Origin: an uncultured Bacilli bacterium | Lineage (GTDB): Bacteria > Bacillota_I > Bacilli_A > RF39 > UBA660 | Assembly (NCBI GenBank): GCA_947624175.1 | Contig: CANQJD010000002.1 | Coordinates: forward strand, 1,170 to 65,169 | DNA: 64,000 bases | Reading direction: 5' to 3' | Shown: positions 1-64,000 of the stretch, one piece after another | Layout of the letters: each line of letters opens with the position of its first letter | How positions within the stretch are numbered: position 1 is the stretch's first letter | The notes under the pieces: model-generated | Seen by the model: the letters and a program-made list of their open reading frames with translations, nothing else | Told to the model about the DNA's origin: nothing | The model's database searches: none | Made by a program: the position numbers and the translations under genes

Positions 1-622
1 AATTCTCTCCATTTTTTAGCAGTAGTATGAAATAATATTACATTAAGAATATCAGCTTCTTCTGCATATTTTAACCATTCTTTATTTTTATAAAAATCAT
101 TATCAGGTAAGATGTAATTTTTAATTGCATCAGTATGAATTAGATAATTATTCTTTGTAAGTATTCTTTTTACATCCCATTCTCTATTTTGATTTTCTAG
201 TTCTTTTAATCTTTCAAATTCTTTTATTAAATATAATTTAAATACAGGACTTATTGCAGATGCAAATTCAAATGCTATGTCTTTATGTGCATAAGTTCCA
301 CCATATTTTCCACGTTTAGAATAAATACCAATAGCATTAGTTTTTTCACACCATTCAGTTACACTAAGTGTAAAAGTATGAAGACCAGCATTTTTTCTAA
401 ACCCGTCGAATTCGACGGAATTAAAATTTGGATTATAAATTGATTCCCAAGTACCCAAAAACTCTAAAGTTATTCGATTTCTTAACCAATTGCGTATGAT
501 ATCATCAGATTTTGATTTTCCTTCTTTATATTTACAAAAATCAGAAATACAAATATAATCATTATCATTTAGTTTTGTAACATTAACTTTTATATTTTGA
601 ACTTCTAATATTTTATTAGACA
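1..622 (-). CDS. KilA-N domain DNA-binding protein, phage-associated family; C-terminus lies beyond the window start
   Basis: Not in the ORF track because it is truncated at the window edge. Reverse-strand ATG at 620-622 is preceded by AGGAGGTG. My translation reads MSNKILEVQNIKVNVTKLNDNDYICISDF...IIRNWLRNRITLEFLGTWE..., typical of a KilA-N N-terminal domain. All Trp codons are TGG. Confidence 0.55.
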
Positions 623-854
623 TTCAGTCACCTCCTAATTCCAATTAAACATATAATTTATTGTCATTTCTTTATGATTTTCTACACCTTCTTCTTTTGA
701 TAACTCATATAATTCTTTCTCACCTTTAATTATTTTAAACAATTCCATATAACCCAAATTATATTTAATTTCTTCTTTTCTAACTATTATAATTAATACT
801 TGAAAATGAAATCAAGATAATTCAATCTACATTGTCGACCAAATTTGATAAAAT

Positions 855-1481
855 CTATGCATTTTCGTATCCATCAAATATCACCATTTTAGAATTTACT
901 CGATAATCAACAGCAAAATCATATCAAGTTCATATTTCTTTTTCTTCAAAACTTTCGGCGGAATTTCCGACGGTGTTACTTTCAACAAGTTCTCAACTAT
1001 TTAAAATATTATTAATATGTTTTATTATAGTGCTTTTAGAAACTCCAAATAATTCAGCTATCAAATTTTGTGTTAATCAAATATCGTTATTAATTAGAAG
1101 TACATTTACCTTAACTTCATTATTATCATCTTTATATATTAAAAAATCATGATTTGTAATTTGTAATTCATTTTTCACTATATTCACCTCTTTTTCTCAA
1201 AAATGTAAAAACCTTTTTAATAAGATTTCCTTTTCCTTCAAAAGAAGTTACCGATGAATCCTCAACAACTGATTTTTCATCGAGTTCAGTTGTAATTTTT
1301 TTTGTTATCTTCAGTGGTCATTTTCAAAATGGAAATAACTGATTTTTTTTACTAATTCTTCACTTTCAAAAATATTTCTTAAATGTTTAGAAATTGCTGG
1401 TACTCCTCTACTCCACTCATTTTGAACTAGTAAGAAATTCTTACTAGTTCAAAATTCATTTAACTCATAACTATTTTTCAT
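855..1481 (-). pseudogene. Two tandem, frame-broken RhuM-like (virulence RhuM family) N-terminal fragments with TGA at conserved Trp positions
   Basis: No ORF in the track here. Reverse-strand translation reading TGA as Trp gives MKNELQITNHDFLIYKDDNNEVKVNVLLINNDIWLTQNLIAELFGVSKSTIIKHINNILNSWELVE...YDFAVDYRVNSK (1178 down to 855). A second copy reads ...NEFWTSKNFLLVQNEWSRGVPAISKHLRNIFESEEL... (1481 down to about 1300). Both resemble RhuM N-domains (VWLTQ.QMAELF, NLDAIISVGYRVNSK). They are interrupted by TGA and frameshifts. Confidence 0.45.
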
Positions 1482-1607
1482 CTCCTTTATTTTCTAAATA
1501 CTTCATTCTTGACACATTATTATAACCTATTTGATTTTTATATTCAAGTATATTTTAAATTTTTTTCATATTTTTTGGGTTACAAAAAAAGCACATTAAT
1601 ATATGTG

Positions 1608-2144
1608 TTACTTTTTATTACCAAACCGGTTAAGAGGAAAAATTACTAAAGAAGTTTTTCCTAAAATTCGATTTTCTTTAATTAAACCAATAATTCGTGA
1701 ATCAAGAGAAATAGGACGATTATCTCCCATTACAAAGTAAAAACCTTCTGGTATTTCTTCTTCTAAAATAAAATCATTAGTATCTTCATGTTTAAAATCT
1801 TCTTTAACTTGTTTACCATTTATATATAGTTTATTATCCCTATATTCAACTGTCTCACCAGGAAGACCAATTACCCTTTTGACAATATATTCATCTTCTA
1901 ATTTAATAACCACAATATCAAATCTTTTAATATCATTAAAACGATAACTTATCTTATCAAGTATCATAATATCTTTATCATGAAGCGTTTTAACCATACT
2001 ATCTCCATTAACTCTAATTGGAGTAATAATAAATTCTTTAATTAATAAAACAACAACAATAATAATAACGTAACTTAAAATACCTTTTATTTTAATCCAC
2101 ATATTTTCTTTCTTTTCTTCTTCCATAAAAAACAAATAGGGCAA
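1608..2144 (-). CDS. lepB: Signal peptidase I (S26 family)
   Basis: N-terminal TM segment; GDSM(V)..., VKRVIGLPGETV and GDNRPISLDSR motifs of type I signal peptidase. Confidence 0.85.
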   Translation of the reverse strand: MPYLFFMEEEKKENMWIKIKGILSYVIIIVVVLLIKEFIITPIRVNGDSMVKTLHDKDIMILDKISYRFNDIKRFDIVVIKLEDEYIVKRVIGLPGETVEYRDNKLYINGKQVKEDFKHEDTNDFILEEEIPEGFYFVMGDNRPISLDSRIIGLIKENRILGKTSLVIFPLNRFGNKK

Positions 2145-2177
2145 AGTTAAACCTTTACCCTATCCCCTTTCCTAATT

Positions 2178-2567
2178 TTATTCGTTTACTTCTTTGGTAG
2201 CTTCAACTACTTTAGTGTTGCCACGTCCACGTTCTTTTATTTTTGGTTGACTAACTAATTTCTTTAAGTAGTTAAGTTTAGCTCTTCTTACTTTACCTTT
2301 TCTAACTACTACGATATTAGCAAGTTTTGGTGAGTGAACTGGGAAAGTTCTTTCAACTCCAACTCCAGCTGAAATTTTTCTAACTGTAAAAGTTTCACTT
2401 ACACCTGAACCATGACGTTTTGTAACAATTCCTTCAAATGCTTGAATTCTTTCTCTTTTACCTTCGATGATCTTAACATCAACTCTAACAGTATCACCTA
2501 CACGAAATTCTGGAACATTAGGATTTAACTGTGACGCCGTAATTTTGTCAATTACATTCATATTCAT
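2178..2567 (-). CDS. rplS: 50S ribosomal protein L19
   Basis: Strong L19 signature: [59 protein letters not shown]. Confidence 0.9.
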
Positions 2568-2664
2568 TTTCCTTTCTAATTGTGATTATACTAGATATAG
2601 CAGCGAATCACATTAAAGAATATATCATATTTTAGATAAAAATGCAAACATTTTTGTACTTTTT

Positions 2665-3213
2665 TTACTTTTTTCTATTTAAATAATAATTTAAAATCAT
2701 TTCATCACGTTTAACCATAAATAAACTTTTATATAAATTATCATATTTTGAACCTTTTAAATTATTAAAACTATCTTTAATTAATTGATATCCTTCATTC
2801 GGAGTAACCCAAATTATTCGACCTTTTTCATATAGTTCTTTTTCAGTTAAATGTAAATTATTTGTATCATTTGTTACTATACATTCAAATATATATGATA
2901 TTTGTTTAAAATTGGTACTACTTTTTTCTTCAATTGTTATTCCTAAAGAATCTTTTATTTCAACTATACAACCTGTTTCCTCTAGAATTTCTCTTTTAAG
3001 AGCCTCTTTTATATTTTCCCCTTCTTCTATTCCACCACCTGGTAATTTATATTCATTTTTAAGTTGTTTGTTAAAAATAGCCATCTTTCCATCATTATTT
3101 TTAACAATCGCTCTTGCTGCATATCTTATATTAATTGGATTAAAAGGTTGATTTTCTAATCCAATATCTTCATTTCTAATTATAGCAATTATTTTTTCAT
3201 TTATATTTTTCAT
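2665..3213 (-). CDS. NUDIX hydrolase
   Basis: Nudix box GGG(I)EEGEN..ALKREILEETG. Confidence 0.8.
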   Translation of the reverse strand: MKNINEKIIAIIRNEDIGLENQPFNPINIRYAARAIVKNNDGKMAIFNKQLKNEYKLPGGGIEEGENIKEALKREILEETGCIVEIKDSLGITIEEKSSTNFKQISYIFECIVTNDTNNLHLTEKELYEKGRIIWVTPNEGYQLIKDSFNNLKGSKYDNLYKSLFMVKRDEMILNYYLNRKK

Positions 3214-4247
3214 ACATTCTTCCTCTTAAAATTATCTTTAAAAATTAATATTAATAACATAACTCCTGAATATAAAACAAAGATATAAAAATTAATAAAT
3301 CTGGTTATTACCATAGCACTTCCCAGTAATAACTCTCCAAATAAATTTTTATATAAATACATAAATGTTCCTTCACTTACTCCAACAGCACCAGGAAAAG
3401 GAAGAGCCGAAACACTTAAGAATAAAACGGATTGAATAGCTATAAAGGTTATTAAACTAGCATTATTTAAACCAAAAGCTAAATAAACCATATAAGGAAT
3501 TGCATAATAAAAAAGTAATTGTAAATAAGCGGTTAATAAAACACTTATAAAGAATAATTTATTTTTCTTTAGTATTTTAGAAGCTTCACTATATTCTATA
3601 ACTTGCTTATTAATTTTTGCTAACAATTCTTCTTTTTTCTTATAATGTATTTTATCAAGTAATTTACTAAATAATTTAATTAAATAATCAACAATTCCTC
3701 TAAAGAATAATAATAGAATATAAATTATCATAACTAAACTATTTAAAAATAATCCTAAATAAACTAAGAATTTAATATTTCCAATTCCTTTAAACATATC
3801 CGGAAATAATATAAAACTAATAAGTCCTATACTAACTTCTCCAAATTGAAAACATAAAAGTTTTACTAACAAAGCAATTAATGTATGACTAACTGGTATT
3901 TTATCTTTCGTCATCAAGAATATTTGCATTGGATCTCCCCCACTAGCACTTGGAGTAATTGATGCTGTAAAAAATCCACCTAAAGCATATTTATAGGTAT
4001 CTTTAAATTTGACCTTTGTTCCTAGTAACTTTAAAGTTCTTTTTAAATTTAAACTTTCACAAATACTAAACATTGCCATACAAAAAATTGCTATTAAAAG
4101 ATAAAACTTTTTACTACTTTGAAATATTTTATATATTTCTCTATAACTATTTTCTCTAAATATAAAGTAAAAAACAATAGCTACAAATAATACAAAAATT
4201 AAGGCACTTATAATACTTTTCTTTAAAATATTATCTTTATCTTTCAT
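3210..4247 (-). CDS. UPF0104 / lysylphosphatidylglycerol-synthase-TM-like (flippase-like) membrane protein
   Basis: Polytopic membrane protein with GGFFTASITPSASGGDPMQIF motif characteristic of the LPG_synthase_TM / UPF0104 family. Overlaps the downstream NUDIX gene by 4 nt. Confidence 0.55.
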   Translation of the reverse strand: MKDKDNILKKSIISALIFVLFVAIVFYFIFRENSYREIYKIFQSSKKFYLLIAIFCMAMFSICESLNLKRTLKLLGTKVKFKDTYKYALGGFFTASITPSASGGDPMQIFLMTKDKIPVSHTLIALLVKLLCFQFGEVSIGLISFILFPDMFKGIGNIKFLVYLGLFLNSLVMIIYILLLFFRGIVDYLIKLFSKLLDKIHYKKKEELLAKINKQVIEYSEASKILKKNKLFFISVLLTAYLQLLFYYAIPYMVYLAFGLNNASLITFIAIQSVLFLSVSALPFPGAVGVSEGTFMYLYKNLFGELLLGSAMVITRFINFYIFVLYSGVMLLILIFKDNFKRKNV

Positions 4248-4329
4248 GTTTTCACCTAACTAACTATATTAATAATATCACTTATTTATTAAAAGATAAA
4301 GAAAAATTTTATTTTATTACAAAGCTAGC

Positions 4330-4944
4330 TTAAACTTCTATTTTTTCTAATTCTTCTTTTATTTTCTTAATTTGTTCTTTACCATGGCAATATCTAAATT
4401 TCTTTCCACTACCACAAGGACATTTACCACCTTTTTTTATTTCTTGTTCTAGATGTTTTAATTGTTTCTCTAGATTTTTATGTTGTAATTCTCTAGCTTG
4501 CATAACATAATCTATTTTTTCACAAGATGGATATCTAAATGAAAAAATTGTCTTCTTATTAAAATTAGTTACTGAAAAATCTCCTAAAGTTATAATATCC
4601 ATACCAATTAAAAAATCAGTACCATTTAATTTACCAGCTGTTACCATTACATTTTTAATATGTAAATTATTAGGTAATTTTAATCCTAAAATATATTTAT
4701 TAACTTCTATTATTCCACCGGCTGTACTAACATTAGCTTTACCAATAGGTGTCAAATTTAGTTCTTGAGCTAATTTTTCTGATATAACAGTATTAGTCGC
4801 TCCAGTATCCCAAATAGCATCGTATTTATCTTCAATTTTAGTATAATTTGGATTTATTTTTTTGTCTATAATAATTGAAATTTGAGTTCTTAAAACATTT
4901 ATTAATCCCTTTTCTTCTTTTGTAAAAGCTGTAAAATTTTGCAT
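4330..4944 (-). CDS. Retropepsin-like (clan AA) aspartic protease domain protein with C-terminal SEC-C metal-binding motif
   Basis: D-T-G-A active-site motif (IWDTGATNTVIS) and a second half-domain; C-terminal CPCGSGKKFRYCHG matches the SEC-C motif. Confidence 0.55.
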   Translation of the reverse strand: MQNFTAFTKEEKGLINVLRTQISIIIDKKINPNYTKIEDKYDAIWDTGATNTVISEKLAQELNLTPIGKANVSTAGGIIEVNKYILGLKLPNNLHIKNVMVTAGKLNGTDFLIGMDIITLGDFSVTNFNKKTIFSFRYPSCEKIDYVMQARELQHKNLEKQLKHLEQEIKKGGKCPCGSGKKFRYCHGKEQIKKIKEELEKIEV

Positions 4945-5180
4945 TAAAAAGTTACCCTAGTATGAAACGTTTGAACATTATTTGCTTCATTAGTTTCACA
5001 TCTTTGTATAATATATTTTCCAGCTTCAAGACCTCGTGCATATTCAATTACTTTATCTAAATCCTTATCATGAAATACTACGTTTTCTTCATAAATAACA
5101 ACAAATTCTTGAGAATACTCTCTTTTTAAATTTTCTTCTTCTTTTTTGAAATATTTATAATTTTTATCATTATCATTCAT
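4944..5180 (-). CDS. Small hypothetical protein translationally coupled to the aspartic protease gene
   Basis: 78-aa ORF whose stop overlaps the start of the downstream protease gene by 1 nt. No recognisable motif. Confidence 0.4.
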   Translation of the reverse strand: MNDNDKNYKYFKKEEENLKREYSQEFVVIYEENVVFHDKDLDKVIEYARGLEAGKYIIQRCETNEANNVQTFHTRVTF

Positions 5181-5260
5181 AAGAGACCTCCTCGTATAAA
5201 TATTATATAATACAATTTATTTTTTATCAACAAAAATGAAGCATATTTTTTAATACATTC

Positions 5261-5725
5261 TTACTTATTACTTTCATAAATTAAACTTTCATATAATAAA
5301 TCAACTAAATGATTACTAGGCTCTAAATTATATTTCTTTATTAACTTATCAAAGACATCATCAGAAAATTTCATATCTAAATACTTGAATATAGAGTCTT
5401 TTTCATTTTTAATACTTTTTAAATAATCTTTTGTATAACTATTATCTATTATTAATAAAGGTAAATCTTCAATAAAAACTTTAAACTCTCGAATTAAATC
5501 ATTAGAATTATTAGTATATTTAAAACTATCTATATCATAAGATATCATTTCTCTTAAATCAGGAATATCGATTAAATCTAAATTAATTCTATAATCAAAT
5601 CTATCTTTTAATTTTAAACCATCTATTTTTAAGGCTTGAATTTGAATAATACTCCCCTTACTACTATTTAAACTAGTTGGAATAATTTCAACAATTATAT
5701 ATTTATCATTTTTTATATCAATCAT
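5261..5725 (-). CDS. Hypothetical protein
   Basis: 154-aa ORF overlapping the upstream methyltransferase gene by 4 nt (ATGA). No confident motif. Confidence 0.4.
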   Translation of the reverse strand: MIDIKNDKYIIVEIIPTSLNSSKGSIIQIQALKIDGLKLKDRFDYRINLDLIDIPDLREMISYDIDSFKYTNNSNDLIREFKVFIEDLPLLIIDNSYTKDYLKSIKNEKDSIFKYLDMKFSDDVFDKLIKKYNLEPSNHLVDLLYESLIYESNK

Positions 5726-6903
5726 TTTAATACCTCCAAGAAAGCAATAGTTTCAACTTTGTTGGTTTTAGGAAACATATCAACTAAATAAACTTTCTTT
5801 AAATTATATACATCTTTTAAGACTTCTAAATCTCTTTTTAAAGATATCATTTCACATGATATATAAATTAAATAAGGACTTTTTAACTTAACTAAATTAT
5901 TTAAAGTTTTCTTATCTAAGCCACTTCTAGTTGGGTCTACTAAAACTAAATCAATATCTTTAAAACTTGCAATATAATCTTCAACTTTACTATTAATAAC
6001 TTCTAAATTATTTATCTTATTAAGTTCTAAATTATATTTAGCATCAAGGGTTGCAAAAGTATTTTCTTCAATACTAATAACCCTTTTAGCATACTTACTT
6101 AAAATAATACCTAAAACCGAAGTACCACTGTAAAGGTCTAAAACTTTATTTAATTTTTTATCTTTTAAAGTTTTATCTAATATTTTAATTATTCTTTCTA
6201 AACCTAATCTATTTACTTGAAAAAAAGAATTATAATGAACTTTAAATTTATAATCTAAAATATTTTCGATAAAGTAATCTTTTCCTTTTAGAACTTTATC
6301 ATTATAAATTAAATTATCTATTAAATCATTATCTAATAATTTATTAACATATTGATAATTACCTTTTATTACTAACATTATTTCTTCATTACTATTTTCT
6401 CTAATTATTATTTCACCATTAAAATTAGAATCTAGATTATTATTTAATAACTCTATTACTAAATTAATTTTCTTATTTAATAAATAACAACAATTAATTT
6501 GAACTAAGTCATGACTTTTAGTATCATAGTAACCAATTAAACCATTCTTAACATGCAAAGTTACTTTATCGCGATAGTTAAATTCTAAAGTTTCAAAAAA
6601 ATTATCACACCAACCTAAATAGTTTTTAGCCTTTTCTATTTTAAACTCTTTTTCTTTACTATCTTTTAAATGTAAAAACTGACATCCTCCACATTCATGA
6701 TAATATTTACAAATAGGTTCTATTCGATCTTTACTTTCTAAAATAATATTTTTAATTTTTCCTTTTGAATAATCTTTTTTATTTAAAGTTATATCTATAT
6801 CAACTACTTCATCAGGAATACTCTTTTCAATAAAACAAACTTTATTATCAATTCTTGCAAGACCTTGACCTAAATCATCAAACTTTTCTATTTTAACTTG
6901 CAT
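5722..6903 (-). CDS. 23S rRNA (uracil-5-)-methyltransferase, RumA/RlmD family (TRAM domain plus 4Fe-4S plus SAM methyltransferase)
   Basis: N-terminal TRAM-like region, Cys cluster CKYYHECGGCQFLHL, SAM-binding VLDLYSGTSVLG and VDPTRSGL motifs. Confidence 0.85.
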   Translation of the reverse strand: MQVKIEKFDDLGQGLARIDNKVCFIEKSIPDEVVDIDITLNKKDYSKGKIKNIILESKDRIEPICKYYHECGGCQFLHLKDSKEKEFKIEKAKNYLGWCDNFFETLEFNYRDKVTLHVKNGLIGYYDTKSHDLVQINCCYLLNKKINLVIELLNNNLDSNFNGEIIIRENSNEEIMLVIKGNYQYVNKLLDNDLIDNLIYNDKVLKGKDYFIENILDYKFKVHYNSFFQVNRLGLERIIKILDKTLKDKKLNKVLDLYSGTSVLGIILSKYAKRVISIEENTFATLDAKYNLELNKINNLEVINSKVEDYIASFKDIDLVLVDPTRSGLDKKTLNNLVKLKSPYLIYISCEMISLKRDLEVLKDVYNLKKVYLVDMFPKTNKVETIAFLEVLK

Positions 6904-6911
6904 AGTACCAC

Positions 6912-7481
6912 CTAAATTATCTTTTTTAAAATATTATAGAGTTTATTTAGAGGAAGACCAACTATAGCATAGTAATCCCCTTCTATTTTTACAATATGTT
7001 TAGAGAATAATCCTTGAATAGCATAAGAACCAGCTTTATCATAGGCTTCATTGGTATCTAAATAATTATTGATTTCAGAATCGGTTAAGTTATCAACATA
7101 AACTAAGGCTTTTGAATAATCTTTATACTCTGTAATTTTATTATTTATAACTTGAAAAACATAAATCGAGGTAATTACTTCATGACTTGTATTATTTAAT
7201 TTTTTTAACATCTTAAAAGCATCATCTCGAGATTTAGGTTTTCCTAGTATTTCATTATCTTTAATAACCATTGTATCTGAACTAATAATTATTCTATCAC
7301 AATCCGTGTTATTTAAAATATCCATACCTTTTTGATAACTAATATTATAAGAGTTTTCTAAAGGGGTTAAGTTTTTATCTAATACTTCTTCTTTTTCACT
7401 TGTTAAAACTTCAAATTTATATCCTAATCTTTCTAATAATTCTCTTCTTCTAGGTGATTTTGATGCTAATATTATTTTCAT
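6912..7481 (-). CDS. maf: Maf-like nucleoside triphosphate pyrophosphatase
   Basis: IILASKSPRRRELLERLGY N-terminus and overall Maf family pattern. Confidence 0.85.
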   Translation of the reverse strand: MKIILASKSPRRRELLERLGYKFEVLTSEKEEVLDKNLTPLENSYNISYQKGMDILNNTDCDRIIISSDTMVIKDNEILGKPKSRDDAFKMLKKLNNTSHEVITSIYVFQVINNKITEYKDYSKALVYVDNLTDSEINNYLDTNEAYDKAGSYAIQGLFSKHIVKIEGDYYAIVGLPLNKLYNILKKII

Positions 7482-7753
7482 TTAACTAATGCTCCTAAAT
7501 ATTCTTTAATTGCTGTTGCTATTTGATCAGGACAAGATGTTCCTCTTCCTCTACAATCAATTCCTTCAAGTTTTAGAGCAATATCAGTTAATTTCATACC
7601 TTTAACTAAACTTCTAATTCCTTCTAAATTACCTGGACAACCATTTGTAACCTCTATATCATATAAAGTATCTTTATCTATTAATAATTTAATATTTGTT
7701 GAACAAGTACCTTTTGGTTTATAATTAAATTCTTCCATATTTCTTCCTTTCAA
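7478..7753 (-). CDS. TSCPD-domain small protein (TIGR03905-like)
   Basis: GTCS...GCPGNLEGI...GIDCRGRGTSCPDQIA pattern. Confidence 0.55.
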   Translation of the reverse strand: MKGRNMEEFNYKPKGTCSTNIKLLIDKDTLYDIEVTNGCPGNLEGIRSLVKGMKLTDIALKLEGIDCRGRGTSCPDQIATAIKEYLGALVK

Positions 7754-7816
7754 ACATATTGTATCATAAACACCTGAATAATGCTAGAAAATTTTAATAT
7801 AATTAAGTGGATAACT

Positions 7817-8365
7817 ATGAAAAATTATGAAATTATATTAATTAGTATTGCTCTGGCTATGGATGCTTTTTCCGTTAGTATTTGTAAAGGTTTAACTATG
7901 AAGCATAAATTTAAAAGAAATAGTTTAATTATGGCTTTATCTTTTAGTTTGTTTCAAATGATAATGCCTTTAATTGGTTATTTTTTAGGTTCTAAATTAA
8001 GTGGTGTGTTAATTACTTTTAATCATATTATTGCTTTTGTTTTATTATTTATAATTGGTTTTAATATGTTACATGATGCTTATCATGATGAAGAAGTTAA
8101 AGAAGGACTTAGTATCAGTGAATTAATTTTTTTAAGTTTTGCAACTTCAATTGATGCAATGGCTGTTGGTATTACTTTTTCTTTCTTTGAAATAAATTTA
8201 AAACTTGCAATTTTCCAAATTGGTCTTATGGCTTTTCTATTCTCTTTAATTGGTGTTTATCTAGGTAAATTAATTGGTCACAAATTTGAAAAAAAAGCCC
8301 AAGTAATAGGTGGTGTAATTTTAATTATAATTGGTTTTAAAATATTAATTGAACACTTTCTTTAA
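7817..8365 (+). CDS. mntP: Manganese efflux pump MntP
   Basis: LAMDAFSVSI...SIDAMAVGITFS duplicated MntP motifs. Start chosen at MKNYEII inside the longer track ORF 7781..8365. Confidence 0.8.
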   Translation: MKNYEIILISIALAMDAFSVSICKGLTMKHKFKRNSLIMALSFSLFQMIMPLIGYFLGSKLSGVLITFNHIIAFVLLFIIGFNMLHDAYHDEEVKEGLSISELIFLSFATSIDAMAVGITFSFFEINLKLAIFQIGLMAFLFSLIGVYLGKLIGHKFEKKAQVIGGVILIIIGFKILIEHFL

Positions 8366-8385
8366 AAAAGAAAACAGTTAAAGTT

Positions 8386-9361
8386 TTAACCATTTTCTTT
8401 TTCATTTTGACTTTCTTTAATGATATCTTGAACTTCTTCTAAAGTTAATTCAGAAGCTTTAGCAATTACTTCAAGTGGAACTTGTTGAGCATAGAAATTT
8501 AAAATCATTTCACGGGCTTTGTCATCAGCACCCATTGAATACCCTGAAGAAAATTCATATTGAATATTTAGATTTCTCATCATTCTTTCAGTCATCAATT
8601 CACCTCTATAGTTTGCACTACAAGATAAATCTTTAAGTTTACTAACATAACTATCTAATTCTTTAATATCTTTAGTTAGTTCATTTAATTCTTTTTCATT
8701 CTTTACTGTTAATAACTTAAATAATCTATCCTCTTTCTTGATACTATCATAACCTAAATCATTATAAAAATCAAGATTTATACTTAAAATTCTTAAACAA
8801 TATCCTCGATATTCATGAGTACTATCAGATGGATAAGTTCCAATCAGTTATGATTTTACCAGGATTGGCTTTTTTTCTTGCTTCTGCTTTAGGTGGACTC
8901 CAATTTAAATTTACAAGTATTCCTCTTACTGGTTTAACATAAACTTTCTTACTTTTATTTTTATCCATAACATCACGATCATAGTAAGAAGATAATATGT
9001 TTACAGCATAGAAAATACTTTTAGCAGGTTTACCATAATAGTTATTATTTAATTCTATTAAAATAAACTCTCCATTAGCTTGTTCTATAAGTAAATCAAC
9101 ATACTTACTTCTTTCTTCTTTTCTAACTCTTGTTAATCTAGTTGTTGAAACAAAAACTTTACCATGGACTTCTTCTATTGAACATCCAAGTATTTCTTTA
9201 GCAATCCATTCAATAGTCGATGTTTCATGAGCATTAAATAAATCATGAAATAATCTATCATCCTTTATTTGTAAAATTTCATTATTAATTAAATCTTAAG
9301 TATCAATAAAGTTATCTTTATTTTCTAATTCAGTATTTACTTTTTCTTCATCTTTTAACAT
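8386..9361 (-). pseudogene. Rpn-family recombination-promoting nuclease / PD-(D/E)XK putative transposase, frameshifted
   Basis: The track shows only the C-terminal 70-aa ORF (MRNLNIQYEFSSGY...). Reading upstream on the minus strand continues the same protein family (...HETSTIEWIAKEILG...RVRKEERSKYVDLLIEQANGEFILIELNNNYYGKP...) with one in-frame TAA and at least one frameshift. Confidence 0.55.
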
Positions 9362-9672
9362 TTATACCTCCTATTAATCTTGAAAAAATAAATATTAACC
9401 GGTCAATGAAATCACTATAACACAAGTTATAAAATATGTCAAATATTGTAAATTTACAAATTATAGACAAAATTGGTTCAAATCGTTAAATTACTAGAAA
9501 AATGGTTTTAATTCGTGAAATTGAGGGTCAAAAAAAGGGTCAATTTAGAAAATTGAGACAACTTTTTACTCTAAAATACCTAAAAAAATTTTTTTTAAGA
9601 TTAATTTTTAATATTATATTTTTTTGATTTTTTACTATTAAATAAGCAAAAGTTATTTTTATTTTTAAAAGA

Positions 9673-11743
<2,071 letters not shown>

Positions 11744-11798
11744 ATATCCCCCTTAAAACAGTAGATATATTATCATATATTTCTTTATAAATCAAGAA

Positions 11799-12197
11799 CT
11801 AGTTAGATTTTCTTTGTAATCTTAAACAATCATATACAATAGCATATTCACTATAATCTTCATTGAATTTTAAATAAGTATTTTCTATACTACAATTATA
11901 TTTCATGTCTTCAAATGAAGTAGTATCTATATTAAAGTTCTTTTGTAATTCTTTTAATGTTACTTTTTCTTTTTTATTATCTTTAGCATATTTGATTATA
12001 TTGATATCTCTTAACATTTTATATACTACTTCATTTGTTTCTTCTTCTGCTTCTAATCTTTCTTTTCCTTCTACTATTTCCTTAGACTCTATTTTTTCTT
12101 GTTCTTCTATTTTTACGTTTTTCTTATTAATGATTACTATTGCAAATACAACTATTGTTATTATCAATATTATTAATATTATTATTTTCTTCTTCAT
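11799..12197 (-). CDS. Hypothetical signal-anchored small protein
   Basis: N-terminal hydrophobic segment (KKKIIILIILIITIVVFAIVII) followed by a charged coiled region. Confidence 0.4.
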   Translation of the reverse strand: MKKKIIILIILIITIVVFAIVIINKKNVKIEEQEKIESKEIVEGKERLEAEEETNEVVYKMLRDINIIKYAKDNKKEKVTLKELQKNFNIDTTSFEDMKYNCSIENTYLKFNEDYSEYAIVYDCLRLQRKSN

Positions 12198-12200
12198 ACA

Positions 12201-15200
12201 TTACCACACACACTTTTTGTATCCTATTATCATTGGGTCCAAATTAGTGCCTGACCCCCCACAAAAAACTAAATTTTCATTCGTGTTAAAGAAGAGTCGA
12301 TAACCTTTAGCATTTCCAAAATATCCATTGGCACCGGTTCCACAGTTTTGAGTATAATTAGCTGTTTCTGCTCCTGTATATCCACACAATGCTCCTGTTT
12401 CACTTATATAATATCCATAATTATTATCCCATTTATGATATCCCCATTCTTGTGGAGCATATAACCACGAAGTTGCTATTGTTCCATAATCATTTACAAA
12501 TTTTAATCCATTATTTCTGGTTGATAATAATAAATCTGATGTTGTTAAAGGCCATAATTTATTTGTACTATTATTTCCATTTTCTTTATTTAAAATATCA
12601 TTGGCTGATAAAGTATTTAAATTATTTAACGTTACTGTACCATGTGATGTATTATTAATTGCATCATACCATGTTACTCCATCACTTATATTACTAGTTG
12701 TATATAAACCACTATTATTGTTAACTGCAGTTTTCAAGGTACTTGCATCATAGTTAACAGCGGTTGCTCCTGCAAAAGTACTAGCTCCTGGAGATATATT
12801 TCTCATTAATCTTGCTTGATGATTTGTTTCATATACTCCTACTACTCTGTGTAAATAATTATTTGGAGTATAAGGTAAATTATTATTAAAATATTCTATA
12901 GTTTCAGGTGTTACTATAGCATTATCACTTGGATAATCTAATATTTCTCCTGAAAAATATCTTGTTATTTCATCAGGAGTAATTGCATCTGTATAAACAA
13001 AAACTTTGTTTACAGTGACATTTGCCTCTTGAAGATTTCCATAAGTATTTTGATATGGATTTGTACACAATGCTAAAACCGTGTTTTTGGTAGGTATTCC
13101 TATATTTCCTGAACAATTAAGATAATTATCTAAAACTCCATTAATATATAGCCTTATTTGAGTACCATCATAAATTGCAGCTAAAGTATAATATTTTTCC
13201 AAATCTATTGTTGAATTTGAATATAATGATAGCCAAGTCCCATTTATATGCATTTGTACATGTATTATATTTGATATTAATGAAAAACCAAATCCTTTTC
13301 CTTGTTGATTTCCCAAAACTGTTTGTTGTTCTACAGTGGTGTAACTATGAAATTTAACTCTTAATATCAAACTTACATGGTTATAAAAATTATAATTTGC
13401 ATAACCGAAACTTATAAAATCATCTATTCCATCACAATAAATTCCATCCTCTACCAAAGTGTAAGTTGGATAGTATCTTTTAAAGCAATCATCTCTAGAT
13501 GGAGAACCATAACAAACATAATTTTCCGGTTGAGAAGTTGTTGTTCCAGTATATCTTACTGTTTGTTTACTTGTATCACCACTTAATCCTGATTCATATA
13601 ATCCTAATTCTGTTCTTTTATTATATAATCCTTCTCCAAATTTTTTATCTCTAGCTAAATATTCACACATTGCTCCATAACAGGTTCTTGTATAATAATA
13701 ATCTATTACATTTTCACTTGCATTGGCTGTTAATACTTTACTTTTACTTGTTGGTGCTTGTTGATTATCAAATGTTAATAACTCTCCTGTAACATTCTCT
13801 CCTACTTTTCCACTTTTTGTTACAGTTTTTCCTAAATCATAATTTCTTTTATCTTGTCTCATTAAATAATAGTTTATTTTATAATCTACTAAATTTACTA
13901 TTATTTTATAATTTTCTGTTTTATTATTATAATTTGTTGTATCACTTGGAGTAAATGTTACGGCTATATTTGTTTCTCCTTTTCCGGTTCCTGTTACGGT
14001 TACTACTTGGTCTGTATTTGGATTTATATCTCCTGTTGTTCCTGGTGACACAGTTGCAACACCTGTTGCATTTGATACATTTCCAAACTTTCCTTTTATA
14101 TTGGCTTTTTCTTTAAATGTTGTACTTGTCCCTGCTAATATTGTTCCCGTTGTTGGGGTTAATGTTACTACAGGATTTGCTTTGGCTATACTACAATTTT
14201 GAATTTTTGATGTTGTATTATCTGAAAATCTATATCCACTATTAGCATTTATCGTTACATTCTGACTTCCAGCTTGTGTTCTTTCATTATTAACATAACT
14301 TACTCCAACTCCTCCTGACATTAAGGTTTGACTTCCTCCATTATAGGTTCTTGCTTGACAACTTCCAGTTGATGCTACTAAATAACCTGTTACATTATAA
14401 GTTCCTGTTTTATTATTATAATTTGTTGTATCTGTTGGTGTGAAGGTTATATTTATATTTGCTTGTCCTGAACCTGCTCCTGTTATTGTTACTGTTTGAT
14501 TTGTATTAGCTGCTATTTCTCCTATGGTTCCTGGAGAGACAGTTGCAACTCCTGTCAAACTTGATACATTACTAAACTTTCCTTTTACATTAGAATTTTC
14601 TGTAAAAGTTATTTTACTATCTTTATTTACACTTCCACTAGTTGCACTTAAATTTAAAGATGGGGTTGCTTTGGCTATATTATAAGTTGTACTTTCAGTA
14701 CTTGATAAAGTGTAATTATTTGCATTTGCTCTTCCTCCACTTACATTTGCTATACTTATTGTTGTTTTTAAATTACTTCCAGCATTTGTTGGTTTATTAA
14801 CTGTTAAATTTATTGTTTCATTATTAACTCCACTTGCAACTGTTGGTGTTGGTCCTTGTCCACTTCCATTATAGGTATAAGTTCCTGGAGCTGGCCATGT
14901 TACTGTTGCTGTTTTCTTTGCTATACTACAACTTAATGTCTTATTGGCTGCATTATCTGAAAACTTATGATTAGAGTCTGGAGTTGCTGTTATATTATAA
15001 GTATTGGCATCTATTCCTTTTGTTGCTGTATAATTTACTCCTCCTACTGTATTTACGATTGTTTGTTCTCCTCCATTATATGTTTTATTGGCACAACTTC
15101 CTGGTTCTACATTAGCCTTATTTATAGTTAATGTCCCTGTTCCATAACTTATCTTATAATTACTTGTTACATCTGTAGAACCATTTACTATCTTGGCTCC

Positions 15201-17774
15201 ACTTGCACTTATCTTCCCACTTGTTGTTACATTTACGTCTGTTGTTGCTAATGTTACTTGACTTAATGAATGTCCACTTACTAAATTACTTGCTGTTGCT
15301 TTACTTACTGATGTATCTATACTTCCTCCATAAGTTATCGTTTGATTTACTGGTGTTATTGTTGTTTCTCTTTGATTGATTGTAAAATTAAAGGTTCCAC
15401 TTGCTAATGCTAAACTATAATTATTTGCTTTAAATCCTTCTCCATCACTTAAAGTTAGATTTCCTAGATTGACTGGATAGGTTCCGACATTTTCTCCTGT
15501 TGTTCTTCCTAACTTTCCTGAGAATACTGGATTTTCTCCTGATATGGCTCCACTGTTTGAATATCCTATAGTTGGCTCAGCATCACCATATGTTTTAGAT
15601 AAATTGCTATTTGGGGTTACTGTTATTTGTTTTTTATTGATTGTTAATGTTCCATCAGCATAACTCAAACTATAGTTTGCTGTTACCTCTGTTTCTCCTG
15701 ACATTATCTTAGCATTACTTGGTGTTATCTTTCCTCCTGGTACATCTTTAGTTGATGCTGTTAAGGTTACAGAACCTAATGTATGATTGGTTACTAAATC
15801 TTTAGCTGTTGCTTGACTTACTGCATTTGTTATTCCTGTTCCATAGGTTACTGTCTGGTTATTTGCTGTTATACTTGCATTCTTTTTATTTATTTTACAT
15901 GTTAAAGTCTTATTTCCTATTGTATTATCACTCCAACGATATCCTTCTTGTAAAGATTCAGTTACTGAATAATTATCTTTAGCATCTACTCCTGAATTAT
16001 TTCCTAAAGTAATTCCTGTTCCACCTGATGCTAAGGCTTGTGATGCTCCATTATAAGTTGGATTTGAACATGTTGCTTCACTTGCTATTTTATAGCCTGA
16101 AACTTTATAAGTTGCACTATTAGATTTATTATAATTCTTAGTATCAGTTGGATTAAAGGTTACTACTACATCTACACTTCCATTTGCAACTCCTGTGATT
16201 GTTATTTCATTGCCATTTACTTTGGTTGTTACTATTCCTTCTTTACTTGTTGTTACGGTATATGTTCCTCCTATACTTGGACTTACGGTTCCGGTTATGG
16301 TTACACTTTTTCCTGCTAATACTTCTCCCGTTTCGCTACTTAAAGTTAACTTAGGAGTTGCTTTAATTATTTCAAAATTAACTGGTGTTTCACTTAGTTT
16401 TAAATTATAATTACTTGCTTTAAATGGTAATTTATCTTCTATATCTAAGGTTCCTTTATTTATAGTATATCTTCCTACATCATTTCCTGGTGTTCTTCCT
16501 AACTTTCCTATAAATCCAGGTTCTTCTATATTCCCTTCATATGTATATGTTAAATCTTTTTCTTCACTTCCATATACTTTACTTTGATTTGAATCTGGAA
16601 TTACTATTAAATCTTTCTTTCCTATACTGCAATTAAACTTAACTTCTGTTTTACTTTCATCATTCCATCTATATCCTGTTTTTAACTTGACTGTTACTTG
16701 ATAACTTCCTGCATCTTTCTGCTTATTATTTTCAAATGTATATCCTTCTTTATTACTTATTATTTCTTGTTCTTCTCCATTATAAGTTCTTGCTATACAT
16801 AACTTATTATTTGGTTTAGTTATATATTTATATTCTATCTTAATCGAAAAATTTTCTCTTGGACTTATCTTTCCATCTGTATAGACTACATAATAATTAT
16901 ATTTTCCAGTTGATTCTGCTATATAATGTCCTTCCCATATTCCATTCTTTTCTATTGGTTCTATATTATCTACTTCACTTGTTGTCTCATCAGTTACTAC
17001 CATCTCATTGGTTTCTTTATCTGATTTAATTATTACTTCTACTTCTTCTCTTACTACTGGAGCACTTTCTAAATCATAATCTTTATTGCTTTCTACCGTA
17101 TAAGCTTCTATGCTAGTTTCTCCTTTGATGATTTCTTTTTCTACAAAGTCTCCTTCTACTTCGACATCTATATTAAAATAACTATTTTCATATTCACTGG
17201 TTGTATAGATATGTTTTCCTTCAAAACTTGTTTCTGTATCACTTACCAAAACATTATCACTTAACCATACTGTTAATTCATATTCTATTTCGACTTTTTC
17301 TTCTTTACTTATATTTCCACTTATTGTATTTGTATATATCATATTTCGATTAAAATCTGATAATCTTCCTGGTCCAAATACATCTTTGGTTTCTCCATCT
17401 TTAGTTTCTGTTAAATATACGACTATATCTTCATCTTTAAATCTTTCTTTACCTGTTTGTTCTTCTCCATATTTTAGATAGATTCCATAATAGATATCTT
17501 TTTTAGAATCATTATATCCTTCTACTTTAAACTTATATTTATTACCATTAGTTTTTCCTTCTTCTTTATCCATTGGTTTTATATTTCCAACGGTTACTTC
17601 GTTGCTAATCGCTTTCATATAAATATCTCCAGCTATTAGTTCTTGATTATCTGCTACTCTTGAATACTTGAATAAACCATATGAAATACCTATTGTTACT
17701 ACTAATACTGACAATATTCCTATTACTAAACTTTTACTTCTTTTCTTTTTCTTCTTTATTAATTCTACTTCCAT
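12201..17774 (-). CDS. Giant (1857 aa) surface adhesin-like protein: N-terminal signal anchor, many Ig-like/MBG-type repeats (T/K-YNG-x-Q), LamG/ConA-like domain, MucBP-like segment
   Basis: Single uninterrupted ORF. Repeats are punctuated by C..TYNGG(S/E)Q motifs. A C-terminal region (...VKFHSYTTVEQQTVLGNQQGKGFGFSL...IRLYINGVLDNYLN...) looks like a LamG/concanavalin-like lectin fold. Paralogous to the gene at 59507..>64000. Confidence 0.8.
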   Translation of the reverse strand: MEVELIKKKKKRSKSLVIGILSVLVVTIGISYGLFKYSRVADNQELIAGDIYMKAISNEVTVGNIKPMDKEEGKTNGNKYKFKVEGYNDSKKDIYYGIYLKYGEEQTGKERFKDEDIVVYLTETKDGETKDVFGPGRLSDFNRNMIYTNTISGNISKEEKVEIEYELTVWLSDNVLVSDTETSFEGKHIYTTSEYENSYFNIDVEVEGDFVEKEIIKGETSIEAYTVESNKDYDLESAPVVREEVEVIIKSDKETNEMVVTDETTSEVDNIEPIEKNGIWEGHYIAESTGKYNYYVVYTDGKISPRENFSIKIEYKYITKPNNKLCIARTYNGEEQEIISNKEGYTFENNKQKDAGSYQVTVKLKTGYRWNDESKTEVKFNCSIGKKDLIVIPDSNQSKVYGSEEKDLTYTYEGNIEEPGFIGKLGRTPGNDVGRYTINKGTLDIEDKLPFKASNYNLKLSETPVNFEIIKATPKLTLSSETGEVLAGKSVTITGTVSPSIGGTYTVTTSKEGIVTTKVNGNEITITGVANGSVDVVVTFNPTDTKNYNKSNSATYKVSGYKIASEATCSNPTYNGASQALASGGTGITLGNNSGVDAKDNYSVTESLQEGYRWSDNTIGNKTLTCKINKKNASITANNQTVTYGTGITNAVSQATAKDLVTNHTLGSVTLTASTKDVPGGKITPSNAKIMSGETEVTANYSLSYADGTLTINKKQITVTPNSNLSKTYGDAEPTIGYSNSGAISGENPVFSGKLGRTTGENVGTYPVNLGNLTLSDGEGFKANNYSLALASGTFNFTINQRETTITPVNQTITYGGSIDTSVSKATASNLVSGHSLSQVTLATTDVNVTTSGKISASGAKIVNGSTDVTSNYKISYGTGTLTINKANVEPGSCANKTYNGGEQTIVNTVGGVNYTATKGIDANTYNITATPDSNHKFSDNAANKTLSCSIAKKTATVTWPAPGTYTYNGSGQGPTPTVASGVNNETINLTVNKPTNAGSNLKTTISIANVSGGRANANNYTLSSTESTTYNIAKATPSLNLSATSGSVNKDSKITFTENSNVKGKFSNVSSLTGVATVSPGTIGEIAANTNQTVTITGAGSGQANINITFTPTDTTNYNNKTGTYNVTGYLVASTGSCQARTYNGGSQTLMSGGVGVSYVNNERTQAGSQNVTINANSGYRFSDNTTSKIQNCSIAKANPVVTLTPTTGTILAGTSTTFKEKANIKGKFGNVSNATGVATVSPGTTGDINPNTDQVVTVTGTGKGETNIAVTFTPSDTTNYNNKTENYKIIVNLVDYKINYYLMRQDKRNYDLGKTVTKSGKVGENVTGELLTFDNQQAPTSKSKVLTANASENVIDYYYTRTCYGAMCEYLARDKKFGEGLYNKRTELGLYESGLSGDTSKQTVRYTGTTTSQPENYVCYGSPSRDDCFKRYYPTYTLVEDGIYCDGIDDFISFGYANYNFYNHVSLILRVKFHSYTTVEQQTVLGNQQGKGFGFSLISNIIHVQMHINGTWLSLYSNSTIDLEKYYTLAAIYDGTQIRLYINGVLDNYLNCSGNIGIPTKNTVLALCTNPYQNTYGNLQEANVTVNKVFVYTDAITPDEITRYFSGEILDYPSDNAIVTPETIEYFNNNLPYTPNNYLHRVVGVYETNHQARLMRNISPGASTFAGATAVNYDASTLKTAVNNNSGLYTTSNISDGVTWYDAINNTSHGTVTLNNLNTLSANDILNKENGNNSTNKLWPLTTSDLLLSTRNNGLKFVNDYGTIATSWLYAPQEWGYHKWDNNYGYYISETGALCGYTGAETANYTQNCGTGANGYFGNAKGYRLFFNTNENLVFCGGSGTNLDPMIIGYKKCVW

Positions 17775-17925
17775 CTATATCTATCCTTTCTAGTTTTCTT
17801 TATTTATTATAACATCATTTATCCCGGATTTCAAATCAAACTAAAAACACATAAAATCTAGTTTTATTATACTAGTTTCATGTGTCTATATTTGTCGTTT
17901 TTATTGAAATTAATTCCGGTAGTAA

Positions 17926-17934
17926 CCCCCCCCC
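17926..17934. repeat. C9 homopolymer (G9 on minus strand) in the 5' leader of the giant adhesin gene
   Basis: Direct count: 9 consecutive C at 17926-17934 in a roughly 27% GC region, 152 nt upstream of the adhesin start codon (17774). It sits inside a 26-codon minus-strand micro-ORF (17910..17990) with a good RBS. Confidence 0.9.
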
Positions 17935-18133
17935 ATTGTTGACAAATCGTTAACTTTTGTATCAAAAATATTCTTCATGTATTTTGTCATCCTGGGGCAT
18001 CTCCTTTCTTATTTTTTTCATTTTTAATCATATCACATTTTTTCTTTATTGAAAAGTAGTTTTAAAGAAAATTTAATCACATTATTTTTCATTATAATAA
18101 AAGACAAATAACCTAGGTTACTTGCCTTTAATA

Positions 18134-18265
18134 CTAATAACTTCTATATCTACTTCCTAAAATTATAGCAAGTAAAATATAAAGTACTACGATAATTAAA
18201 AAACCATTATCACTTCTTCCACATGAAGAGCAAGAAGTAATTGTTTCATTAGATTGACAATTCAT
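18134..18265 (-). CDS. YjcZ-like small sporulation-family membrane peptide (43 aa)
   Basis: Not in the ORF track. AGGGGA RBS then MNCQSNETITSCSSCGRSDNGFLIIVVLYILLAIILGSRYRSY. The GF(A)LIVVLFILLII(L)G core matches the YjcZ family. Confidence 0.5.
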   Translation of the reverse strand: MNCQSNETITSCSSCGRSDNGFLIIVVLYILLAIILGSRYRSY

Positions 18266-18282
18266 AATTTTCCCCTTTCTAA

Positions 18283-18363
18283 TTATATATAATTACCTAG
18301 AATAATTACTAATAAAATAAATAAAACTAAAACAATTGCATAAGATGAAGTATTATTACACAT
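18283..18363 (-). CDS. YjcZ-like small peptide (26 aa)
   Basis: Not in the ORF track. GGAGGA RBS then MCNNTSSYAIVLVLFILLVIILGNYI. Tandem with the 43-aa paralog. Confidence 0.45.
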   Translation of the reverse strand: MCNNTSSYAIVLVLFILLVIILGNYI

Positions 18364-18508
18364 AACTTATTCCTCCTTTTTAATCTATTCACATTATTCT
18401 ATGGTAAAAATTAAAGAATGTGAGGGCAAAAAAGAGAAATTGTGTAAAAACGATTGTAATTTCTTAATTATTTTGTTATGATAATTATGTTGCAAGAAGG
18501 AGGATATA

Positions 18509-19491
18509 TGAAAAAATTATTAAAAATTAGTTTTACATTCATGATATTAATACTTGCAGTTGGATGTAAAAATAAAACGACTCTTAAGGAAGGAAGTGAT
18601 ACTTTAGTTTCATTTAAAGATTCTAGTTTAAATATTAAAACATCTGATTTATATGATGAACTTAAAGATAAATATGGAATTAGTATTTTAATTGATATGA
18701 TGGATAGAAAAATTTTAGATAAAGAGATTCCTGATTCAGATGAAATAAAAAGTTATGTTGATATTCAAGTTAATTCTTTAAAAAATTATTATAAAACGGA
18801 AAAAGAATTTATAGAATATATTAACAATTATGGTTATAAAGATGAAAATGAGTTAAGAGATTACTTTACTTTAAATTATAAAAGAAATCTTGCGGTTCAA
18901 GATTATATAGAAGGATTAATAACTGATAAAGATATTGAAAACTATTATAATCAAAAAATCATGGGAGATATTACAGGAAGTCATATTTTAATTGAAGTTA
19001 ATACAACAGATTCCATGACAGATGAAGAAAAGAGAACAACTAAAGAAGAAGCTAAAAAGAAAGCAGATGAAGCATTACAAAAACTTAAAGATGGAACTAG
19101 TTTTGAAGATGTTGCTAAGGAATACTCCGAAGATGCTGAAACCAAAGATGATGGTGGAAAAATGGGAACATTTAGTCCTACTAAACTAGATGATGTAACT
19201 CGTCAAGTTTATGAAAAGATTGAAGTATCTAAATATTCTGATGTCGTTGAAACTGAATATGGATATGAAATTTTCTATAAAGAAGCTGAAAAAGAAAAAC
19301 CAAAACTTGAAGAAGTTAAAACTTATATTATAGAAACCTTAAGAGATGAAAAATTAGCAGCTGATTCTAAACTTCAATATGAAGGATTAAAAGCTATAAG
19401 AGAAAAATATGGTTTTGAAATTAAAGATGAAGATTTAAACGTTTATTATGACAATACAATGAATAATTTAATGAAAAATGATGAGGAGTAA
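18509..19491 (+). CDS. prsA: Foldase lipoprotein PrsA (parvulin-type peptidyl-prolyl isomerase)
   Basis: Lipobox LAVGC after signal peptide (start taken at MKKLLK, RBS AAGGAGG). Parvulin domain GDITGSHILIEV...GKMGTFSP. Confidence 0.8.
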
Positions 19492-19520
19492 ATACTCCTT
19501 TTTAAATTTAGGAGGGGATT

Positions 19521-20300
19521 ATGGAATATACATATAAAACTTATTCAAAAGAAACTGATAGAACAACAGGTGAACATAAAATTGCAACAATAAGTGATCT
19601 TAATTTAGATATCAAGGCAACAAGAGGAGAACTTGAAGACTTATTTTTAAATATTCATGATAAATTTCCTGAATATATCTTTTTACTTGGCAATATATTT
19701 CCTTATTACTATTTAGAAAGTAAAGAATTTAAAAAGAATATTTTACATTTATTAAAACTCCTTACTTTAATATCTAAAGTCTATATTGTCTTTGGAGAAA
19801 CTGATTATAAAGCAAGAGATAATTCAATAGTTGAAGAGAAATATTTAGAAGATTTTTATCAAAGTCAAGGAGTTAATGTTTTAAATAATAAAGTTGAAAG
19901 AATCAATGGCTTTTCCTTAATTGGTTATAACCGTTCTCCATTTTTATATAAAAGTAAAACTAATATTACCTTAAAAGAAGATATTTTAAACTTTATAACT
20001 AAAATTGAAGACACTTTAAATAATGATACTTATAAAATTTTCTTAACTAATACTCATAAAGACATATTAAAATTAGAACTTGATTTCTTTAAAACTTTAG
20101 ATTTAGTAATATCAGGTGAGTTACCTAAAGAAAAAGAAATTCAAAGACAAGGTTTATTAGAAAGAAAAAGGAAAAAAGAAGATCACAATATACTTGAAAC
20201 AGATAATTTAACTATCATTGGTAATGGTGGAATTAATGTAAATGAAAACTCTTTAAAAGGAGAAATAGATTTAATTAGAATAAAGTCAAAAAAAAGATAG
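19521..20300 (+). CDS. Metallophosphoesterase-like protein with degenerate catalytic motifs
   Basis: IATISDLNLD / LLGNIF / VFGETD resemble calcineurin-like phosphoesterase motifs I-III, but with the His/Asp ligands substituted. Confidence 0.35.
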   Translation: MEYTYKTYSKETDRTTGEHKIATISDLNLDIKATRGELEDLFLNIHDKFPEYIFLLGNIFPYYYLESKEFKKNILHLLKLLTLISKVYIVFGETDYKARDNSIVEEKYLEDFYQSQGVNVLNNKVERINGFSLIGYNRSPFLYKSKTNITLKEDILNFITKIEDTLNNDTYKIFLTNTHKDILKLELDFFKTLDLVISGELPKEKEIQRQGLLERKRKKEDHNILETDNLTIIGNGGINVNENSLKGEIDLIRIKSKKR

Positions 20301-20340
20301 AAGAGTCTATCTTTAGTTCTATAATAGTATTGTTAAAATA

Positions 20341-20973
20341 CTATTTTTTCTTTATAACTTCAATTTTATAAATTGGATAATTTAATTTTGTAAATTTTTC
20401 TTCATATTCAGTTTTGATATTGTCTATATCTTGTAAAGATTCAAGATCAAAAGTAATATTTAAAATATAGTAGCCATTATTATTTAAAGTTTTAATACTA
20501 TAACTAAATAAATTAGAATTATCCGTTTTCATAATTATATGATTAGTACCTTTAAAAATATTTTCATAACGAGCCAAAAAGTTTGGACTTGTAAGTCTTC
20601 TTTTCTCGTGTCTTTTTTTAGGCCATGGATCTGAAAAGTTTAAGTAAATCGTTTCAATTTCCTTATCAAAGACATTATCAATATTTAAAGCATCTAATCT
20701 AATCATTTTTAAATTCTTAATATTAGCAGGAACTTTCTTTAAAGCAAGAGCTAAAATACTATCATATTTTTCAATTCCTATAAAGTTAATATCAGGGTAT
20801 TTTAAAGCTTTTTCAATTATAAACTTCCCCTTACCCATTCCAATTTCAATTTGAATTGGATTATCATTTTTAAATACCTCTTGCCATTTTCCTTTATAAT
20901 TACTAGGATTATCTAAAAAATAATTCGAATTTTTAATTATTTCATTCTTGTTTTTAACATTTCTTTGTCTCAT
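20341..20973 (-). CDS. trmB: tRNA (guanine46-N7)-methyltransferase
   Basis: IEIGMGKGKFI...GIE...DPWPKKRH TrmB motifs. Confidence 0.85.
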   Translation of the reverse strand: MRQRNVKNKNEIIKNSNYFLDNPSNYKGKWQEVFKNDNPIQIEIGMGKGKFIIEKALKYPDINFIGIEKYDSILALALKKVPANIKNLKMIRLDALNIDNVFDKEIETIYLNFSDPWPKKRHEKRRLTSPNFLARYENIFKGTNHIIMKTDNSNLFSYSIKTLNNNGYYILNITFDLESLQDIDNIKTEYEEKFTKLNYPIYKIEVIKKK

Positions 20974-21048
20974 AATTCACCTTTTCTTTATTATACCTTA
21001 AAAACCAAATTAAAAAAAGTACATATAATAAAATAAAGGAGGAAAATT

Positions 21049-21267
21049 ATGAATAATCAAATGCCTTTTTATGGAAACTTTCCAAATAATCAAAATCCTA
21101 ATAATTATAATGAGTTAATGTTTGAAAGACTTACTAATCATTTAAATAGATTAGAAAGACAAATTAAAATGTTAGAAAATAGAATTAATCGCCTTGAAGG
21201 AGGAAATCCGACTTTTTTAAAGAATAACTATTCTGATGATGATAACAATAATATGTATATGCTTTAA
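21049..21267 (+). CDS. Small Asn-rich coiled-coil hypothetical protein
   Basis: 72-aa ORF with AGGAGG RBS. Central heptad-like LNRLERQIKMLENRINRLEG. Confidence 0.35.
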   Translation: MNNQMPFYGNFPNNQNPNNYNELMFERLTNHLNRLERQIKMLENRINRLEGGNPTFLKNNYSDDDNNNMYML

Positions 21268-21435
21268 AAATAAATAACCATAGCTGAAAAACAATAAAGC
21301 TGTTCTTCACCATAGACTGCCATCGTGGTTTGAAACTTTATATCAATTACATCAATGTCATTTTCTAAAAATTTGTTTAACTCTTTTTCTAAATCACTTT
21401 CATCTTCAAAATCAAATAATTTAACTTTCATATTC
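21264..21435 (-). CDS. Cse60-like small sporulation-associated protein
   Basis: Not in the ORF track. M(N)MKVKLFDFEDESDLEKELNKFLENDIDVIDIKFQTTMAVYGEEQLYCFSAMVIYF resembles B. subtilis Cse60 (KVKLFDEEHEKDLE...). The stop overlaps the stop of the convergent 21049..21267 ORF. Confidence 0.5.
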
Positions 21436-21464
21436 ATCACGATTTAATTATAAATATTTATAAT

Positions 21465-21496
21465 GTAAAAAAATGTCGAATCTCGACACTTTTTTT
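21465..21496 (-). terminator. Rho-independent terminator downstream of secG, bidirectional in appearance
   Basis: aaaaaaTGTCGAatcTCGACActttttttt: 6-bp stem with an A-run and a T-run on either side. Confidence 0.5.
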
Positions 21497-21711
21497 TAAA
21501 TGAATTCCATTACTAAACTAATTACAAAGAAAGCTATTCCAAGTAGTAAAGTTATTCTGCTTATTAAAAGCTCACTTCCACGTTCTTTTCTTTTATTAAA
21601 CAAATCTATTGAACCACCACTGATAATTTGACTTGCTGGTTCAGCTTTTCCACTTTGAAGTAGAACAATTATAATTAATAAAATGGATATTACTAATAAA
21701 ACTATTCGCAT
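21496..21711 (-). CDS. secG: Preprotein translocase subunit SecG
   Basis: 71 aa, two TM helices, LLQSGK...G motif typical of SecG. Confidence 0.75.
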   Translation of the reverse strand: MRIVLLVISILLIIIVLLQSGKAEPASQIISGGSIDLFNKRKERGSELLISRITLLLGIAFFVISLVMEFI

Positions 21712-21774
21712 ATATAGATTCCATTCCTTTCACTTTTAATAAAATAGCATATTTTAAATAAAATTTCAAGTAAA

Positions 21775-22782
21775 TTATTTAAAAATATCAAATAAACCTT
21801 TTTTTCCTCGTCCTTGATTAGAACTTTGAACATCAATTAATCCTAGTTTTGAAAGTAAATCATTTAAAATAGGATTAACTATTCTATCATTTAAAGGTGG
21901 CAAATTAAAATAAAGACTAATACCAGCTTCTCTTGCAAAAGCATTAACATCATTTTCATTTAACAAACTGTTATTTAAAATAACTTTTTTCCCTTTTAAA
22001 GTATTAAAAGCTGCTCTATTCCCCATCATTAATTGATTTATTCTATATAAAGATGGTTCTACTAAATAAATAACATCCGTACAAAAATCCATTTTATTAC
22101 TTTCATCTAAATCAACTAAAATTATTTCCTTTTTATCCATAGAAGCAAAAAATTCGCCCATTTTGGAATTAGAAATTGAATACATATTTTTATCATTATA
22201 ATAAACAAAATCTCTTTTATTAATTTCAACAGCTACTACTTCTTTTTTATGAACTTCTTGTAAGTTCTTTTTTAACATATAAATGAGAGCCGTACTACCA
22301 GCATTTTTTGTAACATTTTTAATTCCTAAAATAATTTGACCATTATCAAGAGATATGCTTGAATCATTAAAATTATCATAAGATATTTCTTTTCTAGCTG
22401 GAGTATTTTGAACTACAAATTCTTTTACATCATCATAAGTATTACTTTTTGTAACTAATTCTTGTAAACCTTTTATATTATCCGTGAAATTATAGATATT
22501 GATACTTACCAATAATGATAAAAACTTCTTAGGAGGTGGATCATTTGGAGGTAAAAAAAGAATTAACTTTTCGGTATCAAAAGTTTTAGCTAATTTTCTT
22601 AAAACATCTTCCTTAGGAAAATTCTCAAGAGCTGTTGCATCAATTATTAATTTCTTATAAAAAATAGAATTAAAACTATTAGCAATTTCTGATACTTGAA
22701 ACACTCCGTTTAATTCTTTCATTATTTCAATATTGGCACCATATATTAAATCTTTATTTTGATTTGTAACAATTATATTCAT
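21775..22782 (-). CDS. Putative TadZ/CpaE-like pilus-assembly localisation protein with degenerate P-loop (tentative)
   Basis: Last gene of the Tad-like operon. ILGIKNVTKNAGSTALIYMLKKNL sits where a deviant Walker A (KGGxGKT) occurs in MinD/ParA-like TadZ; otherwise unassignable. Confidence 0.3.
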   Translation of the reverse strand: MNIIVTNQNKDLIYGANIEIMKELNGVFQVSEIANSFNSIFYKKLIIDATALENFPKEDVLRKLAKTFDTEKLILFLPPNDPPPKKFLSLLVSINIYNFTDNIKGLQELVTKSNTYDDVKEFVVQNTPARKEISYDNFNDSSISLDNGQIILGIKNVTKNAGSTALIYMLKKNLQEVHKKEVVAVEINKRDFVYYNDKNMYSISNSKMGEFFASMDKKEIILVDLDESNKMDFCTDVIYLVEPSLYRINQLMMGNRAAFNTLKGKKVILNNSLLNENDVNAFAREAGISLYFNLPPLNDRIVNPILNDLLSKLGLIDVQSSNQGRGKKGLFDIFK

Positions 22783-22786
22783 ATTA

Positions 22787-23206
22787 TCACCTACAAGCTT
22801 CTATCTCCGTATTTTCATCTATCATACAACCAACTCCATATAAGGCCTTTGTCTCATTCTTTATCACTAAATCTAAATCTATACCCATAAGAGGTAATTC
22901 AAAAGTTACAAAAGTTTTGATTTTATAAACTGCATCTCCATTTGCATTATTGTCATCACCAAGAGTATAACATGATAAATATATTTTATTATTATAATTT
23001 CTAGACCTTAAATTTTCACATAACTCATCTTTACTGGTTATTCTTTCAGCAATACGGCCTTCAGTACGCTCTAATTCAGTAATAACATAATTACTAGCAC
23101 GATAAGTAGCCGCATAGTTCATTATTAACCCTATAAATACAATATAAATAAAGATAAAAATTAAAATAATATAAAATAACATTGAACCACCAACGGCTTC
23201 TCTCAT
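22787..23206 (-). CDS. TadE-like pseudopilin / minor pilin candidate
   Basis: Short N-terminal polar segment, a long hydrophobic helix (LFYIILIFIFIYIVFIGLIM), then ...AATYRASNYVITE...; position and architecture match TadE/TadF-like proteins. Confidence 0.4.
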   Translation of the reverse strand: MREAVGGSMLFYIILIFIFIYIVFIGLIMNYAATYRASNYVITELERTEGRIAERITSKDELCENLRSRNYNNKIYLSCYTLGDDNNANGDAVYKIKTFVTFELPLMGIDLDLVIKNETKALYGVGCMIDENTEIEACR

Positions 23207-23224
23207 ACTAACATCTCCTTAATT

Positions 23225-23401
23225 TTATAAATCTAAATCTTTAACAATCAAAGCATGGCCTGCTTCATTTTCAAATTGACCCCATCTCTTATTAATAGCA
23301 TTTTGAATTTGTGGCCAAAATAAAGCAAATATTCCAACAATTACTCCAACAGCAATGATTGTAACTAAAGTCATACTTAATTCACCACTAGCTTCTTTCA
23401 T
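23225..23401 (-). CDS. Candidate Flp-type small pilin (58 aa)
   Basis: Not in the ORF track. GGAGAT RBS then MKEASGELSMTLVTIIAVGVIVGIFALFWPQIQNAINKRWGQFENEAGHALIVKDLDL: short charged leader ending in Gly followed by a hydrophobic helix, located between the tadC-like and tadE-like genes. The G/xxxxEY Flp motif is not canonical. Confidence 0.35.
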   Translation of the reverse strand: MKEASGELSMTLVTIIAVGVIVGIFALFWPQIQNAINKRWGQFENEAGHALIVKDLDL

Positions 23402-23482
23402 TTATAACATATCTCCTTTCTATTTTTTACATTATTAGTATAGCACTAAAATTTTTATTAATCAATCATTTTTTTGTAAATT

Positions 23483-24268
23483 TTACATATCCATCATCAT
23501 CATCATCATCGCGATGAATAGAACTAACATTGTTCCACCACCTGTAACCATAAGCATGGCTAAGGTTTTCTTTTCCATTTTATTTAATCTTTTGGCATAT
23601 TTTTGTTCTCTAGCCTTATTTTGTAAAGATGAAACACTTTTAGAAAAGACAACTAATTGTTCTTGTTTATTTTCTTGAGCTCCAATACTTAAACGATATA
23701 AAAGTCGCATCATTCTTAAAGAGTCACGAACTGGATATTGTTCAGCAAACTCTATATATGGATTAATTGAAGAATCACCAGCATCAATCTTTTGAATCAT
23801 TTCAGATAATCCATCTTTAAACATAGCTGGTGCTGTTTCAATGGATTTTGATAAAGCAACGGGAATTGTATAATGTTGAGCAAGTATTTCAATACTTTTT
23901 AAATAATATGGTAAAGTTTGATCAATTTCGGTTAAATGTTTTTTATAATATCCTTTTAAACTAGAATATTGATTTTTATAAACAACAATTATAATTATAG
24001 CACCTATTATTAAATTAATCCAAGAGAAATTAAATAATAAAATAGCAAATATTATAACAATGGCAATGATTAATTGATTGATTCTTTTTTCAAATAATTG
24101 ATTAGCATCAACTTCTCCACCATATCTTGCTTTAACTAAAAATTCATAATCTTTTTCTTTTAATAAATCAAATAAAGCTTTATTATCTTGATATAAATGT
24201 TTAGTATTAATAATTCCTCGATAACTAAGAATAAATACTAGTATTAAGATAAGAATTGCAAATTCCAT
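23483..24268 (-). CDS. TadC-like pilus assembly inner-membrane protein (T2SS-F domain)
   Basis: Roughly 260-aa protein with N-terminal TM, cytoplasmic domain and C-terminal TM pair. Second of two adjacent GspF-like genes after the CpaF ATPase gene; start overlaps the upstream gene's stop. Confidence 0.55.
   Translation of the reverse strand: MEFAILILILVFILSYRGIINTKHLYQDNKALFDLLKEKDYEFLVKARYGGEVDANQLFEKRINQLIIAIVIIFAILLFNFSWINLIIGAIIIIVVYKNQYSSLKGYYKKHLTEIDQTLPYYLKSIEILAQHYTIPVALSKSIETAPAMFKDGLSEMIQKIDAGDSSINPYIEFAEQYPVRDSLRMMRLLYRLSIGAQENKQEQLVVFSKSVSSLQNKAREQKYAKRLNKMEKKTLAMLMVTGGGTMLVLFIAMMMMMMDM
23492..23509. repeat. (CAT)6 trinucleotide repeat encoding a Met6 tail of the TadC-like protein
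   Basis: catcatcatcatcatcat read on the minus strand gives ...AMMMMMMDM* at the C-terminus of ORF 23483..24268. Confidence 0.9.
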
Positions 24269-25173
24269 TACTCAGCCCCCACATTCTCGTTATAATATTT
24301 TTCTCCTGATAGAAGAAAATAACTATTAAATAAAACTACAATATGTAAACCTATTTGCAAAATAATATTATTATTAACCATTTCAATATAGGTTTCTTTA
24401 CCAATTAACCACTGAACTAACATAACCATTAAATATAGAAGTAATCCATATTGAATAAATGATTTATGGAAGGCTTGACGATTCATTCTATCTTGGTAAA
24501 CACCTTCAACTAATTGGTCAACATCAAGTAACATATTATCAAGTACTTCAACGGTATCATGAGCACCTTCTCTCGTTACTTGAAGGAATAATTGATGCAT
24601 ATTTCTAGTCATATAGAAATCATATTTGCTATTCATATAATCAATTGATTCTCCTACATCACCATTATGATAAGCTAAATCAATCATTACTTTAACATCA
24701 GTTTTAACAGGATCTTCTAAAACACCTGAATCATATACTCCTTCTAAAGCTTTTACAAAAGATTGTGTTATTTGAAATTCCATTATCGTATTTGTAACAT
24801 AAACTTGGATTTGTTCAAAGATAAATTCACTATAAAGTCGCTTACATCTAAGATAGGCAAGATAAGGGATAAATGAAACAACTACTACAACATAGATAAC
24901 TGAAATAATAATATTATAGAAATAAAGATAAGATATAACAAAAGCAACAACTGCAAACGTAATAGTTTGGATTATATATTGCTTTTTAGTATATTCAAGT
25001 CCCATTTCTTTACATTTTTCTCTAATTACCTTAAACGAATATGGTGCATATTTATCATAAACATTTCCTAAACTTGTAGAAATGAATTTATAAAAAGATT
25101 CTCCATTGCTTTTTCGATATAAAACTATAAAGACAGCAATAAGTAAGATAATTAAAAATTCCATTTGCATCAC
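24268..25173 (-). CDS. TadB-like pilus assembly inner-membrane protein (T2SS-F domain)
   Basis: 301 aa with GspF-like topology, immediately downstream of the CpaF-like ATPase gene (4-nt gap). Confidence 0.55.
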   Translation of the reverse strand: MMQMEFLIILLIAVFIVLYRKSNGESFYKFISTSLGNVYDKYAPYSFKVIREKCKEMGLEYTKKQYIIQTITFAVVAFVISYLYFYNIIISVIYVVVVVSFIPYLAYLRCKRLYSEFIFEQIQVYVTNTIMEFQITQSFVKALEGVYDSGVLEDPVKTDVKVMIDLAYHNGDVGESIDYMNSKYDFYMTRNMHQLFLQVTREGAHDTVEVLDNMLLDVDQLVEGVYQDRMNRQAFHKSFIQYGLLLYLMVMLVQWLIGKETYIEMVNNNIILQIGLHIVVLFNSYFLLSGEKYYNENVGAE

Positions 25174-25177
25174 CTCT

Positions 25178-26524
25178 TTATAAAAATTCTTCTATTTGAT
25201 TATTTTGAGTTTGAGTAGCCCCTACTGGAACTTCTTGAGTTACGGGAGCACTTCCTATTCCACTTGCCATCGGCATAGTTGGATTAAAATTAGATAAAGT
25301 ATCTGCAACAGGAGTAGTTACAGGAGTTGGACTTGGTACAGTCTGCACATTTGGAACAGTATTCGTATCACTCTTATCTTCTTGGAAAGGAGCGATATTT
25401 TTCATATTTTGAATTTCTTTTTTACTTAAATCAACCCCTTGAGCCTCTAAATAATCAATTAAATGCTCACTCGGTGGATTAAGGATTTCCGTTCCATCAA
25501 TATTTTTTCTATAGATTGTATTTGACTCTGGTTTATTCTCTTCATTAACAAAGAATTCCGTTACTTCACATACTTCTCTTAAAAACTTACCCGTTCCTTT
25601 TTCATAACGAGCCCGAACGTGAACACCTAACTGAATATAACGATAAATGGTTGTCATGAATTGTTCAACATCAATATTACTTTCAAGTAAACTATATAAA
25701 CGATAAGGAATACTTGCAGCTTTATCAGCATGGATAGTTGATAAAATATTATGTCCTGATGAAATAGAGTTACGAACGGCACTTACAGCTTCCGCTGAAC
25801 GAACTTCGGAAAGTAATATCCATTTAGGATTTTGCCGCATACAAGCAACTAATACATCACTGTATGATGCAATATTATTGGTTTTCATTGCAACAATATC
25901 CCTCTCAGGGAAAATTGAATCTAAGTGCAACTCTAAAGTATCCTCAATTGTAATTATTTTTTCATTTTCTCTCGTATGACTTGCTAAATATTTAACAAGC
26001 TCCGTTTTACCACTACCAGTTTCTCCACTAACGATAATATTACAATGACCCCTGACACATTCAATCAAAAAGTCATGAATATCATTAGTTATATATTTTT
26101 CTTCAATTATTTTTTCTTTCTTTAATCTTATTTTAGCCGGTGTTTTCCGAAATACAGCTGCTATTCCATTTCTGGCAATTGAATCATGAATAAAGTTCAT
26201 ACGAAGTTCAGCAGATTCACTATCTAACATTGGACTTGCCATATTAAACGTTTTACCCATAATATTAGCACATTGGAAAGCAATTTTTTCCATAAGTTCA
26301 TTATTAATACCAGGATTATCAATTCGATAAACACCTTTATCAAGGGATTTTAACCATACTTGACCATTATTACTATAAGAAATATCAGTAATATTATCAT
26401 CATCTAAATAAGGTTTTAAAGCACCAAAATCGATATTTGAAAATAAGCTAGCATTAATTTCTGTATTGGTTTTATTAGGATCACTAGCTGGATTTAATTC
26501 ATAGGCATTTATAGTTGGATTCAT
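25178..26524 (-). CDS. CpaF/TadA-type secretion ATPase (VirB11 family) with Pro/Thr-rich C-terminal tail
   Basis: Walker A VSGETGSGKTEL, Asp box and His box (ILLSEVRSAEA...STIHA) of the CpaF/TadA family. A C-terminal extension of roughly 60 aa is low-complexity (TPVTTPVADT...). Confidence 0.85.
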   Translation of the reverse strand: MNPTINAYELNPASDPNKTNTEINASLFSNIDFGALKPYLDDDNITDISYSNNGQVWLKSLDKGVYRIDNPGINNELMEKIAFQCANIMGKTFNMASPMLDSESAELRMNFIHDSIARNGIAAVFRKTPAKIRLKKEKIIEEKYITNDIHDFLIECVRGHCNIIVSGETGSGKTELVKYLASHTRENEKIITIEDTLELHLDSIFPERDIVAMKTNNIASYSDVLVACMRQNPKWILLSEVRSAEAVSAVRNSISSGHNILSTIHADKAASIPYRLYSLLESNIDVEQFMTTIYRYIQLGVHVRARYEKGTGKFLREVCEVTEFFVNEENKPESNTIYRKNIDGTEILNPPSEHLIDYLEAQGVDLSKKEIQNMKNIAPFQEDKSDTNTVPNVQTVPSPTPVTTPVADTLSNFNPTMPMASGIGSAPVTQEVPVGATQTQNNQIEEFL

Positions 26525-26535
26525 ACTATCACCTA

Positions 26536-27342
26536 TTATTGTTCTGTTTCTTCTTGATTTTCTTCAGTATCTAGCTTAACATCTTCATCAATCGTTGTAG
26601 CTTTAGAATTTATATATTCTTTAATTGTTTCACTAGTTACATTAGTTTTAACTGTTTCACCATCTACTTCCAATGAAGCATTAGTTGGAACTAAAATAAT
26701 TTCAGCATTTCTGATATATTCAGCTTTTCTTAACAACATATGCATTTCATTAGTAACTTGAAAAATTATTTGACTTGGAGCTCTATCCTCAGTTGTTGAT
26801 TCAAATACATGTCTTCCACTTGAATCTTTAACAGCTAATATTTTAACATTTTCAATTAATTTACCAATCATGATTAATCCTGCATCATCTTCACCTTTAA
26901 AGTAAACATCTACATAGTTACCTGGATACATAGAATTACCATAAGTAGATCTAATATCTACATCAAAGTCATAAGCAACATATCCTTCTTCAATATCAAT
27001 CAAGAATGAATCAGGTAAATCTTCTTTTCTTACAACTTGACTTGCATAAAATAAACTACCAGCTGGAATATTAGTTTGAGAATACATACCTAATATTTGA
27101 GTATTTGCATTAGTCAAAACATTACCTTTCATAGCTGATTGAGATATTTCAAGATATCCAATCATATCACTGGTAATTTCTTTTCTTGGGTCAATGGCTT
27201 GAAGAGCATAAGGAACCCGAACTGGACTTGTTGCTTGACTTACTCTCCAGTTATAGAAAAAGTAAAGTACCAAAACTCCTAAAATAACACCAATAACTGT
27301 AACCGTATTTTTGTTGGCTAAAATTTGTTTTAATTTTTTCAT
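26536..27342 (-). CDS. CpaB/RcpC-like Flp pilus assembly protein (SAF domain)
   Basis: N-terminal TM (TVTVIGVILGVLVLYFFY) followed by a SAF-like domain; position immediately upstream of the CpaF-like ATPase gene matches cpaB. Confidence 0.65.
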   Translation of the reverse strand: MKKLKQILANKNTVTVIGVILGVLVLYFFYNWRVSQATSPVRVPYALQAIDPRKEITSDMIGYLEISQSAMKGNVLTNANTQILGMYSQTNIPAGSLFYASQVVRKEDLPDSFLIDIEEGYVAYDFDVDIRSTYGNSMYPGNYVDVYFKGEDDAGLIMIGKLIENVKILAVKDSSGRHVFESTTEDRAPSQIIFQVTNEMHMLLRKAEYIRNAEIILVPTNASLEVDGETVKTNVTSETIKEYINSKATTIDEDVKLDTEENQEETEQ

Positions 27343-27359
27343 ATTCTCCCTCTTTCTTC

Positions 27360-27950
27360 TTATTTATTATTTAATTTTTCTTCAAAGATAGCATCAACTT
27401 GGTTTCTAATATTAAAGTCACCTTCATCAAATGTTAAAGTTGTTGACTCACTTGAATTATAGGTATTATAAGTATCTATTCTTATACTTACTTTAGGTGG
27501 ATATTCAATAACATCTTGAACAGTTACTCGATAACTTTTATTATTATTTACATTCTCTGCAAATCTTCTTATAAAACTTTCTACAAATACATCAGCATTT
27601 ATTTTAACTTCACCATATAAGTCTTGGCAACTATTTTTACCATAAGTTTTATCTAAATTTTCTTGAGTGATTTGCTTATCTTTATTTTTTAATATAATCT
27701 CATAATCCTCTTTGCTATCAAACACCAATTTTCCATTATCAACTGTATATTTTCCAGGAATCGGACAAAGATAAAATCCTCCACGATATGAAGCTCTATC
27801 AATAGCATCATACATTGATGCTTCAACCGTATTTCTAATTAATGTATAATCTTGTTGATTGGTTGTTGTTATGTTACCAAAAATATTAATTAAGACAGTT
27901 CCAAATATTCCAATTATGAAAAGCATAACTGCCCACATTGCTACTTTCAA
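27360..27950 (-). CDS. Hypothetical signal-anchored protein of the Tad-like locus
   Basis: N-terminal hydrophobic helix (MWAVMLFIIGIFGTVLINIF) and a 170-aa extracytoplasmic domain. Possibly a TadG/pseudopilin-like component, but no motif support. Confidence 0.35.
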   Translation of the reverse strand: MKVAMWAVMLFIIGIFGTVLINIFGNITTTNQQDYTLIRNTVEASMYDAIDRASYRGGFYLCPIPGKYTVDNGKLVFDSKEDYEIILKNKDKQITQENLDKTYGKNSCQDLYGEVKINADVFVESFIRRFAENVNNNKSYRVTVQDVIEYPPKVSIRIDTYNTYNSSESTTLTFDEGDFNIRNQVDAIFEEKLNNK

Positions 27951-28029
27951 GTTCCACCTCCTACTATAAACAATTATATATCAATATTCAAAAGTTAGCA
28001 AGAAAATTTTTAGGTTTTTTTACTTTATT

Positions 28030-28686
28030 TTACAAATCTTCTTTTTTCTTTTTCTTCAATATAACAAAGACTACTACTCCTGCTATAATAACTCCTACTC
28101 CAATTCCTATATAAATAAATACTTTTTTATCTAATTTATTTATTATTTCATTAATATTAGGATTTAAATACTCTTCAAATTCTTTATCAATATCTTCAAA
28201 CTCTACATTATCAGTATCCATAAATTCTTTGCAATATTTAAATTCTTTATTATCATTACATTTTTCTTTATTGAAATAATAATAATCATTTACTTTAGGT
28301 AATTCAATGCTTACTGTTCTTAATATTTCATCAGTACATAAATTAGTTGTATAAGAATATATTTTAAAAGTAATTTTATCACCATCAGCTAAATTATTTA
28401 TTTCTTTAGTATCAGATTTTATTGTTCCTTCTTCTTCATATTTACTTGTATATTCAATTCGTAAATCAGAATTAAAATTTATTATTTCAACTTTATAATT
28501 TACTTCAACACTTTTATTATCTTCATCAACATAACCTATTTCATAACTAGGTTTAAACTCAACATTTTTGGCTAGTTCTTTTAATCTCTCCATTTCACTA
28601 TTAGTACATGCTTCATAAGCATCTACCTTTAAAGAAGTAAATAGGAATAACAAAATCGTTAGTAAACAAATTTTCAGATATTTCAT
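28030..28686 (-). CDS. Cys-containing type I membrane protein (paralog b; 218 aa)
   Basis: Signal peptide (...SLKVDA), 5 conserved Cys, C-terminal TM (IYIGIGVGVIIAGVVVFVIL) followed by KKKKKEDL. About 45-50% identical to 33648..34304. Its start overlaps the stop of the 808-aa VWA protein gene by 4 nt. Confidence 0.5.
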   Translation of the reverse strand: MKYLKICLLTILLFLFTSLKVDAYEACTNSEMERLKELAKNVEFKPSYEIGYVDEDNKSVEVNYKVEIINFNSDLRIEYTSKYEEEGTIKSDTKEINNLADGDKITFKIYSYTTNLCTDEILRTVSIELPKVNDYYYFNKEKCNDNKEFKYCKEFMDTDNVEFEDIDKEFEEYLNPNINEIINKLDKKVFIYIGIGVGVIIAGVVVFVILKKKKKEDL

Positions 28687-31109
28687 CCTGCCACCTCATC
28701 TTTAAATTTAGCACTATAAAACCATCTACGACCACTAGTAACATCTTCCCCTTGACCATTTCTAGTAAATTCACATATAAATCGGTTGTTATCAGTAAAA
28801 TGACAATTTCTTCCTAAATAACTATTTTTAGTATCTTCATTTGTATCTTTTTTAATGTTATTGATATTAGTTTTACTTAATAAATACTCATATTCTGCTT
28901 CTTTAGAATCACTCCAAGTATTCTCATCGATTATCTTTTCAAAATCAAATCTTGTATTTAAATAATTACTACCTACTCCCCGATTTATATCATATTTTTT
29001 TAAGAATGGATCAGTTAATTCTATTTGTCTATAATTAATATTACTTAATTTATCTTCTCCATTAAACTCACATTCAAGTTTATCATCACTACCATTTTTC
29101 TTAAGTTCAATATCAAGATCTCCATTATAACCAGCATTAGATACTTTTATAGTTATATAACCACTATTTTCTTTTAATTTAGTATAAGCATTATTACCAC
29201 CTAATATCTGATTATTAGATTCATTACTACAGCTTTCTTGGTCTCCTGTTTGCATATTTAAACAACTTTCTTTTATTTGCATTTCTTTACTAAAACTTGC
29301 ATAACAAGTAGTTGAAGTAGTTCTATTTACCCCATTAATTTTTTCTGTTTTATTAGTAGTACATTTAATATTACTAGTATTTACTTTTTCTTTTACATTT
29401 TCATAACTAAACTTATCTGGAGAAGATTTACTATTGTTATAAGTTATTTTTAATTCAGCACCTTGATCTTCAAATCTTTTAGCATAATTTTTTAAATCTT
29501 CTTGAGTATTAAAGTTTAAATAATTTTGTAAAACTGAATTAAGTTTTTCTAATTTTTTAGCAGCACTTACTTGTTCTTTCAAATCTTCAGATTTTAATCC
29601 TTTCTCTGCTTCATTATATTTTTCATTAAATATTGTCGTATTAAATTTATAAGTACAGACAACATTAGTACTCATTTTTAATGAAGATGGGAAACCTGTA
29701 CCAGCTAAAATATTAAATTTTCTTACTCCAACATCTAAATTATTAACTATAGCTTCGGTTGTAAAACCATTTTTGTTAACTCCATTTTCCATATAACCTT
29801 CACGACAACTTTTAGTAAAGATTTGATTTTCATCACTTTCATCTTCTCTAACAGTACCAGCTGTTGATGAACCATGACATGTATGTAAATTTAAATCATA
29901 TGGTATCCAATAAACTTCTGGATTTACATCAACACCTATTGTTTTTTCATTACCTTCTTCATCAGTATAAGTTAAATTAAAGTTTTCATTGGTCTCATGC
30001 CAACCTCCACCATCACTTTCATTACCTTTAGCATATTGATTAATCTCAATTTCAAAACTTGGAGAAGTCCAACCTGATTCGGTTAATCTACCAACATTAA
30101 ATCTTTGATAATCACCAACATCATCAGTTAAATAGAAATCATCTCCTATTCTATCAGTTAAATCTGTAGTAAATGATGTACTACCTTCTTCAACATTTTC
30201 TTTTATTTGTTCAGCTATTTTTTGAAATAATGTATTTAAATCACCACTTGCATCATTATATATAGTAACTAATTGTTGCATCATTTTAGTATCACAAGTT
30301 TTATAAGTGCTTCCACTACTACAACCAGCATTCCGACAAGCACTATTCCAAGTAAGTTTACTACCTAAAGAACTTCCATCATATCTAATTCCATAAATAC
30401 TAACCCCCATATTTTTTAAACTTTTTGCTCTGCTTTTAGCTGTTCCAGGATTAGTATCATTAGGAGACCAATATCTTCCATCTCCAAAAATAACTACAAA
30501 TTTCTTTTCATCACCTTTTGGAAAGTTAACTTGTCCTAAAGCTTTATCTATATATGATTTATGTCCTCCTAAATTATTGTATCCTCTAAAGCCAACTTTA
30601 TCAAAGTTAGAATTCTTAAAGCCATTAGTTACATCATAAGAATTAGTTGCAAATTGAATAAGTTTTAGATAATAATTAGAACTTCCATTCTCATTACTTG
30701 GGATTAATGTTCGTGCAAAAGTCTGAGCAGCTGATTGAACAGTTGATATTTTACTTTTAATTGTTTTAGAATAATCTAATACCAAAGCTATATAAGCTTT
30801 TTCAGCTGACTTTTTTTGAGATACATTTTTACCTTTAATATTAAACTTTACATAATAATGCCCTAATTCATCTAACTTTTTAGTTACAGTTTTAGTTATT
30901 TGAATATCTCCATTTTTTTCTAAACTACCATATACTAAATCTACTTTTGTAACTACTCCTTGATTATTTTTAGTTTCATAACATTTTACATTAGATGGTA
31001 AATTCAAAGGACATCTTAAATCTCCTCTTTCATATTTAGTTTCAGCTTTAACAGGTATACTTATTAATATTAAAACTATTAATATAATTAATTTTACTTG
31101 TTTTTTCAT
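28683..31109 (-). CDS. Large secreted VWA-domain protein (808 aa), Cys-rich C-terminal region
   Basis: Signal peptide (...IPVKAETKY), VWA domain with MIDAS-like LVLDYSKT and FVVIFGDGRY motifs, long Cys-containing C-terminal region, no LPXTG and no C-terminal TM. Paralog of 31128..33638. Confidence 0.7.
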   Translation of the reverse strand: MKKQVKLIILIVLILISIPVKAETKYERGDLRCPLNLPSNVKCYETKNNQGVVTKVDLVYGSLEKNGDIQITKTVTKKLDELGHYYVKFNIKGKNVSQKKSAEKAYIALVLDYSKTIKSKISTVQSAAQTFARTLIPSNENGSSNYYLKLIQFATNSYDVTNGFKNSNFDKVGFRGYNNLGGHKSYIDKALGQVNFPKGDEKKFVVIFGDGRYWSPNDTNPGTAKSRAKSLKNMGVSIYGIRYDGSSLGSKLTWNSACRNAGCSSGSTYKTCDTKMMQQLVTIYNDASGDLNTLFQKIAEQIKENVEEGSTSFTTDLTDRIGDDFYLTDDVGDYQRFNVGRLTESGWTSPSFEIEINQYAKGNESDGGGWHETNENFNLTYTDEEGNEKTIGVDVNPEVYWIPYDLNLHTCHGSSTAGTVREDESDENQIFTKSCREGYMENGVNKNGFTTEAIVNNLDVGVRKFNILAGTGFPSSLKMSTNVVCTYKFNTTIFNEKYNEAEKGLKSEDLKEQVSAAKKLEKLNSVLQNYLNFNTQEDLKNYAKRFEDQGAELKITYNNSKSSPDKFSYENVKEKVNTSNIKCTTNKTEKINGVNRTTSTTCYASFSKEMQIKESCLNMQTGDQESCSNESNNQILGGNNAYTKLKENSGYITIKVSNAGYNGDLDIELKKNGSDDKLECEFNGEDKLSNINYRQIELTDPFLKKYDINRGVGSNYLNTRFDFEKIIDENTWSDSKEAEYEYLLSKTNINNIKKDTNEDTKNSYLGRNCHFTDNNRFICEFTRNGQGEDVTSGRRWFYSAKFKDEVAG

Positions 31110-31127
31110 TATTCACTCCTTATAATC

Positions 31128-33638
31128 TTAATTTGATTCTGGAAATTTAGCATTTGTAAACCATTGTCCTTCATTAACTCCATTTTCTATTTTATTTCTT
31201 GTAAAACTACATTGATATTCATTAGAATCTGTAAAATAACAATTTTTACCTAAATAACTATTTTTGGTATCTTCAGCAGTATCTTTTATTATTTTTTCTA
31301 TATTAACTTTGCTAATAAAATAATCGTATTCCATCGCTTGAGAATTAGCCCAAGTATCTTCATGAATTATCTTTTGAAAATCAAAGGTTTTATTTAAGTA
31401 ATTTCTTCCTACTCCTCGATTTATATCATAATTTTTTAAGAATGGATCAGCTAACTCTATTTGTCTAAACATTATATCTCCCATTCCGTTATTATTGGCC
31501 GTAAAGGAACAACCATCATTTTCATTAGTCTTCTTTAAATGAAAATCTAAATTACCACGATAACCTGCTTTTAATACATCAACATTAATTTCCCCACCAT
31601 TAGCTTTCATTTTTATATAAAATTTATGGTTTCCATCTAGTTGAGCTTTTTCAGCTGAACAAGGTTCTTGTTCTCCCGTTTGCATACTTAAACAAGTTTT
31701 AGGTAATTCCATACTTTTAGAAAGTGAAACATAGCAAGTTTTATCCGTAGCTATTGAACTACCATTTACGTTACTTGTAGCTTTAGTAGTACAATTAATT
31801 GATGTTTTGACATTATCTGTATTTACAAAATTAATTTCTTCTGAATCATTTATATTTTTATAAGTAACTTTTAAAACAGCTGGTTGATCTATAAAACGAT
31901 TCTTATAATTTTCTAAATCATTATTTTGAGATAACATTTTATAATTTTCTAATATATCATCATATTTTTGTAGTTGAACTGTTAGTCCCGCTGCTTCTTT
32001 ACTTTCAGGTTCTGCTTGATTTAAAGCTCTAACTATTCGTTGATATTCTTTATTAAATTTTTCATTATCAAATTTATAACGGCATATCATATTAGTACTT
32101 ATGTCAATAGCACTTGGAAAACCTAAACCTGATAATAAATCAAACTTAGTTACACCATCATTTTGATTGTTTATTTTAACGGCTACTCTATAACCATTTT
32201 TATAATTTCCTTTTTCATCATTATATCCTTCATAGCAAATTCTTGAATAGAATGAATATTCATCACTATCATCTCCACCTCTTATGGTATCAGCTGTTTT
32301 ACTATCAGAACAAGATTCTAGAGTTGTACTATTAGGAATCCAATATACTTCTGGATTATCTTTTATAGTAAATGTTTTTAGTTCTCCATCTTCAGCTGTA
32401 TAATTTAAAGTAAAGTTTTCATTAGTTTTATGCCAAAATTCTTCCAAACCATCTGCCATTCCAGCTTTTGGATCAGCATAAGGATCTATTTCTATTTCAA
32501 AAACAGGACTTACATATCCTTTTTCATCAATAGTAGGAATATCAAATCTTTTATATCTTCCTGATTCATCAGTTAAATAAAACTCATCACCTATTTTATC
32601 ACTTATACCACCTGTAACTGTTGATGAATTATAATACAAATCATCTTTTATAGCTTGTAATATCTGATTAAACTCAGTAGTATAATTATTTTTATCAGCT
32701 GCATCAGCAAAAATAGGAGCAACCTTTTTCATATATATTAAATCGCAAGCCCGATAACTTTTTCCTCGACAATCTACAACATAATTATTCTTACTATTTA
32801 CATTACCACCATAATTTTTCGTAGCACCATTATAATGAACTCCAAATCTAGTAACATCTAATGCATCAAAAAGATCTAAATAATGTTCAACAGAATTATT
32901 ACCATGTTTTGACTTTCTCCATCTAGTTGTACAATTATTTTTATTTCCTCCATTACCTTCACCATTACAAGTACTACTAGGATAATCTAAATAATATCTT
33001 CCATCTCCAAAAACTACTATATATTTTTTTCCTTCAACTGATTTTATCATATCATATGCTTTGCTTAACCCTTTTTCAAGATGGGAAGATAAACCGAAAT
33101 CACCACTTGCACTAGTAATAGGAGAATTCATTAAATTTCTACTTTTTTTTGCAGATGATGCGAATTGAACAAGTCCAACATAAAAATTATCATTATCTTG
33201 GGTTAAACTTTTTGAAAAGCTTTTAATTGCTGAAACAGCTGCACTTTTATTAGACATAGTTTTAGATTTATCAAAGACAATTACAACATTTACTCGCCCA
33301 TTTATTGCCTTTTGTTGAGAAACATTACTACCATTAAGTTTAAACTGAACAGTATAATGTCCTAAAGTATCAGTCTTTTTAACAATTTTAGTAAGTTCAA
33401 AGTGTCCACCATCACTTAATGTCTCATTATAAGTTATATCAACTTCAACAACTTTTCCATTTTCAGAAATTGCATTACAATGAACTTTTTCACCATTGCT
33501 TATATGTTGAGGACATCTTAAATCTCCTTTTTGATATTCTGTCTCATCAGCTTTTATATCTTTATTATTCAATAAAACAATTAAACTTATAGGTATAATA
33601 ATTATTAATAATTTAATTGCTTTTTTTAATATCTTCAT
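31128..33638 (-). CDS. Large secreted VWA-domain protein (836 aa), paralog of 28683..31109
   Basis: Signal peptide (...DIKADETEY), VWA motifs VVIVFDKSKT and YIVVFGDGRY, conserved C-terminal block (QIEL.DPFLK.YDINRGVG.NYLN...). Confidence 0.7.
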   Translation of the reverse strand: MKILKKAIKLLIIIIPISLIVLLNNKDIKADETEYQKGDLRCPQHISNGEKVHCNAISENGKVVEVDITYNETLSDGGHFELTKIVKKTDTLGHYTVQFKLNGSNVSQQKAINGRVNVVIVFDKSKTMSNKSAAVSAIKSFSKSLTQDNDNFYVGLVQFASSAKKSRNLMNSPITSASGDFGLSSHLEKGLSKAYDMIKSVEGKKYIVVFGDGRYYLDYPSSTCNGEGNGGNKNNCTTRWRKSKHGNNSVEHYLDLFDALDVTRFGVHYNGATKNYGGNVNSKNNYVVDCRGKSYRACDLIYMKKVAPIFADAADKNNYTTEFNQILQAIKDDLYYNSSTVTGGISDKIGDEFYLTDESGRYKRFDIPTIDEKGYVSPVFEIEIDPYADPKAGMADGLEEFWHKTNENFTLNYTAEDGELKTFTIKDNPEVYWIPNSTTLESCSDSKTADTIRGGDDSDEYSFYSRICYEGYNDEKGNYKNGYRVAVKINNQNDGVTKFDLLSGLGFPSAIDISTNMICRYKFDNEKFNKEYQRIVRALNQAEPESKEAAGLTVQLQKYDDILENYKMLSQNNDLENYKNRFIDQPAVLKVTYKNINDSEEINFVNTDNVKTSINCTTKATSNVNGSSIATDKTCYVSLSKSMELPKTCLSMQTGEQEPCSAEKAQLDGNHKFYIKMKANGGEINVDVLKAGYRGNLDFHLKKTNENDGCSFTANNNGMGDIMFRQIELADPFLKNYDINRGVGRNYLNKTFDFQKIIHEDTWANSQAMEYDYFISKVNIEKIIKDTAEDTKNSYLGKNCYFTDSNEYQCSFTRNKIENGVNEGQWFTNAKFPESN

Positions 33639-33647
33639 GAACTCCTC

Positions 33648-34304
33648 CTAAAAATCATCAGTTTTCTTTTTTCTTTTTACAATTAAAACTATAATGGTAA
33701 TTAATACAACAATTCCTACTAATCCACCAATTATATACCATAATAAATTATTAGTAATTTTTGAAGTTATACTATCTTCTTTTAAATACTCATCAAATTC
33801 TTTATCTATTTCTTTAAAGTCTATATCTTCAACGTTCATAAATTCTTTACAATATTCAAAATCTGGATTAGCATCACATTTTTCTTTGTTAAAATAATAA
33901 TAATCATTATAACTTGGAAAATTTACTGTATAAGTTTTTAATAACCTTTCTGTACATAAGTTATTAGTATAAGAATAAATTTTAAAGTCTACTTTACTAT
34001 TTTCTGAAAAAATATCTTCAAATTCAGAAGTTGAAGTTAATTCAATTGGATCAGATTCTGAATCTAATTGATAAATAATTTTTAAATCTGGATCAAAATT
34101 AATAAATTTAGCACTATACTCAAGATATAAACTTTTATTTTCATCATCAACATCCATTTCATAACTTGTTTGAATTTTAAAGTTTTTAGCTAATTCTCTT
34201 AATCTTTCCATTTCAGTATTAGTACAAGATTGTATAGCATTAACCTGTAAGTTTACTAAAAAAGTAATTATAAATAATAACCCTAAATATATTTTTCTTT
34301 TCAT
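33648..34304 (-). CDS. Cys-containing type I membrane protein (paralog a; 218 aa)
   Basis: Signal peptide (...NLQVNA), conserved Cys pattern shared with paralog b, C-terminal TM (YIIGGLVGIVVLITIIVLIV) plus KRKKKTDDF. First gene of the operon. Confidence 0.5.
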   Translation of the reverse strand: MKRKIYLGLLFIITFLVNLQVNAIQSCTNTEMERLRELAKNFKIQTSYEMDVDDENKSLYLEYSAKFINFDPDLKIIYQLDSESDPIELTSTSEFEDIFSENSKVDFKIYSYTNNLCTERLLKTYTVNFPSYNDYYYFNKEKCDANPDFEYCKEFMNVEDIDFKEIDKEFDEYLKEDSITSKITNNLLWYIIGGLVGIVVLITIIVLIVKRKKKTDDF

Positions 34305-34327
34305 AATCCTCCTTATTATCTATAAAA

Positions 34328-34356
34328 ATTATAACAAAAATTTTTTTTATTTACAA
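34328..34356 (-). promoter_or_regulatory. Candidate sigma-A promoter of the VWA/Tad-like operon
   Basis: Minus strand reads TTGTAA - 16 nt - TGtTATAAT (extended -10), followed by AGGAGG and the MKRKIY start at 34304. Confidence 0.4.
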
Positions 34357-34395
34357 TATCTTTTACTTATGTTATTATATTTTTTGAGGTGTTTT

Positions 34396-34788
34396 ATGAA
34401 AAAATTTATATTAGTAATTACAATTTTACTATTAACTTGTGCTTGTTCTAATAGTCTTAAAAGTATTAAAATTGATAATTTAGAAAAAAAATTAAATAAT
34501 AAGGAAAGTTTTGTATTATGTTTAATTAATGATGAAGAGGAAGGATTAACTTTGAAAAAAACTTTAGGAAAAGTTATTAAAGATAAAAAAATAGATTCAT
34601 TTTTTATCAATACAGACAAATTAAACGATAATGATGAAGAAAAACTTGAAAATTTATTTACTTATGAAGATTCTAATATTATTATCTTTATAAAGAAAGG
34701 TCAAGAAAATTCGGTTTTATCAAGAATAACTGATCCTTTTATAAATGAAAAAGACTTACAGAAAGAATTAGAAGAACAAGGATACTAA
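34396..34788 (+). CDS. Hypothetical lipoprotein
   Basis: Start taken at MKKFILVITILLLTCACSNS (lipobox LLTC-A-C) within the longer track ORF 34369..34788; GAGGTG RBS. Confidence 0.5.
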   Translation: MKKFILVITILLLTCACSNSLKSIKIDNLEKKLNNKESFVLCLINDEEEGLTLKKTLGKVIKDKKIDSFFINTDKLNDNDEEKLENLFTYEDSNIIIFIKKGQENSVLSRITDPFINEKDLQKELEEQGY

Positions 34789-34791
34789 AAG

Positions 34792-34830
34792 AGACTATCA
34801 AGAAGTTATATATTTCTTGATAGTCTTTTT
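34792..34830. terminator. Bidirectional rho-independent terminator between the lipoprotein gene and dnaJ
   Basis: Perfect 13-bp stem AGACTATCAAGAA / TTCTTGATAGTCT with a 9-nt loop, flanked by an A-run and a T-run. Confidence 0.65.
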
Positions 34831-34844
34831 AAATACGATTTTTT

Positions 34845-35960
34845 CTATTTCTTGTTAACAAACTTTGTAAATTTTTCAAACGTTGAATTTTCTAAATTAG
34901 TACTACTTAACTTTTCAAATAAATTCTTTTGTTCTCTTGATAATTTATCTGGTAGGACTACTTCAAATATAATATACATATCCCCTGTTCTTCCAGTAGA
35001 TGCATTTTTAATTCCTTTACCTTTAATTCTTTGTTTATCACCTGTATTAGTTCCACCTTTAATATTTAAGGTTACAACCGAATCAAGTGTTCTAATATCT
35101 TTTTTACAACCTAAAACGGCATCGGTTATTGTAATTGGAACATTTAAGTAAATATCATCATTTTCTCTTTTAAAGAATGGGTGAGTTGCAACTTGAAATT
35201 CTAAATACAAGTCACCGGCTGGTCCACCATTAGTACCAGCTTCTCCTTTGCCGCTTACTCGAAGACGCATTCCCGTATCAATTCCACTTGGAACTTTAAC
35301 CGTGATTGTTCGATTTTTTCTAATTACACCTTTGCCACCACAAGTTGAGCAACGTCTTTTAAAAGTTTTACCAGTTCCACCACAGTTTGAACAAGTAGTT
35401 TTAGAAAGGAAAGAACCAAAGATTGTATGTTGTTCACTGGTAATCGTTCCACTTCCATGGCAAACATCACAAGTTTCTTCATCATGACCACCTTTACCAT
35501 CACAGTCAGGACAAGATATGCTAGTATCGATTTTAACATCTTTCTCGCATCCGAATACGGCTTCTTCGAAGGTTAAATTCATATGGTATAAAACATCGTC
35601 ACCACGACTTCTGGAATTTTTCTTTCTGCTACCCGAAAAACCAAAGCCTCCTCCAAACATATTACCTAAGATATCATCTAAATCAACATCAAAGCCCGAA
35701 AAATCAAAACCTCCGAATCCGCCACCAGCCCCATTATTATCAAAGGCGGCATGACCAAATTGATCATATTGTTTTCTTTTGGCTGGATCAGATAAAACGG
35801 CATAAGCTTCTTGAGCCTCTTTAAATTTTTCCTCAGCATCTGGTTCTTTACTTATATCAGGATGATACTTTTTAGCAAGTTTTCTAAAAGCACTTTTAAT
35901 TTCATCATCAGTTGCACTTTTACTAACTCCTAAAACTTCATAATAATCTCTTTTATTCAT
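34845..35960 (-). CDS. dnaJ: Chaperone DnaJ
   Basis: J-domain (DYYEVLGV...HPD), G/F-rich linker, four CxxCxGxG zinc-finger repeats. Confidence 0.9.
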
Positions 35961-35969
35961 AACTACAAC

Positions 35970-37763
35970 CTACTTTCTATAAATTTCTTGAAACTCCTCG
36001 ATTGCCTCTTTAAACATCATAATAGCATCTTCAATAAATTTAGGATTTTTAATATCAACATCACAGACTAATAACTCATCAGCTGGATCCATTGAACCAC
36101 CAGTTTTTAAGAATGATAAATATTTTGAAACAGCTTCCTCTCCTTTAGTTTCTATATCATGAACTATCTTACAAGCAGCAGATAAGCCTATTGCATATTT
36201 ATAAACATAGAAGTTATAGTAGAAATGTGGTATTCTCATCCATTCATATTTAATTAAATCATCACATACTACCCCTTCTCCAAAATAATCTTTAACTAAT
36301 TTATAGTATGCTTGACTTAAATATTCGTTTGTTAAGATTGTTCCCTCTTCAGAGTCCTCTGCCATCTCTTTTTCAAATTCTGCAAACATGGTTTGTCTAT
36401 AGATAGTTCCTTTAAATAATTCTAATAATTTATTAAGTAAAAATAACTTTTCTTTTTTATCATCGGTTTTCTTAAGCAAATATTTAACTAAAATTAATTC
36501 ATTAACGGTTGATGCAACTTCAGCAACAAAGATTTGATAACTTGATGTGTTAAATGGATTATTCTCACAAGAATATAAAGTATGCATTGAATGTCCTAGT
36601 TCATGAGCAAGTGTTGTTACATCATTATAAGTACCTTCAAAGTTTAAAAGGATATAAGGGTTAGTATCATAGAAACCACTTGAATAAGCTCCTCCTCTTT
36701 TACCTTGATTATTATAAATATCAATAAATCTTTCTTTAAAAGCTTTTTCTAGTTTTTGATGATAATCATCACCTAAAACACTTAATCCTTCAAGAACGAT
36801 ATCTTTAGCTTCATCGAATGTATACTTTTTATCAACTTCGCTTACCATACTAGCATATACATCATATAAATGAAGTTCATCTAAACCTAAAACTTCCTTT
36901 TTTAAGGCATAATAATCATATAAGGTATCTAAATTCTTTCTTACAGTTTTAATTAGATTATCATAAACTTCAACTTGAATATTATCAGCATATAAACTAG
37001 ACTCAATACTTGAATTATAATTTCTTAATTTAGCAAGTTTGGAGTTAACTTCTATATTATATTTAAAAGTATTAGCAATGGTATTTTTATACTTACTATA
37101 AGTATTAAACAAAATATCAAAGGCTTGTTTTCGAACTTCTCTATTACTTGATTCAATGAAAGTTGAATAATTACTTTCCGTGAATTCAATTTCTTCTCCA
37201 TCAACATTGATGTTTCCAAATTTCATATCCGAGTCCGTCAATGCTTCATAGATATCTTCGCTGGCTCCCAAGGAATCGCCTAAAGTTGAAAGAATTTTTT
37301 CTTCATCTTCACTTAAAGTATGACTTTTAAAACGATATAAACGTTCTAAATTATATTTATACTTTAGTAATTTAGGTTCATCCTTATAAAATTTTTCAAT
37401 TGTTTGATAATCCCCTTTTAATAATTCAGGGTCAACAAATGATGACATTGAAGATGATTCAACCATAAGTTTCGTTACTAAACCTACTAATTCTTGACTT
37501 TTCGTATTGGTCGTATCAACATCAAAACTTAAATGAGCATAGTAATATAATTTATAAAGTTTTCTATCTAGTTTATCAGTTAGTTCTAAAAATTCAAGTA
37601 ATGTTTTAGCATCTTTAAGTAATTTTCCTTTATAATTTAAGATTTCTTTTTGTTCTTCTTTTAATGAGTTATAATCTTTCATAAATAGATCTTCATTTTT
37701 ATAAATTACTTCTAAATCCCACGTATCTTTTTTAGCTATTTCACTTCGTAATTTTTGTTTCAC
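35970..37763 (-). CDS. pepF: Oligoendopeptidase F (M3B family)
   Basis: HELGH zinc motif (LAHELGHSMH) in a roughly 600-aa protein with PepF-like architecture; located between dnaK and dnaJ. Confidence 0.8.
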   Translation of the reverse strand: MKQKLRSEIAKKDTWDLEVIYKNEDLFMKDYNSLKEEQKEILNYKGKLLKDAKTLLEFLELTDKLDRKLYKLYYYAHLSFDVDTTNTKSQELVGLVTKLMVESSSMSSFVDPELLKGDYQTIEKFYKDEPKLLKYKYNLERLYRFKSHTLSEDEEKILSTLGDSLGASEDIYEALTDSDMKFGNINVDGEEIEFTESNYSTFIESSNREVRKQAFDILFNTYSKYKNTIANTFKYNIEVNSKLAKLRNYNSSIESSLYADNIQVEVYDNLIKTVRKNLDTLYDYYALKKEVLGLDELHLYDVYASMVSEVDKKYTFDEAKDIVLEGLSVLGDDYHQKLEKAFKERFIDIYNNQGKRGGAYSSGFYDTNPYILLNFEGTYNDVTTLAHELGHSMHTLYSCENNPFNTSSYQIFVAEVASTVNELILVKYLLKKTDDKKEKLFLLNKLLELFKGTIYRQTMFAEFEKEMAEDSEEGTILTNEYLSQAYYKLVKDYFGEGVVCDDLIKYEWMRIPHFYYNFYVYKYAIGLSAACKIVHDIETKGEEAVSKYLSFLKTGGSMDPADELLVCDVDIKNPKFIEDAIMMFKEAIEEFQEIYRK

Positions 37764-37819
37764 ATTTTTCTCCTTTTAATCACTAGAAAGTCCTAGACTT
37801 CTAGGACTTCTTTATTTAA

Positions 37820-39652
<1,833 letters not shown>

Positions 39653-39656
39653 TCAA

Positions 39657-39872
39657 TTATCTAACCATTGATTTCGTATATGTAGGAATTATATCTAATT
39701 TTGTATTTTTTAAATTTGTAGCAATAACATGTAATACTTTTCTCTTTGTTTCCGTATCTAAAGTATTATAAACTTTTAAATACTTATCTCTATCTTCAAC
39801 ATTTTGACTTATAACATATTCTTGATATAAATCAGCACATCTATAAATTATAGCATCTTCACCTATATTCAT
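39657..39872 (-). CDS. Small hypothetical protein embedded between grpE and dnaK
   Basis: 71-aa ORF whose start overlaps the grpE stop. No motif. Confidence 0.35.
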   Translation of the reverse strand: MNIGEDAIIYRCADLYQEYVISQNVEDRDKYLKVYNTLDTETKRKVLHVIATNLKNTKLDIIPTYTKSMVR

Positions 39873-40444
39873 TATTCACTCACCTTTACTAAAGCCGGAC
39901 GCAACATCCTATCCTTTAGCATATATCCTTTCTGTAAAATTTCAACTACTACTCCAGCCTTAACTCCTTCTACTTTAACGGTCATTAAAGCTTGAGCAAT
40001 ATTTGGGTCAAACTCTTTATTTAAGCAATCGATTTCCGTTACCTCAAATTTCTTTAATAGTTCTACTAAATGTGAATATATCATTTTAAAACCATCTAAG
40101 AATTTTGATAACGTATCATCTAAATTACTATCATCAAGTTTAATAGCCCTTTCAAAATTATCAACAATCGGTAAAAGTTCTAACACAACTTCACTATTAG
40201 AGTACTTTAACATATTAGAAACTTCTAACTCTTTTCTTTTCTTGTAATTAGCAAATTCAGCTTGACTATATAAAACTTTATTAAGTAACTCTTCATTTTT
40301 CTTCTTTAATTCAATAATTTCTAATTCTTTCTTATTATCTTTTTTAAATACTTTTTTTTCTTCTTTATTACATTTTGTATTATTTTCATCTTTTAATTCA
40401 GTTTTTTCTACTTTTTTATCTTTCTTTTTTAATTCTTCTTCCAT
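39872..40444 (-). CDS. grpE: Nucleotide exchange factor GrpE
   Basis: Coiled N-terminus then GrpE core (...NYKKR.E.E......ELLPIVDNFERA...). Position between hrcA and dnaK. Confidence 0.85.
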   Translation of the reverse strand: MEEELKKKDKKVEKTELKDENNTKCNKEEKKVFKKDNKKELEIIELKKKNEELLNKVLYSQAEFANYKKRKELEVSNMLKYSNSEVVLELLPIVDNFERAIKLDDSNLDDTLSKFLDGFKMIYSHLVELLKKFEVTEIDCLNKEFDPNIAQALMTVKVEGVKAGVVVEILQKGYMLKDRMLRPALVKVSE

Positions 40445-41431
40445 TTAATCACCCTCAATCTGTTTTTTAATGTAATCAAGTAAATTTACTACTCTATCAT
40501 AATCCATTCTTTTTGGACCAACAATCGCAATCGTACCTTCATCTTTATGAGTTTTATAGTTTGTTTTAATAACTGTAACATCAGGATCCATTTTATTTTC
40601 ATGACCAATATAAATATTAATATTATTATCTTTTTCCTCAATGTTTTCTAACATATTTTTATCATCAAGTTTTGAAAATATATCATTTATCTTTTCAACA
40701 TCATTAAATTCTTGATGTTTTAAAATATTATTTTTACCGACAACACTTACATTCTTACTTGAAATATCTGTAAATACATCATAGAAAGCATTATATAATA
40801 TTTCATGTTGCTTTACATATTTGGCTATAACTGGTTTAATTTCAAACTCTAACTTAGCACTTACTTCATCAATTGGAGTACCAACAATTAAATCATTGAT
40901 TAGTTTCACAGTTTTTTTAACTTCTTCTAAACTTACTCCTGAAACTTTCATGGTCTTATTTTCAACAATCCCTTGGTCAGTTACAACAATTGCTACTAGA
41001 ACTTCATTGTTAACTGGAACAACATTGATTTCTTTTAATTTGTTATCATGACTCTTAGTATCTAAAACTATACTAGTATATGAGGTAATATCCGAAATAA
41101 TTTCTAAACTTCGATTTAAAACATCACTTAACTCAAGTCCACTATTATTGAAGACTGTTTGTAACTTATAAACTTCTTCCCCACTTAACTCTTTTAATTC
41201 CATTAAGTTATCAACATAATAACGATAACCTTTTTCACTTGGAACCCTACCAGATGAGGTATGAGTTTTTTCTAGTAAGCCTAATTCTTCTAATTGCATC
41301 ATTTCATTTCGAACTGTTGCACTTGAACAATTAAGTTTATCACAGATTAACTTTGAACCAACTGGTTTAGCAAGTTTTATATACTCGGTTACAATCATTT
41401 TTAAAATACTTTCTTGCCTTTTGGTTAACAT
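40445..41431 (-). CDS. hrcA: Heat-inducible transcription repressor HrcA
   Basis: N-terminal wHTH (LTKRQESILKMIVTEYI..AKPVGSK), HrcA-sized protein, CIRCE elements upstream. Confidence 0.85.
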   Translation of the reverse strand: MLTKRQESILKMIVTEYIKLAKPVGSKLICDKLNCSSATVRNEMMQLEELGLLEKTHTSSGRVPSEKGYRYYVDNLMELKELSGEEVYKLQTVFNNSGLELSDVLNRSLEIISDITSYTSIVLDTKSHDNKLKEINVVPVNNEVLVAIVVTDQGIVENKTMKVSGVSLEEVKKTVKLINDLIVGTPIDEVSAKLEFEIKPVIAKYVKQHEILYNAFYDVFTDISSKNVSVVGKNNILKHQEFNDVEKINDIFSKLDDKNMLENIEEKDNNINIYIGHENKMDPDVTVIKTNYKTHKDEGTIAIVGPKRMDYDRVVNLLDYIKKQIEGD

Positions 41432-41440
41432 ACAACCCTC

Positions 41441-41467
41441 CTAGCACTCTAATTTCTCGATTGCTAA
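41441..41467. promoter_or_regulatory. CIRCE element (imperfect) in the hrcA leader
   Basis: cTAGCACTC-N9-GAtTGCTAA; one mismatch per arm against TTAGCACTC-N9-GAGTGCTAA. Confidence 0.55.
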
Positions 41468-41487
41468 CTACCATTATAATATTATGT

Positions 41488-41515
41488 TTAGCACTTGTCA
41501 ATATATGAGTGCTAA
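41488..41515. promoter_or_regulatory. CIRCE element (near-consensus) at the hrcA promoter
   Basis: TTAGCACTt-gtcaatata-tGAGTGCTAA. A TATAAT hexamer sits between the two CIRCE copies at 41474-41479 on the plus strand (see findings for the strand caveat). Confidence 0.8.
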
Positions 41516-41556
41516 TTTTTTTAAATTTTTTCCACCTAAAAAGAGAAAAACTCTCG

Positions 41557-42849
41557 TTATTCTCCTACTACTTCTTTTTTAGCATCTGCAAATAACCTTG
41601 TCATAGTTGGATTATTATTTGTTAATTTTTTAATTGTTAATTCCGATGCTTTATCATTAGCAAGTCTTAAGTTATTTTCACTATTAAGTAAATCCTCTTT
41701 AGTTTTTTGAAGCATATTAATTGTTTTATCAATTTCTTCAATAGCTTTTTTAAATCTTTCACTTGCAAGTCGATAATTTCTTCCAAATCCTTCTTTAAAT
41801 TTATTCATATTATCTTCAAAATGCGATATATCAATATTTTGATTTTTAATTACTTCTAATTCTTTTTTATAATTTAATGCCTTTAAAGCACTACTTCTAA
41901 TAAGTGTAATTAAGGGTATAAAAAACTGTGGTCTTATAACATACATTTTTTCATATTTATGTGAAACATCAACAATTCCAGAATTATAGTATTCATTATC
42001 AATTTCAAGAAGAGAAACTAAAACTGCATATTCACACCCCTTCTCTTTTCGATCTTTATCTAGTTCCTTAAAGAAATCTTCATTCTTATGTTTAGTTGCT
42101 GTTGTATCTCCTTCATTTTTCATTTCAAACATAATTGAAACAATCTCTACCTTTTCATCATCATAATCTCGATAAATAAAATCTCCTTTAGAACCTGTTT
42201 TTATATCATTATCTTTTTCAAAATAAGCATTCTTAAACAGTGGTCTTAATTTATTAAACTCGGTATTACAATGTTGTTCTAATGATTCCCCTATCATCTT
42301 TGTTGATTGTCTTGCTTTAAAATCTTTATAATAAGCAATTTGTTCATCTTTGTTTTTTATTTTTTCTTCATAACTTTCTTTTAAACTCTTTTCTTTAATT
42401 AAATATTCTTGATTATTAATAACTAATTTATTATTTAAAGCATCTATTTCTTTATCTTTTTCATTAGTAGCTTTATTAATCGCTAACTCCATCTCGGTAT
42501 CTTTAATTTTAATTTTACTTTTTAATTCGCTTATTTCAAGTTCTTTCTTGTTTAATTCATCAGTATAAGTTTTTTCTAAATCATTCTTTGTTTTTTCCTC
42601 TTTTATTTTTAATTCATTTTTAAGTTCGGTTATTTCAATCTCTTTCTTATTTAAACTCTCTTGTAAAGTATTTTCAAAATTAACTTCAGCTAATTTTAAA
42701 GCATTCTCTTTTTCTTTAGCATACATCTCTTCTCGATTCTTAATTTCTTTTGTAAATTCTTCATCTCTTATTTGTTTAACAATATTTTCATAATCCGTTT
42801 CACTTATTGTAAAAACTGTTCCACATTTTGGGCATTTAATTTCATTCAT
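41557..42849 (-). CDS. DUF2130-family protein (N-terminal zinc ribbon, long coiled coil)
   Basis: [25 protein letters not shown]-terminus typical of DUF2130, then extensive coiled coil. Confidence 0.55.
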
Positions 42850-42941
42850 AGCTAACCCTCCTATCTCATAATATCATGAAATTAAATTTTTTACTAGTTT
42901 TTCACCAAAAAATATGATATAGTTTAAGAAAGGAGATTGAT

Positions 42942-43754
42942 ATGGATAAATTTTTAGAAACTGTTAATTATTTAAAAGGTAAAGTTCAAGAAATGCCAAA
43001 GATTGCTATTATTTTAGGTTCAGGTCTTGGAAGTTTAGCTGATGAAATTGAAAATAAGACTATTATACCTTATAAAGATATTCCAAACTTTCCTATTTCA
43101 ACAGTTCCAGGTCATAAAGGAGAATTAATATTTGGTACTTTAAATAAGGTTCCAATTATTGCAATGAACGGGAGATTCCATTATTATGAAGGATATAGTT
43201 TATTTGAAACAACTTATCCAATTAGAATATTTAAACTACTTGGAGTTGAAACTTTAATTTTAACTAATGCGGCTGGTGGCATTAATTTAACTTATGAAAA
43301 AGGCGATTTAATGATTATTGAAGATCAATTAAGTTTCTTTGCTGAAAGTGTTTTAAGAGGTCCTAATTTGGATGAATTCGGTGAAAGATTTATTGATATG
43401 AGTAATGTTTATACCAAAGAATATATTGAAATCTTAAAACCAATTGTTAAAGAAATAACTGGTAAATGCAATATTGGTGTTTATGCCTATATGAAAGGTC
43501 CTACTTATGAAACTCCAGCTGAAATTAGGGCTCTAAGAGTTATGGGAGCTGATGCCGTTGGTATGAGTACGGTCCCTGAAGCTGTCGTTGCAAGACATTC
43601 TGGCCTTAAATGTGTTGGTATTACTTGTATAACTAATATGGCAGCTGGTATTTTCAATGAAACTTTATCACATGAAGATGTTAAAGAAACGGCTTTAAAA
43701 GTTGAAGCAAACTTTAAACAAGTAATTAAAGAGTTTATAACCAGAATAAATTAA
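42942..43754 (+). CDS. Purine nucleoside phosphorylase (PNP family 1, PunA-type)
   Basis: IAIILGSGLGSLADEI..., VPGHKGELIFG, GVDAVGMSTVPE motifs of trimeric PNP; 270 aa. Confidence 0.85.
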   Translation: MDKFLETVNYLKGKVQEMPKIAIILGSGLGSLADEIENKTIIPYKDIPNFPISTVPGHKGELIFGTLNKVPIIAMNGRFHYYEGYSLFETTYPIRIFKLLGVETLILTNAAGGINLTYEKGDLMIIEDQLSFFAESVLRGPNLDEFGERFIDMSNVYTKEYIEILKPIVKEITGKCNIGVYAYMKGPTYETPAEIRALRVMGADAVGMSTVPEAVVARHSGLKCVGITCITNMAAGIFNETLSHEDVKETALKVEANFKQVIKEFITRIN

Positions 43755-43786
43755 TTTGAAAACTTAATCTTTAATTATCAAAAAAA

Positions 43787-43811
43787 CTAAGATAGAAATT
43801 AACCATCTTAG
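43787..43811. terminator. Terminator hairpin H1 (copy A) after the PNP gene
   Basis: aaaaaaCTAAGATagaaattaaccATCTTAGttttatttttt: 7-bp stem with flanking A- and T-runs. Confidence 0.5.
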
Positions 43812-43823
43812 TTTTATTTTTTA

Positions 43824-43859
43824 TTGAAATTCACTGACACCTTTGACACTGAATTTCAA
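43824..43859. repeat. Palindromic repeat H2 (copy A)
   Basis: TTGAAATTCActgacacctttgacacTGAATTTCAA. A near-identical copy is at 45188..45223. Confidence 0.7.
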
Positions 43860-43931
43860 TGCATTTTTTTATGAAAATTATTTTTTTTATTAATTATATA
43901 ATATGAAATTATTTCTAATTCAACCATCGAT

Positions 43932-45173
43932 TTATAATTCTAAACTATTTTTATTTAATAAAAATTCTTTTATTCCTATAATTAAAATACCATCTTCATT
44001 ATGCCACAAATTTATATCATCTCTAACTATAATTATCTTTTTAAAATTATCCCCAATACAATTTAAAGAACGAGATTCTTGATAATTTTTTTCTGGTGTA
44101 TCTATGTTTAATGTTGATTGTATATAATATCTATTACTTGCCATATTACAAACAAAATCTATTTCATAATAAGTTCTACCATCACTATTTCTTACTTCAA
44201 CAACTCCTACATCAACACTATATCCTCTAATTAAAAGCTCATTATAAATTATATTTTCCATGATATGGTTTTCTTCTTGCTGTCTAAAATTTAATCTAAC
44301 ATTTCTAAGACCTAAATCAGTAAAATAATATTTAAAAGGAGTAGATATGTGTTTTCTACCTTTTACATCATATCTTTCAGCTTTTTTAATCAAAAAAGCA
44401 TTTTCCAAATATTCAATATAAGAAATAATTGTATTAAGTGAAATATCTTTACCACCAGTTGAAAGATAAGTTTTATAAATTTTCATAGGATTTGTTAAAG
44501 AACCAATAGATGATGCAAGAATATTTACAATTCCATCTAATACATCTTTTCTTTTAATATCATTTCTTTCAATAATATCTTTTAAATATGTCGTTTCAAA
44601 TAAATTTAGTAAATATTCTCTTTTTTGCTTTTCGTTATCTTGAAGTACAACCGGAGGGAGACCTCCATATAAAACATATTCTTTCCATGCCTTATCTTCA
44701 TCTATTTCTTTTATCTCTATAAATTCTTTAAATGATAATGGATAAACTTTTATTTCCGTACTTCTACCTCTAAATTCCGTTATTATATCAGTAGATAAAA
44801 ATTTTGAATTAGAACCAGTTACATAAACATCTAAATTGGGTTTCTTTAAAAAACTATTTAATACTTCTTCAAAATCTTTTACTAATTGAATTTCATCTAA
44901 AAGAACATAATACATTTTTTTATCTTCTACCCTATTCATCACATAATTAAATAGTTCCATTGGATCTTTATATTTTTTATTTTCTATTAAATCTAAATCT
45001 AACTTTATAATATGATCTTCACGAATACCATCAGAAATCAAATAATTTTTAAAAATTGGATCTAACAAATATGATTTTCCACTTCTTCTAATTCCTGTGA
45101 TAACTTTAATTAGTTTATTTTCACGAGCTGATATTAATTCATTTAAGTATTGTTCTCTTTTTATTTCTTTCAT
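43932..45173 (-). CDS. AAA-family ATPase with C-terminal DUF4143-like domain
   Basis: Walker A GIRRSGKSYLL, Walker B YVLLDEIQ. Start set at the second Met (MKEIKREQ) with AGGAGG RBS; the track ORF starts 15 nt upstream. Confidence 0.7.
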   Translation of the reverse strand: MKEIKREQYLNELISARENKLIKVITGIRRSGKSYLLDPIFKNYLISDGIREDHIIKLDLDLIENKKYKDPMELFNYVMNRVEDKKMYYVLLDEIQLVKDFEEVLNSFLKKPNLDVYVTGSNSKFLSTDIITEFRGRSTEIKVYPLSFKEFIEIKEIDEDKAWKEYVLYGGLPPVVLQDNEKQKREYLLNLFETTYLKDIIERNDIKRKDVLDGIVNILASSIGSLTNPMKIYKTYLSTGGKDISLNTIISYIEYLENAFLIKKAERYDVKGRKHISTPFKYYFTDLGLRNVRLNFRQQEENHIMENIIYNELLIRGYSVDVGVVEVRNSDGRTYYEIDFVCNMASNRYYIQSTLNIDTPEKNYQESRSLNCIGDNFKKIIIVRDDINLWHNEDGILIIGIKEFLLNKNSLEL

Positions 45174-45187
45174 AGCAATCCTCCTCA

Positions 45188-45223
45188 TTGAAATTCACTG
45201 ACACTTTTACCACTGATTTTCAA
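45188..45223. repeat. Palindromic repeat H2 (copy B)
   Basis: TTGAAATTCActgacacttttaccacTGATTTTCAA, directly abutting the ATPase RBS. About 85% identical to copy A over roughly 45 nt, same orientation. Confidence 0.7.
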
Positions 45224-45339
45224 TACAATTATACTACATAACGTTCCAAAAAACAATATTTCTATTAAATTTTATATACGACTATTTTTAAATTATTCAA
45301 TAATATTATACTATAATTTTTAGGTTTTAACAAAAAAAA

Positions 45340-45368
45340 CTAAGATATAAACTTAATAGCCATCTTAG
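45340..45368 (-). terminator. Terminator hairpin H1 (copy B) downstream of ppdK
   Basis: aaaaaaaaCTAAGATataaacttaatagccATCTTAGtttt; same 7-bp stem as copy A. Confidence 0.5.
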
Positions 45369-45383
45369 TTTTATTATATGTTA

Positions 45384-48017
45384 TTATTTTGCTTCTTTTT
45401 CTTTTAAAGCAGCTTGAGCAGCAGCAAGTCTTGCGATTGGTACTCTATAAGGTGAACATGATACATAAGTTAAACCAATGTTATGACAGAATTCAACCGT
45501 TGAAGGTTCTCCACCATGTTCTCCACAGATACCAAGTTTGATATTTGGACGAGTCTTACGACCTTTTTCAGATGCCATTTTTACAAGTTGTCCAACACCT
45601 TCTTGATCAAGTTTAGCAAATGGATCAAATTCATAAATCTTATTTTGATAATAACTATCTAAGAATTTACCAGCATCATCTCTTGAAAAACCAAAGGTCA
45701 TTTGAGTTAAATCATTCGTTCCAAATGAGAAGAATTCAGCTTCTTCAGCAATCTTATCAGCCATTAAAGCCGCTCTTGGAATTTCAATCATGGTACCAAT
45801 ATGATATTCCATATCAGAACCTTTTTCTTCCTTAACTTTTTCAGCTGTTTCAACAACGATATCTTTAACAAATTTTAATTCTTTAGCTTCTCCAACAAGT
45901 GGAATCATGATTTCAGGAGTTATCTTAAATCCTTCTTCTTCAGATACTTCAATAGCAGCTTCCATTAAAGCCCGAGTTTGCATTCTAGCAATTTCAGGAT
46001 AAGTAACTGCAAGTCTACATCCTCTATGACCCATCATTGGGTTAAATTCATGAAGTTCAGCACATTTTTCTTTTAAATGTTCAACTGATACACCCATATC
46101 TTTAGCAAGAGCTTTAATATCATCTTCTTCCGTAGGTAAGAATTCATGTAAAGGTGGGTCTAAATAACGAACTGTCATAGGTAGTCCATTTAAAGCCTTA
46201 TACATTGCTTTAAAGTCTCCCTTTTGGAATGGAATTAACTCATTTAAAGCTTCTTCTCTTGCTTCAGGAGTTTCAGATAAAATCATCTTTCTAATTTTTG
46301 GAATTCTATCTTCTTCAAAGAACATATGTTCTGTTCTACAAAGTCCGATTCCTTCGGCTCCAAGTTCAACAGCTTTTTTAGTATCTCTTGGATTATCAGC
46401 ATTCGTTCTAACTTGCAAACGTCTTGCTTCATCAGCCCATTCCATAATTCTTCCAAAGTTACCTGAAACAGATGCTTCAACCGTTTTAATATCTCCTTTA
46501 TAGATTTTTCCAGTTGTTCCATCTAATGAAATATAATCTCCTTCATGGAATGTTTCTCCACCTAAAGTAAATTCTTTTTTAGCTTCATTTATATGAATAT
46601 CTCCACATCCTGAAACACAGCAAGTTCCCATACCACGTGCAACAACAGCTGCATGAGAAGTCATTCCTCCACGAACAGTTAATACACCTTGGCTTGCAAC
46701 CATACCTTCAATATCTTCTGGAGTTGTTTCAAGACGAACAAGGATTACTCTTTCACCTTTTCCACCAACACCAGCTGCCTTAGCATCTTCAGCTGTAAAG
46801 TAAATTTTTCCAGCAGCTGCTCCAGGTGATGCAGGAAGTCCAGTTCCAACTACTTCTCCATTCTTTAAAGCTTCATTATCAAAAGTTGGATGTAATAATT
46901 GATCTAGACTCTTAGCTTCAATTCGAAGTAAAGCTTCTTCTTTCGTGATTTTTCCTTCATCTACTAAATCACAGGCAATTTTAATAGCAGCATGAGCTGT
47001 TCTTTTACCATTTCTCGTTTGTAAGAAATAAAGTTTTCCTTCTTGAATTGTAAACTCCATATCTTGCATATCTTTATAATGGTCTTCTAGCTTATTAGCA
47101 ATTTCAATAAAGTTTTGATAACATTCTGGTAAGTCTTCAGCAAGTTTTGTTATAGGTTGAGGAGTTCTAACTCCTGCAACAACATCCTCTCCTTGAGCAT
47201 TAATTAAGTATTCACCATAAATACCTTTTTCACCAGTTGATGGATTTCTTGTGAAAGCAACACCAGTACCTGATGTATCTCCCATATTTCCAAATACCAT
47301 TGATTGAACATTAACTGCTGTTCCCCAATCACCTGGAATATCATTCATTCTCCGGTAAACAATTGCTCTTGGATTATCCCATGAACGGAATACTGCTTTA
47401 ACAGCTCCCATTAATTGTTCTTTGGCATCTTGAGGGAATTCTTCTCCCATAGCATCTTTATAAACTTTCTTAAATCTTTTAACTAATTCTTTTAAATCCT
47501 CAACATCTAATTCAGTATCGTATTTAACACCTTTTTCATTTTTAACTTCATCAATTATCTTTTCAAAAGATGATTTTGGTACTTCCATAACAACATCTGA
47601 ATACATTTGAATAAATCTACGGTATGAATCATAAGCAAATCTTTCGTTATTAGTCTTTTTAGCAAAACCAACAACCGCTACATCATTTAAACCTAAGTTT
47701 AAAATTGTATCCATCATACCTGGCATAGAAGCTCTAGCACCACTTCTTACAGATACTAAAAGTGGATCTTCATTGTCTCCAAATTTCTTTCCTCGTTTTT
47801 CTTCAAGTTTTTTTAGGTAATCAAAAATTTGATCTTCAATTTCTTTACTAATTACCTTTCCATTTTCATAATAGTTTGTACATGCTTCAGTTGTAACTGT
47901 AAATCCTTCAGGAATTGGTAATCCTAAATTAGTCATTTCAGCTAAATTAGCACCTTTTCCACCTAAAAGATTCCGCATGTCTTTGTTTCCTTCTTCAAAG
48001 GCATACACATATTTCAT
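45384..48017 (-). CDS. ppdK: Pyruvate, phosphate dikinase
   Basis: 877 aa with PEP-utilising enzyme mobile-domain His (GGMTSHAAVVARG), N-terminal ATP-grasp and C-terminal PEP/pyruvate-binding TIM barrel. Confidence 0.95.
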   Translation of the reverse strand: MKYVYAFEEGNKDMRNLLGGKGANLAEMTNLGLPIPEGFTVTTEACTNYYENGKVISKEIEDQIFDYLKKLEEKRGKKFGDNEDPLLVSVRSGARASMPGMMDTILNLGLNDVAVVGFAKKTNNERFAYDSYRRFIQMYSDVVMEVPKSSFEKIIDEVKNEKGVKYDTELDVEDLKELVKRFKKVYKDAMGEEFPQDAKEQLMGAVKAVFRSWDNPRAIVYRRMNDIPGDWGTAVNVQSMVFGNMGDTSGTGVAFTRNPSTGEKGIYGEYLINAQGEDVVAGVRTPQPITKLAEDLPECYQNFIEIANKLEDHYKDMQDMEFTIQEGKLYFLQTRNGKRTAHAAIKIACDLVDEGKITKEEALLRIEAKSLDQLLHPTFDNEALKNGEVVGTGLPASPGAAAGKIYFTAEDAKAAGVGGKGERVILVRLETTPEDIEGMVASQGVLTVRGGMTSHAAVVARGMGTCCVSGCGDIHINEAKKEFTLGGETFHEGDYISLDGTTGKIYKGDIKTVEASVSGNFGRIMEWADEARRLQVRTNADNPRDTKKAVELGAEGIGLCRTEHMFFEEDRIPKIRKMILSETPEAREEALNELIPFQKGDFKAMYKALNGLPMTVRYLDPPLHEFLPTEEDDIKALAKDMGVSVEHLKEKCAELHEFNPMMGHRGCRLAVTYPEIARMQTRALMEAAIEVSEEEGFKITPEIMIPLVGEAKELKFVKDIVVETAEKVKEEKGSDMEYHIGTMIEIPRAALMADKIAEEAEFFSFGTNDLTQMTFGFSRDDAGKFLDSYYQNKIYEFDPFAKLDQEGVGQLVKMASEKGRKTRPNIKLGICGEHGGEPSTVEFCHNIGLTYVSCSPYRVPIARLAAAQAALKEKEAK

Positions 48018-48135
48018 ATAATCTCTATTCCTCCCAACTCATATATTATATTAAAAAAAAGTCATCGTTGCAACAACTTTTTTACTTACTTGACATTAAT
48101 AGACAAAAAAAGAAGTCCTAAGACCTCTAAATTTT

Positions 48136-48645
48136 CTATTCACCTGTATCCCAAAAATAATCGGCATATTTTTCACATTCACTTTTAGTAAGATTAACTT
48201 CATTACCATTTGCATCCCAGCATTTTCCTTTAACTGAACTATTATTTACACCATCAATTAAACTTCCACTAGTATTTCCTGACTTATCCCAACAAGCAAA
48301 GAAAGCTGTGAATGCTGTCGTTCCTTCATCAATTTTAACAATGCTATTAACAGTATTCATAATGATTTTTAAAAGTGGTACAATCAAGAAAATAATTAAT
48401 GCATAAATTAATCTTCTTATTGAATTCTTTTTAGCTTTACTAACTTCTTTTTCATCTCCATTAGTCATAGCTTTGAACATATCAATTGCACATAATATAA
48501 TAAGTACAGCAGGCACTCCAAATTGAATAATTGTAAATACAGCCTTAACAATTGATACAACAAGCATGATTAATGTATCCTCAGCACATAAATCATTAAT
48601 ATCTACTAAAGTTTGAACTAAATTCATTATAATTCCTCCCAACAC
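48136..48645 (-). CDS. Small two-TM membrane protein with conserved Cys motifs (paralog 1; 169 aa)
   Basis: Shares ...P.(V)LI.LC..D.FK... / K..V.........I...P (second helix) / CWD with the adjacent 109-aa ORF. Confidence 0.4.
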   Translation of the reverse strand: MLGGIIMNLVQTLVDINDLCAEDTLIMLVVSIVKAVFTIIQFGVPAVLIILCAIDMFKAMTNGDEKEVSKAKKNSIRRLIYALIIFLIVPLLKIIMNTVNSIVKIDEGTTAFTAFFACWDKSGNTSGSLIDGVNNSSVKGKCWDANGNEVNLTKSECEKYADYFWDTGE

Positions 48646-48704
48646 AAACTTCTATAACTTTATAATACTAAATTATTGAAAATAAATCAAGTCTTTTTCG
48701 TATT

Positions 48705-49034
48705 TTAGTTATTTTTTTTACTATTCTCGACATAATCCCAACATTCTTTCCACTCATCACTATAACCAAAAGGAATAATACTATTAGCAAGTCTAAAGAA
48801 CATTGGTATTAAAAATGGTAATAAATATATAATAATTGCATAAACAATTTTCATAACTACTTCTTTACGTAATTTCTTAATTTCATCTTCTTTTTTAGAT
48901 ACAATTATCTTAAATATATCAACTGTACATAAAACAATTAATAAAATTGGGATAATAAATCTAATTAAATCAAACAATGAAACAATTATACCAAAAAATA
49001 ATTGCATATCCGAATTACACATACTCCTCACCAC
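48705..49034 (-). CDS. Small two-TM membrane protein with conserved Cys motifs (paralog 2; 109 aa)
   Basis: FIIPILLIVLCTVDIFKII ... ECWDYV; paralog of 48136..48645. Confidence 0.4.
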   Translation of the reverse strand: MVRSMCNSDMQLFFGIIVSLFDLIRFIIPILLIVLCTVDIFKIIVSKKEDEIKKLRKEVVMKIVYAIIIYLLPFLIPMFFRLANSIIPFGYSDEWKECWDYVENSKKNN

Positions 49035-49083
49035 CTAGTTGCAAATTATAGCATATTTTATGCAAAAAATCAAGTAGTTTGTC

Positions 49084-49680
49084 TTAATTTGTCACGAAAT
49101 AGACTTCTTTATTCTTAAAGTATGCATAATTTATATTCTTAAGTTCTAAGTTCGCAGCATCTATTTTCTTATCTAACCATTCTAAACTTTTATTTAAACT
49201 AAATAAATTATCTTTAATTATTTTACCATCAATAATTATACTAATTGGATAATTACTAACACTATTCTTTTTAAAAATGATTAAATCATTTCCTTTTTTA
49301 ATACAATAATCAACTAAATTAGGATTTTTGATTCCTCTTTTTCTTAAATTATATAATAATCCTTCATAAGTATATCCTGATTCTATTAATTCCTTAAAAT
49401 TAATTATCCCTCTGTTTATAAATACTTTATCATCATTAACTTTTCTTACAATATCTTTTTTATATAAATAAATATATAAATAATAAACTAATATGACGAT
49501 TAAAGATAAAATAATTGTATAAAGAAGATTTAAACCACGATAAAGAGTAAAAAGAGATATATTAAATATAAATAATAAAGTAATTATTTCTAAAATTCCG
49601 ATTTCTTTTTTATTTAATACTGTATAAAAACTTAAGATAATAAATAAACTAATTAAAATTTGAATAATAAAAGAAAACAT
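49084..49680 (-). CDS. DUF421 (YetF-like) membrane protein
   Basis: Three N-terminal TMs and a C-terminal domain with ...YTYEGLLYNLRKRGIKNPNLVDYCI... resembling the YetF C-terminal domain. Confidence 0.5.
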   Translation of the reverse strand: MFSFIIQILISLFIILSFYTVLNKKEIGILEIITLLFIFNISLFTLYRGLNLLYTIILSLIVILVYYLYIYLYKKDIVRKVNDDKVFINRGIINFKELIESGYTYEGLLYNLRKRGIKNPNLVDYCIKKGNDLIIFKKNSVSNYPISIIIDGKIIKDNLFSLNKSLEWLDKKIDAANLELKNINYAYFKNKEVYFVTN

Positions 49681-49717
49681 AATATCACCATAGATATCAT
49701 GTTTTAAAAACTAATTT

Positions 49718-50203
49718 TTATTCACTTACTTCTAAATTTTTCTTAACTTTCTTATCTTCTTTTTTATCATTTAAGTAACCTTTAATCATTAACATAACAT
49801 TACTAAATGACAATAAGTAAAGCATTACTTTAAGAGGTGCAATTTGATCTGTAAAATAAGTAAAGTTAATATCATATTTATAACGATGCCACATAAGCAT
49901 ATTTTTATCAAGAATTGACCTATAACAGAAGACTGCAATTGTCATGATTACCATAAAAGATACTATATTATAGAATAAATTATTTCTTACTTCATCTTGC
50001 CTTAAGAAAGTATTAACTAGTAATAAGATTATTAATATTATATATGGTAAGATAACTCCTAAAAATTCAAAGAAATTAGCACCAAATGGTTCTTTTTCTA
50101 GTCTTTGAAACATCATCATAACAATATAAATAGTTGCAACTAACAAGAATGGTAATACTAAATTTTTAATATAATAAAACATTTTATTTAATATCTTTGT
50201 CAT
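49718..50203 (-). CDS. Hypothetical 4-TM membrane protein
   Basis: 161 aa, four predicted hydrophobic helices, Lys-rich tail. Overlaps the upstream gene by 1 nt. Confidence 0.4.
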   Translation of the reverse strand: MTKILNKMFYYIKNLVLPFLLVATIYIVMMMFQRLEKEPFGANFFEFLGVILPYIILIILLLVNTFLRQDEVRNNLFYNIVSFMVIMTIAVFCYRSILDKNMLMWHRYKYDINFTYFTDQIAPLKVMLYLLSFSNVMLMIKGYLNDKKEDKKVKKNLEVSE

Positions 50204-50871
50204 TAGTCATTACCTCCCCTGTTAATCATCTCTGATAAACCTAAGACGATATCAGCAAAATCATTATAAGATGAAGCAATAGCCTGATAATCAGAACTTA
50301 AATAGTCTCTAATTGTTGAAGAAGTAATCTTCGTGGTCATGAAATAACTACTATTATTTTGTAATTCATCAATTGCAAAATCAACATGGCTAGCAATTGA
50401 ATTAACACTACTTGTAACAAGAGGTGCTACATCTTCGAACTCTTTAGGTAATAATTCTGGATCGGTTAAATAACTTAATTGAACAGCCCAACAAATATTT
50501 AAAGCATTAGCTTGAAAACTTGTTCCTAAATTATAAACATCAAAAGAATTATATCTTTTATTAACTTCTATTTGAGATAACATTCCATCAGTATTTAAAA
50601 CCTGATTACAAGTTGTTAATTTATTATACATTGTTTTATAAGCTGAACTAGTACCAGTTTTCCTAGAAAAATCTGATAAGTTACTCTTTATTTTTCCAAG
50701 TTTTTCTCTATAAGCTGTATAATTAGTATCATTTTCAGAAATATATAAAACTTTAGAAACTTCACTACTATGATAAAAATTAATTAATAAATAGAAACTA
50801 CTAATTATCATAGCTAGTCCAAGTCCTGTATAAGCAAATATCTTTAAATACTCTTGAATAAATTTTTTCAT
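50203..50871 (-). CDS. Hypothetical signal-anchored protein
   Basis: 222 aa with an N-terminal hydrophobic segment. Abuts both flanking genes. Confidence 0.4.
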   Translation of the reverse strand: MKKFIQEYLKIFAYTGLGLAMIISSFYLLINFYHSSEVSKVLYISENDTNYTAYREKLGKIKSNLSDFSRKTGTSSAYKTMYNKLTTCNQVLNTDGMLSQIEVNKRYNSFDVYNLGTSFQANALNICWAVQLSYLTDPELLPKEFEDVAPLVTSSVNSIASHVDFAIDELQNNSSYFMTTKITSSTIRDYLSSDYQAIASSYNDFADIVLGLSEMINRGGND

Positions 50872-51426
50872 CTATTTCTCCTTATTCATAACTACTTTAT
50901 AATGATAATGTTTACCTTGCCAATCGGTAGTATCTGAGGCTATATAAATTCGAAGTTTATAAGTATTTGTTTTATTACCTCCAATACTTCTTGAATCTAA
51001 AATATTATCTTTTATATTTGATAATTTATCTTCTTTAATTACTTCATCATTCATGATTAATTGATATCTTAATTGACTTCTTTTTAATAAAGTTGCTTCT
51101 GTACAACCATCATTTATGGTATTAACAGGCACATCTTCTATATATAAAGTATAATTTCCTTTTTGTAAATTTGTATTTCGAACCTTGAAATTATAAGCGG
51201 CAACTTGTTCTAAGTTATCTCCTTCATGGTTATTAGCATCAGCATCTACAACATTATTCCCGTCATCCGTCATCACAATATCGCCACTTCGATTTGGGTC
51301 ATTCGTAGTACTACTTCCATAACTAGCACTGGCATTTAGGAAAAAGATATACCAAAAATAAGTCCCAAAGGTTAAAAATACAACTAATAATAATCCACCT
51401 ATAAATAGTAAAAATTTATTTTTCAT
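50872..51426 (-). CDS. Hypothetical secreted/signal-anchored protein (possible SipW substrate)
   Basis: MKNKFLLFIGGLLLVVFLTFGTYF signal-like N-terminus. Overlaps the sipW stop by 4 nt. Confidence 0.4.
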   Translation of the reverse strand: MKNKFLLFIGGLLLVVFLTFGTYFWYIFFLNASASYGSSTTNDPNRSGDIVMTDDGNNVVDADANNHEGDNLEQVAAYNFKVRNTNLQKGNYTLYIEDVPVNTINDGCTEATLLKRSQLRYQLIMNDEVIKEDKLSNIKDNILDSRSIGGNKTNTYKLRIYIASDTTDWQGKHYHYKVVMNKEK

Positions 51427-52034
51427 CTTACACCTCTTTTTAATCTTCTTTTTTGCTGCATAGTTTTAACAAGTTTTATTACATCAAAAGTTATAATTCC
51501 AACACAAGGAATAACAATTGCAATAATCCAACCATAAGCTTGGGATAAGAAATATTGAATATAACCTATCTTTGGTATTTTCATAATAACTTTTCCATAT
51601 ATTTGACTTAATTCAACTGGCATTTGATCAGCTACATTATTAGCATCTCCTTTAAAGATATATACTCTATTTCCATTTTCATCAACATCAATACCTATAA
51701 TTCTATGGGTTATTTTAATACCTAACCATCTTGGATCTTTCGATAAATAAGTACAAACATCTCCAATTTTAGGTTCATCAACTCTTTTTATAACAATAGC
51801 ATCTTGAACATGAATAATTGGTTCCATACTAGTACTTACTATAACATACGCTCCATATAAAGGAGGTTTCCAATTACCAGTATGAGAATTCTTTGTAACA
51901 TCTATATAATAGGCAGCAAATAATATACCTACTAATATTAAAACGACAATAACCGAGTTCATAAGAATAGATGATATAAAATTAAACCACCATTTAACTT
52001 TATCAAGAGTTGTATTTACTTGAGTACTTTTCAT
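51423..52034 (-). CDS. sipW: SipW-type (archaeal/ER-like) signal peptidase I
   Basis: N-terminal TM, VIVSTSMEP (Ser box), KRV...GD, THRIIGID and FKGDANN motifs typical of SipW-class S26B peptidases. Confidence 0.75.
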   Translation of the reverse strand: MKSTQVNTTLDKVKWWFNFISSILMNSVIVVLILVGILFAAYYIDVTKNSHTGNWKPPLYGAYVIVSTSMEPIIHVQDAIVIKRVDEPKIGDVCTYLSKDPRWLGIKITHRIIGIDVDENGNRVYIFKGDANNVADQMPVELSQIYGKVIMKIPKIGYIQYFLSQAYGWIIAIVIPCVGIITFDVIKLVKTMQQKRRLKRGVR

Positions 52035-52038
52035 ACTA

Positions 52039-52755
52039 TCACCTATCTACAAAGGCTGCATAAGTATTAACTTTAACTCCAAAGGTTTTGTTAGAAAAAC
52101 TTGCATCAGCAGAATTAACATCTTCAGATACCCACATCCGCATCACGAAATCAATTCTTCCTTTTTCTGCTTCTTCTTCACTTATCGTATCACTATAGAT
52201 GACAACCCCTTCAGCTTCATCATACTTACTCTTTTGATAATCAGTATATACTTTTACTTTACCATTATCTTTATATGAATAATCAACGCCTTTACCATTC
52301 TTTTCTAAATATATTTTAACATCCCCACTTGGTAAAGTATTGCCAGAATTAGGAACAGCTGTAAATTCATAATAAGCACCTGCTGTTTTATCACCAATTA
52401 TAAGTGAAAAAACAAATACTCTTCCTTCTCCTTCAAAACTCTTACCTTCAGCATCGGTTATTGGAAATTGATTAACTAAATAAATACCACTTGAATAAGG
52501 TCCTGTATTTTCTGTATAAGTAATAACATATTTTTCTTTATCATCATCTCCCGTTATCGTGGAAATTAATGAATTAATTGTTTCATTTTTATCTAAAAAG
52601 TTAATAGTTGAAAAAGATAATCCTAAAGCAAATAATACTCCAACCGTTGTAAACAAGAATAAAAGGAAAAATGGCATTCCATGTCTTCTTTCTTCTTCAT
52701 CTTCTTCTATATATTTATTATAATCTTCTTCGTAGTTATTATCTTTATCTTCCAT
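52039..52755 (-). CDS. Hypothetical exported protein with long acidic N-region (possible SipW substrate; TasA-like position)
   Basis: Acidic N-tail, TM/signal (MPFFLLFLFTTVGVLFALGLSFS), beta-rich extracytoplasmic domain; first gene of the sipW operon. Confidence 0.35.
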   Translation of the reverse strand: MEDKDNNYEEDYNKYIEEDEEERRHGMPFFLLFLFTTVGVLFALGLSFSTINFLDKNETINSLISTITGDDDKEKYVITYTENTGPYSSGIYLVNQFPITDAEGKSFEGEGRVFVFSLIIGDKTAGAYYEFTAVPNSGNTLPSGDVKIYLEKNGKGVDYSYKDNGKVKVYTDYQKSKYDEAEGVVIYSDTISEEEAEKGRIDFVMRMWVSEDVNSADASFSNKTFGVKVNTYAAFVDR

Positions 52756-52777
52756 AAATATACCTCCGTATAATAAA

Positions 52778-52806
52778 ATAATATCACAAAGATGTTAATT
52801 TGACAA
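52778..52806 (-). promoter_or_regulatory. Candidate sigma-A promoter of the sipW operon
   Basis: Minus strand TTGTCA - 17 nt - TATTAT, then GGAGG and the start at 52755. Confidence 0.45.
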
Positions 52807-52860
52807 TCTTAATTGTTATTTTTTTTAAATTATTTTCACTTATTTTGTAAACTAATAAAA

Positions 52861-52884
52861 CTAGTATGTAAATTAACATACTAG
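52861..52884 (-). terminator. Terminator after the DltD-like gene
   Basis: CTAGTATGTaaattaACATACTAG perfect 9-bp stem, followed on the minus strand by a U-rich stretch. Confidence 0.5.
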
Positions 52885-52888
52885 ATTA

Positions 52889-53935
52889 TTAATATCCCAT
52901 CTCTTTATATTCTCTTACTAACTCTTCAAAATTATCACCAGTTGTTTCTCTATAATCATGTTTAAATTTTTCGTAAGCCATATCCCAGGACTTATACTTA
53001 CTATCACCTCTATGATCTTCTAAATCATAATTTTCTTTTAAATACCTAGAAAAATATAAAGTATATTTTGTTGCACCATAGGTGTTTAAATGAGCAAAGT
53101 TATATAAATCAGTATCAAAATCTACTTGAAAATCATCTAAAGTATTAAAATTAATAACTTCAAAACCATTCTCTTTAATATATTTAACACCATAATTTAT
53201 TAAAGGAAGTTCAACTTCTCCAAAAACTCTTTTAGGTACTACAAAGATAACATTTAAGTTATTATCTTTAATATATTTAAATAAATCATTTAAAGTATTA
53301 ATCGTATCTCCATGAAGAACTTTTTCTTCATCAGTCCAAACATTAGGAGTCTGTTTTCTTTTTTGAGCAACATCTATATTAAATAAATATCCTTTATATA
53401 GCTCCATTCTATTTAAAAGATTAGCTCTTAAAGCATTTTTATCTTTCCAAAAATCATGATAAGTAAAAAAACTAAAATAATAATTAATATATTCACTTTT
53501 AGGAACACTGGTATAACTTAAAAGTTCATTTATACAATCGGTTCGATTTTGAGATTTCTTAAGAGCATCTGTTACTTTTCTAATTTGACCTTCTTCTATC
53601 ATTGAAAAATATTCTGTGATTCTCGCGATATCTATAACATAAACTTTCGGTTTTTGATATTTAAGACTTTCTTTAATTAAATATTTCGTTGCAGCTAAAG
53701 GAACAGCATCAGCTGATAACATTCCTGTTGTAAAACCATGCTCATTGTAAGCTAAAGTCGTATTAAAATGAGCATAAGCATTACTACCTCCAATATAAAT
53801 TACATCTAATGAATTCTTTGGTTCTTTATAAAACTCTGTAATTGGGTTTCTTTGAATTCGAAGAACTTTACTAACTATGATAAAGATTACTAAAAATATC
53901 CCTATAAATATTATAATTTTTCCTAACTTCTTCAT
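52889..53935 (-). CDS. DltD-like / SGNH-type partner protein of the MBOAT acyltransferase
   Basis: N-terminal TM anchor, extracytoplasmic domain with YIGGSNAYAHF. Gene order (MBOAT then this ORF, 3-nt gap) as in dltB-dltD/algI-algJ type pairs. Confidence 0.45.
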   Translation of the reverse strand: MKKLGKIIIFIGIFLVIFIIVSKVLRIQRNPITEFYKEPKNSLDVIYIGGSNAYAHFNTTLAYNEHGFTTGMLSADAVPLAATKYLIKESLKYQKPKVYVIDIARITEYFSMIEEGQIRKVTDALKKSQNRTDCINELLSYTSVPKSEYINYYFSFFTYHDFWKDKNALRANLLNRMELYKGYLFNIDVAQKRKQTPNVWTDEEKVLHGDTINTLNDLFKYIKDNNLNVIFVVPKRVFGEVELPLINYGVKYIKENGFEVINFNTLDDFQVDFDTDLYNFAHLNTYGATKYTLYFSRYLKENYDLEDHRGDSKYKSWDMAYEKFKHDYRETTGDNFEELVREYKEMGY

Positions 53936-53938
53936 AAC

Positions 53939-55495
53939 CTAAAAACCTCGATAAATAAACGTAGCTGGGTCATAACCAGGTCCATAACAACCAATTATCA
54001 TAATAGCAAAGATTAAAATATAATAAACTAACCATCTAATTACTATATTTCGTTTTAATATTTTATCTCTTATATCCCCTTTACGATTCAAAACTTCAAT
54101 AACTATTAAAGAAATAATAGCAAAGATAAAGACTAATAATTCAATTTTTCCACTATAAACATGAATATTAAAGAAAGGTGTTTTAGTTTTATGATTAACA
54201 AATATTCCTTTTATAATCTTAAGAGCTTCACTTACTCTTTCTGCTCTAAAGAAAATCATTGAGAAGGAAAACAATAAATAAGTTCTAATTCTTTGATAAA
54301 GTTTATAACCAAATGATTCCCGATTTATTTTTAATTTACTAGTTATTAATATTGCAACCGGCTCCAAATTATCTTCTAAGAACATAAACAAAAATTGTAA
54401 AAGACCTGACCCAATTATATAAGTATAAGCACCACCATGCCAAATTCCAATCATTGTCCACATGATAAGCATTGATAAATATAAAGGTACTTTTTTACCA
54501 ACTTTCTTCCCAAATTTATCTTTGCAAACCCTATTTAACTTTTGCATAAAATTAGATTTTAATAAAGGATAAAAGATATAATCTTTAAGCCAAGCACCTA
54601 ATGTTATATGCCATCTTCTCCAAAATTCGGTTATCGTTCTAGCACAAAACGGATTATCAAAGTTTTCTGGTAAATTAATACCCATAATCTCAGATATTCC
54701 CATGATTATATCAATAGAACCTGAAAAGTTAGTATATAATTGAATTGTAAATAATAAAGCAGCTATAAATATATAAATACCTGAAAATCCATTTAGATTA
54801 CCATAAACAGTATTAACAAAATTACCTAATCTTTCAGATATAACTAATACTTTAAATACCCCAATTAAAACTCGAAGTAATCCTCTTCTTGCCCTTTCAT
54901 AATTAAACTTATGAGAACCATATAAATCATCTTTAATATTTTCATATCTAATAAATGGTCCTGATGTTAAAATTGGAAAATAAGACATGAATAAAGCACA
55001 CTTAAATATATTTCTTTGAGCTTTAATACTACCTCTTTGAATATCAATTAAATAACTAATCATAATCAAGGAATAATAACTAATTCCAACTAAAGAATTT
55101 CTTTTAACTAATTCATAATTGGTATTAAATAAATGATTAATAGTTGTAATAAATAAATTAGAATATTTTAAATAAAGTAATAACCCAAGAATTATAACAA
55201 TTCCAATTATTAAATAAAAATTCTTTTTATGATTATCTTTATTTTTTTCTATTAATATTCCTATTATATAAGATGTAAATATTACAATTAAAGCTTCTAT
55301 AATCGTTAATATAGTAAAATTTTTATAAAATAAAAAGAATAAGCTAGATATAAGTAAAACTATCCATTGAAATTTCTTAGGTACAATAAAATAAATACCT
55401 AAAACAATTACACAAAATAATAAAAATACTAATGTTACTAAACTCATACTACCTTCACCATAAAAAATAATATCACTAAAACAAATATTTGCCAA
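53939..55495 (-). CDS. MBOAT-family membrane O-acyltransferase (DltB/AlgI-like)
   Basis: Polytopic, conserved His region FWRRWHITLGAWLKDYIFYPL characteristic of MBOAT. Confidence 0.8.
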   Translation of the reverse strand: MANICFSDIIFYGEGSMSLVTLVFLLFCVIVLGIYFIVPKKFQWIVLLISSLFFLFYKNFTILTIIEALIVIFTSYIIGILIEKNKDNHKKNFYLIIGIVIILGLLLYLKYSNLFITTINHLFNTNYELVKRNSLVGISYYSLIMISYLIDIQRGSIKAQRNIFKCALFMSYFPILTSGPFIRYENIKDDLYGSHKFNYERARRGLLRVLIGVFKVLVISERLGNFVNTVYGNLNGFSGIYIFIAALLFTIQLYTNFSGSIDIIMGISEIMGINLPENFDNPFCARTITEFWRRWHITLGAWLKDYIFYPLLKSNFMQKLNRVCKDKFGKKVGKKVPLYLSMLIMWTMIGIWHGGAYTYIIGSGLLQFLFMFLEDNLEPVAILITSKLKINRESFGYKLYQRIRTYLLFSFSMIFFRAERVSEALKIIKGIFVNHKTKTPFFNIHVYSGKIELLVFIFAIISLIVIEVLNRKGDIRDKILKRNIVIRWLVYYILIFAIMIIGCYGPGYDPATFIYRGF

Positions 55496-55523
55496 GTGAT
55501 ATTACAAATTTTTACATAAACTA

Positions 55524-55943
55524 TTATTCTTCAACTAATTCAATTAATCCTAAATCCCACATTAAAAATGCAACTCTTTTATTATTAAATAGGATAGCTT
55601 CTTTAGCTTCCCTTACTAAAAATGCTCCATCTGATGTTAACTTTTCAATCATTTCATCAATATTCTTAACACTATAACATGTATGATAAAGATATTGACG
55701 TTTTTTAACTAAATTACTAACTACTCCTCCACTTATTAATTCAATCATGATTCCATCATTCATTTCTAACATACATAAATTAGCATCTTGATTTTTATCA
55801 TAAACAATCTTACTAATCTCTTTAATATCAAAATATTTTTTTAATTTTTCAATACTCTTTTCTATATCTTCCGTTGCTATTCCTATATGATGAAACTTCA
55901 TATTATCACACTCCTCAATATAGATTATATCACATTTAATCAA
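55524..55943 (-). CDS. VOC/glyoxalase-family protein
   Basis: MKFHHIGIATEDIEKSIE... N-terminal beta-alpha-beta-beta-beta module typical of glyoxalase I / methylmalonyl-CoA epimerase-like proteins. Confidence 0.55.
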   Translation of the reverse strand: MIKCDIIYIEECDNMKFHHIGIATEDIEKSIEKLKKYFDIKEISKIVYDKNQDANLCMLEMNDGIMIELISGGVVSNLVKKRQYLYHTCYSVKNIDEMIEKLTSDGAFLVREAKEAILFNNKRVAFLMWDLGLIELVEE

Positions 55944-55947
55944 ATAT

Positions 55948-56733
55948 TTACTTAAAAAATAGCATATAAAGTTTTGTCATAATAACTTGTAAAAGAGGAG
56001 CCCTATAAAGAAATTTATTTGAATTATCTAAAACTGCTTCTACTACTTTTTTAGTTATACTATCTAAATCATCATGACCCATTAATTCAAATAATTTTTT
56101 TTGTTTTAAACTAATACTTTCTAAATCATCAAAATAACTACTTTTTCTTTCTAATTTATTTTCAAGCATTATATCATTAAAACCTGTATTATAGATACCA
56201 GGTTCAATTAATTTAACTTGAATATTATTAGTTAATAATTTTATTTCTCTTTTTAAAACCGTTGCTATTGTAATTAAACTAGCTTTAGTAGCACAGTAAC
56301 TACCTAGAAAACTAATTGGAATAATACCAGCTATAGATGACGTGAATATAACTTTACCTTTTTTATTATTAGCAAATAAATGTCCTAAATAAATTTGAGT
56401 TAATCTTAAAGTAGAAAAGACATTAACTTCAAAATTTTCTTTCATTAAATCAATTGGAATCTCTAACATTGAACCACCTACTCCTATTGCTGCATTATTG
56501 ATTAAACAATCAATATCTAATTTTCTTATTTTCTTTCTATCTGATTCATTTGTAATATCAAGTTTAAAACATTTAATATTATTATCTAGTTTTAATTCTT
56601 TTACTTTTTCTAAAACCGTATCTACTTCATAATCATGATGCACAGTTAAATAAACTAAATGATTAAGTTTACCTAACTTTATTCCTGTTTCAAAACCAAT
56701 ATTACTTCCTGCTCCTGTTATTAATATTTTCAT
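55948..56733 (-). CDS. Short-chain dehydrogenase/reductase (SDR)
   Basis: TGAGSNIGF Rossmann motif, catalytic S...YxxxK (YCATKAS). Start set at MKILITG with GGTGAT RBS; the track ORF extends further upstream (56805). Confidence 0.8.
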   Translation of the reverse strand: MKILITGAGSNIGFETGIKLGKLNHLVYLTVHHDYEVDTVLEKVKELKLDNNIKCFKLDITNESDRKKIRKLDIDCLINNAAIGVGGSMLEIPIDLMKENFEVNVFSTLRLTQIYLGHLFANNKKGKVIFTSSIAGIIPISFLGSYCATKASLITIATVLKREIKLLTNNIQVKLIEPGIYNTGFNDIMLENKLERKSSYFDDLESISLKQKKLFELMGHDDLDSITKKVVEAVLDNSNKFLYRAPLLQVIMTKLYMLFFK

Positions 56734-56788
56734 TTTATCACCATTATTAGTATGGTAATTTTTTTCAAAATAATAAAAAAAGTTGGAA

Positions 56789-57769
56789 TTAAATCCAAAC
56801 TCCAAAGATAATTCCAGCCATAGCTAAGATTAAGCCAACTAACCAAAACATTCGAACAATATCAACTTCTGGCATACCTAATTTTTCAAAATGATGATGA
56901 ATTGGTGTCATTAAGAATAATCTCCTGTTGAAACATTTAACCCAAATAACTTGGATAATAACTGATAAAGTTTCAATTACAAATACTAAAGCAACTATTA
57001 AAAGGGTTACTTCTCTATGTGTTAAAATAGCAATTACACCCATGGTTGCTCCCAAGGCCAGTGACCCAGTATCGCCCATGAATACTTTAGCTGGATATGC
57101 ATTATAAAATAAGAATCCAACTAAAGAACCTGCTAATATCAATGTAAATATACCCATATCTATATAGCCAACCATTAAAGATATAAGGGAAAAAGCAATA
57201 AAAGCAATAGCTGATAATCCACCAGCTAACCCATCTAATCCATCCGTTAAATTAACCGCATTACTACTTCCAACTAAAATAAACAAAATAAATATTCCAT
57301 ATAACCATTTCATTTCAATATTAATACCTAAGGTTGAAACTACTAAAGAGGTTTGTCCTCCATTTTTAATATATAGATAAAAAACTATAACTGCAACAAT
57401 TAGTTGCATTAATATTTTTTGAACTTCTGTTAATCCTTCATTCTTTCCTCTTTTATGACTTAAATAATCATCTAAAAAACCAATAAAAGCATAACTAATA
57501 AAGACAAACAAAACTATTTGCAAATCTTCTGTAAATTCCATTTTATGAGTAATTAATAATCCAAAAACAATTAATAAAGTTGGTAAAATGAATATTAATC
57601 CTCCAAACGTAGGAGTTCCTTCTTTAACTTGATGTCTAACAGATACATAACTACTAATCTTTTGTCCCATATGCATTCTTCTAAGTAATGGTATTAAAAA
57701 GAAACCTAGGATAACTGAAGATATAAATCCAACCATAACTGCTAATATAGATTTTGTTAATAAATACAT
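56789..57769 (-). CDS. mraY: Phospho-N-acetylmuramoyl-pentapeptide transferase MraY homolog
   Basis: GTPTFGG, GFLDDYLSHKRGKNEGL, MGDTGSLALG and PIHHHFEKLG motifs match MraY rather than WecA/TagO. Confidence 0.75.
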   Translation of the reverse strand: MYLLTKSILAVMVGFISSVILGFFLIPLLRRMHMGQKISSYVSVRHQVKEGTPTFGGLIFILPTLLIVFGLLITHKMEFTEDLQIVLFVFISYAFIGFLDDYLSHKRGKNEGLTEVQKILMQLIVAVIVFYLYIKNGGQTSLVVSTLGINIEMKWLYGIFILFILVGSSNAVNLTDGLDGLAGGLSAIAFIAFSLISLMVGYIDMGIFTLILAGSLVGFLFYNAYPAKVFMGDTGSLALGATMGVIAILTHREVTLLIVALVFVIETLSVIIQVIWVKCFNRRLFLMTPIHHHFEKLGMPEVDIVRMFWLVGLILAMAGIIFGVWI

Positions 57770-57855
57770 TGATATTTCACTCCTATCTCTATAAGTATAC
57801 TACATAATAAGAAACTTATTAATAAGAAACTTCTCTTATTTACAATAATTTGACA

Positions 57856-59415
57856 CTATTGAACTGAAAATTTATATCCCCATAAATCAAAAATAAACTT
57901 TATATTAATAGCATTTGCTATTTCACTAGGTACTTCTACTAATTGACTATCATCTGAATAGTTACTTGGAGTAACGACTCTTATATTTGAATTTTTAACA
58001 TTATACTCTTTATCTTCTATTTTATATTCTAATTTTAAATAATTAAATAAATTAGTTTTAACATCACTTGTATAACTAAATTTAATTATTTTCATACCCG
58101 CTCTAGGAACAACACTAGCTTTATATTCATCACATTTATCTTTACTACATTTATTATAAGTATAATCAACAATATCTAAAACTTCGAATGAATTAAGTTT
58201 AAATTTACCCTTCTTTAAATAAGTTTTACTTAAATCTATTTCAGACTCTAATTTATATTCTTTATCTTCACTTTCTTTAAATACATATGGATTTAATCTA
58301 ACATCTTTATAATATAAAATAGCCTCTCCATTATTTACTCTTTTACCATTATAAACTTCTAATATTATCTTTTCATTTTCTATATTAGCATTCTTAATTT
58401 CATATATAACTATATAATTATTATCTTTATTAGGTATTAAAGTTTGAGTTCTATAATTAGTTCCTAACATACTAAATTTAGAAGATACATTAGTAACTGG
58501 ATAATAATAATCATTCTTAATTTTTGCTCTTGTATTCTTAATTTCTAATTTTAAACTTTCAGAATTTTTATTTATAACATTAAAATCAACTATTAAATAA
58601 TAAGTATTTTTATCTTTAATAATATTTCCATATTTATCTTTATTAGTTAAATAAGATGCATTTATTTTATAATCAAAGTTATTAACTGCTACTATATCTT
58701 GTTCATGAAATGTTTTATTAAAAACAAATTTATCTAAAGAAATGTAAGCTGTAATTGATAAAACCACTATAACTGCAAATACTATTAATATAAACGAATT
58801 TTCTTTAAAATAATAACCTATATTTCTTTTACTTCTTCTTAAATAATTAGAAACTTTTGAAACATCAATTCCAGTTCCAACTTCAATTTCTTCACGATCC
58901 GCTTCTGTAATATCTAATTCTTTAATATCTTTTTCAAAATTAAACTTTTTAACATTAAATCCAAATCCTCTTATAAATGCAATAACTATAAAGTAAAAAT
59001 TTAAATAATATAAAACCATAGCTAAATCTCTAAATATAACTAAAGCTTGATTAGAATAAGCTTGAAATTCTAAATTACTAAATACACTCATGAAAACTAA
59101 TAAGGATATAAAGGTAATAAAGTAGAAAATTGTTGCACTTAAATAATAAAAGACTGGTTTCTTCTTTTGTCTCATTAAAAAGAAAATTAAAAGTACAAAA
59201 GCAACTAATATAATTGAGGCTATTAACATCAAGATATTAACATACTGACTAGCCATATTTTCAACATAAGTATACGTACCAGTTTTTAAAAAGTTACTAA
59301 AAAAGACATAAATATTTCTAACTCTAAATAACATATAAGTCATTAATAAAAATAATATTATATGTATTATCTTAAAAAACTTTATTAAGAAAGCATATGG
59401 TTTTCTAATTATCAT
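57856..59415 (-). CDS. Hypothetical polytopic membrane protein with large extracytoplasmic C-terminal domain
   Basis: 519 aa; about 6 N-terminal TMs, then a beta-rich C-terminal region. Downstream of the second giant adhesin gene. Confidence 0.4.
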   Translation of the reverse strand: MIIRKPYAFLIKFFKIIHIILFLLMTYMLFRVRNIYVFFSNFLKTGTYTYVENMASQYVNILMLIASIILVAFVLLIFFLMRQKKKPVFYYLSATIFYFITFISLLVFMSVFSNLEFQAYSNQALVIFRDLAMVLYYLNFYFIVIAFIRGFGFNVKKFNFEKDIKELDITEADREEIEVGTGIDVSKVSNYLRRSKRNIGYYFKENSFILIVFAVIVVLSITAYISLDKFVFNKTFHEQDIVAVNNFDYKINASYLTNKDKYGNIIKDKNTYYLIVDFNVINKNSESLKLEIKNTRAKIKNDYYYPVTNVSSKFSMLGTNYRTQTLIPNKDNNYIVIYEIKNANIENEKIILEVYNGKRVNNGEAILYYKDVRLNPYVFKESEDKEYKLESEIDLSKTYLKKGKFKLNSFEVLDIVDYTYNKCSKDKCDEYKASVVPRAGMKIIKFSYTSDVKTNLFNYLKLEYKIEDKEYNVKNSNIRVVTPSNYSDDSQLVEVPSEIANAINIKFIFDLWGYKFSVQ

Positions 59416-59506
59416 TTTATCCCTCTATTCTATCAAGAATTATACTATATTTTTAAAAGAAAAGAAATACTTTAACAAATATTTCTTTTCACTTTACATA
59501 TTATTT

Positions 59507-62500
59507 TTATCTTTCATAATAATAATTAATTATATTTATTCCTTTAACTACTTTAATAGTTATTTCTTTAGGAGTTATATAACCATCATACTTATTTAAT
59601 TCTCCTGTTATACTATCTCCTTCTTTACTATCTATTTCTTTACTATTAACTAAAGTATAATTAACTCCATCTTTATTCATCAAATAATAGTTTATAACTA
59701 CCTTCGTTTTAATATCACTAGCTTCTTCCTTCACATTATCTTTAGTTATCTCGTAATCTATAACTGTATTCCTTAAAGTATAATTAGGATTAACATCCTT
59801 CATAGTAGCAACGGTTGTATAATTTCCAACTTCTTTATTCTTTGTTGTTTCTAGTTCTATTTTCTCTCCATTTACTCCGATTGCTGTTGCTTTAGGTGCT
59901 ACTAATCCTCCAGTATATTTTACACTTGTACTTGAATAATTAACTTCTAATGTTTTCTTTTCGATTGTGCAACTTAATGTTTTAGTTGTACTTCCATCAT
60001 TAAAGAAATATCCATTTTTAGTTGTAGCCATTACTGTATAAGTTCCAGCATCAGTACCCTTATTATTACTATAAGTTACATTCTTTCCACCTGATACTAA
60101 TGTTTGTTCTTCTCCATTATAAATTAAATTATTACAACTTCCTAGACTTGCTGTTTTATTAGTACCTATATTCTCATCAACTATACCAGGTCCTTCATTA
60201 GATGGAGATGATGTACCTAAAGATACAGTATATGGACTATCTATTGTTCCACTTCCACCTGCTATTTTAACTTCAGATTTTAGATTAATTGATGGGCGAA
60301 CAGCATCATACATCTCATTAGGTTTTCTTCTCTCTAAATAGTACCCAACACCAGTTCTTATCGTGTATCCGGAATCGGCAGGTGTTATAAGAGACATACT
60401 ATAGAATGTTGAATTTCCTATTGTAACCGAAAACATTTCTCCTACTCTTGGTAATCCTACTTTCCCTGTCCAAGTTTTAGTTGTTTTTTCACAATTTTTT
60501 GTTGTTTCAGTTGTATTGCTTTCACTACATATTGAATTTTTATAACTTGCATTCTTTACTGCTCCCAAATAATACGTTCCATCCGTTATATAATTTTGAA
60601 GTTCAGTGGTTAACCAAGTATCATTCAAATATGTATTCCATTGTGAAAATACCCAACTTTCATTTGTCCTACTAGTACTAAATTGTTTTGTTAAGATGGA
60701 ACCATATTCATCCCTTACAAAATCTACACCTGTTAATTTTGTAGTTCCATTTTCTATTCCTACTATCCTATATATTTTATTATCTACTTTTACATATTCT
60801 CCACTTAATCTTGTATTTATTGAATCCCCCGGTATTCCTGTTGGTTTGTCAATCGTTATCGTATATGGATTACTTTTTGTTCCTTCACCACTTAATTTGA
60901 TATCAGATTTTAGATTAATTACTGGGCGAACACCATATGCACTCGATGAAGGCGAAGCGTTTGACAATTTATCACCACTAGTAACATTCCAAACCATAGA
61001 ACTACTATATGGAGTCATAAACCAACTATAATTATTTCCATTTTTTAAATAAGTTTCCTTAGAAGCAGATGAACCTGAAATATTTTTATAACTTTGATAA
61101 TATTCATAGGCATTTAATAACCCTACATTGCCTTGCACTATTGTTGCAGTTTTATCTGTTGGTGGTTTTGCTGGTATACTATTTCCATCTGGAGTTGCAT
61201 TCCAATCAGCATTTTGGACAATTATATTTTGATAATTATAAAGGGTATCTTTAAAATCTTCATTTAACCATTGATATATCCACGAATCTTTATATGTTGT
61301 ATTTTCACCCCAATATATTGCTGTTATAGCATCTTGCATTCTCATTTTCATTGTTCCATCTGGATTTATCGCGGTTATTCTCCATAATTTCCCTGAATAC
61401 CATACATAGTTAAAATCTATACATTCATCATTTCCTGAAAAATAGATTGTTCCATCTTCATCTTCTACTATTGGATTACAACTTTTGTCTTTGACTTTAT
61501 CTAATACTTTATCAACTGCAGTTGGTATTTTAGAAGTTACACTATAAGTTTGAGAAGTAGCACTATTATAATTAGTTGTATCTGTTGGATTAAAACCAAC
61601 TGTTATATTGGTTGTACCAGCACCTTTTCCAGTTATAGCTATAGTATTATCTGATACACTTGCTGTTGCTATTCCACTATTTTGTGATGTTGCCGTATAT
61701 GTTCCTGCTACATCATTATTATTGAATTTAGCACTTGCTGTAAATAATATTGTAGAACCTACAAGAACATTACCACTACTTGAAGATAAAGTTAAAGTTG
61801 GAGTTGCTTTAGCAATTGTATAAGTTTGAGTTGGATTTGATATTGTGTAGTTATCTTTATTTGCTCTTCCTCCACTTACTTCTGATACAGTTGCCGTTGA
61901 TGTTATATTAGTCCCGGCATTAGTTTGTTTTGTCGTTGAAATAGTTAAAGTTTCTCCACTTATTGCTCCGGATGCTACTGTTGCACTTGGCCCTTGATTA
62001 CTTCCATTATAAGTATAAGTTCCTACATTCCAAGTTAGAGTTACACTCTTTTTTCCTATACTACAGCTTAATGTCTTATTTGCTGCATTATCTGAAAATT
62101 TATGATTAGAGTCTGGAGTTGCTGTTATAGTATATGTTTTAGCATCTGTTCCTTTTGTTGTTGTATAATTTACTCCACTTACTGTATTTACGATTGTTTG
62201 TTCTGCTCCACTATAAGTTTTATTAGCACAACTTCCTGCTTCAACATCTGCTTTATTGATTGTTAAGGTTCCAGTTCCATAACTTATTTTATAGTTACTT
62301 GTTACATCTGTAGAACCATTTACTATCTTGGCTCCACTTGCACTTATCTTTCCACTGCTTGTTACATTTGTATCCGTTGTTGTTAAGGTTATTTCACTTA
62401 AACTATGTCCTGTTACTAAATTGCTTGCTGTTGCTTTGCTTACACTTTTATCTATACTTCCTCCATAGGTTATCGTTTGATTTACCGGAGTTATTGTTGT

Positions 62501-64000
62501 TTCTCTTTGAGTAATTGTAAAGTTATATGTTCCACTTGCTAATGTTAAACTATAATTATTTGCTTTAAATCCTTCTCCATCACTTAATGTTAGATTTCCT
62601 AGATTGACTGGATAGGTTCCGACATTTTCCCCTATTGTTCTTCCTAACTTTCCTGTAAATACTGGATTTTCTCCTGATATGGCTCCAGTGTTACTATATC
62701 CTATAGTTGGGTCAGTATCACCATATGTTTTAGATAAATTGCTATTTGGGGTTACTGTTATTTGTTTTTTATTAATTGTTAAGGTTCCATCAACATAACT
62801 TAAGTTATAGTTTGCTGTTACTTCTGTTTCCCCTGACATTATCTTGGCATTACTTGGAGTTATCTTTCCTCCTGGTACATCTTTAGTTGATGCTGTTAAA
62901 GTTATAGCTCCTAATGTATGATTAGTTACTAAATCTTTAGCTGTTGCTTGACTTACTGCATTTGTTATTCCGGTTCCATAGGTTACTGTTTGGTCATTTG
63001 CCGTTATACTTGCATTCTTTTTATTTATTTTACATGTTAAAGTCTTATTTCCTGTTGTATTATCACTCCAACGATATCCTTCTTGTAAAGTTTCAGTTAC
63101 TGAATAATTATCTTTTGCATCTGTTCCTGCATTACTTCCTAATGTTATTCCTATACCTCCTGATGCTAAGTTTTGACTCGTTCCATTATAAGTTGGATTT
63201 GCACATGTTGCTTCACTTGCTACTTTATATCCTGTTACTTTATAAGTTACACTATTGGATTTATTGTAATTCTTGGTATCTGTTGGATTAAAGGTTACTA
63301 CTACATCTACACTTCCATTAGATACTCCTGTGATTGTTATTTCATTTCCACTTACTTTGGTTGTTACGATTCCTTCTTTACTGGTTGTTACTGTGTATGT
63401 TCCTGCTGTATTTGGAGTTATTGTTCCTGTTATCGTTACACTTTTTCCTTCTAATACTTCTCCCGTTTCACTACTTAAAGTTAACTTAGGAGTTGCTTTA
63501 ATTATTTCAAAATTAACTGGTGTTTCAGAGAATTTTAAATTATAGTTACTTGCTTTAAATGGTAATTTATCTTCTATATCTAACGTTCCTTTATTTATTA
63601 GATATGTCCCAACATCATTTCCTTCGGCTCTTCCTAATTTTCCTGTAAATCCTGGTTCTTCTAAATTACCTGTATAAGTATAGGTTAAATCTTTATCATC
63701 AGTTCCATATACTTTACTTTGATTTGAGTCTGGGGTTACTATTAAATCTTTCTTTCCTATACTACAATTGATTGTGATATCTTCTTGTGATTTATCACTC
63801 CATCTATAGTTTTCTTTTAAGATTGCCTTTATTTGATAACTTCCTGCATCTTTCTGCTTATAATTATCAAGTGTATATCCTTCTTTATTATTTTCTACTA
63901 AATCTTGACTTTCTCCATTATATGTCCTTGCTATACATATTGCTTCCGTTGGTTTTTCTATTAAAGTATATCTTTCTGGATTTATATTAACTGTATAATA
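59507..64000 (-). CDS. Second giant MBG/Ig-repeat surface adhesin paralog (N-terminus beyond window end), with tandem DUF6273-like domains and MucBP-like C-terminus
   Basis: The track ORF 59507..62839 starts at an internal Met. I translated the same frame up to position 64000 without meeting a stop. Its N-terminal half is about 90% identical in protein to the corresponding part of 12201..17774. The C-terminal part differs, with two domains each ending ...(G/A)VRP(V/S)INLKS... and a final ...KVVINYYLMNKDGVNYTL... segment. Confidence 0.8.
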   Translation of the reverse strand, partial: YYTVNINPERYTLIEKPTEAICIARTYNGESQDLVENNKEGYTLDNYKQKDAGSYQIKAILKENYRWSDKSQEDITINCSIGKKDLIVTPDSNQSKVYGTDDKDLTYTYTGNLEEPGFTGKLGRAEGNDVGTYLINKGTLDIEDKLPFKASNYNLKFSETPVNFEIIKATPKLTLSSETGEVLEGKSVTITGTITPNTAGTYTVTTSKEGIVTTKVSGNEITITGVSNGSVDVVVTFNPTDTKNYNKSNSVTYKVTGYKVASEATCANPTYNGTSQNLASGGIGITLGSNAGTDAKDNYSVTETLQEGYRWSDNTTGNKTLTCKINKKNASITANDQTVTYGTGITNAVSQATAKDLVTNHTLGAITLTASTKDVPGGKITPSNAKIMSGETEVTANYNLSYVDGTLTINKKQITVTPNSNLSKTYGDTDPTIGYSNTGAISGENPVFTGKLGRTIGENVGTYPVNLGNLTLSDGEGFKANNYSLTLASGTYNFTITQRETTITPVNQTITYGGSIDKSVSKATASNLVTGHSLSEITLTTTDTNVTSSGKISASGAKIVNGSTDVTSNYKISYGTGTLTINKADVEAGSCANKTYSGAEQTIVNTVSGVNYTTTKGTDAKTYTITATPDSNHKFSDNAANKTLSCSIGKKSVTLTWNVGTYTYNGSNQGPSATVASGAISGETLTISTTKQTNAGTNITSTATVSEVSGGRANKDNYTISNPTQTYTIAKATPTLTLSSSSGNVLVGSTILFTASAKFNNNDVAGTYTATSQNSGIATASVSDNTIAITGKGAGTTNITVGFNPTDTTNYNSATSQTYSVTSKIPTAVDKVLDKVKDKSCNPIVEDEDGTIYFSGNDECIDFNYVWYSGKLWRITAINPDGTMKMRMQDAITAIYWGENTTYKDSWIYQWLNEDFKDTLYNYQNIIVQNADWNATPDGNSIPAKPPTDKTATIVQGNVGLLNAYEYYQSYKNISGSSASKETYLKNGNNYSWFMTPYSSSMVWNVTSGDKLSNASPSSSAYGVRPVINLKSDIKLSGEGTKSNPYTITIDKPTGIPGDSINTRLSGEYVKVDNKIYRIVGIENGTTKLTGVDFVRDEYGSILTKQFSTSRTNESWVFSQWNTYLNDTWLTTELQNYITDGTYYLGAVKNASYKNSICSESNTTETTKNCEKTTKTWTGKVGLPRVGEMFSVTIGNSTFYSMSLITPADSGYTIRTGVGYYLERRKPNEMYDAVRPSINLKSEVKIAGGSGTIDSPYTVSLGTSSPSNEGPGIVDENIGTNKTASLGSCNNLIYNGEEQTLVSGGKNVTYSNNKGTDAGTYTVMATTKNGYFFNDGSTTKTLSCTIEKKTLEVNYSSTSVKYTGGLVAPKATAIGVNGEKIELETTKNKEVGNYTTVATMKDVNPNYTLRNTVIDYEITKDNVKEEASDIKTKVVINYYLMNKDGVNYTLVNSKEIDSKEGDSITGELNKYDGYITPKEITIKVVKGINIINYYYER

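Follow-up and report, generated by a model that had tools for sequence, protein, structure and literature searches.

What does an operon do in which genes resembling a pilus assembly machine follow duplicated genes for giant exported proteins? The question is raised by a locus in the window, the whole 64-kb stretch of DNA analyzed here. Twelve co-directional ORFs are tightly packed on the minus strand at 21775-34304 (coordinates of the window), with successive spacings, in the direction of transcription, of 9, 18, -4, 79, 17, 11, 4, -1, 81, 18 and 4 nt; secG lies 63 nt further on. These ORFs and spacings agree with a first-pass annotation, which had described twelve minus-strand genes with short overlaps or gaps and two gaps of about 80 nt. 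The 12-gene operon is real, and it sits between a bidirectional terminator and secG. The intrinsic terminator already marked upstream of the operon (34788..34830, both strands), between dnaJ on the minus strand and a lipoprotein gene on the plus strand, has a perfect 19-bp stem with an A-run and a T-run on its sides, a dG of -23.4 kcal/mol and a z of -6.1, none of 200 shuffled sequences folding equally well, and it shields the operon from transcription upstream. At the other end, secG (21496..21711, minus strand; Pfam SecG, 1.9e-17) is the last co-directional gene ahead of a terminator hairpin at about 21474-21488. It is unlinked to the operon in relatives and is a housekeeping passenger. The GC content of the operon is the same as that of its flanks.

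The sigma-70-type promoter proposed for the operon (34328..34356, minus strand) does carry the motif, TTGTAA-17-TATAAT with an upstream TG, but it does not stand above chance: promoter-like sites are no commoner than in shuffled AT-rich DNA (110 found against 104.9 +/- 10.6; 26% GC), and it therefore remains a candidate. Both gaps of about 80 nt contain one sigma-70-like site each, namely a candidate internal promoter before the genes of the core machine (27973..28001, minus strand; TTGCTA-17-TATAAT, in the 79-nt gap) and a possible pilin-gene promoter (23437..23465, minus strand; TTGATT-17-TATACT with an upstream TG).

Judged by its sequence, the core of the operon is a divergent Tad-type (type IV-like) machine. 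The secretion ATPase of the CpaF/TadA/VirB11 family (25178..26524, minus strand) matches T2SSE (PF00437) at 1.9e-27, and its best NCBIfam matches are VirB11 (119.7 bits), TrbB (105 bits) and the TadA family (99.9 bits), all under their cut-offs; it supplies the T2SSE-superfamily ATPase that a Tad system requires, its subfamily being ambiguous. The CpaB/RcpC-like protein (26536..27342, minus strand) matches SAF (9.6e-5; 23.3 bits, cut-off 21), RcpC (2.4e-6; 27.9 bits, cut-off 28.8) and TIGR03177 (3.9e-11), and an HMM of its family matches the annotated CpaB of B. cereus at 2.7e-42, so that the SAF-domain component of a Tad system is present as well. The earlier CpaB-like and CpaF/TadA calls are thus recognized by Pfam and NCBIfam family models, and the HMM check on the genes at 23483..27342, which found the CpaB and T2SSE families, leaves the Tad claim standing.

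The two polytopic membrane proteins of 301 aa (24268..25173, minus strand) and 261 aa (23483..24268, minus strand) are putative TadB-like and TadC-like platform subunits. With hhalign, the 301-aa protein matched proteobacterial TadB (probability 86%, E 4.7e-6, colinear over 209 columns) and the 261-aa protein matched TadB and TadC together (85%, E 6.8e-6); the two proteins are paralogous (probability 96%), and a negative control against TadZ gave 0.1%. However, neither the window proteins nor 10 distant homologs matched PF00482 (T2SSF), NCBIfam recognized neither protein, and a search of PDB profiles gave nothing for the 301-aa protein and one chance match (E 1.8) for the other. The TadB/TadC identity suggested at first pass is therefore backed by hhalign but not by Pfam, NCBIfam or PDB profiles, and we propose it from these remote profile-profile matches (range 85-87%, E ~5e-6). 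Furthermore, in a B. thuringiensis plasmid the HMM of the 261-aa family picks out the second of the membrane genes (3e-7), and the window's family HMMs match neighbors of CpaF in annotated Bacillus Tad-like loci.

Two further proteins belong with this core. A 196-aa protein with an N-terminal TM anchor (27360..27950, minus strand) is a member of DUF5411 (PF17424; 8.3e-37, 126.6 bits against a gathering cut-off of 30). In 61 of 66 loci its gene is followed by that for CpaB or for the ATPase, and the family HMM matches the gene preceding the ATPase in Bacillus plasmids at ~1e-5. The 335-aa protein (21775..22782, minus strand) is possibly, if weakly, TadZ/CpaE-like, with a ParA/MinD fold and a degenerate P-loop: its hhalign match to a set of AAA ATPases from Tad loci is colinear (E 1e-3, probability 21%), and the P-loop lysine is missing. 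This protein has no Pfam, PDB or NCBIfam match, and none of its 1809 homologs is annotated.

The operon also encodes two pilin-like proteins, which have a leader of the form M[KR]E[AS]xG in common. The smaller, of Flp size (58 aa; 23225..23401, minus strand), begins with MKEASG followed by a hydrophobic helix, and its N-terminus, MKEA[TSA]GE, is near-invariant across 77 homologs. It matches Flp1_like weakly (0.008), as do 3 of 72 members of its family, and it lacks the Flp G/XXXXEY motif, ELSMT following the leader with no EY; size, leader and helix make it pilin-like. The larger (139 aa; 22787..23206, minus strand) is minor-pilin-like, with the leader MREAVG and a hydrophobic helix, and its family is present in one or two copies per locus; it has no Pfam TadE match, and 1 of 72 family members matched TadE/Tad models, weakly. 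For the pilin, "TadE-like" and "TadZ-like" calls, then, architecture and weak profile matches speak in favor, but the Pfam Flp and TadE models are essentially blind to the two pilin families. No prepilin peptidase (TadV/CpaA, A24) was found by GxGD.K motif or by phmmer against TadV in the window, as the first reading had reported, or in the 80 loci examined with flanks of 10 kb; its gene could lie elsewhere in the genome.

Upstream of the core lie two giant proteins, of 836 aa (31128..33638, minus strand) and 808 aa (28683..31109, minus strand), which are 41% identical paralogs. In the 836-aa giant, a Sec signal peptide and a beta-sandwich come before a VWA domain, whose MIDAS motif is DxSxT, and beta-rich domains and a conserved C-terminal module come after it. 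Of the two VWA proteins annotated before, the 836-aa one is confirmed; the 808-aa one has no Pfam VWA match of its own, but it shares the DxSxT motif of its paralog. In the structure model of the 836-aa protein, comprising beta-sandwich, VWA and beta domains, the best matches are the pilus-tip adhesins Mfa5, SpaC, PitA and RrgA, together with GBS104 and PilB, at 12-18% identity to these sortase- or type V-pilus tip adhesins. The model thus agrees with the proposal of a pilus-tip-like VWA adhesin, for which a location at the tip may be suggested. In one relative (L015), a thioester domain replaces the VWA domain. The N-termini (MKILKK, a hydrophobic stretch, then IKA/DET) are Sec-type signal peptides, with neither a pilin module nor the leader M[KR]E[AS]xG seen in the two pilins. 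The giants are Cys-rich, large and without an anchor: their C-termini (KFPESN and KDEVAG) have no TM helix, LPXTG is absent from both, in line with the earlier remark that they lack a sortase signal, and no sortase match was found among the operon genes. Their most conserved part is the C-terminal module of about 120 aa, not the binding head. This module gave no usable model (pLDDT <50) and matched nothing among solved structures, so that any role of it in docking the giants is conjecture. No Pfam match to the PilC/PilY1 beta-propeller was found in the giants.

Each giant is accompanied by a 218-aa type I membrane protein. Copy a (33648..34304, minus strand) has a signal peptide, an ectodomain with four conserved Cys that is predicted to be FN3-like from a structure modeled via its paralog, a TM helix and a KKKK tail; copy b lies at 28030..28686 on the minus strand. 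The family was found in 65 loci. In relatives the order is 218-giant-218-giant and in the window it is 218a-836-808-218b, and consequently the second window pair is inverted. Divergently from the operon, a gene at 34369..34788 on the plus strand, with a probable start ATG at 34397 (MKKFILVITILLLTCAC), encodes a lipoprotein of a thioredoxin-fold family. In about 30 loci it lies upstream of the operon in divergent orientation, and it is part of the operon's module. Relatives of this lipoprotein have CxxC and match Pfam Thioredoxin at 7e-9; the motif is lost in the window's clade, and the window copy has no Pfam match. A divergent CxxC thioredoxin-fold lipoprotein, as in relatives, fits with Cys-rich exported parts.

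The ATPase has at least 581 relatives in MAGs of uncultured gut Bacilli or "Tenericutes", the best 80 being 62-87% identical, and the operon's machine is kept across hundreds of uncultured small-genome gut Bacilli. Genes of the 218-aa and giant families precede the core, in one to three copies, in 49 of the 66 loci with enough upstream DNA, so that the check on co-localization did not refute the association. Without exception the pairs share the strand of the operon, where they lie 1.2-2 kb ahead of the ATPase gene, and they were amplified together one to three times, 58 of 74 giants having a 218-aa-family gene directly before them. The core stands without adjacent giants in 8 of the 66 loci, the closest relative (L005) among them. 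Median identity falls from 72% for the ATPase to 63% and 54% for the 301-aa and 261-aa proteins and to ~28% for DUF5411, the 139-aa and the 218-aa protein, and the giants mostly escape BLASTP detection across relatives. Even in genomes with 83-87% identical ATPases, the giants are 25-55% and the 218-aa proteins 35-55% identical, with an identity correlation of r = 0.64 and one reciprocal-best pair. The giants and their 218-aa partners diverge fast, whereas the motor is conserved.

On balance we favor a reading in which the operon specifies both a filament machine, of a divergent monoderm Tad-like (type IVc-like) kind, and the cargo or tip module that goes with it; the apparatus may be dedicated to the secretion or display of the giants. 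Building on the gene content, homologies, synteny, divergence gradient and folds observed, we infer a filament, a tip location for the giants, an interaction of each with its 218-aa partner, and a target. The CpaF/VirB11-family ATPase would drive a platform of the two paralogous TadB/TadC-like proteins, on a base completed by the CpaB-like SAF protein and perhaps by the 335-aa degenerate ParA/MinD-like protein. The 58-aa pilin would polymerize, primed or capped by the 139-aa protein and possibly by the membrane-anchored DUF5411 protein, both pilins being cut after the Gly of their leader by a peptidase encoded elsewhere. The giants would act as Sec-exported non-pilin adhesins, with a PilY1-like logic and a SpaC/Mfa5-like fold, whose variable N-terminal head (VWA here, thioester in a relative) may contact the target and whose family-conserved C-terminal module may dock them to the machine or the filament tip. 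The cognate FN3-like partner would hold, chaperone or anchor each giant at the membrane.

Instead, a larger monoderm T4SS of conjugation type could be at work, of which the operon would form the half that makes contact or attaches; it would now be chromosomal and possibly co-opted in this gut clade, and filament and giant would set up cell-cell contact for a VirB4/VirB6 channel, as in the tra regions of pAW63 and pXO2. In relatives, all 30 informative loci have T4SS_pilin-like genes directly after the 335-aa gene, and in 19-22 of the 30 VirB6-like (TrbL_4), TcpE/VirB3-like and VirB4-like genes come next. A homologous module is present in the pAW63-type conjugation region, and the window's family HMMs match its proteins: the B. 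thuringiensis conjugative plasmid pCH_183-e and pAW63 carry a giant (~1416 aa), small genes including one DUF5411-like, and VirB11/CpaF, with proteins of 278 and 250 aa, small genes, TrbC/VirB2, a 643-aa membrane protein and VirD4 downstream. Neither these T4SS-like neighbors nor the plasmid module had been mentioned in the first-pass annotation. The VirB11 and TrbB matches of the ATPase point the same way, as does the occurrence of relaxase-less T4SS with VirB2-like arrays in Patescibacteria (PMC12102498). However, in the window two small 2-TM T4SS_pilin-like genes (109 and 169 aa; 48136..49034, minus strand) lie ~14 kb from the operon, beside ppdK; tblastn with the relatives' copies detected no VirB4 or VirB6 anywhere in the 64 kb, and none adjoins the operon in the closest clade either. 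No relaxase, coupling protein or integrase was seen, the GC content does not depart from that of the flanks, ATPase conservation in at least 581 genomes looks vertical, and the adjacency may be mere synteny in reduced genomes. We consider this reading unlikely, although it could hold alongside the favored filament machine and does not compete with it. Equally tentative is the idea that the Tad-like operon, the VirB2-like arrays and the adjacent relaxase-less VirB4/VirB6 of relatives form one chromosomally fixed contact-dependent apparatus. If so, it would be analogous to the paired T4P and T4SS of epibiotic Patescibacteria; gut Bacilli with reduced genomes would use it to attach to cells of the host or to bacteria and to trade or take up material, and the fast-diversifying giant/218-aa pairs would be determinants of target specificity, loaded onto the filament by an undescribed membrane-receptor mechanism.

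Somewhat less probable still, the giants might be ordinary adhesins that the 218-aa proteins keep on the cell body, sharing regulation with a separate Tad-like pilus but not physically joined to its filament. Their Sec-type signal peptides, the lack of pilin module and LPXTG, their 1:1 amplification with a membrane-anchored partner and the loci with a core and no adjacent giants would suit such an arrangement. Against it, the same-strand position just upstream of DUF5411/CpaB is kept in very divergent lineages, giant, DUF5411 and ATPase are also arranged together in Bacillus plasmids without a 218-aa homolog, and conservation is highest in the C-terminal module rather than in the binding head. 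Although the type IV filament superfamily includes secretion systems, and the giants are large, Cys-rich and anchorless and the pilins very short, a "dedicated secretion apparatus" in the sense of a T2SS-like pseudopilus piston pushing the Sec-exported giants through the envelope is very improbable, since no monoderm is known to us in which a Tad-type system secretes Sec substrates, a partner tethered to the membrane suggests that the giants are retained and not released, and in structure they are akin to tip adhesins.

The operon belongs to a clade that, uncultured and small in genome (1.26 Mb in one complete relative), forms a large component of the gut microbiomes of animals and humans; its members bear the NCBI titles Bacilli, Tenericutes or Mollicutes. 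A motor conserved at 62-87% identity (best 80 among at least 581 genomes at species level), combined with adhesins that are almost wholly replaced from one close relative to the next, appears to mark an organelle central to contact with a host or partner. The operon gives context for DUF5411 and four unannotated families (218-aa, giant, 301/261-aa and 335-aa) and ties them to the unexplained "VirB11" module of pXO2/pAW63-type conjugative plasmids. It also offers a model of adhesin loading, by a Sec-exported tip adhesin with a cognate membrane partner, unlike those of PilY1 and TadG/CpaL.

Among known systems, the tad loci of Bifidobacterium breve and Eubacterium rectale are monoderm Tad systems similar to this operon. 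Monoderm Tad/Flp (type IVc) loci, including the B. cereus pJ51_1 locus and the TANB77 cluster (PMC11680825), have the same order of CpaB, CpaF-family ATPase and two paralogous TadB/TadC-like proteins, then tiny pilins followed by pseudopilin-like proteins, with no secretin, as expected in a monoderm, and the peptidase elsewhere. The window differs in that its platform proteins, pilins and TadZ-like protein fall outside curated family models, its leader is the six-residue M[KR]E[AS]xG with no G/XXXXEY motif, and it has in addition DUF5411, the Sec-exported giant with its FN3-like membrane partner, and the divergent thioredoxin-fold lipoprotein. The tra VirB11 module of pAW63/pXO2/pBT9727 (CDS16-26; PMC1196294) shares the order of giant, DUF5411-like protein, CpaF/VirB11 and two ~250-280-aa membrane proteins, continuing with small proteins and TrbC/VirB2-like and VirB6-like genes. 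Unlike the window operon, it is plasmid-borne with VirD4 and relaxase, it lacks a 218-aa homolog, CpaB and the 335-aa protein, and its giants are not detectably homologous to those of the window. Operons of CpaF, PilC-like, DUF5411 and adhesin-like (internalin-like) genes have also been predicted in the Clostridia Roseburia, Ruminococcus and Eubacterium (PMC9523054). There too, in gut Firmicutes, DUF5411 goes with a CpaF-type ATPase, an adhesin-like protein and a platform protein; however, these operons belong to another lineage, have another type of adhesin, are predicted as "secretion-related" only, and no paired membrane protein is described for them.

PilY1/PilC of type IVa pili is large, exported by Sec and not a pilin; it has a VWA domain at the N-terminus, its C-terminal part is conserved, its gene lies beside those of minor pilins, and the C-terminal part of PilY1 docks onto minor pilins. 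The giants, too, are Sec-exported non-pilins with an N-terminal VWA domain encoded with minor pilins; in contrast, they have the ~120-aa unmodeled module instead of a beta-propeller, and their host machine is Tad-like. SpaC, RrgA, PitA, GBS104 and Mfa5 follow an unrelated assembly pathway, and the giants have neither LPXTG/sortase nor type V lipoprotein processing. VWA or other variable domains at Tad pilus tips, and paralogous interchangeable tip sets, are known from TadG/CpaL (Caulobacter) and KilN-type proteins (PMC12607857, PMC12075869). VWA partners had been set down earlier as no standard component of Tad loci, but they are not alien to Tad or type IV pili, TadG, CpaL, PilY1 and S. sanguinis PilB being precedents (PMC12607857, PMC12075869). 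However, the tip proteins of the TadG/CpaL/KilN type are themselves pilins, which begin with a prepilin leader and a pilin module, whereas the window giants have a classical signal peptide and no pilin module. Distinctive here are giants with a Sec-type rather than a prepilin leader, together with a cognate type I membrane protein.

The operon consists of twelve minus-strand ORFs at 21775-34304, lying at the coordinates listed in the first-pass annotation, with an intergenic spacing of -4 to 18 nt at all junctions but two, where the gaps measure 79 and 81 nt; secG is found 63 nt downstream, and GC varies between 22 and 34% across the whole window. The bidirectional terminator proposed upstream of the operon was confirmed as a perfect 19-bp hairpin at 34788-34830, flanked by an A run and a T run (-23.4 kcal/mol, z = -6.1), that ends both dnaJ and the divergent lipoprotein gene. 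The promoter proposed at 34356..34328 does carry TTGTAA-17-TATAAT with a TG, but such sites are no more frequent here than after shuffling, so that it is a candidate only. Further sigma-70-like sites are present in the two long gaps (28001..27973 and 23465..23437), and a hairpin with a T-run (21474-21488) follows secG. Just downstream of secG there is also a homolog of the sporulation protein Cse60 (21264-21440, minus strand, 3e-17), which would be surprising in a non-sporulating, reduced-genome lineage, should the organism come from one.

Pfam and NCBIfam models, run on all ORFs, recognised secG, the 196-aa protein as DUF5411 (8.3e-37), the 268-aa protein by SAF/RcpC/CpaB models, and the 448-aa protein as T2SSE (1.9e-27), the top NCBIfam scores of this ATPase being for VirB11, TrbB and TadA-family models, each below its cut-off. 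Neither collection gave a match for the 218-aa pair or the 335-aa protein, nor for the 808-, 301-, 261- and 139-aa proteins; the Tad-like core first read from the sequence is thus upheld by family models for CpaB and the T2SSE-type ATPase, and not for TadB, TadC and TadE. Species-representative genomes contain at least 581 relatives of the ATPase, for example in Clostridium sp. CAG:914 and one circular 1.26-Mb MAG, and the best 80 are 62-87% identical to it. The record titles of these 80 name uncultured gut Bacilli, Tenericutes, Mollicutes, Clostridia or Clostridium sp.; a few bear other bin labels, such as Muribaculaceae. By ORF calling and phmmer, the core order DUF5411, CpaB, ATPase, 301, 261, pilin (one or two), 139 (one or two), 335 was found in nearly all 80 loci. 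The C-terminal tail of the ATPase (25178-25330) is of low complexity, rich in Pro, Thr and Val, and its length differs widely among relatives, which puts the full protein anywhere between 360 and 866 aa.

Searched as profiles against PDB sequences, the alignments of the 301-, 261- and 335-aa families gave no meaningful match, and Pfam found no T2SSF in 10 distant full-length homologs of the 301-aa protein, drawn from a phmmer scan of 1.84 billion representative proteins. Profile-profile comparison used canonical Tad loci from plasmids of Photobacterium, Pseudosulfitobacter, Ralstonia and Sphingobium as references, the T2SSF domains of the Sphingobium pair being verified by Pfam. The 301-aa family with its distant homologs matched TadB colinearly over 209 columns (probability 86%, E 4.7e-6), and the 261-aa family matched TadB plus TadC (85%, E 6.8e-6). 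A full-length comparison of the two families with one another gave 96%, against 98% for TadB with TadC, and negative controls against TadZ gave 0.1%. These results support, though not conclusively, the 301- and 261-aa proteins as remote TadB/TadC homologs. For the 335-aa family there are 1809 homologs, of which the best 120 listed carry no annotation, and Pfam gave essentially no matches on 33 members; it aligned colinearly with a Tad-locus AAA ATPase (E 1e-3, probability 21%) with the P-loop lysine missing, so that the name TadZ-like may be taken as a weak lead.

The 58-aa ORF matches Flp1_like weakly (0.008). Across 77 homologs its N-terminus reads MKEA[TSA]GE[LVA][NS]MT and leads into a stretch of about 20 hydrophobic residues, and the 139-aa family, present in one or two copies per locus, begins M[RK]E[AS]xG[GS] and continues with a helix resembling that of the 58-aa pilin; the families therefore have a 6-residue class-III-like leader in common. 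Pfam Flp and TadE models essentially fail on 72 pilin-family members, and it is architecture that points to both proteins as putative pilins. As had been noted, the window has no prepilin peptidase (TadV), either by motif or by phmmer with Photobacterium TadV, and the same searches detected no A24 prepilin peptidase within 10 kb of the 80 related loci. In several lineages (L021, L030, L033, L044, L055 and others among these loci) the pilin is duplicated and has a Cys-rich C-terminal extension (CC...C...C), in contrast to the short, Cys-free pilin of the window.

The main rival explanation, compatible with the reading that we prefer, a Tad-like filament with giant adhesins, is that the operon represents the contact-making half of a T4SS apparatus derived from conjugation. 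Small 2-TM T4SS_pilin-like genes directly follow the 335-aa gene in all 30 informative loci, and in about two-thirds of these loci they are succeeded by TrbL_4/VirB6-like, TcpE/VirB3-like and VirB4-like genes (e.g. L026:15219-21332 and L038:15463-21131). The window has two such T4SS_pilin-like genes, of 109 and 169 aa, beside ppdK (48136-49034, minus strand). Against this, no relaxase was seen within the relatives' flanks, and tblastn with the relatives' copies found no VirB4 or VirB6 in the 64-kb window. A T4SS without relaxase and with VirB2-like arrays has been described in Patescibacteria (PMC12102498). Directly upstream of the window's T4SS_pilin-like genes, there is a string of small ORFs for secreted or membrane proteins (49718-52755, minus strand). 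It includes a SipW-like type I signal peptidase (51423-52034; weak Peptidase_S26 match, 0.0058) and could be a distinct cluster for a TasA-like fibre or for secretion.

The top plasmid matches of the ATPase are Bacillus loci. In a B. halotolerans plasmid the order is thioester-domain protein, DUF5411-like gene, ATPase, 267- and 245-aa proteins and small genes. In B. thuringiensis pCH_183-e, which is conjugative, and in pAW63, the series opens with a 1416-aa surface protein and continues with small genes, 'VirB11', 278- and 250-aa proteins, and then small genes, TrbC/VirB2, a 643-aa membrane protein and VirD4. In B. cereus pJ51_1 it comprises CpaB, an AAA ATPase, CpaF, 310- and 288-aa proteins and three tiny pilins. 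The window family HMMs recognise their counterparts in these loci (CpaB 2.7e-42, 301-aa 4e-11, 261-aa 3e-7, DUF5411 about 1e-5, 139-aa 2.6e-4). The giant, 218-aa and C-terminal-module HMMs gave no match there, and the plasmid giants are therefore analogous to those of the window in position only. The operon was also considered as a mobile element, which was rejected for the window since its GC equals that of its flanks, its core is conserved clade-wide, and it contains no integrase or relaxase.

A Sec-type signal peptide, a DxSxT motif and many Cys are present in each of the window's two giants, and neither LPXTG nor a TM anchor was found in either. The 836-aa protein matches VWA_2 (8.9e-7), and its AF2 model, built from 7 sequences (mean pLDDT 66.5), has confident regions at 50-103 (beta-sandwich), 115-335 (VWA domain) and 342-700 (beta-rich domains plus a helical hairpin), with poor confidence at 714-835. 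The most conserved region of the family is not the head, which in the L015 giant starts with an N-terminal thioester domain (1.5e-8), but a C-terminal module of about 120 aa (YRxIxLxxPFP...GRxPGxNW...Y.I.LTP..I..IR.YN...C...C.S.F), with no PDB match in a sequence-profile search; the giants thus have a constant tail bearing a variable head. The gene order is 218a-836-808-218b in the window (28030-34304) versus 218-giant-218-giant in relatives, and the second adhesin pair is therefore inverted. In L072:1-10000 a tandem duplication takes in the 218-aa gene, the giant and DUF5411 together, which hints that DUF5411 is functionally part of the adhesin module. At L038:3467-5062 and in 20 other loci, the gene immediately upstream of the 218-aa gene encodes a polytopic membrane protein of some 535 aa without a Pfam match; it is conserved in one subclade and absent from the window. 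The divergent lipoprotein family has a thioredoxin fold, with CxxC (Pfam 7e-9) and cis-Pro motifs intact in most relatives and replaced in the window's clade (LINDE-EEG, SNI), suggesting that the window protein (34369-34788, plus strand) is a redox-dead copy. Elsewhere in the window, a 1857-aa surface protein (12201-17774, minus strand) combines MBG_2 repeats with a Laminin_G_3 domain and is a further large adhesin candidate.

The giants were hardly detectable in a direct search, which gave 6 matches. Iterated HMMs unified the giants of about 63 loci and placed members of the 218-aa family in 65, a 218-aa-family gene directly preceding 58 of the 74 giants. In the 66 loci with at least 7 kb of upstream DNA, both families accompany the core in 49, which argues against a chance juxtaposition and bears out the association first proposed; a 218-aa gene stands beside a large unrecognised ORF in 8 and a giant without a 218-aa gene in 1. 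Neither is present in the other 8 (L005, L014, L027, L031, L043, L054, L056, L081), including the closest relative, L005, where mutL-miaA-htpG-hsp20 directly abut DUF5411 with no adhesin pair (L005:1-8400). DUF5411 is also missing in L027, L043 and L054. Adhesin pairs number one (L003), two (window, L004, L009, L011, L012) or three (L002) per locus, and close relatives differ in the chromosomal flanks of the locus. Median identity to the window drops from the motor toward the exported parts: ATPase 72%, 301-aa 63% and 261-aa 54%; pilin 48%, CpaB 44% and 335-aa 38%; and about 28% for the DUF5411, 139-aa and 218-aa proteins. Where ATPases are 83-87% identical, giants are 25-55% and 218-aa proteins 35-55% identical, and the identities of the two correlate (r = 0.64, with one reciprocal-best pair).

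We prefer the reading of a Tad-like filament with giant adhesins. The filament itself, the tip location and the interactions of the giants are all inferred from anatomy, synteny, fold and the gradient of divergence. The operon would encode a divergent monoderm Tad-like filament machine, deriving its adhesive function from Sec-exported giants, each with a cognate FN3-like membrane partner; their constant C-terminal module would be the likely docking element, and the 139-aa and DUF5411 proteins their likely receivers. Besides the T4SS reading, two further rivals are an independent set of surface adhesins and a T2SS-like secretion piston.

Related arrangements are known. Gut Clostridia have been predicted to carry an operon of DUF5411, CpaF, PilC-like and adhesin-like genes (PMC9523054), TANB77 has a Tad-like cluster of another kind (PMC11680825), and modular and VWA-bearing Tad tips are already known as Kil tips, TadG and CpaL (PMC12075869, PMC12607857). 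Judged strictly, the operon has neither Flp pilins nor TadV, and its giants do not qualify as PilY1, TadG/CpaL or sortase-pilus adhesins. The giants resemble PilY1 in logic and SpaC/Mfa5 in fold, and the operon, which plausibly operates in the manner of a Tad pilus bearing a tip adhesin, is a variant of these systems not described before.

Follow-up and report, generated by a model that had tools for sequence, protein, structure and literature searches.

Adhesins with a VWA head that sit on type IV or Tad pili are of current interest for surface sensing, predation and host colonisation. To our knowledge, all cases described so far are either fusions to a pilin or, in diderm bacteria, proteins of the PilY1 type. 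PilY1 is a non-pilin VWA tip protein that is docked on the minor pilins of type IVa pili. The Csc/WxL clusters of lactobacilli and enterococci encode non-covalently anchored surface proteins beside a small protein that is anchored in the membrane by its C-terminus. In Myxococcus, a pilus is known to have several alternative tips (PMC12075869), and a DUF5411 protein of gut Clostridia adjoins an adhesin- or invasion-like protein (PMC9523054).

Here we describe a locus in a 64,000-nt stretch of DNA (the window) from an uncultured gut bacterium of the Bacilli, in which a small membrane protein, S, and a large protein, B, are each encoded twice. S and B constitute a two-gene unit that has not been described before. 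We propose, at a probability of roughly one half, that the unit is a surface-adhesin cassette that leads a Tad-like operon, and that S would hold B at the membrane through a conserved C-terminal block of B (the C-block).

Results

The four genes S1, B1, B2 and S2 lie at the coordinates given in the first-pass annotation, all on the minus strand. That annotation overlooked the Tad-like pilus operon that they head: the S-B-B-S module is the 5' end of a 12-gene operon, which the borders drawn around the module had cut. The S and B genes are on the same strand as those for DUF5411, RcpC/CpaB, the T2SSE ATPase and the Flp-like pilin, with gaps of 0-81 nt, and by their ORF coordinates the S and B genes themselves are tightly spaced or overlapping. 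The features are:

34369..34788, plus strand: divergent lipoprotein gene, ~130 aa (ORF; conserved beside S)
33648..34304, minus strand: S1, 218-aa type I membrane protein (ORF, AF2, hydropathy)
31128..33638, minus strand: B1, 836-aa predicted Sec-secreted adhesin (Pfam, profile and Foldseek matches)
32994..33290, minus strand: VWA_2 part of B1, aa 117-215, including D123, S125, T127, S185 and D212 (Pfam)
31131..31496, minus strand: C-block of B1, aa ~715-836 (alignment, block HMM)
28683..31109, minus strand: B2, 808-aa paralogue of B1, orthologue of B2 in locus L009
28686..29060, minus strand: C-block of B2, aa ~684-808 (alignment, DNA repeat)
28030..28686, minus strand: S2, 218-aa paralogue of S1, orthologue of S2 in L009
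27360..27950, minus strand: DUF5411 protein, 196 aa, N-terminal TM (PF17424, 8.3e-37)
26536..27342, minus strand: CpaB/RcpC-like protein, 268 aa (RcpC 2.4e-6, SAF; Pfam)
25178..26524, minus strand: CpaF/TadA-type secretion ATPase, 448 aa (T2SSE 1.9e-27)
24268..25173, minus strand: polytopic membrane protein, 301 aa, 5 hydrophobic segments, in the TadB position (assigned by position and topology alone)
23483..24268, minus strand: polytopic membrane protein, 261 aa, in the TadC position (assigned by position and topology alone)
23225..23401, minus strand: Flp-like pilin, 58 aa (leader MKEASG, then a hydrophobic helix)
22787..23206, minus strand: candidate TadE/F-like minor pilin, 139 aa (leader MREAVG, then a hydrophobic helix)
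21775..22782, minus strand: 335-aa cytoplasmic protein, last conserved gene of the operon (a TadZ-like role is a guess)

The presence of a CpaF/TadA ATPase and a CpaB/RcpC protein supports, on sequence grounds, the reading of this as a Tad-like (type IVc) pilus operon. The CpaB/RcpC-like protein scores against TIGR03177 (3.9e-11) below that model's cut-off, as does the 58-aa protein against Flp1_like (E 0.008). The leader of the 58-aa protein is conserved, and so is that of the 139-aa protein, which had no HMM match. The 301-aa and 261-aa membrane proteins, which matched no HMM, T2SSF included, are conserved in all Tad-linked loci. DUF5411 follows the last S/B cassette in every such locus, and in L027 the duplicated unit is S-B-DUF5411. 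No similarity is detectable between the DUF5411 protein and the 139-aa putative pilin, and in the clade of the window the former has no Gly-ended leader. No prepilin peptidase (TadV/CpaA) gene was evident in the 12-gene operon, and the 12 operon genes and their flanks gave no family match to sortases or backbone pilins.

The likely true start of the divergent lipoprotein gene is at 34396 (MKKFIL...LLTCAC/S). Homologues occupy the same divergent position at at least 17 loci, with differing flanking housekeeping genes; the protein has no CXXC, and its thioredoxin matches are below significance.

As the first-pass annotation had proposed, both pairs of proteins are paralogous in pairwise alignments: that of S1 with S2 covers 214 aa at 45% identity (E=7e-61), and that of B1 with B2 runs from end to end at 40% identity (E=0). 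By hydropathy, both S proteins have a signal segment at the N-terminus and a TM at 191-209 towards the C-terminus. The five-Cys pattern described for them holds for four cysteines (27, 117, 143 and 152) and not for the fifth, which in S2 falls inside the signal peptide. The AF2 model of S1 (pLDDT 84) has an ectodomain made of a helix and a beta-sandwich, and a basic tail follows the TM. The S family comprises 1,420 cluster representatives, all of ~210-230 aa and unnamed throughout, and S falls in no known family of anchors or chaperones. With a score of 22.9, S1 passes the cut-off of 22 for GG_III-CTERM (NF041738), yet only 5 of 42 diverse S proteins match that model, and we therefore take the score as a generic match to a TM with a basic tail. 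Neither S nor B has an N_methyl match (Pfam); both have classical signal peptides.

B carries a VWA domain with a MIDAS motif, and its metal site is predicted from conserved residues: D123, S125, T/S127, S185 and D212 are kept in 26 of 26 members of the B family. B1 reaches the Pfam cut-offs for VWA_2 (29.9 vs 27; 8.9e-7) and VWA (24.9 vs 23.8), and its relatives P0025 and P0026 also match Pfam VWA/VWA_2. B2 has no Pfam match by itself, though its homology to B1 extends along the whole protein, and the Y(E/Q)(R/K)GDLRCP block is at the N-terminus of both. The best sequence-profile match of B1 is SpaC (E 8.6e-10, residues 73-351), and a Foldseek search with the B1 model (pLDDT 68) returned SpaC (2.4e-14), PitA (6.7e-12), RrgA (8.3e-11) and GBS104 (1.8e-10). 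SpaC and RrgA are the top structural analogues of CpaL, too (PMC12607857). In the N-terminal head of B1 the VWA/MIDAS domain is inserted in a beta-sandwich, as in the tip adhesins of sortase pili; beta domains, a helical hairpin and a low-confidence tail make up the AF2 model. The claim that B1 and B2 lack both LPXTG and a C-terminal TM was borne out by hydropathy and by reading the C-termini (...WFTNAKFPESN and ...WFYSAKFKDEVAG): the sole hydrophobic segment is the N-terminal signal.

Between the B paralogues the VWA region diverges most and the C-block least, with 56-64% identity over residues 701-800 vs 20-30% over residues 151-350, so that the block is indeed the best-conserved part of the protein. 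Its signature is (Y/F)RxIxLxDPF...RxxGxN(Y/W)...YxYxL...IxxI(K/R)...SYLGxxC...CxF, and it is visible in the DNA as a 284-nt direct repeat, D1, with 78% identity (28758-29041 vs 31194-31477). No Pfam or PDB relative was found for this block of ~120 aa, and AF2 confidence over it in B1 is below 50.

The order of the four genes had been described as a mirror arrangement. The order itself is S-B-B-S, and the DNA has not been inverted, as all repeats between the copies are direct. An independent assembly (L007) has S1-B1-B2, and two related contigs (L029 and L030) have B2, then S2, then DUF5411. Since these show matching orders, S-B-B-S is not an assembly error. The start of S2 overlaps the stop of B2 by 4 nt, and both the B2-S2 order and this overlap are kept in three assemblies. 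B2 followed by S2 is confined to the window's own clade; elsewhere S precedes B. In trees, S2 and B2 of the window both cluster with pair 2 of L009 and the pair of L004. B2 is 56% identical to L009 B2 (bootstrap 98), and S2 is 56% identical to L009 S2 vs 40% to L009 S3. S2 and B2 are thus orthologues of an ordinary S-then-B pair in other loci. S-B-B-S is peculiar to this lineage, in which the second cassette was permuted from S2-B2 to B2-S2, most probably by a tandem duplication after which the outer redundant copies were lost. The order has no functional symmetry and no mechanistic meaning, and by itself it is of little consequence.

About 20 related uncultured gut Bacilli, as well as more distant metagenomic lineages, have S then B in 1-3 repeats. 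In 16 distinct loci, among them those of P0159 and P0167, the most divergent S proteins identified, one to three S-B cassettes are followed by DUF5411-CpaB-CpaF and the rest; the usual downstream set is DUF5411, CpaB, the CpaF ATPase, two membrane proteins, the Flp-like pilin and two more genes. The next gene has the B C-terminal module in 38 of the 47 assessable distinct S genes by an automatic count. Three S-B pairs (L001, L003 and L021) are added when overlapping ORF starts are corrected, and S2 of the window has its B upstream. All full-length genes directly after S carry the B C-terminal module or the terminal block, with the exception of L066/L067, and their heads vary. The evidence for these partners is a jackhmmer E of 1e-54 to 1e-73, an hhalign probability of 94.7 (L062/L064) or a C-block HMM match of 1e-9 to 1e-10 (L071/L072). 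The linkage of S to the C-block holds from >80% to ~20-25% S identity, and it is kept in Tad-linked and stand-alone settings and after the order swap.

These neighbourhoods bear on the idea of the first-pass annotation that each S is dedicated to one B, and on its question whether the S family always adjoins VWA proteins. The pair is conserved, and the constant neighbour of S is the C-block rather than the VWA head. Pairing is not strictly 1:1, since in L039 a single S is followed by three or four B genes. Some S-B cassettes have no Tad gene in the surrounding 4-10 kb (L032, L035, L036, L039 and L073), which makes the tie between S and B tighter than that between S and the pilus. One S is an orphan (L058). 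The partners of distant S proteins in L066 and L068 match N_methyl, and the gene next to the distant S of L066/L067, on its downstream side, encodes a true type IV pilin with an LRR module; this pilin has no C-block and needs no anchor.

Discussion

We infer binding of S to B and a final location for B. B, which has no membrane anchor of its own, would be exported by Sec, and its head, a beta-sandwich with an inserted MIDAS-bearing VWA domain, would be adhesive. S is a type I membrane protein with a small disulfide-bonded ectodomain on a helical stalk, and would bind the conserved C-terminal module of B, chiefly the terminal block. This binding would keep B on the outer side of the membrane, with S acting either as the permanent anchor of B or as a dock from which B passes to the pilus. 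The S-B cassettes would be transcribed as the front part of the Tad-like operon, and several of them could provide several alternative heads on a shared base in one cell. Points against this reading are the orphan S of L058, the pilin partner of the S of L066/L067, the single S for three or four B genes in L039, the low AF2 confidence over the C-block and the lack of a match between S and any known anchor or chaperone family.

A possible though doubtful alternative is that B is itself the tip adhesin of the Tad-like pilus, seated, like PilY1 on type IVa pili, on minor pilins (DUF5411 and the 139-aa protein are candidates), with S as a membrane-bound assembly chaperone or hand-over factor and not as the final anchor; multiple cassettes would then be interchangeable tips, as in the Kil pilus of Myxococcus. 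The tight linkage of S-B to pilus genes in the 16 loci, which span the whole range of the S family, fits this idea, as do the duplication of S-B-DUF5411 as a unit in L027, the distant S that adjoins a modular pilin (L066/L067) and the VWA proteins established or proposed at T4P/Tad tips (PilY1, PilB, CpaL and TadG; PMC12607857, PMC12075869). However, S-B cassettes also occur away from Tad genes, B lacks a pilin module, Pfam detects no PilY1-type C-terminal domain in it, the DUF5411 protein has no detectable resemblance to the 139-aa putative pilin and no Gly-ended leader in this clade, and the operon has no prepilin peptidase gene. The geometry of S, a globular head on a 55-residue C-terminal membrane-spanning helix, is pilin-like but of opposite polarity. 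This raises the idea, which we consider improbable, that S is a reverse-topology pilin-like adaptor that, through the C-block, attaches Sec-exported non-pilin adhesins to the tip of a Tad-like pilus in a monoderm. If true, this would be an unknown way to arm type IV filaments with interchangeable heads, and it would explain the use of sortase-tip-fold adhesins without a sortase.

The same operon linkage could mean that the Tad-like machine works as a secretion or piston device of the type II kind and carries B through the wall, with S as a pilot or sorting receptor. The CpaF/DUF5411 system of gut Clostridia has been predicted to be secretion-related (PMC9523054), and a Clostridium perfringens preprint (PMC11580942) advances the hypothesis that one T4P gene set is T2SS-like and serves a matrix protein. 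We think this very unlikely for B, which already has a normal Sec signal peptide, is found in stand-alone cassettes and has an adhesin-type head that argues for display rather than release. S and B might also be merely co-inherited neighbours with independent functions, S being, for example, a separate surface protein or a subunit of the machinery. The trees of S and B are congruent, as expected for adjacent, co-duplicating genes, and neither adjacency nor congruence proves or demands binding; moreover, an orphan S and an S beside pilins occur. Nonetheless, the S-C-block linkage lasts to ~20-25% S identity, in two genomic settings and through an order swap, and the genes are tightly spaced or overlapping, so that we give independent functions little credence.

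If S is an anchor or a loader of B, the cassette would represent a new and widespread form of exchangeable-adhesin display in gut bacteria with reduced genomes, and two large unannotated families would gain names and testable roles.

Several known systems share parts of this arrangement. B resembles the tip adhesins of sortase pili (SpaC of L. rhamnosus GG, RrgA, GBS104 and PitA) in its VWA-in-beta-sandwich head and its size of ~800 aa. Unlike these, it lacks LPXTG and any other sorting signal as well as a C-terminal TM, ends in a novel conserved block, and has its gene beside those of a Tad-like type IV system instead of a sortase and pilin subunits. The resemblance to Csc/WxL clusters is an analogy without homology, as S and B contain no WxL, DUF916 or DUF3324 (Pfam, E<=0.1). 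Like B, PilY1 is a Sec-exported non-pilin protein with an N-terminal VWA domain and a conserved C-terminal part, and is linked genetically to the machinery of a type IV filament (PMC12607857). However, no PilY1/PilC C-terminal beta-propeller domain was detected in B (Pfam), and the system of B is monoderm and Tad-like. We know of no S-like partner of PilY1. CpaL, TadG and PilB, in which VWA or other modules are fused to a (minor) pilin, share with B a VWA head and a Tad/T4P locus; they have a pilin helix at the N-terminus together with a prepilin cleavage site, whereas B has an ordinary signal peptide and the topology of S is opposite to that of a pilin. The CpaF/DUF5411 system of gut Clostridia (Miller et al. 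2022, PMC9523054) has the CpaF ATPase, a membrane platform protein and DUF5411 in common with the present system, which belongs to uncultured Bacilli; the report on it describes no S-like small membrane protein, C-terminal block or repeated cassettes. Set beside these systems, B is a SpaC/RrgA-like adhesin without a sorting signal or pilin module that is coupled to the S family and the C-block, both undescribed, and this association recurs in many uncultured Firmicutes of gut and rumen.

A duplicated module at the head of a pilus-like operon

The first-pass annotation described a duplicated four-gene module in which small type I membrane proteins (S1 and S2) flank large VWA-headed proteins (B1 and B2). 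Apart from minor corrections, the analysis bears this observation out. An operon of 12 closely spaced genes begins with these four at its 5' end, and the intervals between its genes range from a 4-nt overlap to 81 nt.

Genes of the operon in order of transcription, and the divergent gene beside it
33648-34304, minus: S1, 218 aa
31128-33638, minus: B1, 836 aa
28683-31109, minus: B2, 808 aa
28030-28686, minus: S2, 218 aa
Next: DUF5411 protein (PF17424, 8e-37)
Next: CpaB/RcpC-like protein
Next: CpaF/TadA-type ATPase (T2SSE, 2e-27)
Next: two polytopic membrane proteins at the TadB/TadC position, without HMM support
Next: Flp-like pilin, 58 aa
Next: 139-aa protein with a Gly-ended leader resembling that of the Flp-like pilin
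Last: 335-aa protein
34369-34788 (likely start 34396), plus, divergent from S1: lipoprotein, about 130 aa, lipobox LLTCAC/S

In pairwise alignments S1 and S2 are paralogous, as claimed (45% identity, E 7e-61), and so are B1 and B2 (40% identity along the whole length, E 0). Both S proteins have an N-terminal signal segment, a C-terminal transmembrane (TM) segment (191-209) and a basic tail, KKKK-x-D-D/E-L/F. Each B has a signal peptide only, lacking LPXTG and a C-terminal TM segment, again as described. The reported five-Cys pattern of S comes down to four conserved Cys, since the extra one in S2 lies inside the signal peptide. The "mirror" arrangement holds as a gene order (S-B-B-S) and fails as an inversion: the four genes are on one strand and every DNA repeat between the copies is direct, which excludes an inverted duplication.

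The names TadB, TadC and TadZ are applied by position only, with no confirming HMM match. A conserved M(K/R)EAxG leader is common to the Flp-like and 139-aa proteins (22787-23401, minus) and suggests cleavage by a prepilin peptidase, for which there is no gene within the operon. The divergent lipoprotein gene keeps its position beside S in at least 17 related loci, and the housekeeping genes beyond it vary (dnaJ in the window; frr, queH and others elsewhere). The lipoprotein lacks a CXXC motif and matches nothing significantly in the databases; a thioredoxin that oxidizes Cys-rich partners is excluded by the missing CXXC and by thioredoxin matches of E about 0.5. Between the convergent lipoprotein and dnaJ genes, a 22-nt inverted repeat (34783-34835; 86% complementary, 9-nt loop) is probably a two-way terminator. 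A promoter and terminator scan was uninformative because the DNA is AT-rich (108 promoter-like sites versus 105 expected), and Rfam gave no match in the window. A 597-aa gene between dnaK and dnaJ (35970-37763, minus), with a HELGH motif, by eye resembles an M3-type oligoendopeptidase and is an unusual insertion within a chaperone operon. Two surface-type giants, of 1857 aa (12201-17774, minus) and 1110 aa (59507-62839, minus), contain MBG_2 domains plus Laminin_G_3 or DUF6273.

S is a widespread family without a name

A word-indexed search found 23 close relatives of S, and a profile run against 1.84 billion cluster representatives found 1,420 members (592 of them below 1e-10), uniformly about 210-230 aa. 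None of the 1,420 has a name in any source. The genomes that carry S are MAGs of uncultured Bacilli; their sources are rabbit, human (Hadza), roe deer and sheep rumen. Conserved S motifs are CTxxEMxRLKELAxNV and LPxxNxYYYFNKEKC...FKYCKEF, and the ectodomain of S1 comprises residues 24-186. The predicted model of S (pLDDT 84) combines a short helix and a beta-sandwich of seven strands with a small helical knot that contains Cys and a helix of 55 residues, the end of which is the TM segment. A fold search with this model returned only weak FN3/Ig-like matches (E>=0.03), and matches to PDB and other sequence profiles were confined to TM segments. S is not a GG_III-CTERM sorting-signal protein or an EssA relative, since matches occur in just 5 of 42 members and do not extend beyond the TM region. 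Homology of S with B, with DUF5411, with CpaB and with the 139-aa protein is likewise rejected, as hhalign aligns signal peptides only, and S resembles none of the other proteins encoded in the locus.

S is coupled to the C-terminal module of B

Annotation of 73 fetched loci with HMMs built for this analysis gave a usual layout, present in 16 distinct loci: a divergent lipoprotein gene, one to three S-B pairs (cassettes), then DUF5411-CpaB-CpaF-membrane-membrane-Flp-139aa-335aa. Among these 16 are the loci of P0159 and P0167, the most divergent of the S members for which a look-up was possible. In a sheep-rumen MAG (L027, 6049-13689) the duplicated unit is S-B-DUF5411 instead of S-B, which links DUF5411 functionally to the cassette. 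In a second setting, a rumen-type clade, stand-alone S-B cassettes adjoin housekeeping genes. In one such locus (L039, 2770-13432), three and perhaps four B-module genes stand in a row behind one S; their C-termini are nearly identical, and N-terminal membrane anchors take the place of the signal peptides. Near the cassettes of this clade there are also large proteins with a GDGSxxNPYxI-like motif at the end, and relatives of the 1857-aa MBG_2 protein lie beside the S-B locus in L020 and L028.

The first-pass annotation had asked whether the S family always neighbours VWA proteins. The VWA head is not the constant; the C-terminal module of B (residues 440-836 in B1) is. By automatic count, the gene directly after S has this module in 38 of the 47 distinct S genes with sufficient downstream sequence, and three more qualify once overlapping ORF starts are corrected. 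For S2 of the window the B gene is upstream rather than downstream, and the S2 copy of L030 was scored "other" solely because its upstream B fragment is below countable length. The other four are an orphan S, an S before a pilin-like gene, and a locus on two contigs in which S precedes a pilin. In L066 (4703-6409; L067 is the same locus), 10 nt separate a distant S from the downstream gene for a 345-aa protein, which has the N-terminal methylation motif of type IV pilins (N_methyl) and BspA-type leucine-rich repeats; PilC- and PilD-like genes are 2-3 kb upstream.

The conserved part of the partner of S is the C-terminal half, and in the most distant partners only the last ~120 residues (the C-block) are conserved (hhalign probability 94.7 for L062/L064; C-block HMM 1e-9 to 1e-10 for L071/L072). 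The C-block, with the signature (Y/F)RxIxLxDPF...RxxGxN(Y/W)...YxYxL...IxxI(K/R)...SYLGxxC...CxF, has no relative in Pfam or the PDB. Identity between B1 and B2 is highest here (56-64%) and lowest in the VWA region (20-30%).

A word-indexed homology search with B returned at least 6-7 proteins. The B profile matches SpaC of L. rhamnosus GG (E 8.6e-10, residues 73-351), a tip adhesin of sortase-assembled pili. The best PDB matches to the AlphaFold model of B1 (pLDDT 68 overall, below 50 for the C-terminal 120 residues) are SpaC, PitA, RrgA and GBS104 (E 2e-14 to 2e-10), and the MIDAS residues are invariant across 26 family members. On these grounds, B has a head of the Gram-positive tip-adhesin type. 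In a metagenomic protein of 1314 aa (P0030), the N-terminal half is a VWA region like that of B (25% identity over 52% of B1) and is fused to MucBP repeats, which suggests that B-type heads are reused in mucus-binding adhesins.

The mirrored order is a permuted cassette

S precedes B in every other lineage, and B2 comes before S2 only in the clade of the window, L007, L029 and L030. In the window, L029 and L030 the B2 stop and the S2 start share 4 nt, with DUF5411 next; the L007 contig stops within B2. The window B2 groups with the second B of L009 (56% identity, bootstrap 98) and the single B of L004, and the window S2 (clade bootstrap 69) is 56% identical to the second S of L009 and 52% to the S of L004. 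These orthologues have the standard S-then-B order, and therefore the window arrangement is a permuted cassette 2. S2 as the relic of a third cassette, left by two deletions in an S-B-S-B-S-B ancestor like L009, is excluded by the lower identity to the third copies in L009 (40% for S2, 42% for B2). For the permutation itself we infer duplication and loss: the simplest route would be a tandem duplication to S2-B2-S2-B2, from which the leading S2 and the trailing B2 were then lost, consistent with a locus that varies from one to three cassettes. The mirrored gene order is incidental.

A proposed membrane partner for an exchangeable head

The model that each S is a membrane receptor, anchor or chaperone for one B has gained comparative support and is plausible. 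On the most economical reading, S would sit in the membrane and pair with the C-terminal module that is constant in B, B would provide a variable, MIDAS-dependent adhesive head, and additional cassettes would contribute alternative heads. B might either remain on S at the surface of the cell or be passed on to the pilus tip. The stand-alone cassettes point to a self-sufficient S-B complex. The deeply conserved Tad linkage, the S-B-DUF5411 repeat unit and the S-pilin pair point to a connection with the pilus.

The main interest lies in S and the C-block, as unannotated, widespread and tightly coupled elements, rather than in the mirrored order. Together they would link an adhesin head of the sortase type to a Tad-like system. 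Sortase-pilus tip adhesins are defined by a sorting signal that B lacks, and CpaL, TadG and PilB have a pilin module that is also absent from B. In gut Clostridia, CpaF/DUF5411 with an adhesin- or invasion-like neighbour has been predicted to be an uncharacterised type IV-like system (PMC9523054), a report that mentions neither the S family nor the C-terminal block. A tip position for B would have its parallels in PilY1 on minor pilins, CpaL in Caulobacter or the exchangeable Kil tips in Myxococcus (PMC12607857 and PMC12075869).

Follow-up and report, generated by a model that had tools for sequence, protein, structure and literature searches.

The core unit of the locus described here is probably a five-gene operon, P1–sipW-like–P3–P4–P5, driven by a conserved sigma-A-type promoter and representing a strongly diverged form of the extracellular fibre or matrix systems of the tapA–sipW–tasA / sipW–tasA–calY type. 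The DNA analyzed (the window) comprises 64,000 nt, positions 1,170-65,169 of the forward strand of contig CANQJD010000002.1 (assembly GCA_947624175.1), from an uncultured Bacilli bacterium of a gut lineage (Bacillota_I; Bacilli_A; RF39; UBA660); the carriers of the cassette are all uncultured. As P1 and P3 both join the TasA/camelysin family around a SipW-like peptidase, the layout mirrors that of tapA–sipW–tasA. A first-pass annotation of this DNA had proposed a SipW-centered unit with linked exported substrates, and this is borne out by a gene order that is constant across cassette loci while the flanks vary, and by the presence of a separate LepB-type peptidase. It had also recognized no TasA/CalY by eye and suggested that the substrates may be novel, which must be revised: P1 and P3 are remote members of that superfamily, detectable only via intermediate sequences.

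Results

All eight open reading frames originally called were found on the minus strand at the coordinates given below, as are all other features described here. The genes from 52755 down to 49718 had been described as overlapping or abutting, and indeed each junction from P1 through P5 lies within 4 nt: a 4-nt gap between P1 and SipW, a 4-nt overlap between SipW and P3, P3 and P4 abutting with no gap, and a 1-nt overlap between P4 and P5. A DUF421 gene follows P5 after 37 nt. Upstream of P1 lies a sigma-70-type promoter with an extended -10 (TTGTCA-17-TGaTATTAT; 52778..52806; 10/12 consensus matches, TG present), followed by a GGAGG ribosome-binding site and the P1 start codon. Promoter-like matches are common in a window of 25% GC (52 found vs 40 expected). 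However, this promoter and the GGAGG are kept almost base for base in the majority of 17 compared loci, the proteins of which are only ~55-65% identical, which argues that the promoter is more than a chance occurrence and upholds its initial description as a good -35/-10 element. The promoter resembles the sigma-A extended -10 pattern and not a sporulation-sigma pattern. A terminator-like hairpin (52861..52884) closes the upstream gene (348 aa), which is unrelated to the operon, and marks the 5' boundary. No regulator gene is present in the cassette locus.

The synteny comparison of sipW neighborhoods that had been suggested covered about 20 species-level MAGs along with metagenome contigs, and all cassette loci inspected share the order P1-SipW-P3-P4-P5, with flanking genes that differ from locus to locus. 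Two far more divergent lineages (L030/L031 and L036) keep the same five-gene order at 26-39% identity of the partner proteins, vs 60% for SipW. As such, the five cassette genes travel together.

The second gene (51423..52034) encodes a 203-aa SipW-like, ER/archaeal-type signal peptidase I (S26B). Its score against TIGR02228 (archaeal/ER-type SPase I), 88.8 bits, exceeds the cut-off of 51.85 bits, in agreement with its earlier assignment to S26B, and its score against the Bacillus SipW equivalog model, 71.6 bits, falls below the cut-off of 190. Hydropathy analysis indicates two hydrophobic segments, N- and C-terminal, and 25 sequences all share S69 (SMEP), H110 (ITHRI) and D130 (KGDxN). Judged from its sequence, the protein is an intact S26B enzyme, and the invariant catalytic Ser/His/Asp argue for an active protease. 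Had this been the sole general signal peptidase, the notion of a dedicated system would have suffered. However, the window also encodes a conventional LepB/SipS-type (S26A) signal peptidase I (1608..2144; BLASTP; TIGR02227 156.9 bits, cut-off 47), and the SipW-like enzyme is therefore an additional, specialized copy.

P1 (52039..52755; 238 aa) occupies the position of tapA. The long acidic N-region noted at first measures 26 residues and precedes one hydrophobic segment (hydropathy), which ends in S47-F48-S49; this S-F-S is invariant in 27 sequences. A beta-sandwich spans residues 76-234, with AF2 pLDDT >85 in the beta domain. P1 has no direct match in Pfam, NCBIfam or the PDB and no TIGR04087 or TapA match, and neither P1 nor P3 matches PF12389 or TIGR04088 even at E <= 1. 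Profile–profile comparison (hhalign) of the P1 alignment A2 with the wider-family alignment A5 gave 98.2% and E 3.5e-14 over residues 37-230; the direct comparison of A2 with the P3 alignment A3 was not significant. The L036 orthologue of P1 has a canonical SLSFAVF..NTLTTGTL motif. These comparisons place P1 and P3, as paralogues, among the remote members of the TasA/camelysin superfamily, to which both are linked transitively.

P3 (50872..51426; 184 aa), in the position of tasA, is assigned as a divergent member of that superfamily by profile search, hhalign and AF2. It begins with MKNK, a single hydrophobic segment (hydropathy) and GTY(A/F)WY, after which comes a beta-sandwich (AF2 mean pLDDT 80). 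The -1-equivalent residue is Phe in the window, large in 8/33 orthologues and small in the remaining 25/33. P3 likewise has no direct Pfam, NCBIfam or PDB match. An exhaustive profile search with P3 retrieved 829 related clusters through matches that are full-length and not confined to the signal peptide, and hhalign of A3 against A5 gave 100%, E 7.5e-47. The N-terminus of this wider family reads (G)(S/T)YAxF…N-x4-G-x-L-x-L. PF12389 (Peptidase_M73, camelysin/TasA; cut-off 22.5 bits) is matched by 9/67 of the relatives from the search, and family members that attain the cut-off are P0379 (27.1 bits), P0337 (23.0), a 422-aa protein of L036 (26.3) and a 441-aa protein of L035 (22.6); these matches of the intermediates are marginal (22.6-27.1 bits) and lie mainly in the N-terminal half, reaching profile positions 108-119 of 196. 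TIGR04088 is matched by one wider-family member.

Structure prediction, likewise advised, returned beta-sandwiches for both proteins, but no TasA structure appears among the top 50 Foldseek matches of the AF2 models. The best matches are generic jelly-rolls (BcsB, CBMs, PA14) at TM-scores <=0.40, with E ~5e-4 to 3e-3 for BcsB, CBM35/51 and the PA14 of GH3, and the weak matches include the donor-strand filaments AbpA (7ueg), the Saci_0406 thread (7pnb), CfaB and CanA. A distant candidate substrate also lies in the window, a 1857-aa surface protein (adhesin; 12201..17774) matched by the A5 HMM at residues 6-186 (E 5e-16). Its first ~190 residues form the same TasA-like module (GISYGLFKY..NQELIAGDIYM), followed by MBG_2 and Laminin_G_3 domains (Pfam); inspection of the C-terminus revealed no LPXTG motif.

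P4 (50203..50871; 222 aa; alignment A6) is a single-pass protein with one N-terminal membrane segment ending in SFYL (hydropathy), as expected from its earlier description as anchored. The N-terminus weakly resembles the SipW-type signal region (60%, E 8.5e-5), with a large -1-equivalent residue in all P4 sequences; the portion after the membrane segment is not strongly biased in composition and bears two invariant cysteines, C88 and C127. P4 has no Pfam or PDB match. P5 (49718..50203; 161 aa; alignment A7) has about four hydrophobic segments by hydropathy, consistent with the 4-TM protein first called, and no consistent Pfam match. Both are restricted to these cassettes, at one copy per cassette locus.

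The neighbors on the 3' side had been included in the system, which the evidence does not support. The 198-aa membrane protein at 49084..49680 is of the DUF421/YetF family, as claimed (PF04239 57.5 bits, cut-off 23.6), and adjoins the cassette in all closer-clade loci of sufficient extent. It does not follow the cassette in L030/L031 or L036, and is as such a clade-specific 3' neighbor of the closer clade only. Cys109 (48705..49034) and Cys169 (48136..48645) are indeed paralogous small proteins with two hydrophobic segments each (29% identity, E 1e-18), Cys169 bearing a Cys-containing tail and family invariants C20, F42, P45, D55 and C118. Their true starts are probably M5 (about 105 aa) and M7 (about 163 aa), and not those of the 109- and 169-aa calls, since the orthologues in L008 begin at the internal Met. 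They form a bicistronic unit outside the cassette, with a promoter-like site upstream of Cys109 (49045..49073) and a terminator-like hairpin (48111..48128) between Cys169 and ppdK (45384..48017), and they adjoin the cassette only in the window strain and the near-identical L008. The pair stands apart from the cassette and is unrelated to it. The hint of conjugative pilins for this pair yielded sub-threshold matches only, in competition with spurious 7TM matches.

Discussion

Among known systems, the B. cereus sipW–tasA … calY locus resembles the cassette in that one SipW serves two TasA/camelysin paralogues without TapA. Its gene order is different, it includes the SinI/SinR regulators whereas the cassette has no regulator, and its paralogues, unlike P1 and P3, are both clear PF12389 members; it is not known to contain a counterpart of P4 or P5. 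In B. subtilis tapA–sipW–tasA, as here, an S26B gene is flanked by two genes whose products are exported beta-sandwich proteins with a SipW-type N-terminus (PMC9674648, PMC9245690), the gene downstream of the peptidase belongs to the TasA/camelysin superfamily, and the unit is compact and co-transcribed (predicted for the cassette from its gene layout). In contrast to B. subtilis, P1 is a TasA paralogue and not a TapA homologue, neither P1 nor P3 reaches the thresholds of PF12389 and TIGR04088, the peptidase scores far below the SipW equivalog cut-off (71.6 vs 190 bits), and P4 and P5 are two extra conserved membrane proteins without a Bacillus counterpart. The sipW–bsaABCRSD operon of C. perfringens, an anaerobic spore-former, similarly joins a SipW-dependent polymerizing matrix protein with further putative secreted accessory proteins, but has sipW first and the two-component system bsaRS inside the operon, neither of which is seen in the cassette (PMC7395162). 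The archaeal ABP operon of Pyrobaculum lacks a dedicated peptidase; however, it combines a TasA-like jelly-roll subunit and a second beta-rich exported protein with proteins of four predicted TM segments and a single N-terminal-TM protein, which by TM topology parallel P5 and P4, respectively (PMC9245690). Its AbpA (7ueg) is a weak Foldseek match to both AF2 models (TM-score about 0.3).

TasA/TapA and BsaA need SipW for export and polymerization (PMC9674648, PMC7395162), and TasA polymerizes via the strand that becomes exposed immediately behind its cleavage site (PMC9674648). For the cassette, it is reasonable to postulate that P1 and P3 use Sec for insertion and are cut by the dedicated peptidase after the small-residue motif ending the hydrophobic segment. 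The site would be S-F-S in P1 and, in most P3 orthologues, T-Y-A or alternatively an A-S-G/A 8-10 residues later. Cleavage would free an N-terminal beta-strand and, as with TasA, donor-strand exchange would then let the jelly-roll subunits polymerize or dock. P1 would play a minor, nucleating or anchoring part and P3 would be the major subunit, with P4 and P5 as a platform in the membrane on which the product is held, assembled or anchored.

Some features fit a fibre less well. The acidic N-region of P1 is atypical, and the length of the hydrophobic segments would allow them to serve as permanent anchors in the membrane. P1, P3 and P4 might instead retain these segments as type II anchors that display beta-sandwich or other ectodomains in an envelope complex, possibly binding wall or host polysaccharide, with the peptidase-like protein acting on a subset or as a scaffold. 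The large -1-equivalent residue in the window P3 and in all P4 sequences, the carbohydrate-binding jelly-rolls atop the Foldseek matches, and the conservation of the integral membrane proteins P4 and P5 alongside the set would all suit such a complex. We nevertheless regard it as unlikely, given the catalytic residues that argue for an active protease, the invariant S-F-S of P1 and the mostly small residue aligned in P3, the cleavage and donor-strand motif of canonical TasA type retained in the wider family, and the weak and generic nature of the Foldseek matches.

A spore-surface or spore-membrane structure built or modified by the cassette together with DUF421, an alternative already raised in the first-pass annotation, seems less probable still. 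The promoter fits sigma-A and not a sporulation sigma factor, the divergent cassettes do without DUF421, and the flanking genes vary, even though a DUF421 gene comes after the cassette in all of the closer clade and is followed by spoVAC/AD/AEB in L005, ksgA-yabG-veg lies nearby in L005 and L036, and the earliest description of TasA was of a protein associated with spores (PMC9674648). Last, the partner proteins all lack direct database annotation, and one could suppose a general secretion enzyme amid unrelated membrane proteins, linked without functional meaning. This reading, already disfavored, is very improbable: the order persists across partner identities as low as those of the divergent lineages, junctions overlap, a LepB-type peptidase is present separately, and both genes flanking the peptidase fall in a family in which the known members are substrates of SipW.

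With respect to the fibre or matrix reading, the cassette is a diverged form of an already-known system and not a new kind of system, and its peptidase probably also matures other module-bearing proteins, such as the 1857-aa adhesin (12201-17774).

Results

All eight minus-strand open reading frames described by the first-pass annotation are present exactly as claimed, and five of them form a compact cassette that begins with P1 (238 aa; 52039-52755, minus strand), continues with a SipW-like signal peptidase, P3 (184 aa) and P4 (222 aa), and closes with P5 (161 aa; 49718-50203, minus strand). P1 and the peptidase gene are 4 nt apart, the peptidase gene and P3 overlap by 4 nt, P3 and P4 abut, and P4 and P5 share 1 nt. 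A promoter (TTGTCA-17-TG-TATTAT; 52806-52778, minus strand) with a GGAGG site lies 5' of P1, and a terminator hairpin (52884-52861, minus strand) ends the upstream gene. Promoter-like matches are common in the 25% GC DNA of the window (52 found vs 40 expected). In most of 17 related loci the P1 promoter is near base-for-base identical while the proteins are only ~55-65% identical, and its retention despite this divergence argues that it is a real, selected feature. The genes upstream (52889-55495, minus strand) encode a DltB-like MBOAT protein (TIGR04091, 138 bits with a cut-off of 375; PF03062), then a 348-aa single-TM protein, and may constitute an O-acyltransferase pair. As a terminator intervenes and their adjacency to the cassette is not conserved, both were excluded from the system.

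The peptidase passes TIGR02228, the model for archaeal/ER-type signal peptidase I (S26B), with 88.8 bits (cut-off 51.85), and its score of just 17 bits with Pfam Peptidase_S26 is expected for the S26B branch. Ser69 (SMEP), His110 (in the THR box, with His and not Lys) and Asp130 (GDxN) are invariant in 25 cassette peptidases, and their catalytic roles are those established for S26B enzymes. Since the enzyme scores 71.6 bits against the Bacillus SipW equivalog NF046067 (cut-off 190), it is SipW-like and not an orthologue by NCBI's criterion. It is 58-84% identical across cassettes, whereas its partners are far less conserved. A standard bacterial signal peptidase I (LepB/SipS-type, S26A; TIGR02227, 156.9 bits) is encoded at 1608-2144 (minus strand); the genome thus has both S26A and S26B enzymes, and the SipW-like one is additional and linked to the genes around it. 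In having an additional peptidase beside a general one, the cassette resembles the SipW systems of B. subtilis and C. perfringens, in which SipW is dispensable for general secretion and required for TasA/TapA or BsaA (PMC7395162, PMC9674648).

Exact copies of the window proteins were found solely on contigs of metagenomes or MAGs. When each GTDB species was represented by a single genome, a scan yielded 21 loci, all of them in MAGs from the guts of rabbits, ruminants, roe deer and humans (Hadza) and mostly labelled uncultured Bacilli. When the window proteins were compared with all loci by tblastn, the order P1–SipW–P3–P4–P5–DUF421 was the same in every locus that reaches far enough, while the upstream flank (the MBOAT and 348-aa genes, or TED/SpaA, or Big_2 surface proteins) and the downstream flank (a nucleoside phosphorylase gene in some, spoVA in others, or the two small Cys109/Cys169 genes followed by ppdK) vary. 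Two far more divergent versions, L030/L031 and L036, have the five-gene core without DUF421; L030/L031 shares 34% (P1), 60% (SipW), 39% (P3), 26% (P4) and 33% (P5) identity with the window. Together, the conserved five-gene order and the separate LepB-type peptidase bear out the proposal of a SipW-centred unit of exported proteins. Homologue searches with a word index recovered close relatives alone (at least 50% identity), and there were no outgroups among the best 120 of 262 matches for SipW. Within GTDB the cassette has its nearest relative in L009 (CAYTGK010000028.1; 74-84% protein identity), a MAG labelled 'uncultured Muribaculaceae' (Bacteroidota); its genes look like those of Bacilli, so that the MAG has probably been misbinned or mislabelled. 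The cassette of some genomes adjoins spoVAC-spoVAD-spoVAEB or ksgA-yabG-veg (L005 6289-8074; L036 3756-5612), and its carriers are therefore likely spore-formers.

The DUF421/YetF-like protein was correctly assigned, as it passes PF04239 over residues 84-186 (57.5 bits, cut-off 23.6); three hydrophobic segments lie within residues 1-70. Its absence from L030/L031 and L036 argues against membership in the system, and DUF421 is a clade-specific neighbour outside the core. A literature search found no paper on SipW and DUF421 together. Cys109 and Cys169, the small two-TM proteins encoded between DUF421 and ppdK, are indeed paralogues (E 1e-18). They adjoin the cassette only in the window strain and its near-identical relative L008; other genomes have single homologues ~3 kb upstream with unrelated genes between, and the pair is separate from the SipW system. 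The family has two membrane segments and invariant C20, F42, P45, D55 and C118, and most relatives have a Cys-rich tail. In one member (L018 4007-5149) the family sequence is joined to a peptidoglycan-hydrolase domain of the CHAP/NlpC_P60 type (E 1.9e-4, 1.6e-3); other members have an 8-10-Cys tail in its place. Cys169 is ~64% identical between L008 (8622-9110) and the window (48136-48645), with differences mainly in the C-terminal Cys-containing tail, while neighbouring proteins are 94-100% identical, which suggests that it is hypervariable at strain level. The suggested likeness to conjugative pilins gained no support above threshold: Cys109 and Cys169 score below the cut-offs of T4SS pilin-like models (PF18895, 17.7-17.9 vs 26.6 bits; NF045849, 20.5 vs 40 bits), and such matches occur in just three of nine family members, mixed with spurious 7TM matches. 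No conjugation genes were noted near the pair among the minority of window ORFs that were annotated. With no threshold matches, and no conjugation genes among these annotated ORFs, a conjugative-element reading was rejected for P5 as well as for the Cys pair.

Direct searches of Pfam, NCBIfam and PDB sequences gave nothing usable for P1, P3, P4 or P5. PF12389 (Peptidase_M73, camelysin/TasA) matches neither P1 nor P3 at E <= 1, and as such neither is filed as a member; TIGR04088 (SipW-type signal peptide) likewise has no match in either. P1 has no NCBIfam match, including to TIGR04087, the TapA model (YqxM_for_SipW), and it aligns with a TasA-like family instead. That family emerged from an exhaustive search of 1.84 billion representatives with an HMM of the P3 alignment, which found 829 clusters (at 50% identity clustering) with E <= 1e-3 and 155 with E <= 1e-10, the matches being full-length. 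The N-termini of this wider family comprise a basic N-region, a hydrophobic segment ending (G)(S/T)YAxF and then N-x4-G-x-L-x-L-x-L-D, followed by a conserved beta domain; the (G)(S/T)YAxF…N-x4-G-x-L-x-L pattern is that of TasA/camelysin N-termini. Pfam Peptidase_M73 matches 9 of 67 wider-family proteins, and four members pass the 22.5-bit cut-off of PF12389 (P0379, 27.1; the 422-aa protein of L036, 26.3; P0337, 23.0; the 441-aa protein of L035, 22.6) in matches that reach profile positions 108-119 of 196, well past the signal peptide. P0379 is itself found by the P3 profile at E 1.4e-14, and its PF12389 match covers residues 16-121; a tblastn search with this protein against plasmids gave no match. 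One wider-family member matches TIGR04088 (4e-4).

Profile comparison by hhalign joins the P3 alignment to that of the wider family at 100% (E 7.5e-47) and the P1 alignment at 98.2% (E 3.5e-14, P1 residues 37-230). Direct comparison of P1 with P3 is not significant, so that their relation is visible only via the wider family. Furthermore, SLSFAVF…NTLTTGTL, the canonical motif, is retained in the P1 orthologue of L036, which aligns with the P1 profile at 97.6%. Approximate TasA and CalY queries align to the wider family over the first ~75 residues (70% and 89%), which offers no more than a lead. These profile relationships place P1 and P3, as strongly diverged paralogues, within the TasA/camelysin superfamily, although PF12389 in its present form does not include them. 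The first-pass annotation had suggested novel substrates that could not be recognised as TasA/CalY by eye, to be checked with Peptidase_M73/TasA models; P1 and P3 indeed escape those models directly, and the intermediates tie both to TasA/camelysin. A 'flagellin' reading of P3 (archaeal 8fk7 N-terminus, E 0.59) was rejected as hydrophobic-helix similarity, and a type IV pilin reading was dropped, as the cassette has no G/E5-type prepilin motif, prepilin peptidase or ATPase. P1 reaches 500-740 aa in three species (L026 3593-5419, L027 4800-7022, L028 1254-2798), where an extra beta-rich insert of ~1.1-1.4 kb follows the N-terminal signal/strand region and precedes the conserved beta domain at the C-terminus; the insert has no Pfam match.

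AF2 predicts confident beta-sandwiches for P1 (beta domain from near residue 76; block-mean pLDDT 81-96 over residues 91-210) and P3 (mean pLDDT 80). In Foldseek searches of the PDB, both models, which include the N-terminal helix, match weakly to generic jelly-rolls (BcsB, CBMs, PA14) with TM-scores <= 0.40. Donor-strand filaments (AbpA, the Saci_0406 thread, CfaB, CanA) are among these weak matches, and TasA (5OF1/8AUR) is absent from the top 50. As only generic jelly-rolls were found, we did not count these matches as support for TasA; the predicted structures are compatible with a TasA reading without being diagnostic. With respect to signal removal, the invariant S47-F48-S49 of P1 aligns by hhalign on the S-Y-A of the canonical motif, placing a small residue at -1, and the T-Y-A of P3 aligns on the same site. 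Of 33 P3 orthologues, 25 have a small residue (Ala, Ser, Thr or Cys) at the aligned position; the window copy has Phe there, and a conserved A-S-(G/A/S) follows 8-10 residues further downstream. P4 has S-F-Y at the equivalent site, and its N-terminus aligns weakly with the signal region (60%). Cleavage is accordingly plausible in P1 and likely in the majority of P3 orthologues. P4 probably stays uncleaved and serves as an anchor.

P4 (bitopic, with invariant C88 and C127) and P5 (4-TM) are new, conserved membrane proteins; each cassette has a single homologue of either, and the remainder of the DNA examined has none. The Pyrobaculum ABP operon, like the cassette, has 4-TM and single-TM proteins beside a TasA-like gene (PMC9245690).

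TasA-like sequences also occur beyond P1 and P3. A local HMM of the wider family matches residues 6-186 (E 5e-16) of an 1857-aa surface protein (12201-17774, minus strand), in which the first ~190 residues constitute a TasA-like module with a SipW-type N-terminus (GISYGLFKY…NQELIAGDIYM), followed by MBG_2, Ig-like and Laminin_G_3 domains; the protein has neither an LPXTG motif nor a C-terminal anchor. The same HMM identified a third paralogue directly 5' of P1 in four loci (L022 7265-7816, L024 2266-2820, L027 1789-2379 and L016 6062-7675), of 183-196 aa except in L016 (537 aa). Approximately 23 of the top 150 wider-family representatives are multi-domain, some with LRR_5 repeats. LPXTG was absent from all six fusion proteins scanned for the motif, and no hydrophobic C-terminal tail was seen by eye in these or in eight further fusions. 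Many multi-domain proteins bearing the module share a C-terminal motif, approximately …Y/W…G(A/V/S/M)R(A/P)V(V/I/L)… (P0331, P0377, P0389, P0414, P0431; L033 8001-10448; L035 896-2221; L016 6062-7675). Separately, a 1110-aa MBG_2 protein of the window (59507-62839) carries a DUF6273 domain, a gene for a PrsA-like PPIC-type peptidyl-prolyl isomerase (18478-19491, plus strand) is the divergent neighbour of the 1857-aa adhesin gene, and in L033 a rotamase lies near a TasA-module/LRR protein.

Discussion

The cassette is most likely a SipW-dependent exported-protein system with hidden TasA relatives as its probable substrates. The original observation holds and the suggestion of a SipW-dependent system is supported, while the expectation of novel substrates and the inclusion of DUF421 and the Cys pair in the core are not. 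The operon most likely works in the manner of tapA–sipW–tasA: its products would be exported via Sec, the dedicated S26B peptidase would then remove the signal and expose an N-terminal strand, and the jelly-roll subunits would polymerise or dock through donor-strand exchange, a mechanism shown for TasA (PMC9674648). The minor or nucleating role, as shown for TapA (PMC10151520), would fall to P1 and the major one to P3, with P4 and P5 as the putative membrane assembly or anchoring part. Of this scheme, the homology and the gene linkage are shown, and cleavage, polymerisation and what P4 and P5 do are inferred.

Of the alternative explanations, chance linkage of the cassette genes is very improbable: the flanks change around a conserved core order, and the five-gene core is the functional unit. 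A spore-associated role is a second, unlikely alternative; sporulation genes adjoin the cassette in some genomes, but they are only one of several variable flanks. Less improbably, the products might form a surface complex that stays anchored for good and displays lectin-like ectodomains, a view with which a probably uncleaved P4, the Phe in the window copy of P3 and the CBM-like Foldseek matches would agree; the small residues aligned at the site in P1 and in most P3 orthologues favour instead a TasA-type fibre with cleaved subunits.

The occurrence of the module on multi-domain proteins with neither LPXTG nor a hydrophobic tail suggests adhesin docking, and we speculate that the module may also serve this purpose. 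A broader proposal, which we consider rather improbable, is that in these gut Firmicutes the TasA-like module serves generally for docking at protein N-termini, the cassette peptidase maturing large adhesins (the 1857-aa MBG/lectin protein and LRR_5/BspA-type fusions) that attach by donor-strand exchange to P1/P3 fibres or to a P4/P5 platform. If true, this broader proposal would amount to sortase-independent adhesin display, similar in logic to the way chaperone-usher pili carry adhesins at their tips.

The biofilm matrix of Gram-positive bacteria is modelled mainly on TasA/SipW fibres, for which a link to archaeal filaments has emerged recently. The cassette extends this system into uncultured Bacilli of herbivore and human guts, where it is invisible to standard annotation, and brings to light 829 clusters that share a TasA-type N-terminus and make up a large family without annotation. 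It furthermore adds P4 and P5 as candidate factors for assembly or anchoring, a step that is still unclear even in Bacillus, and points to multi-domain adhesins bearing the module at their N-termini. Its interest lies in P4 and P5 as conserved partners in the membrane, in how large the unannotated family is, and in the fusions to adhesins; should either the assembly role of P4/P5 or adhesin docking prove true, the cassette would offer a testable account of the anchoring and decoration of TasA-type fibres.
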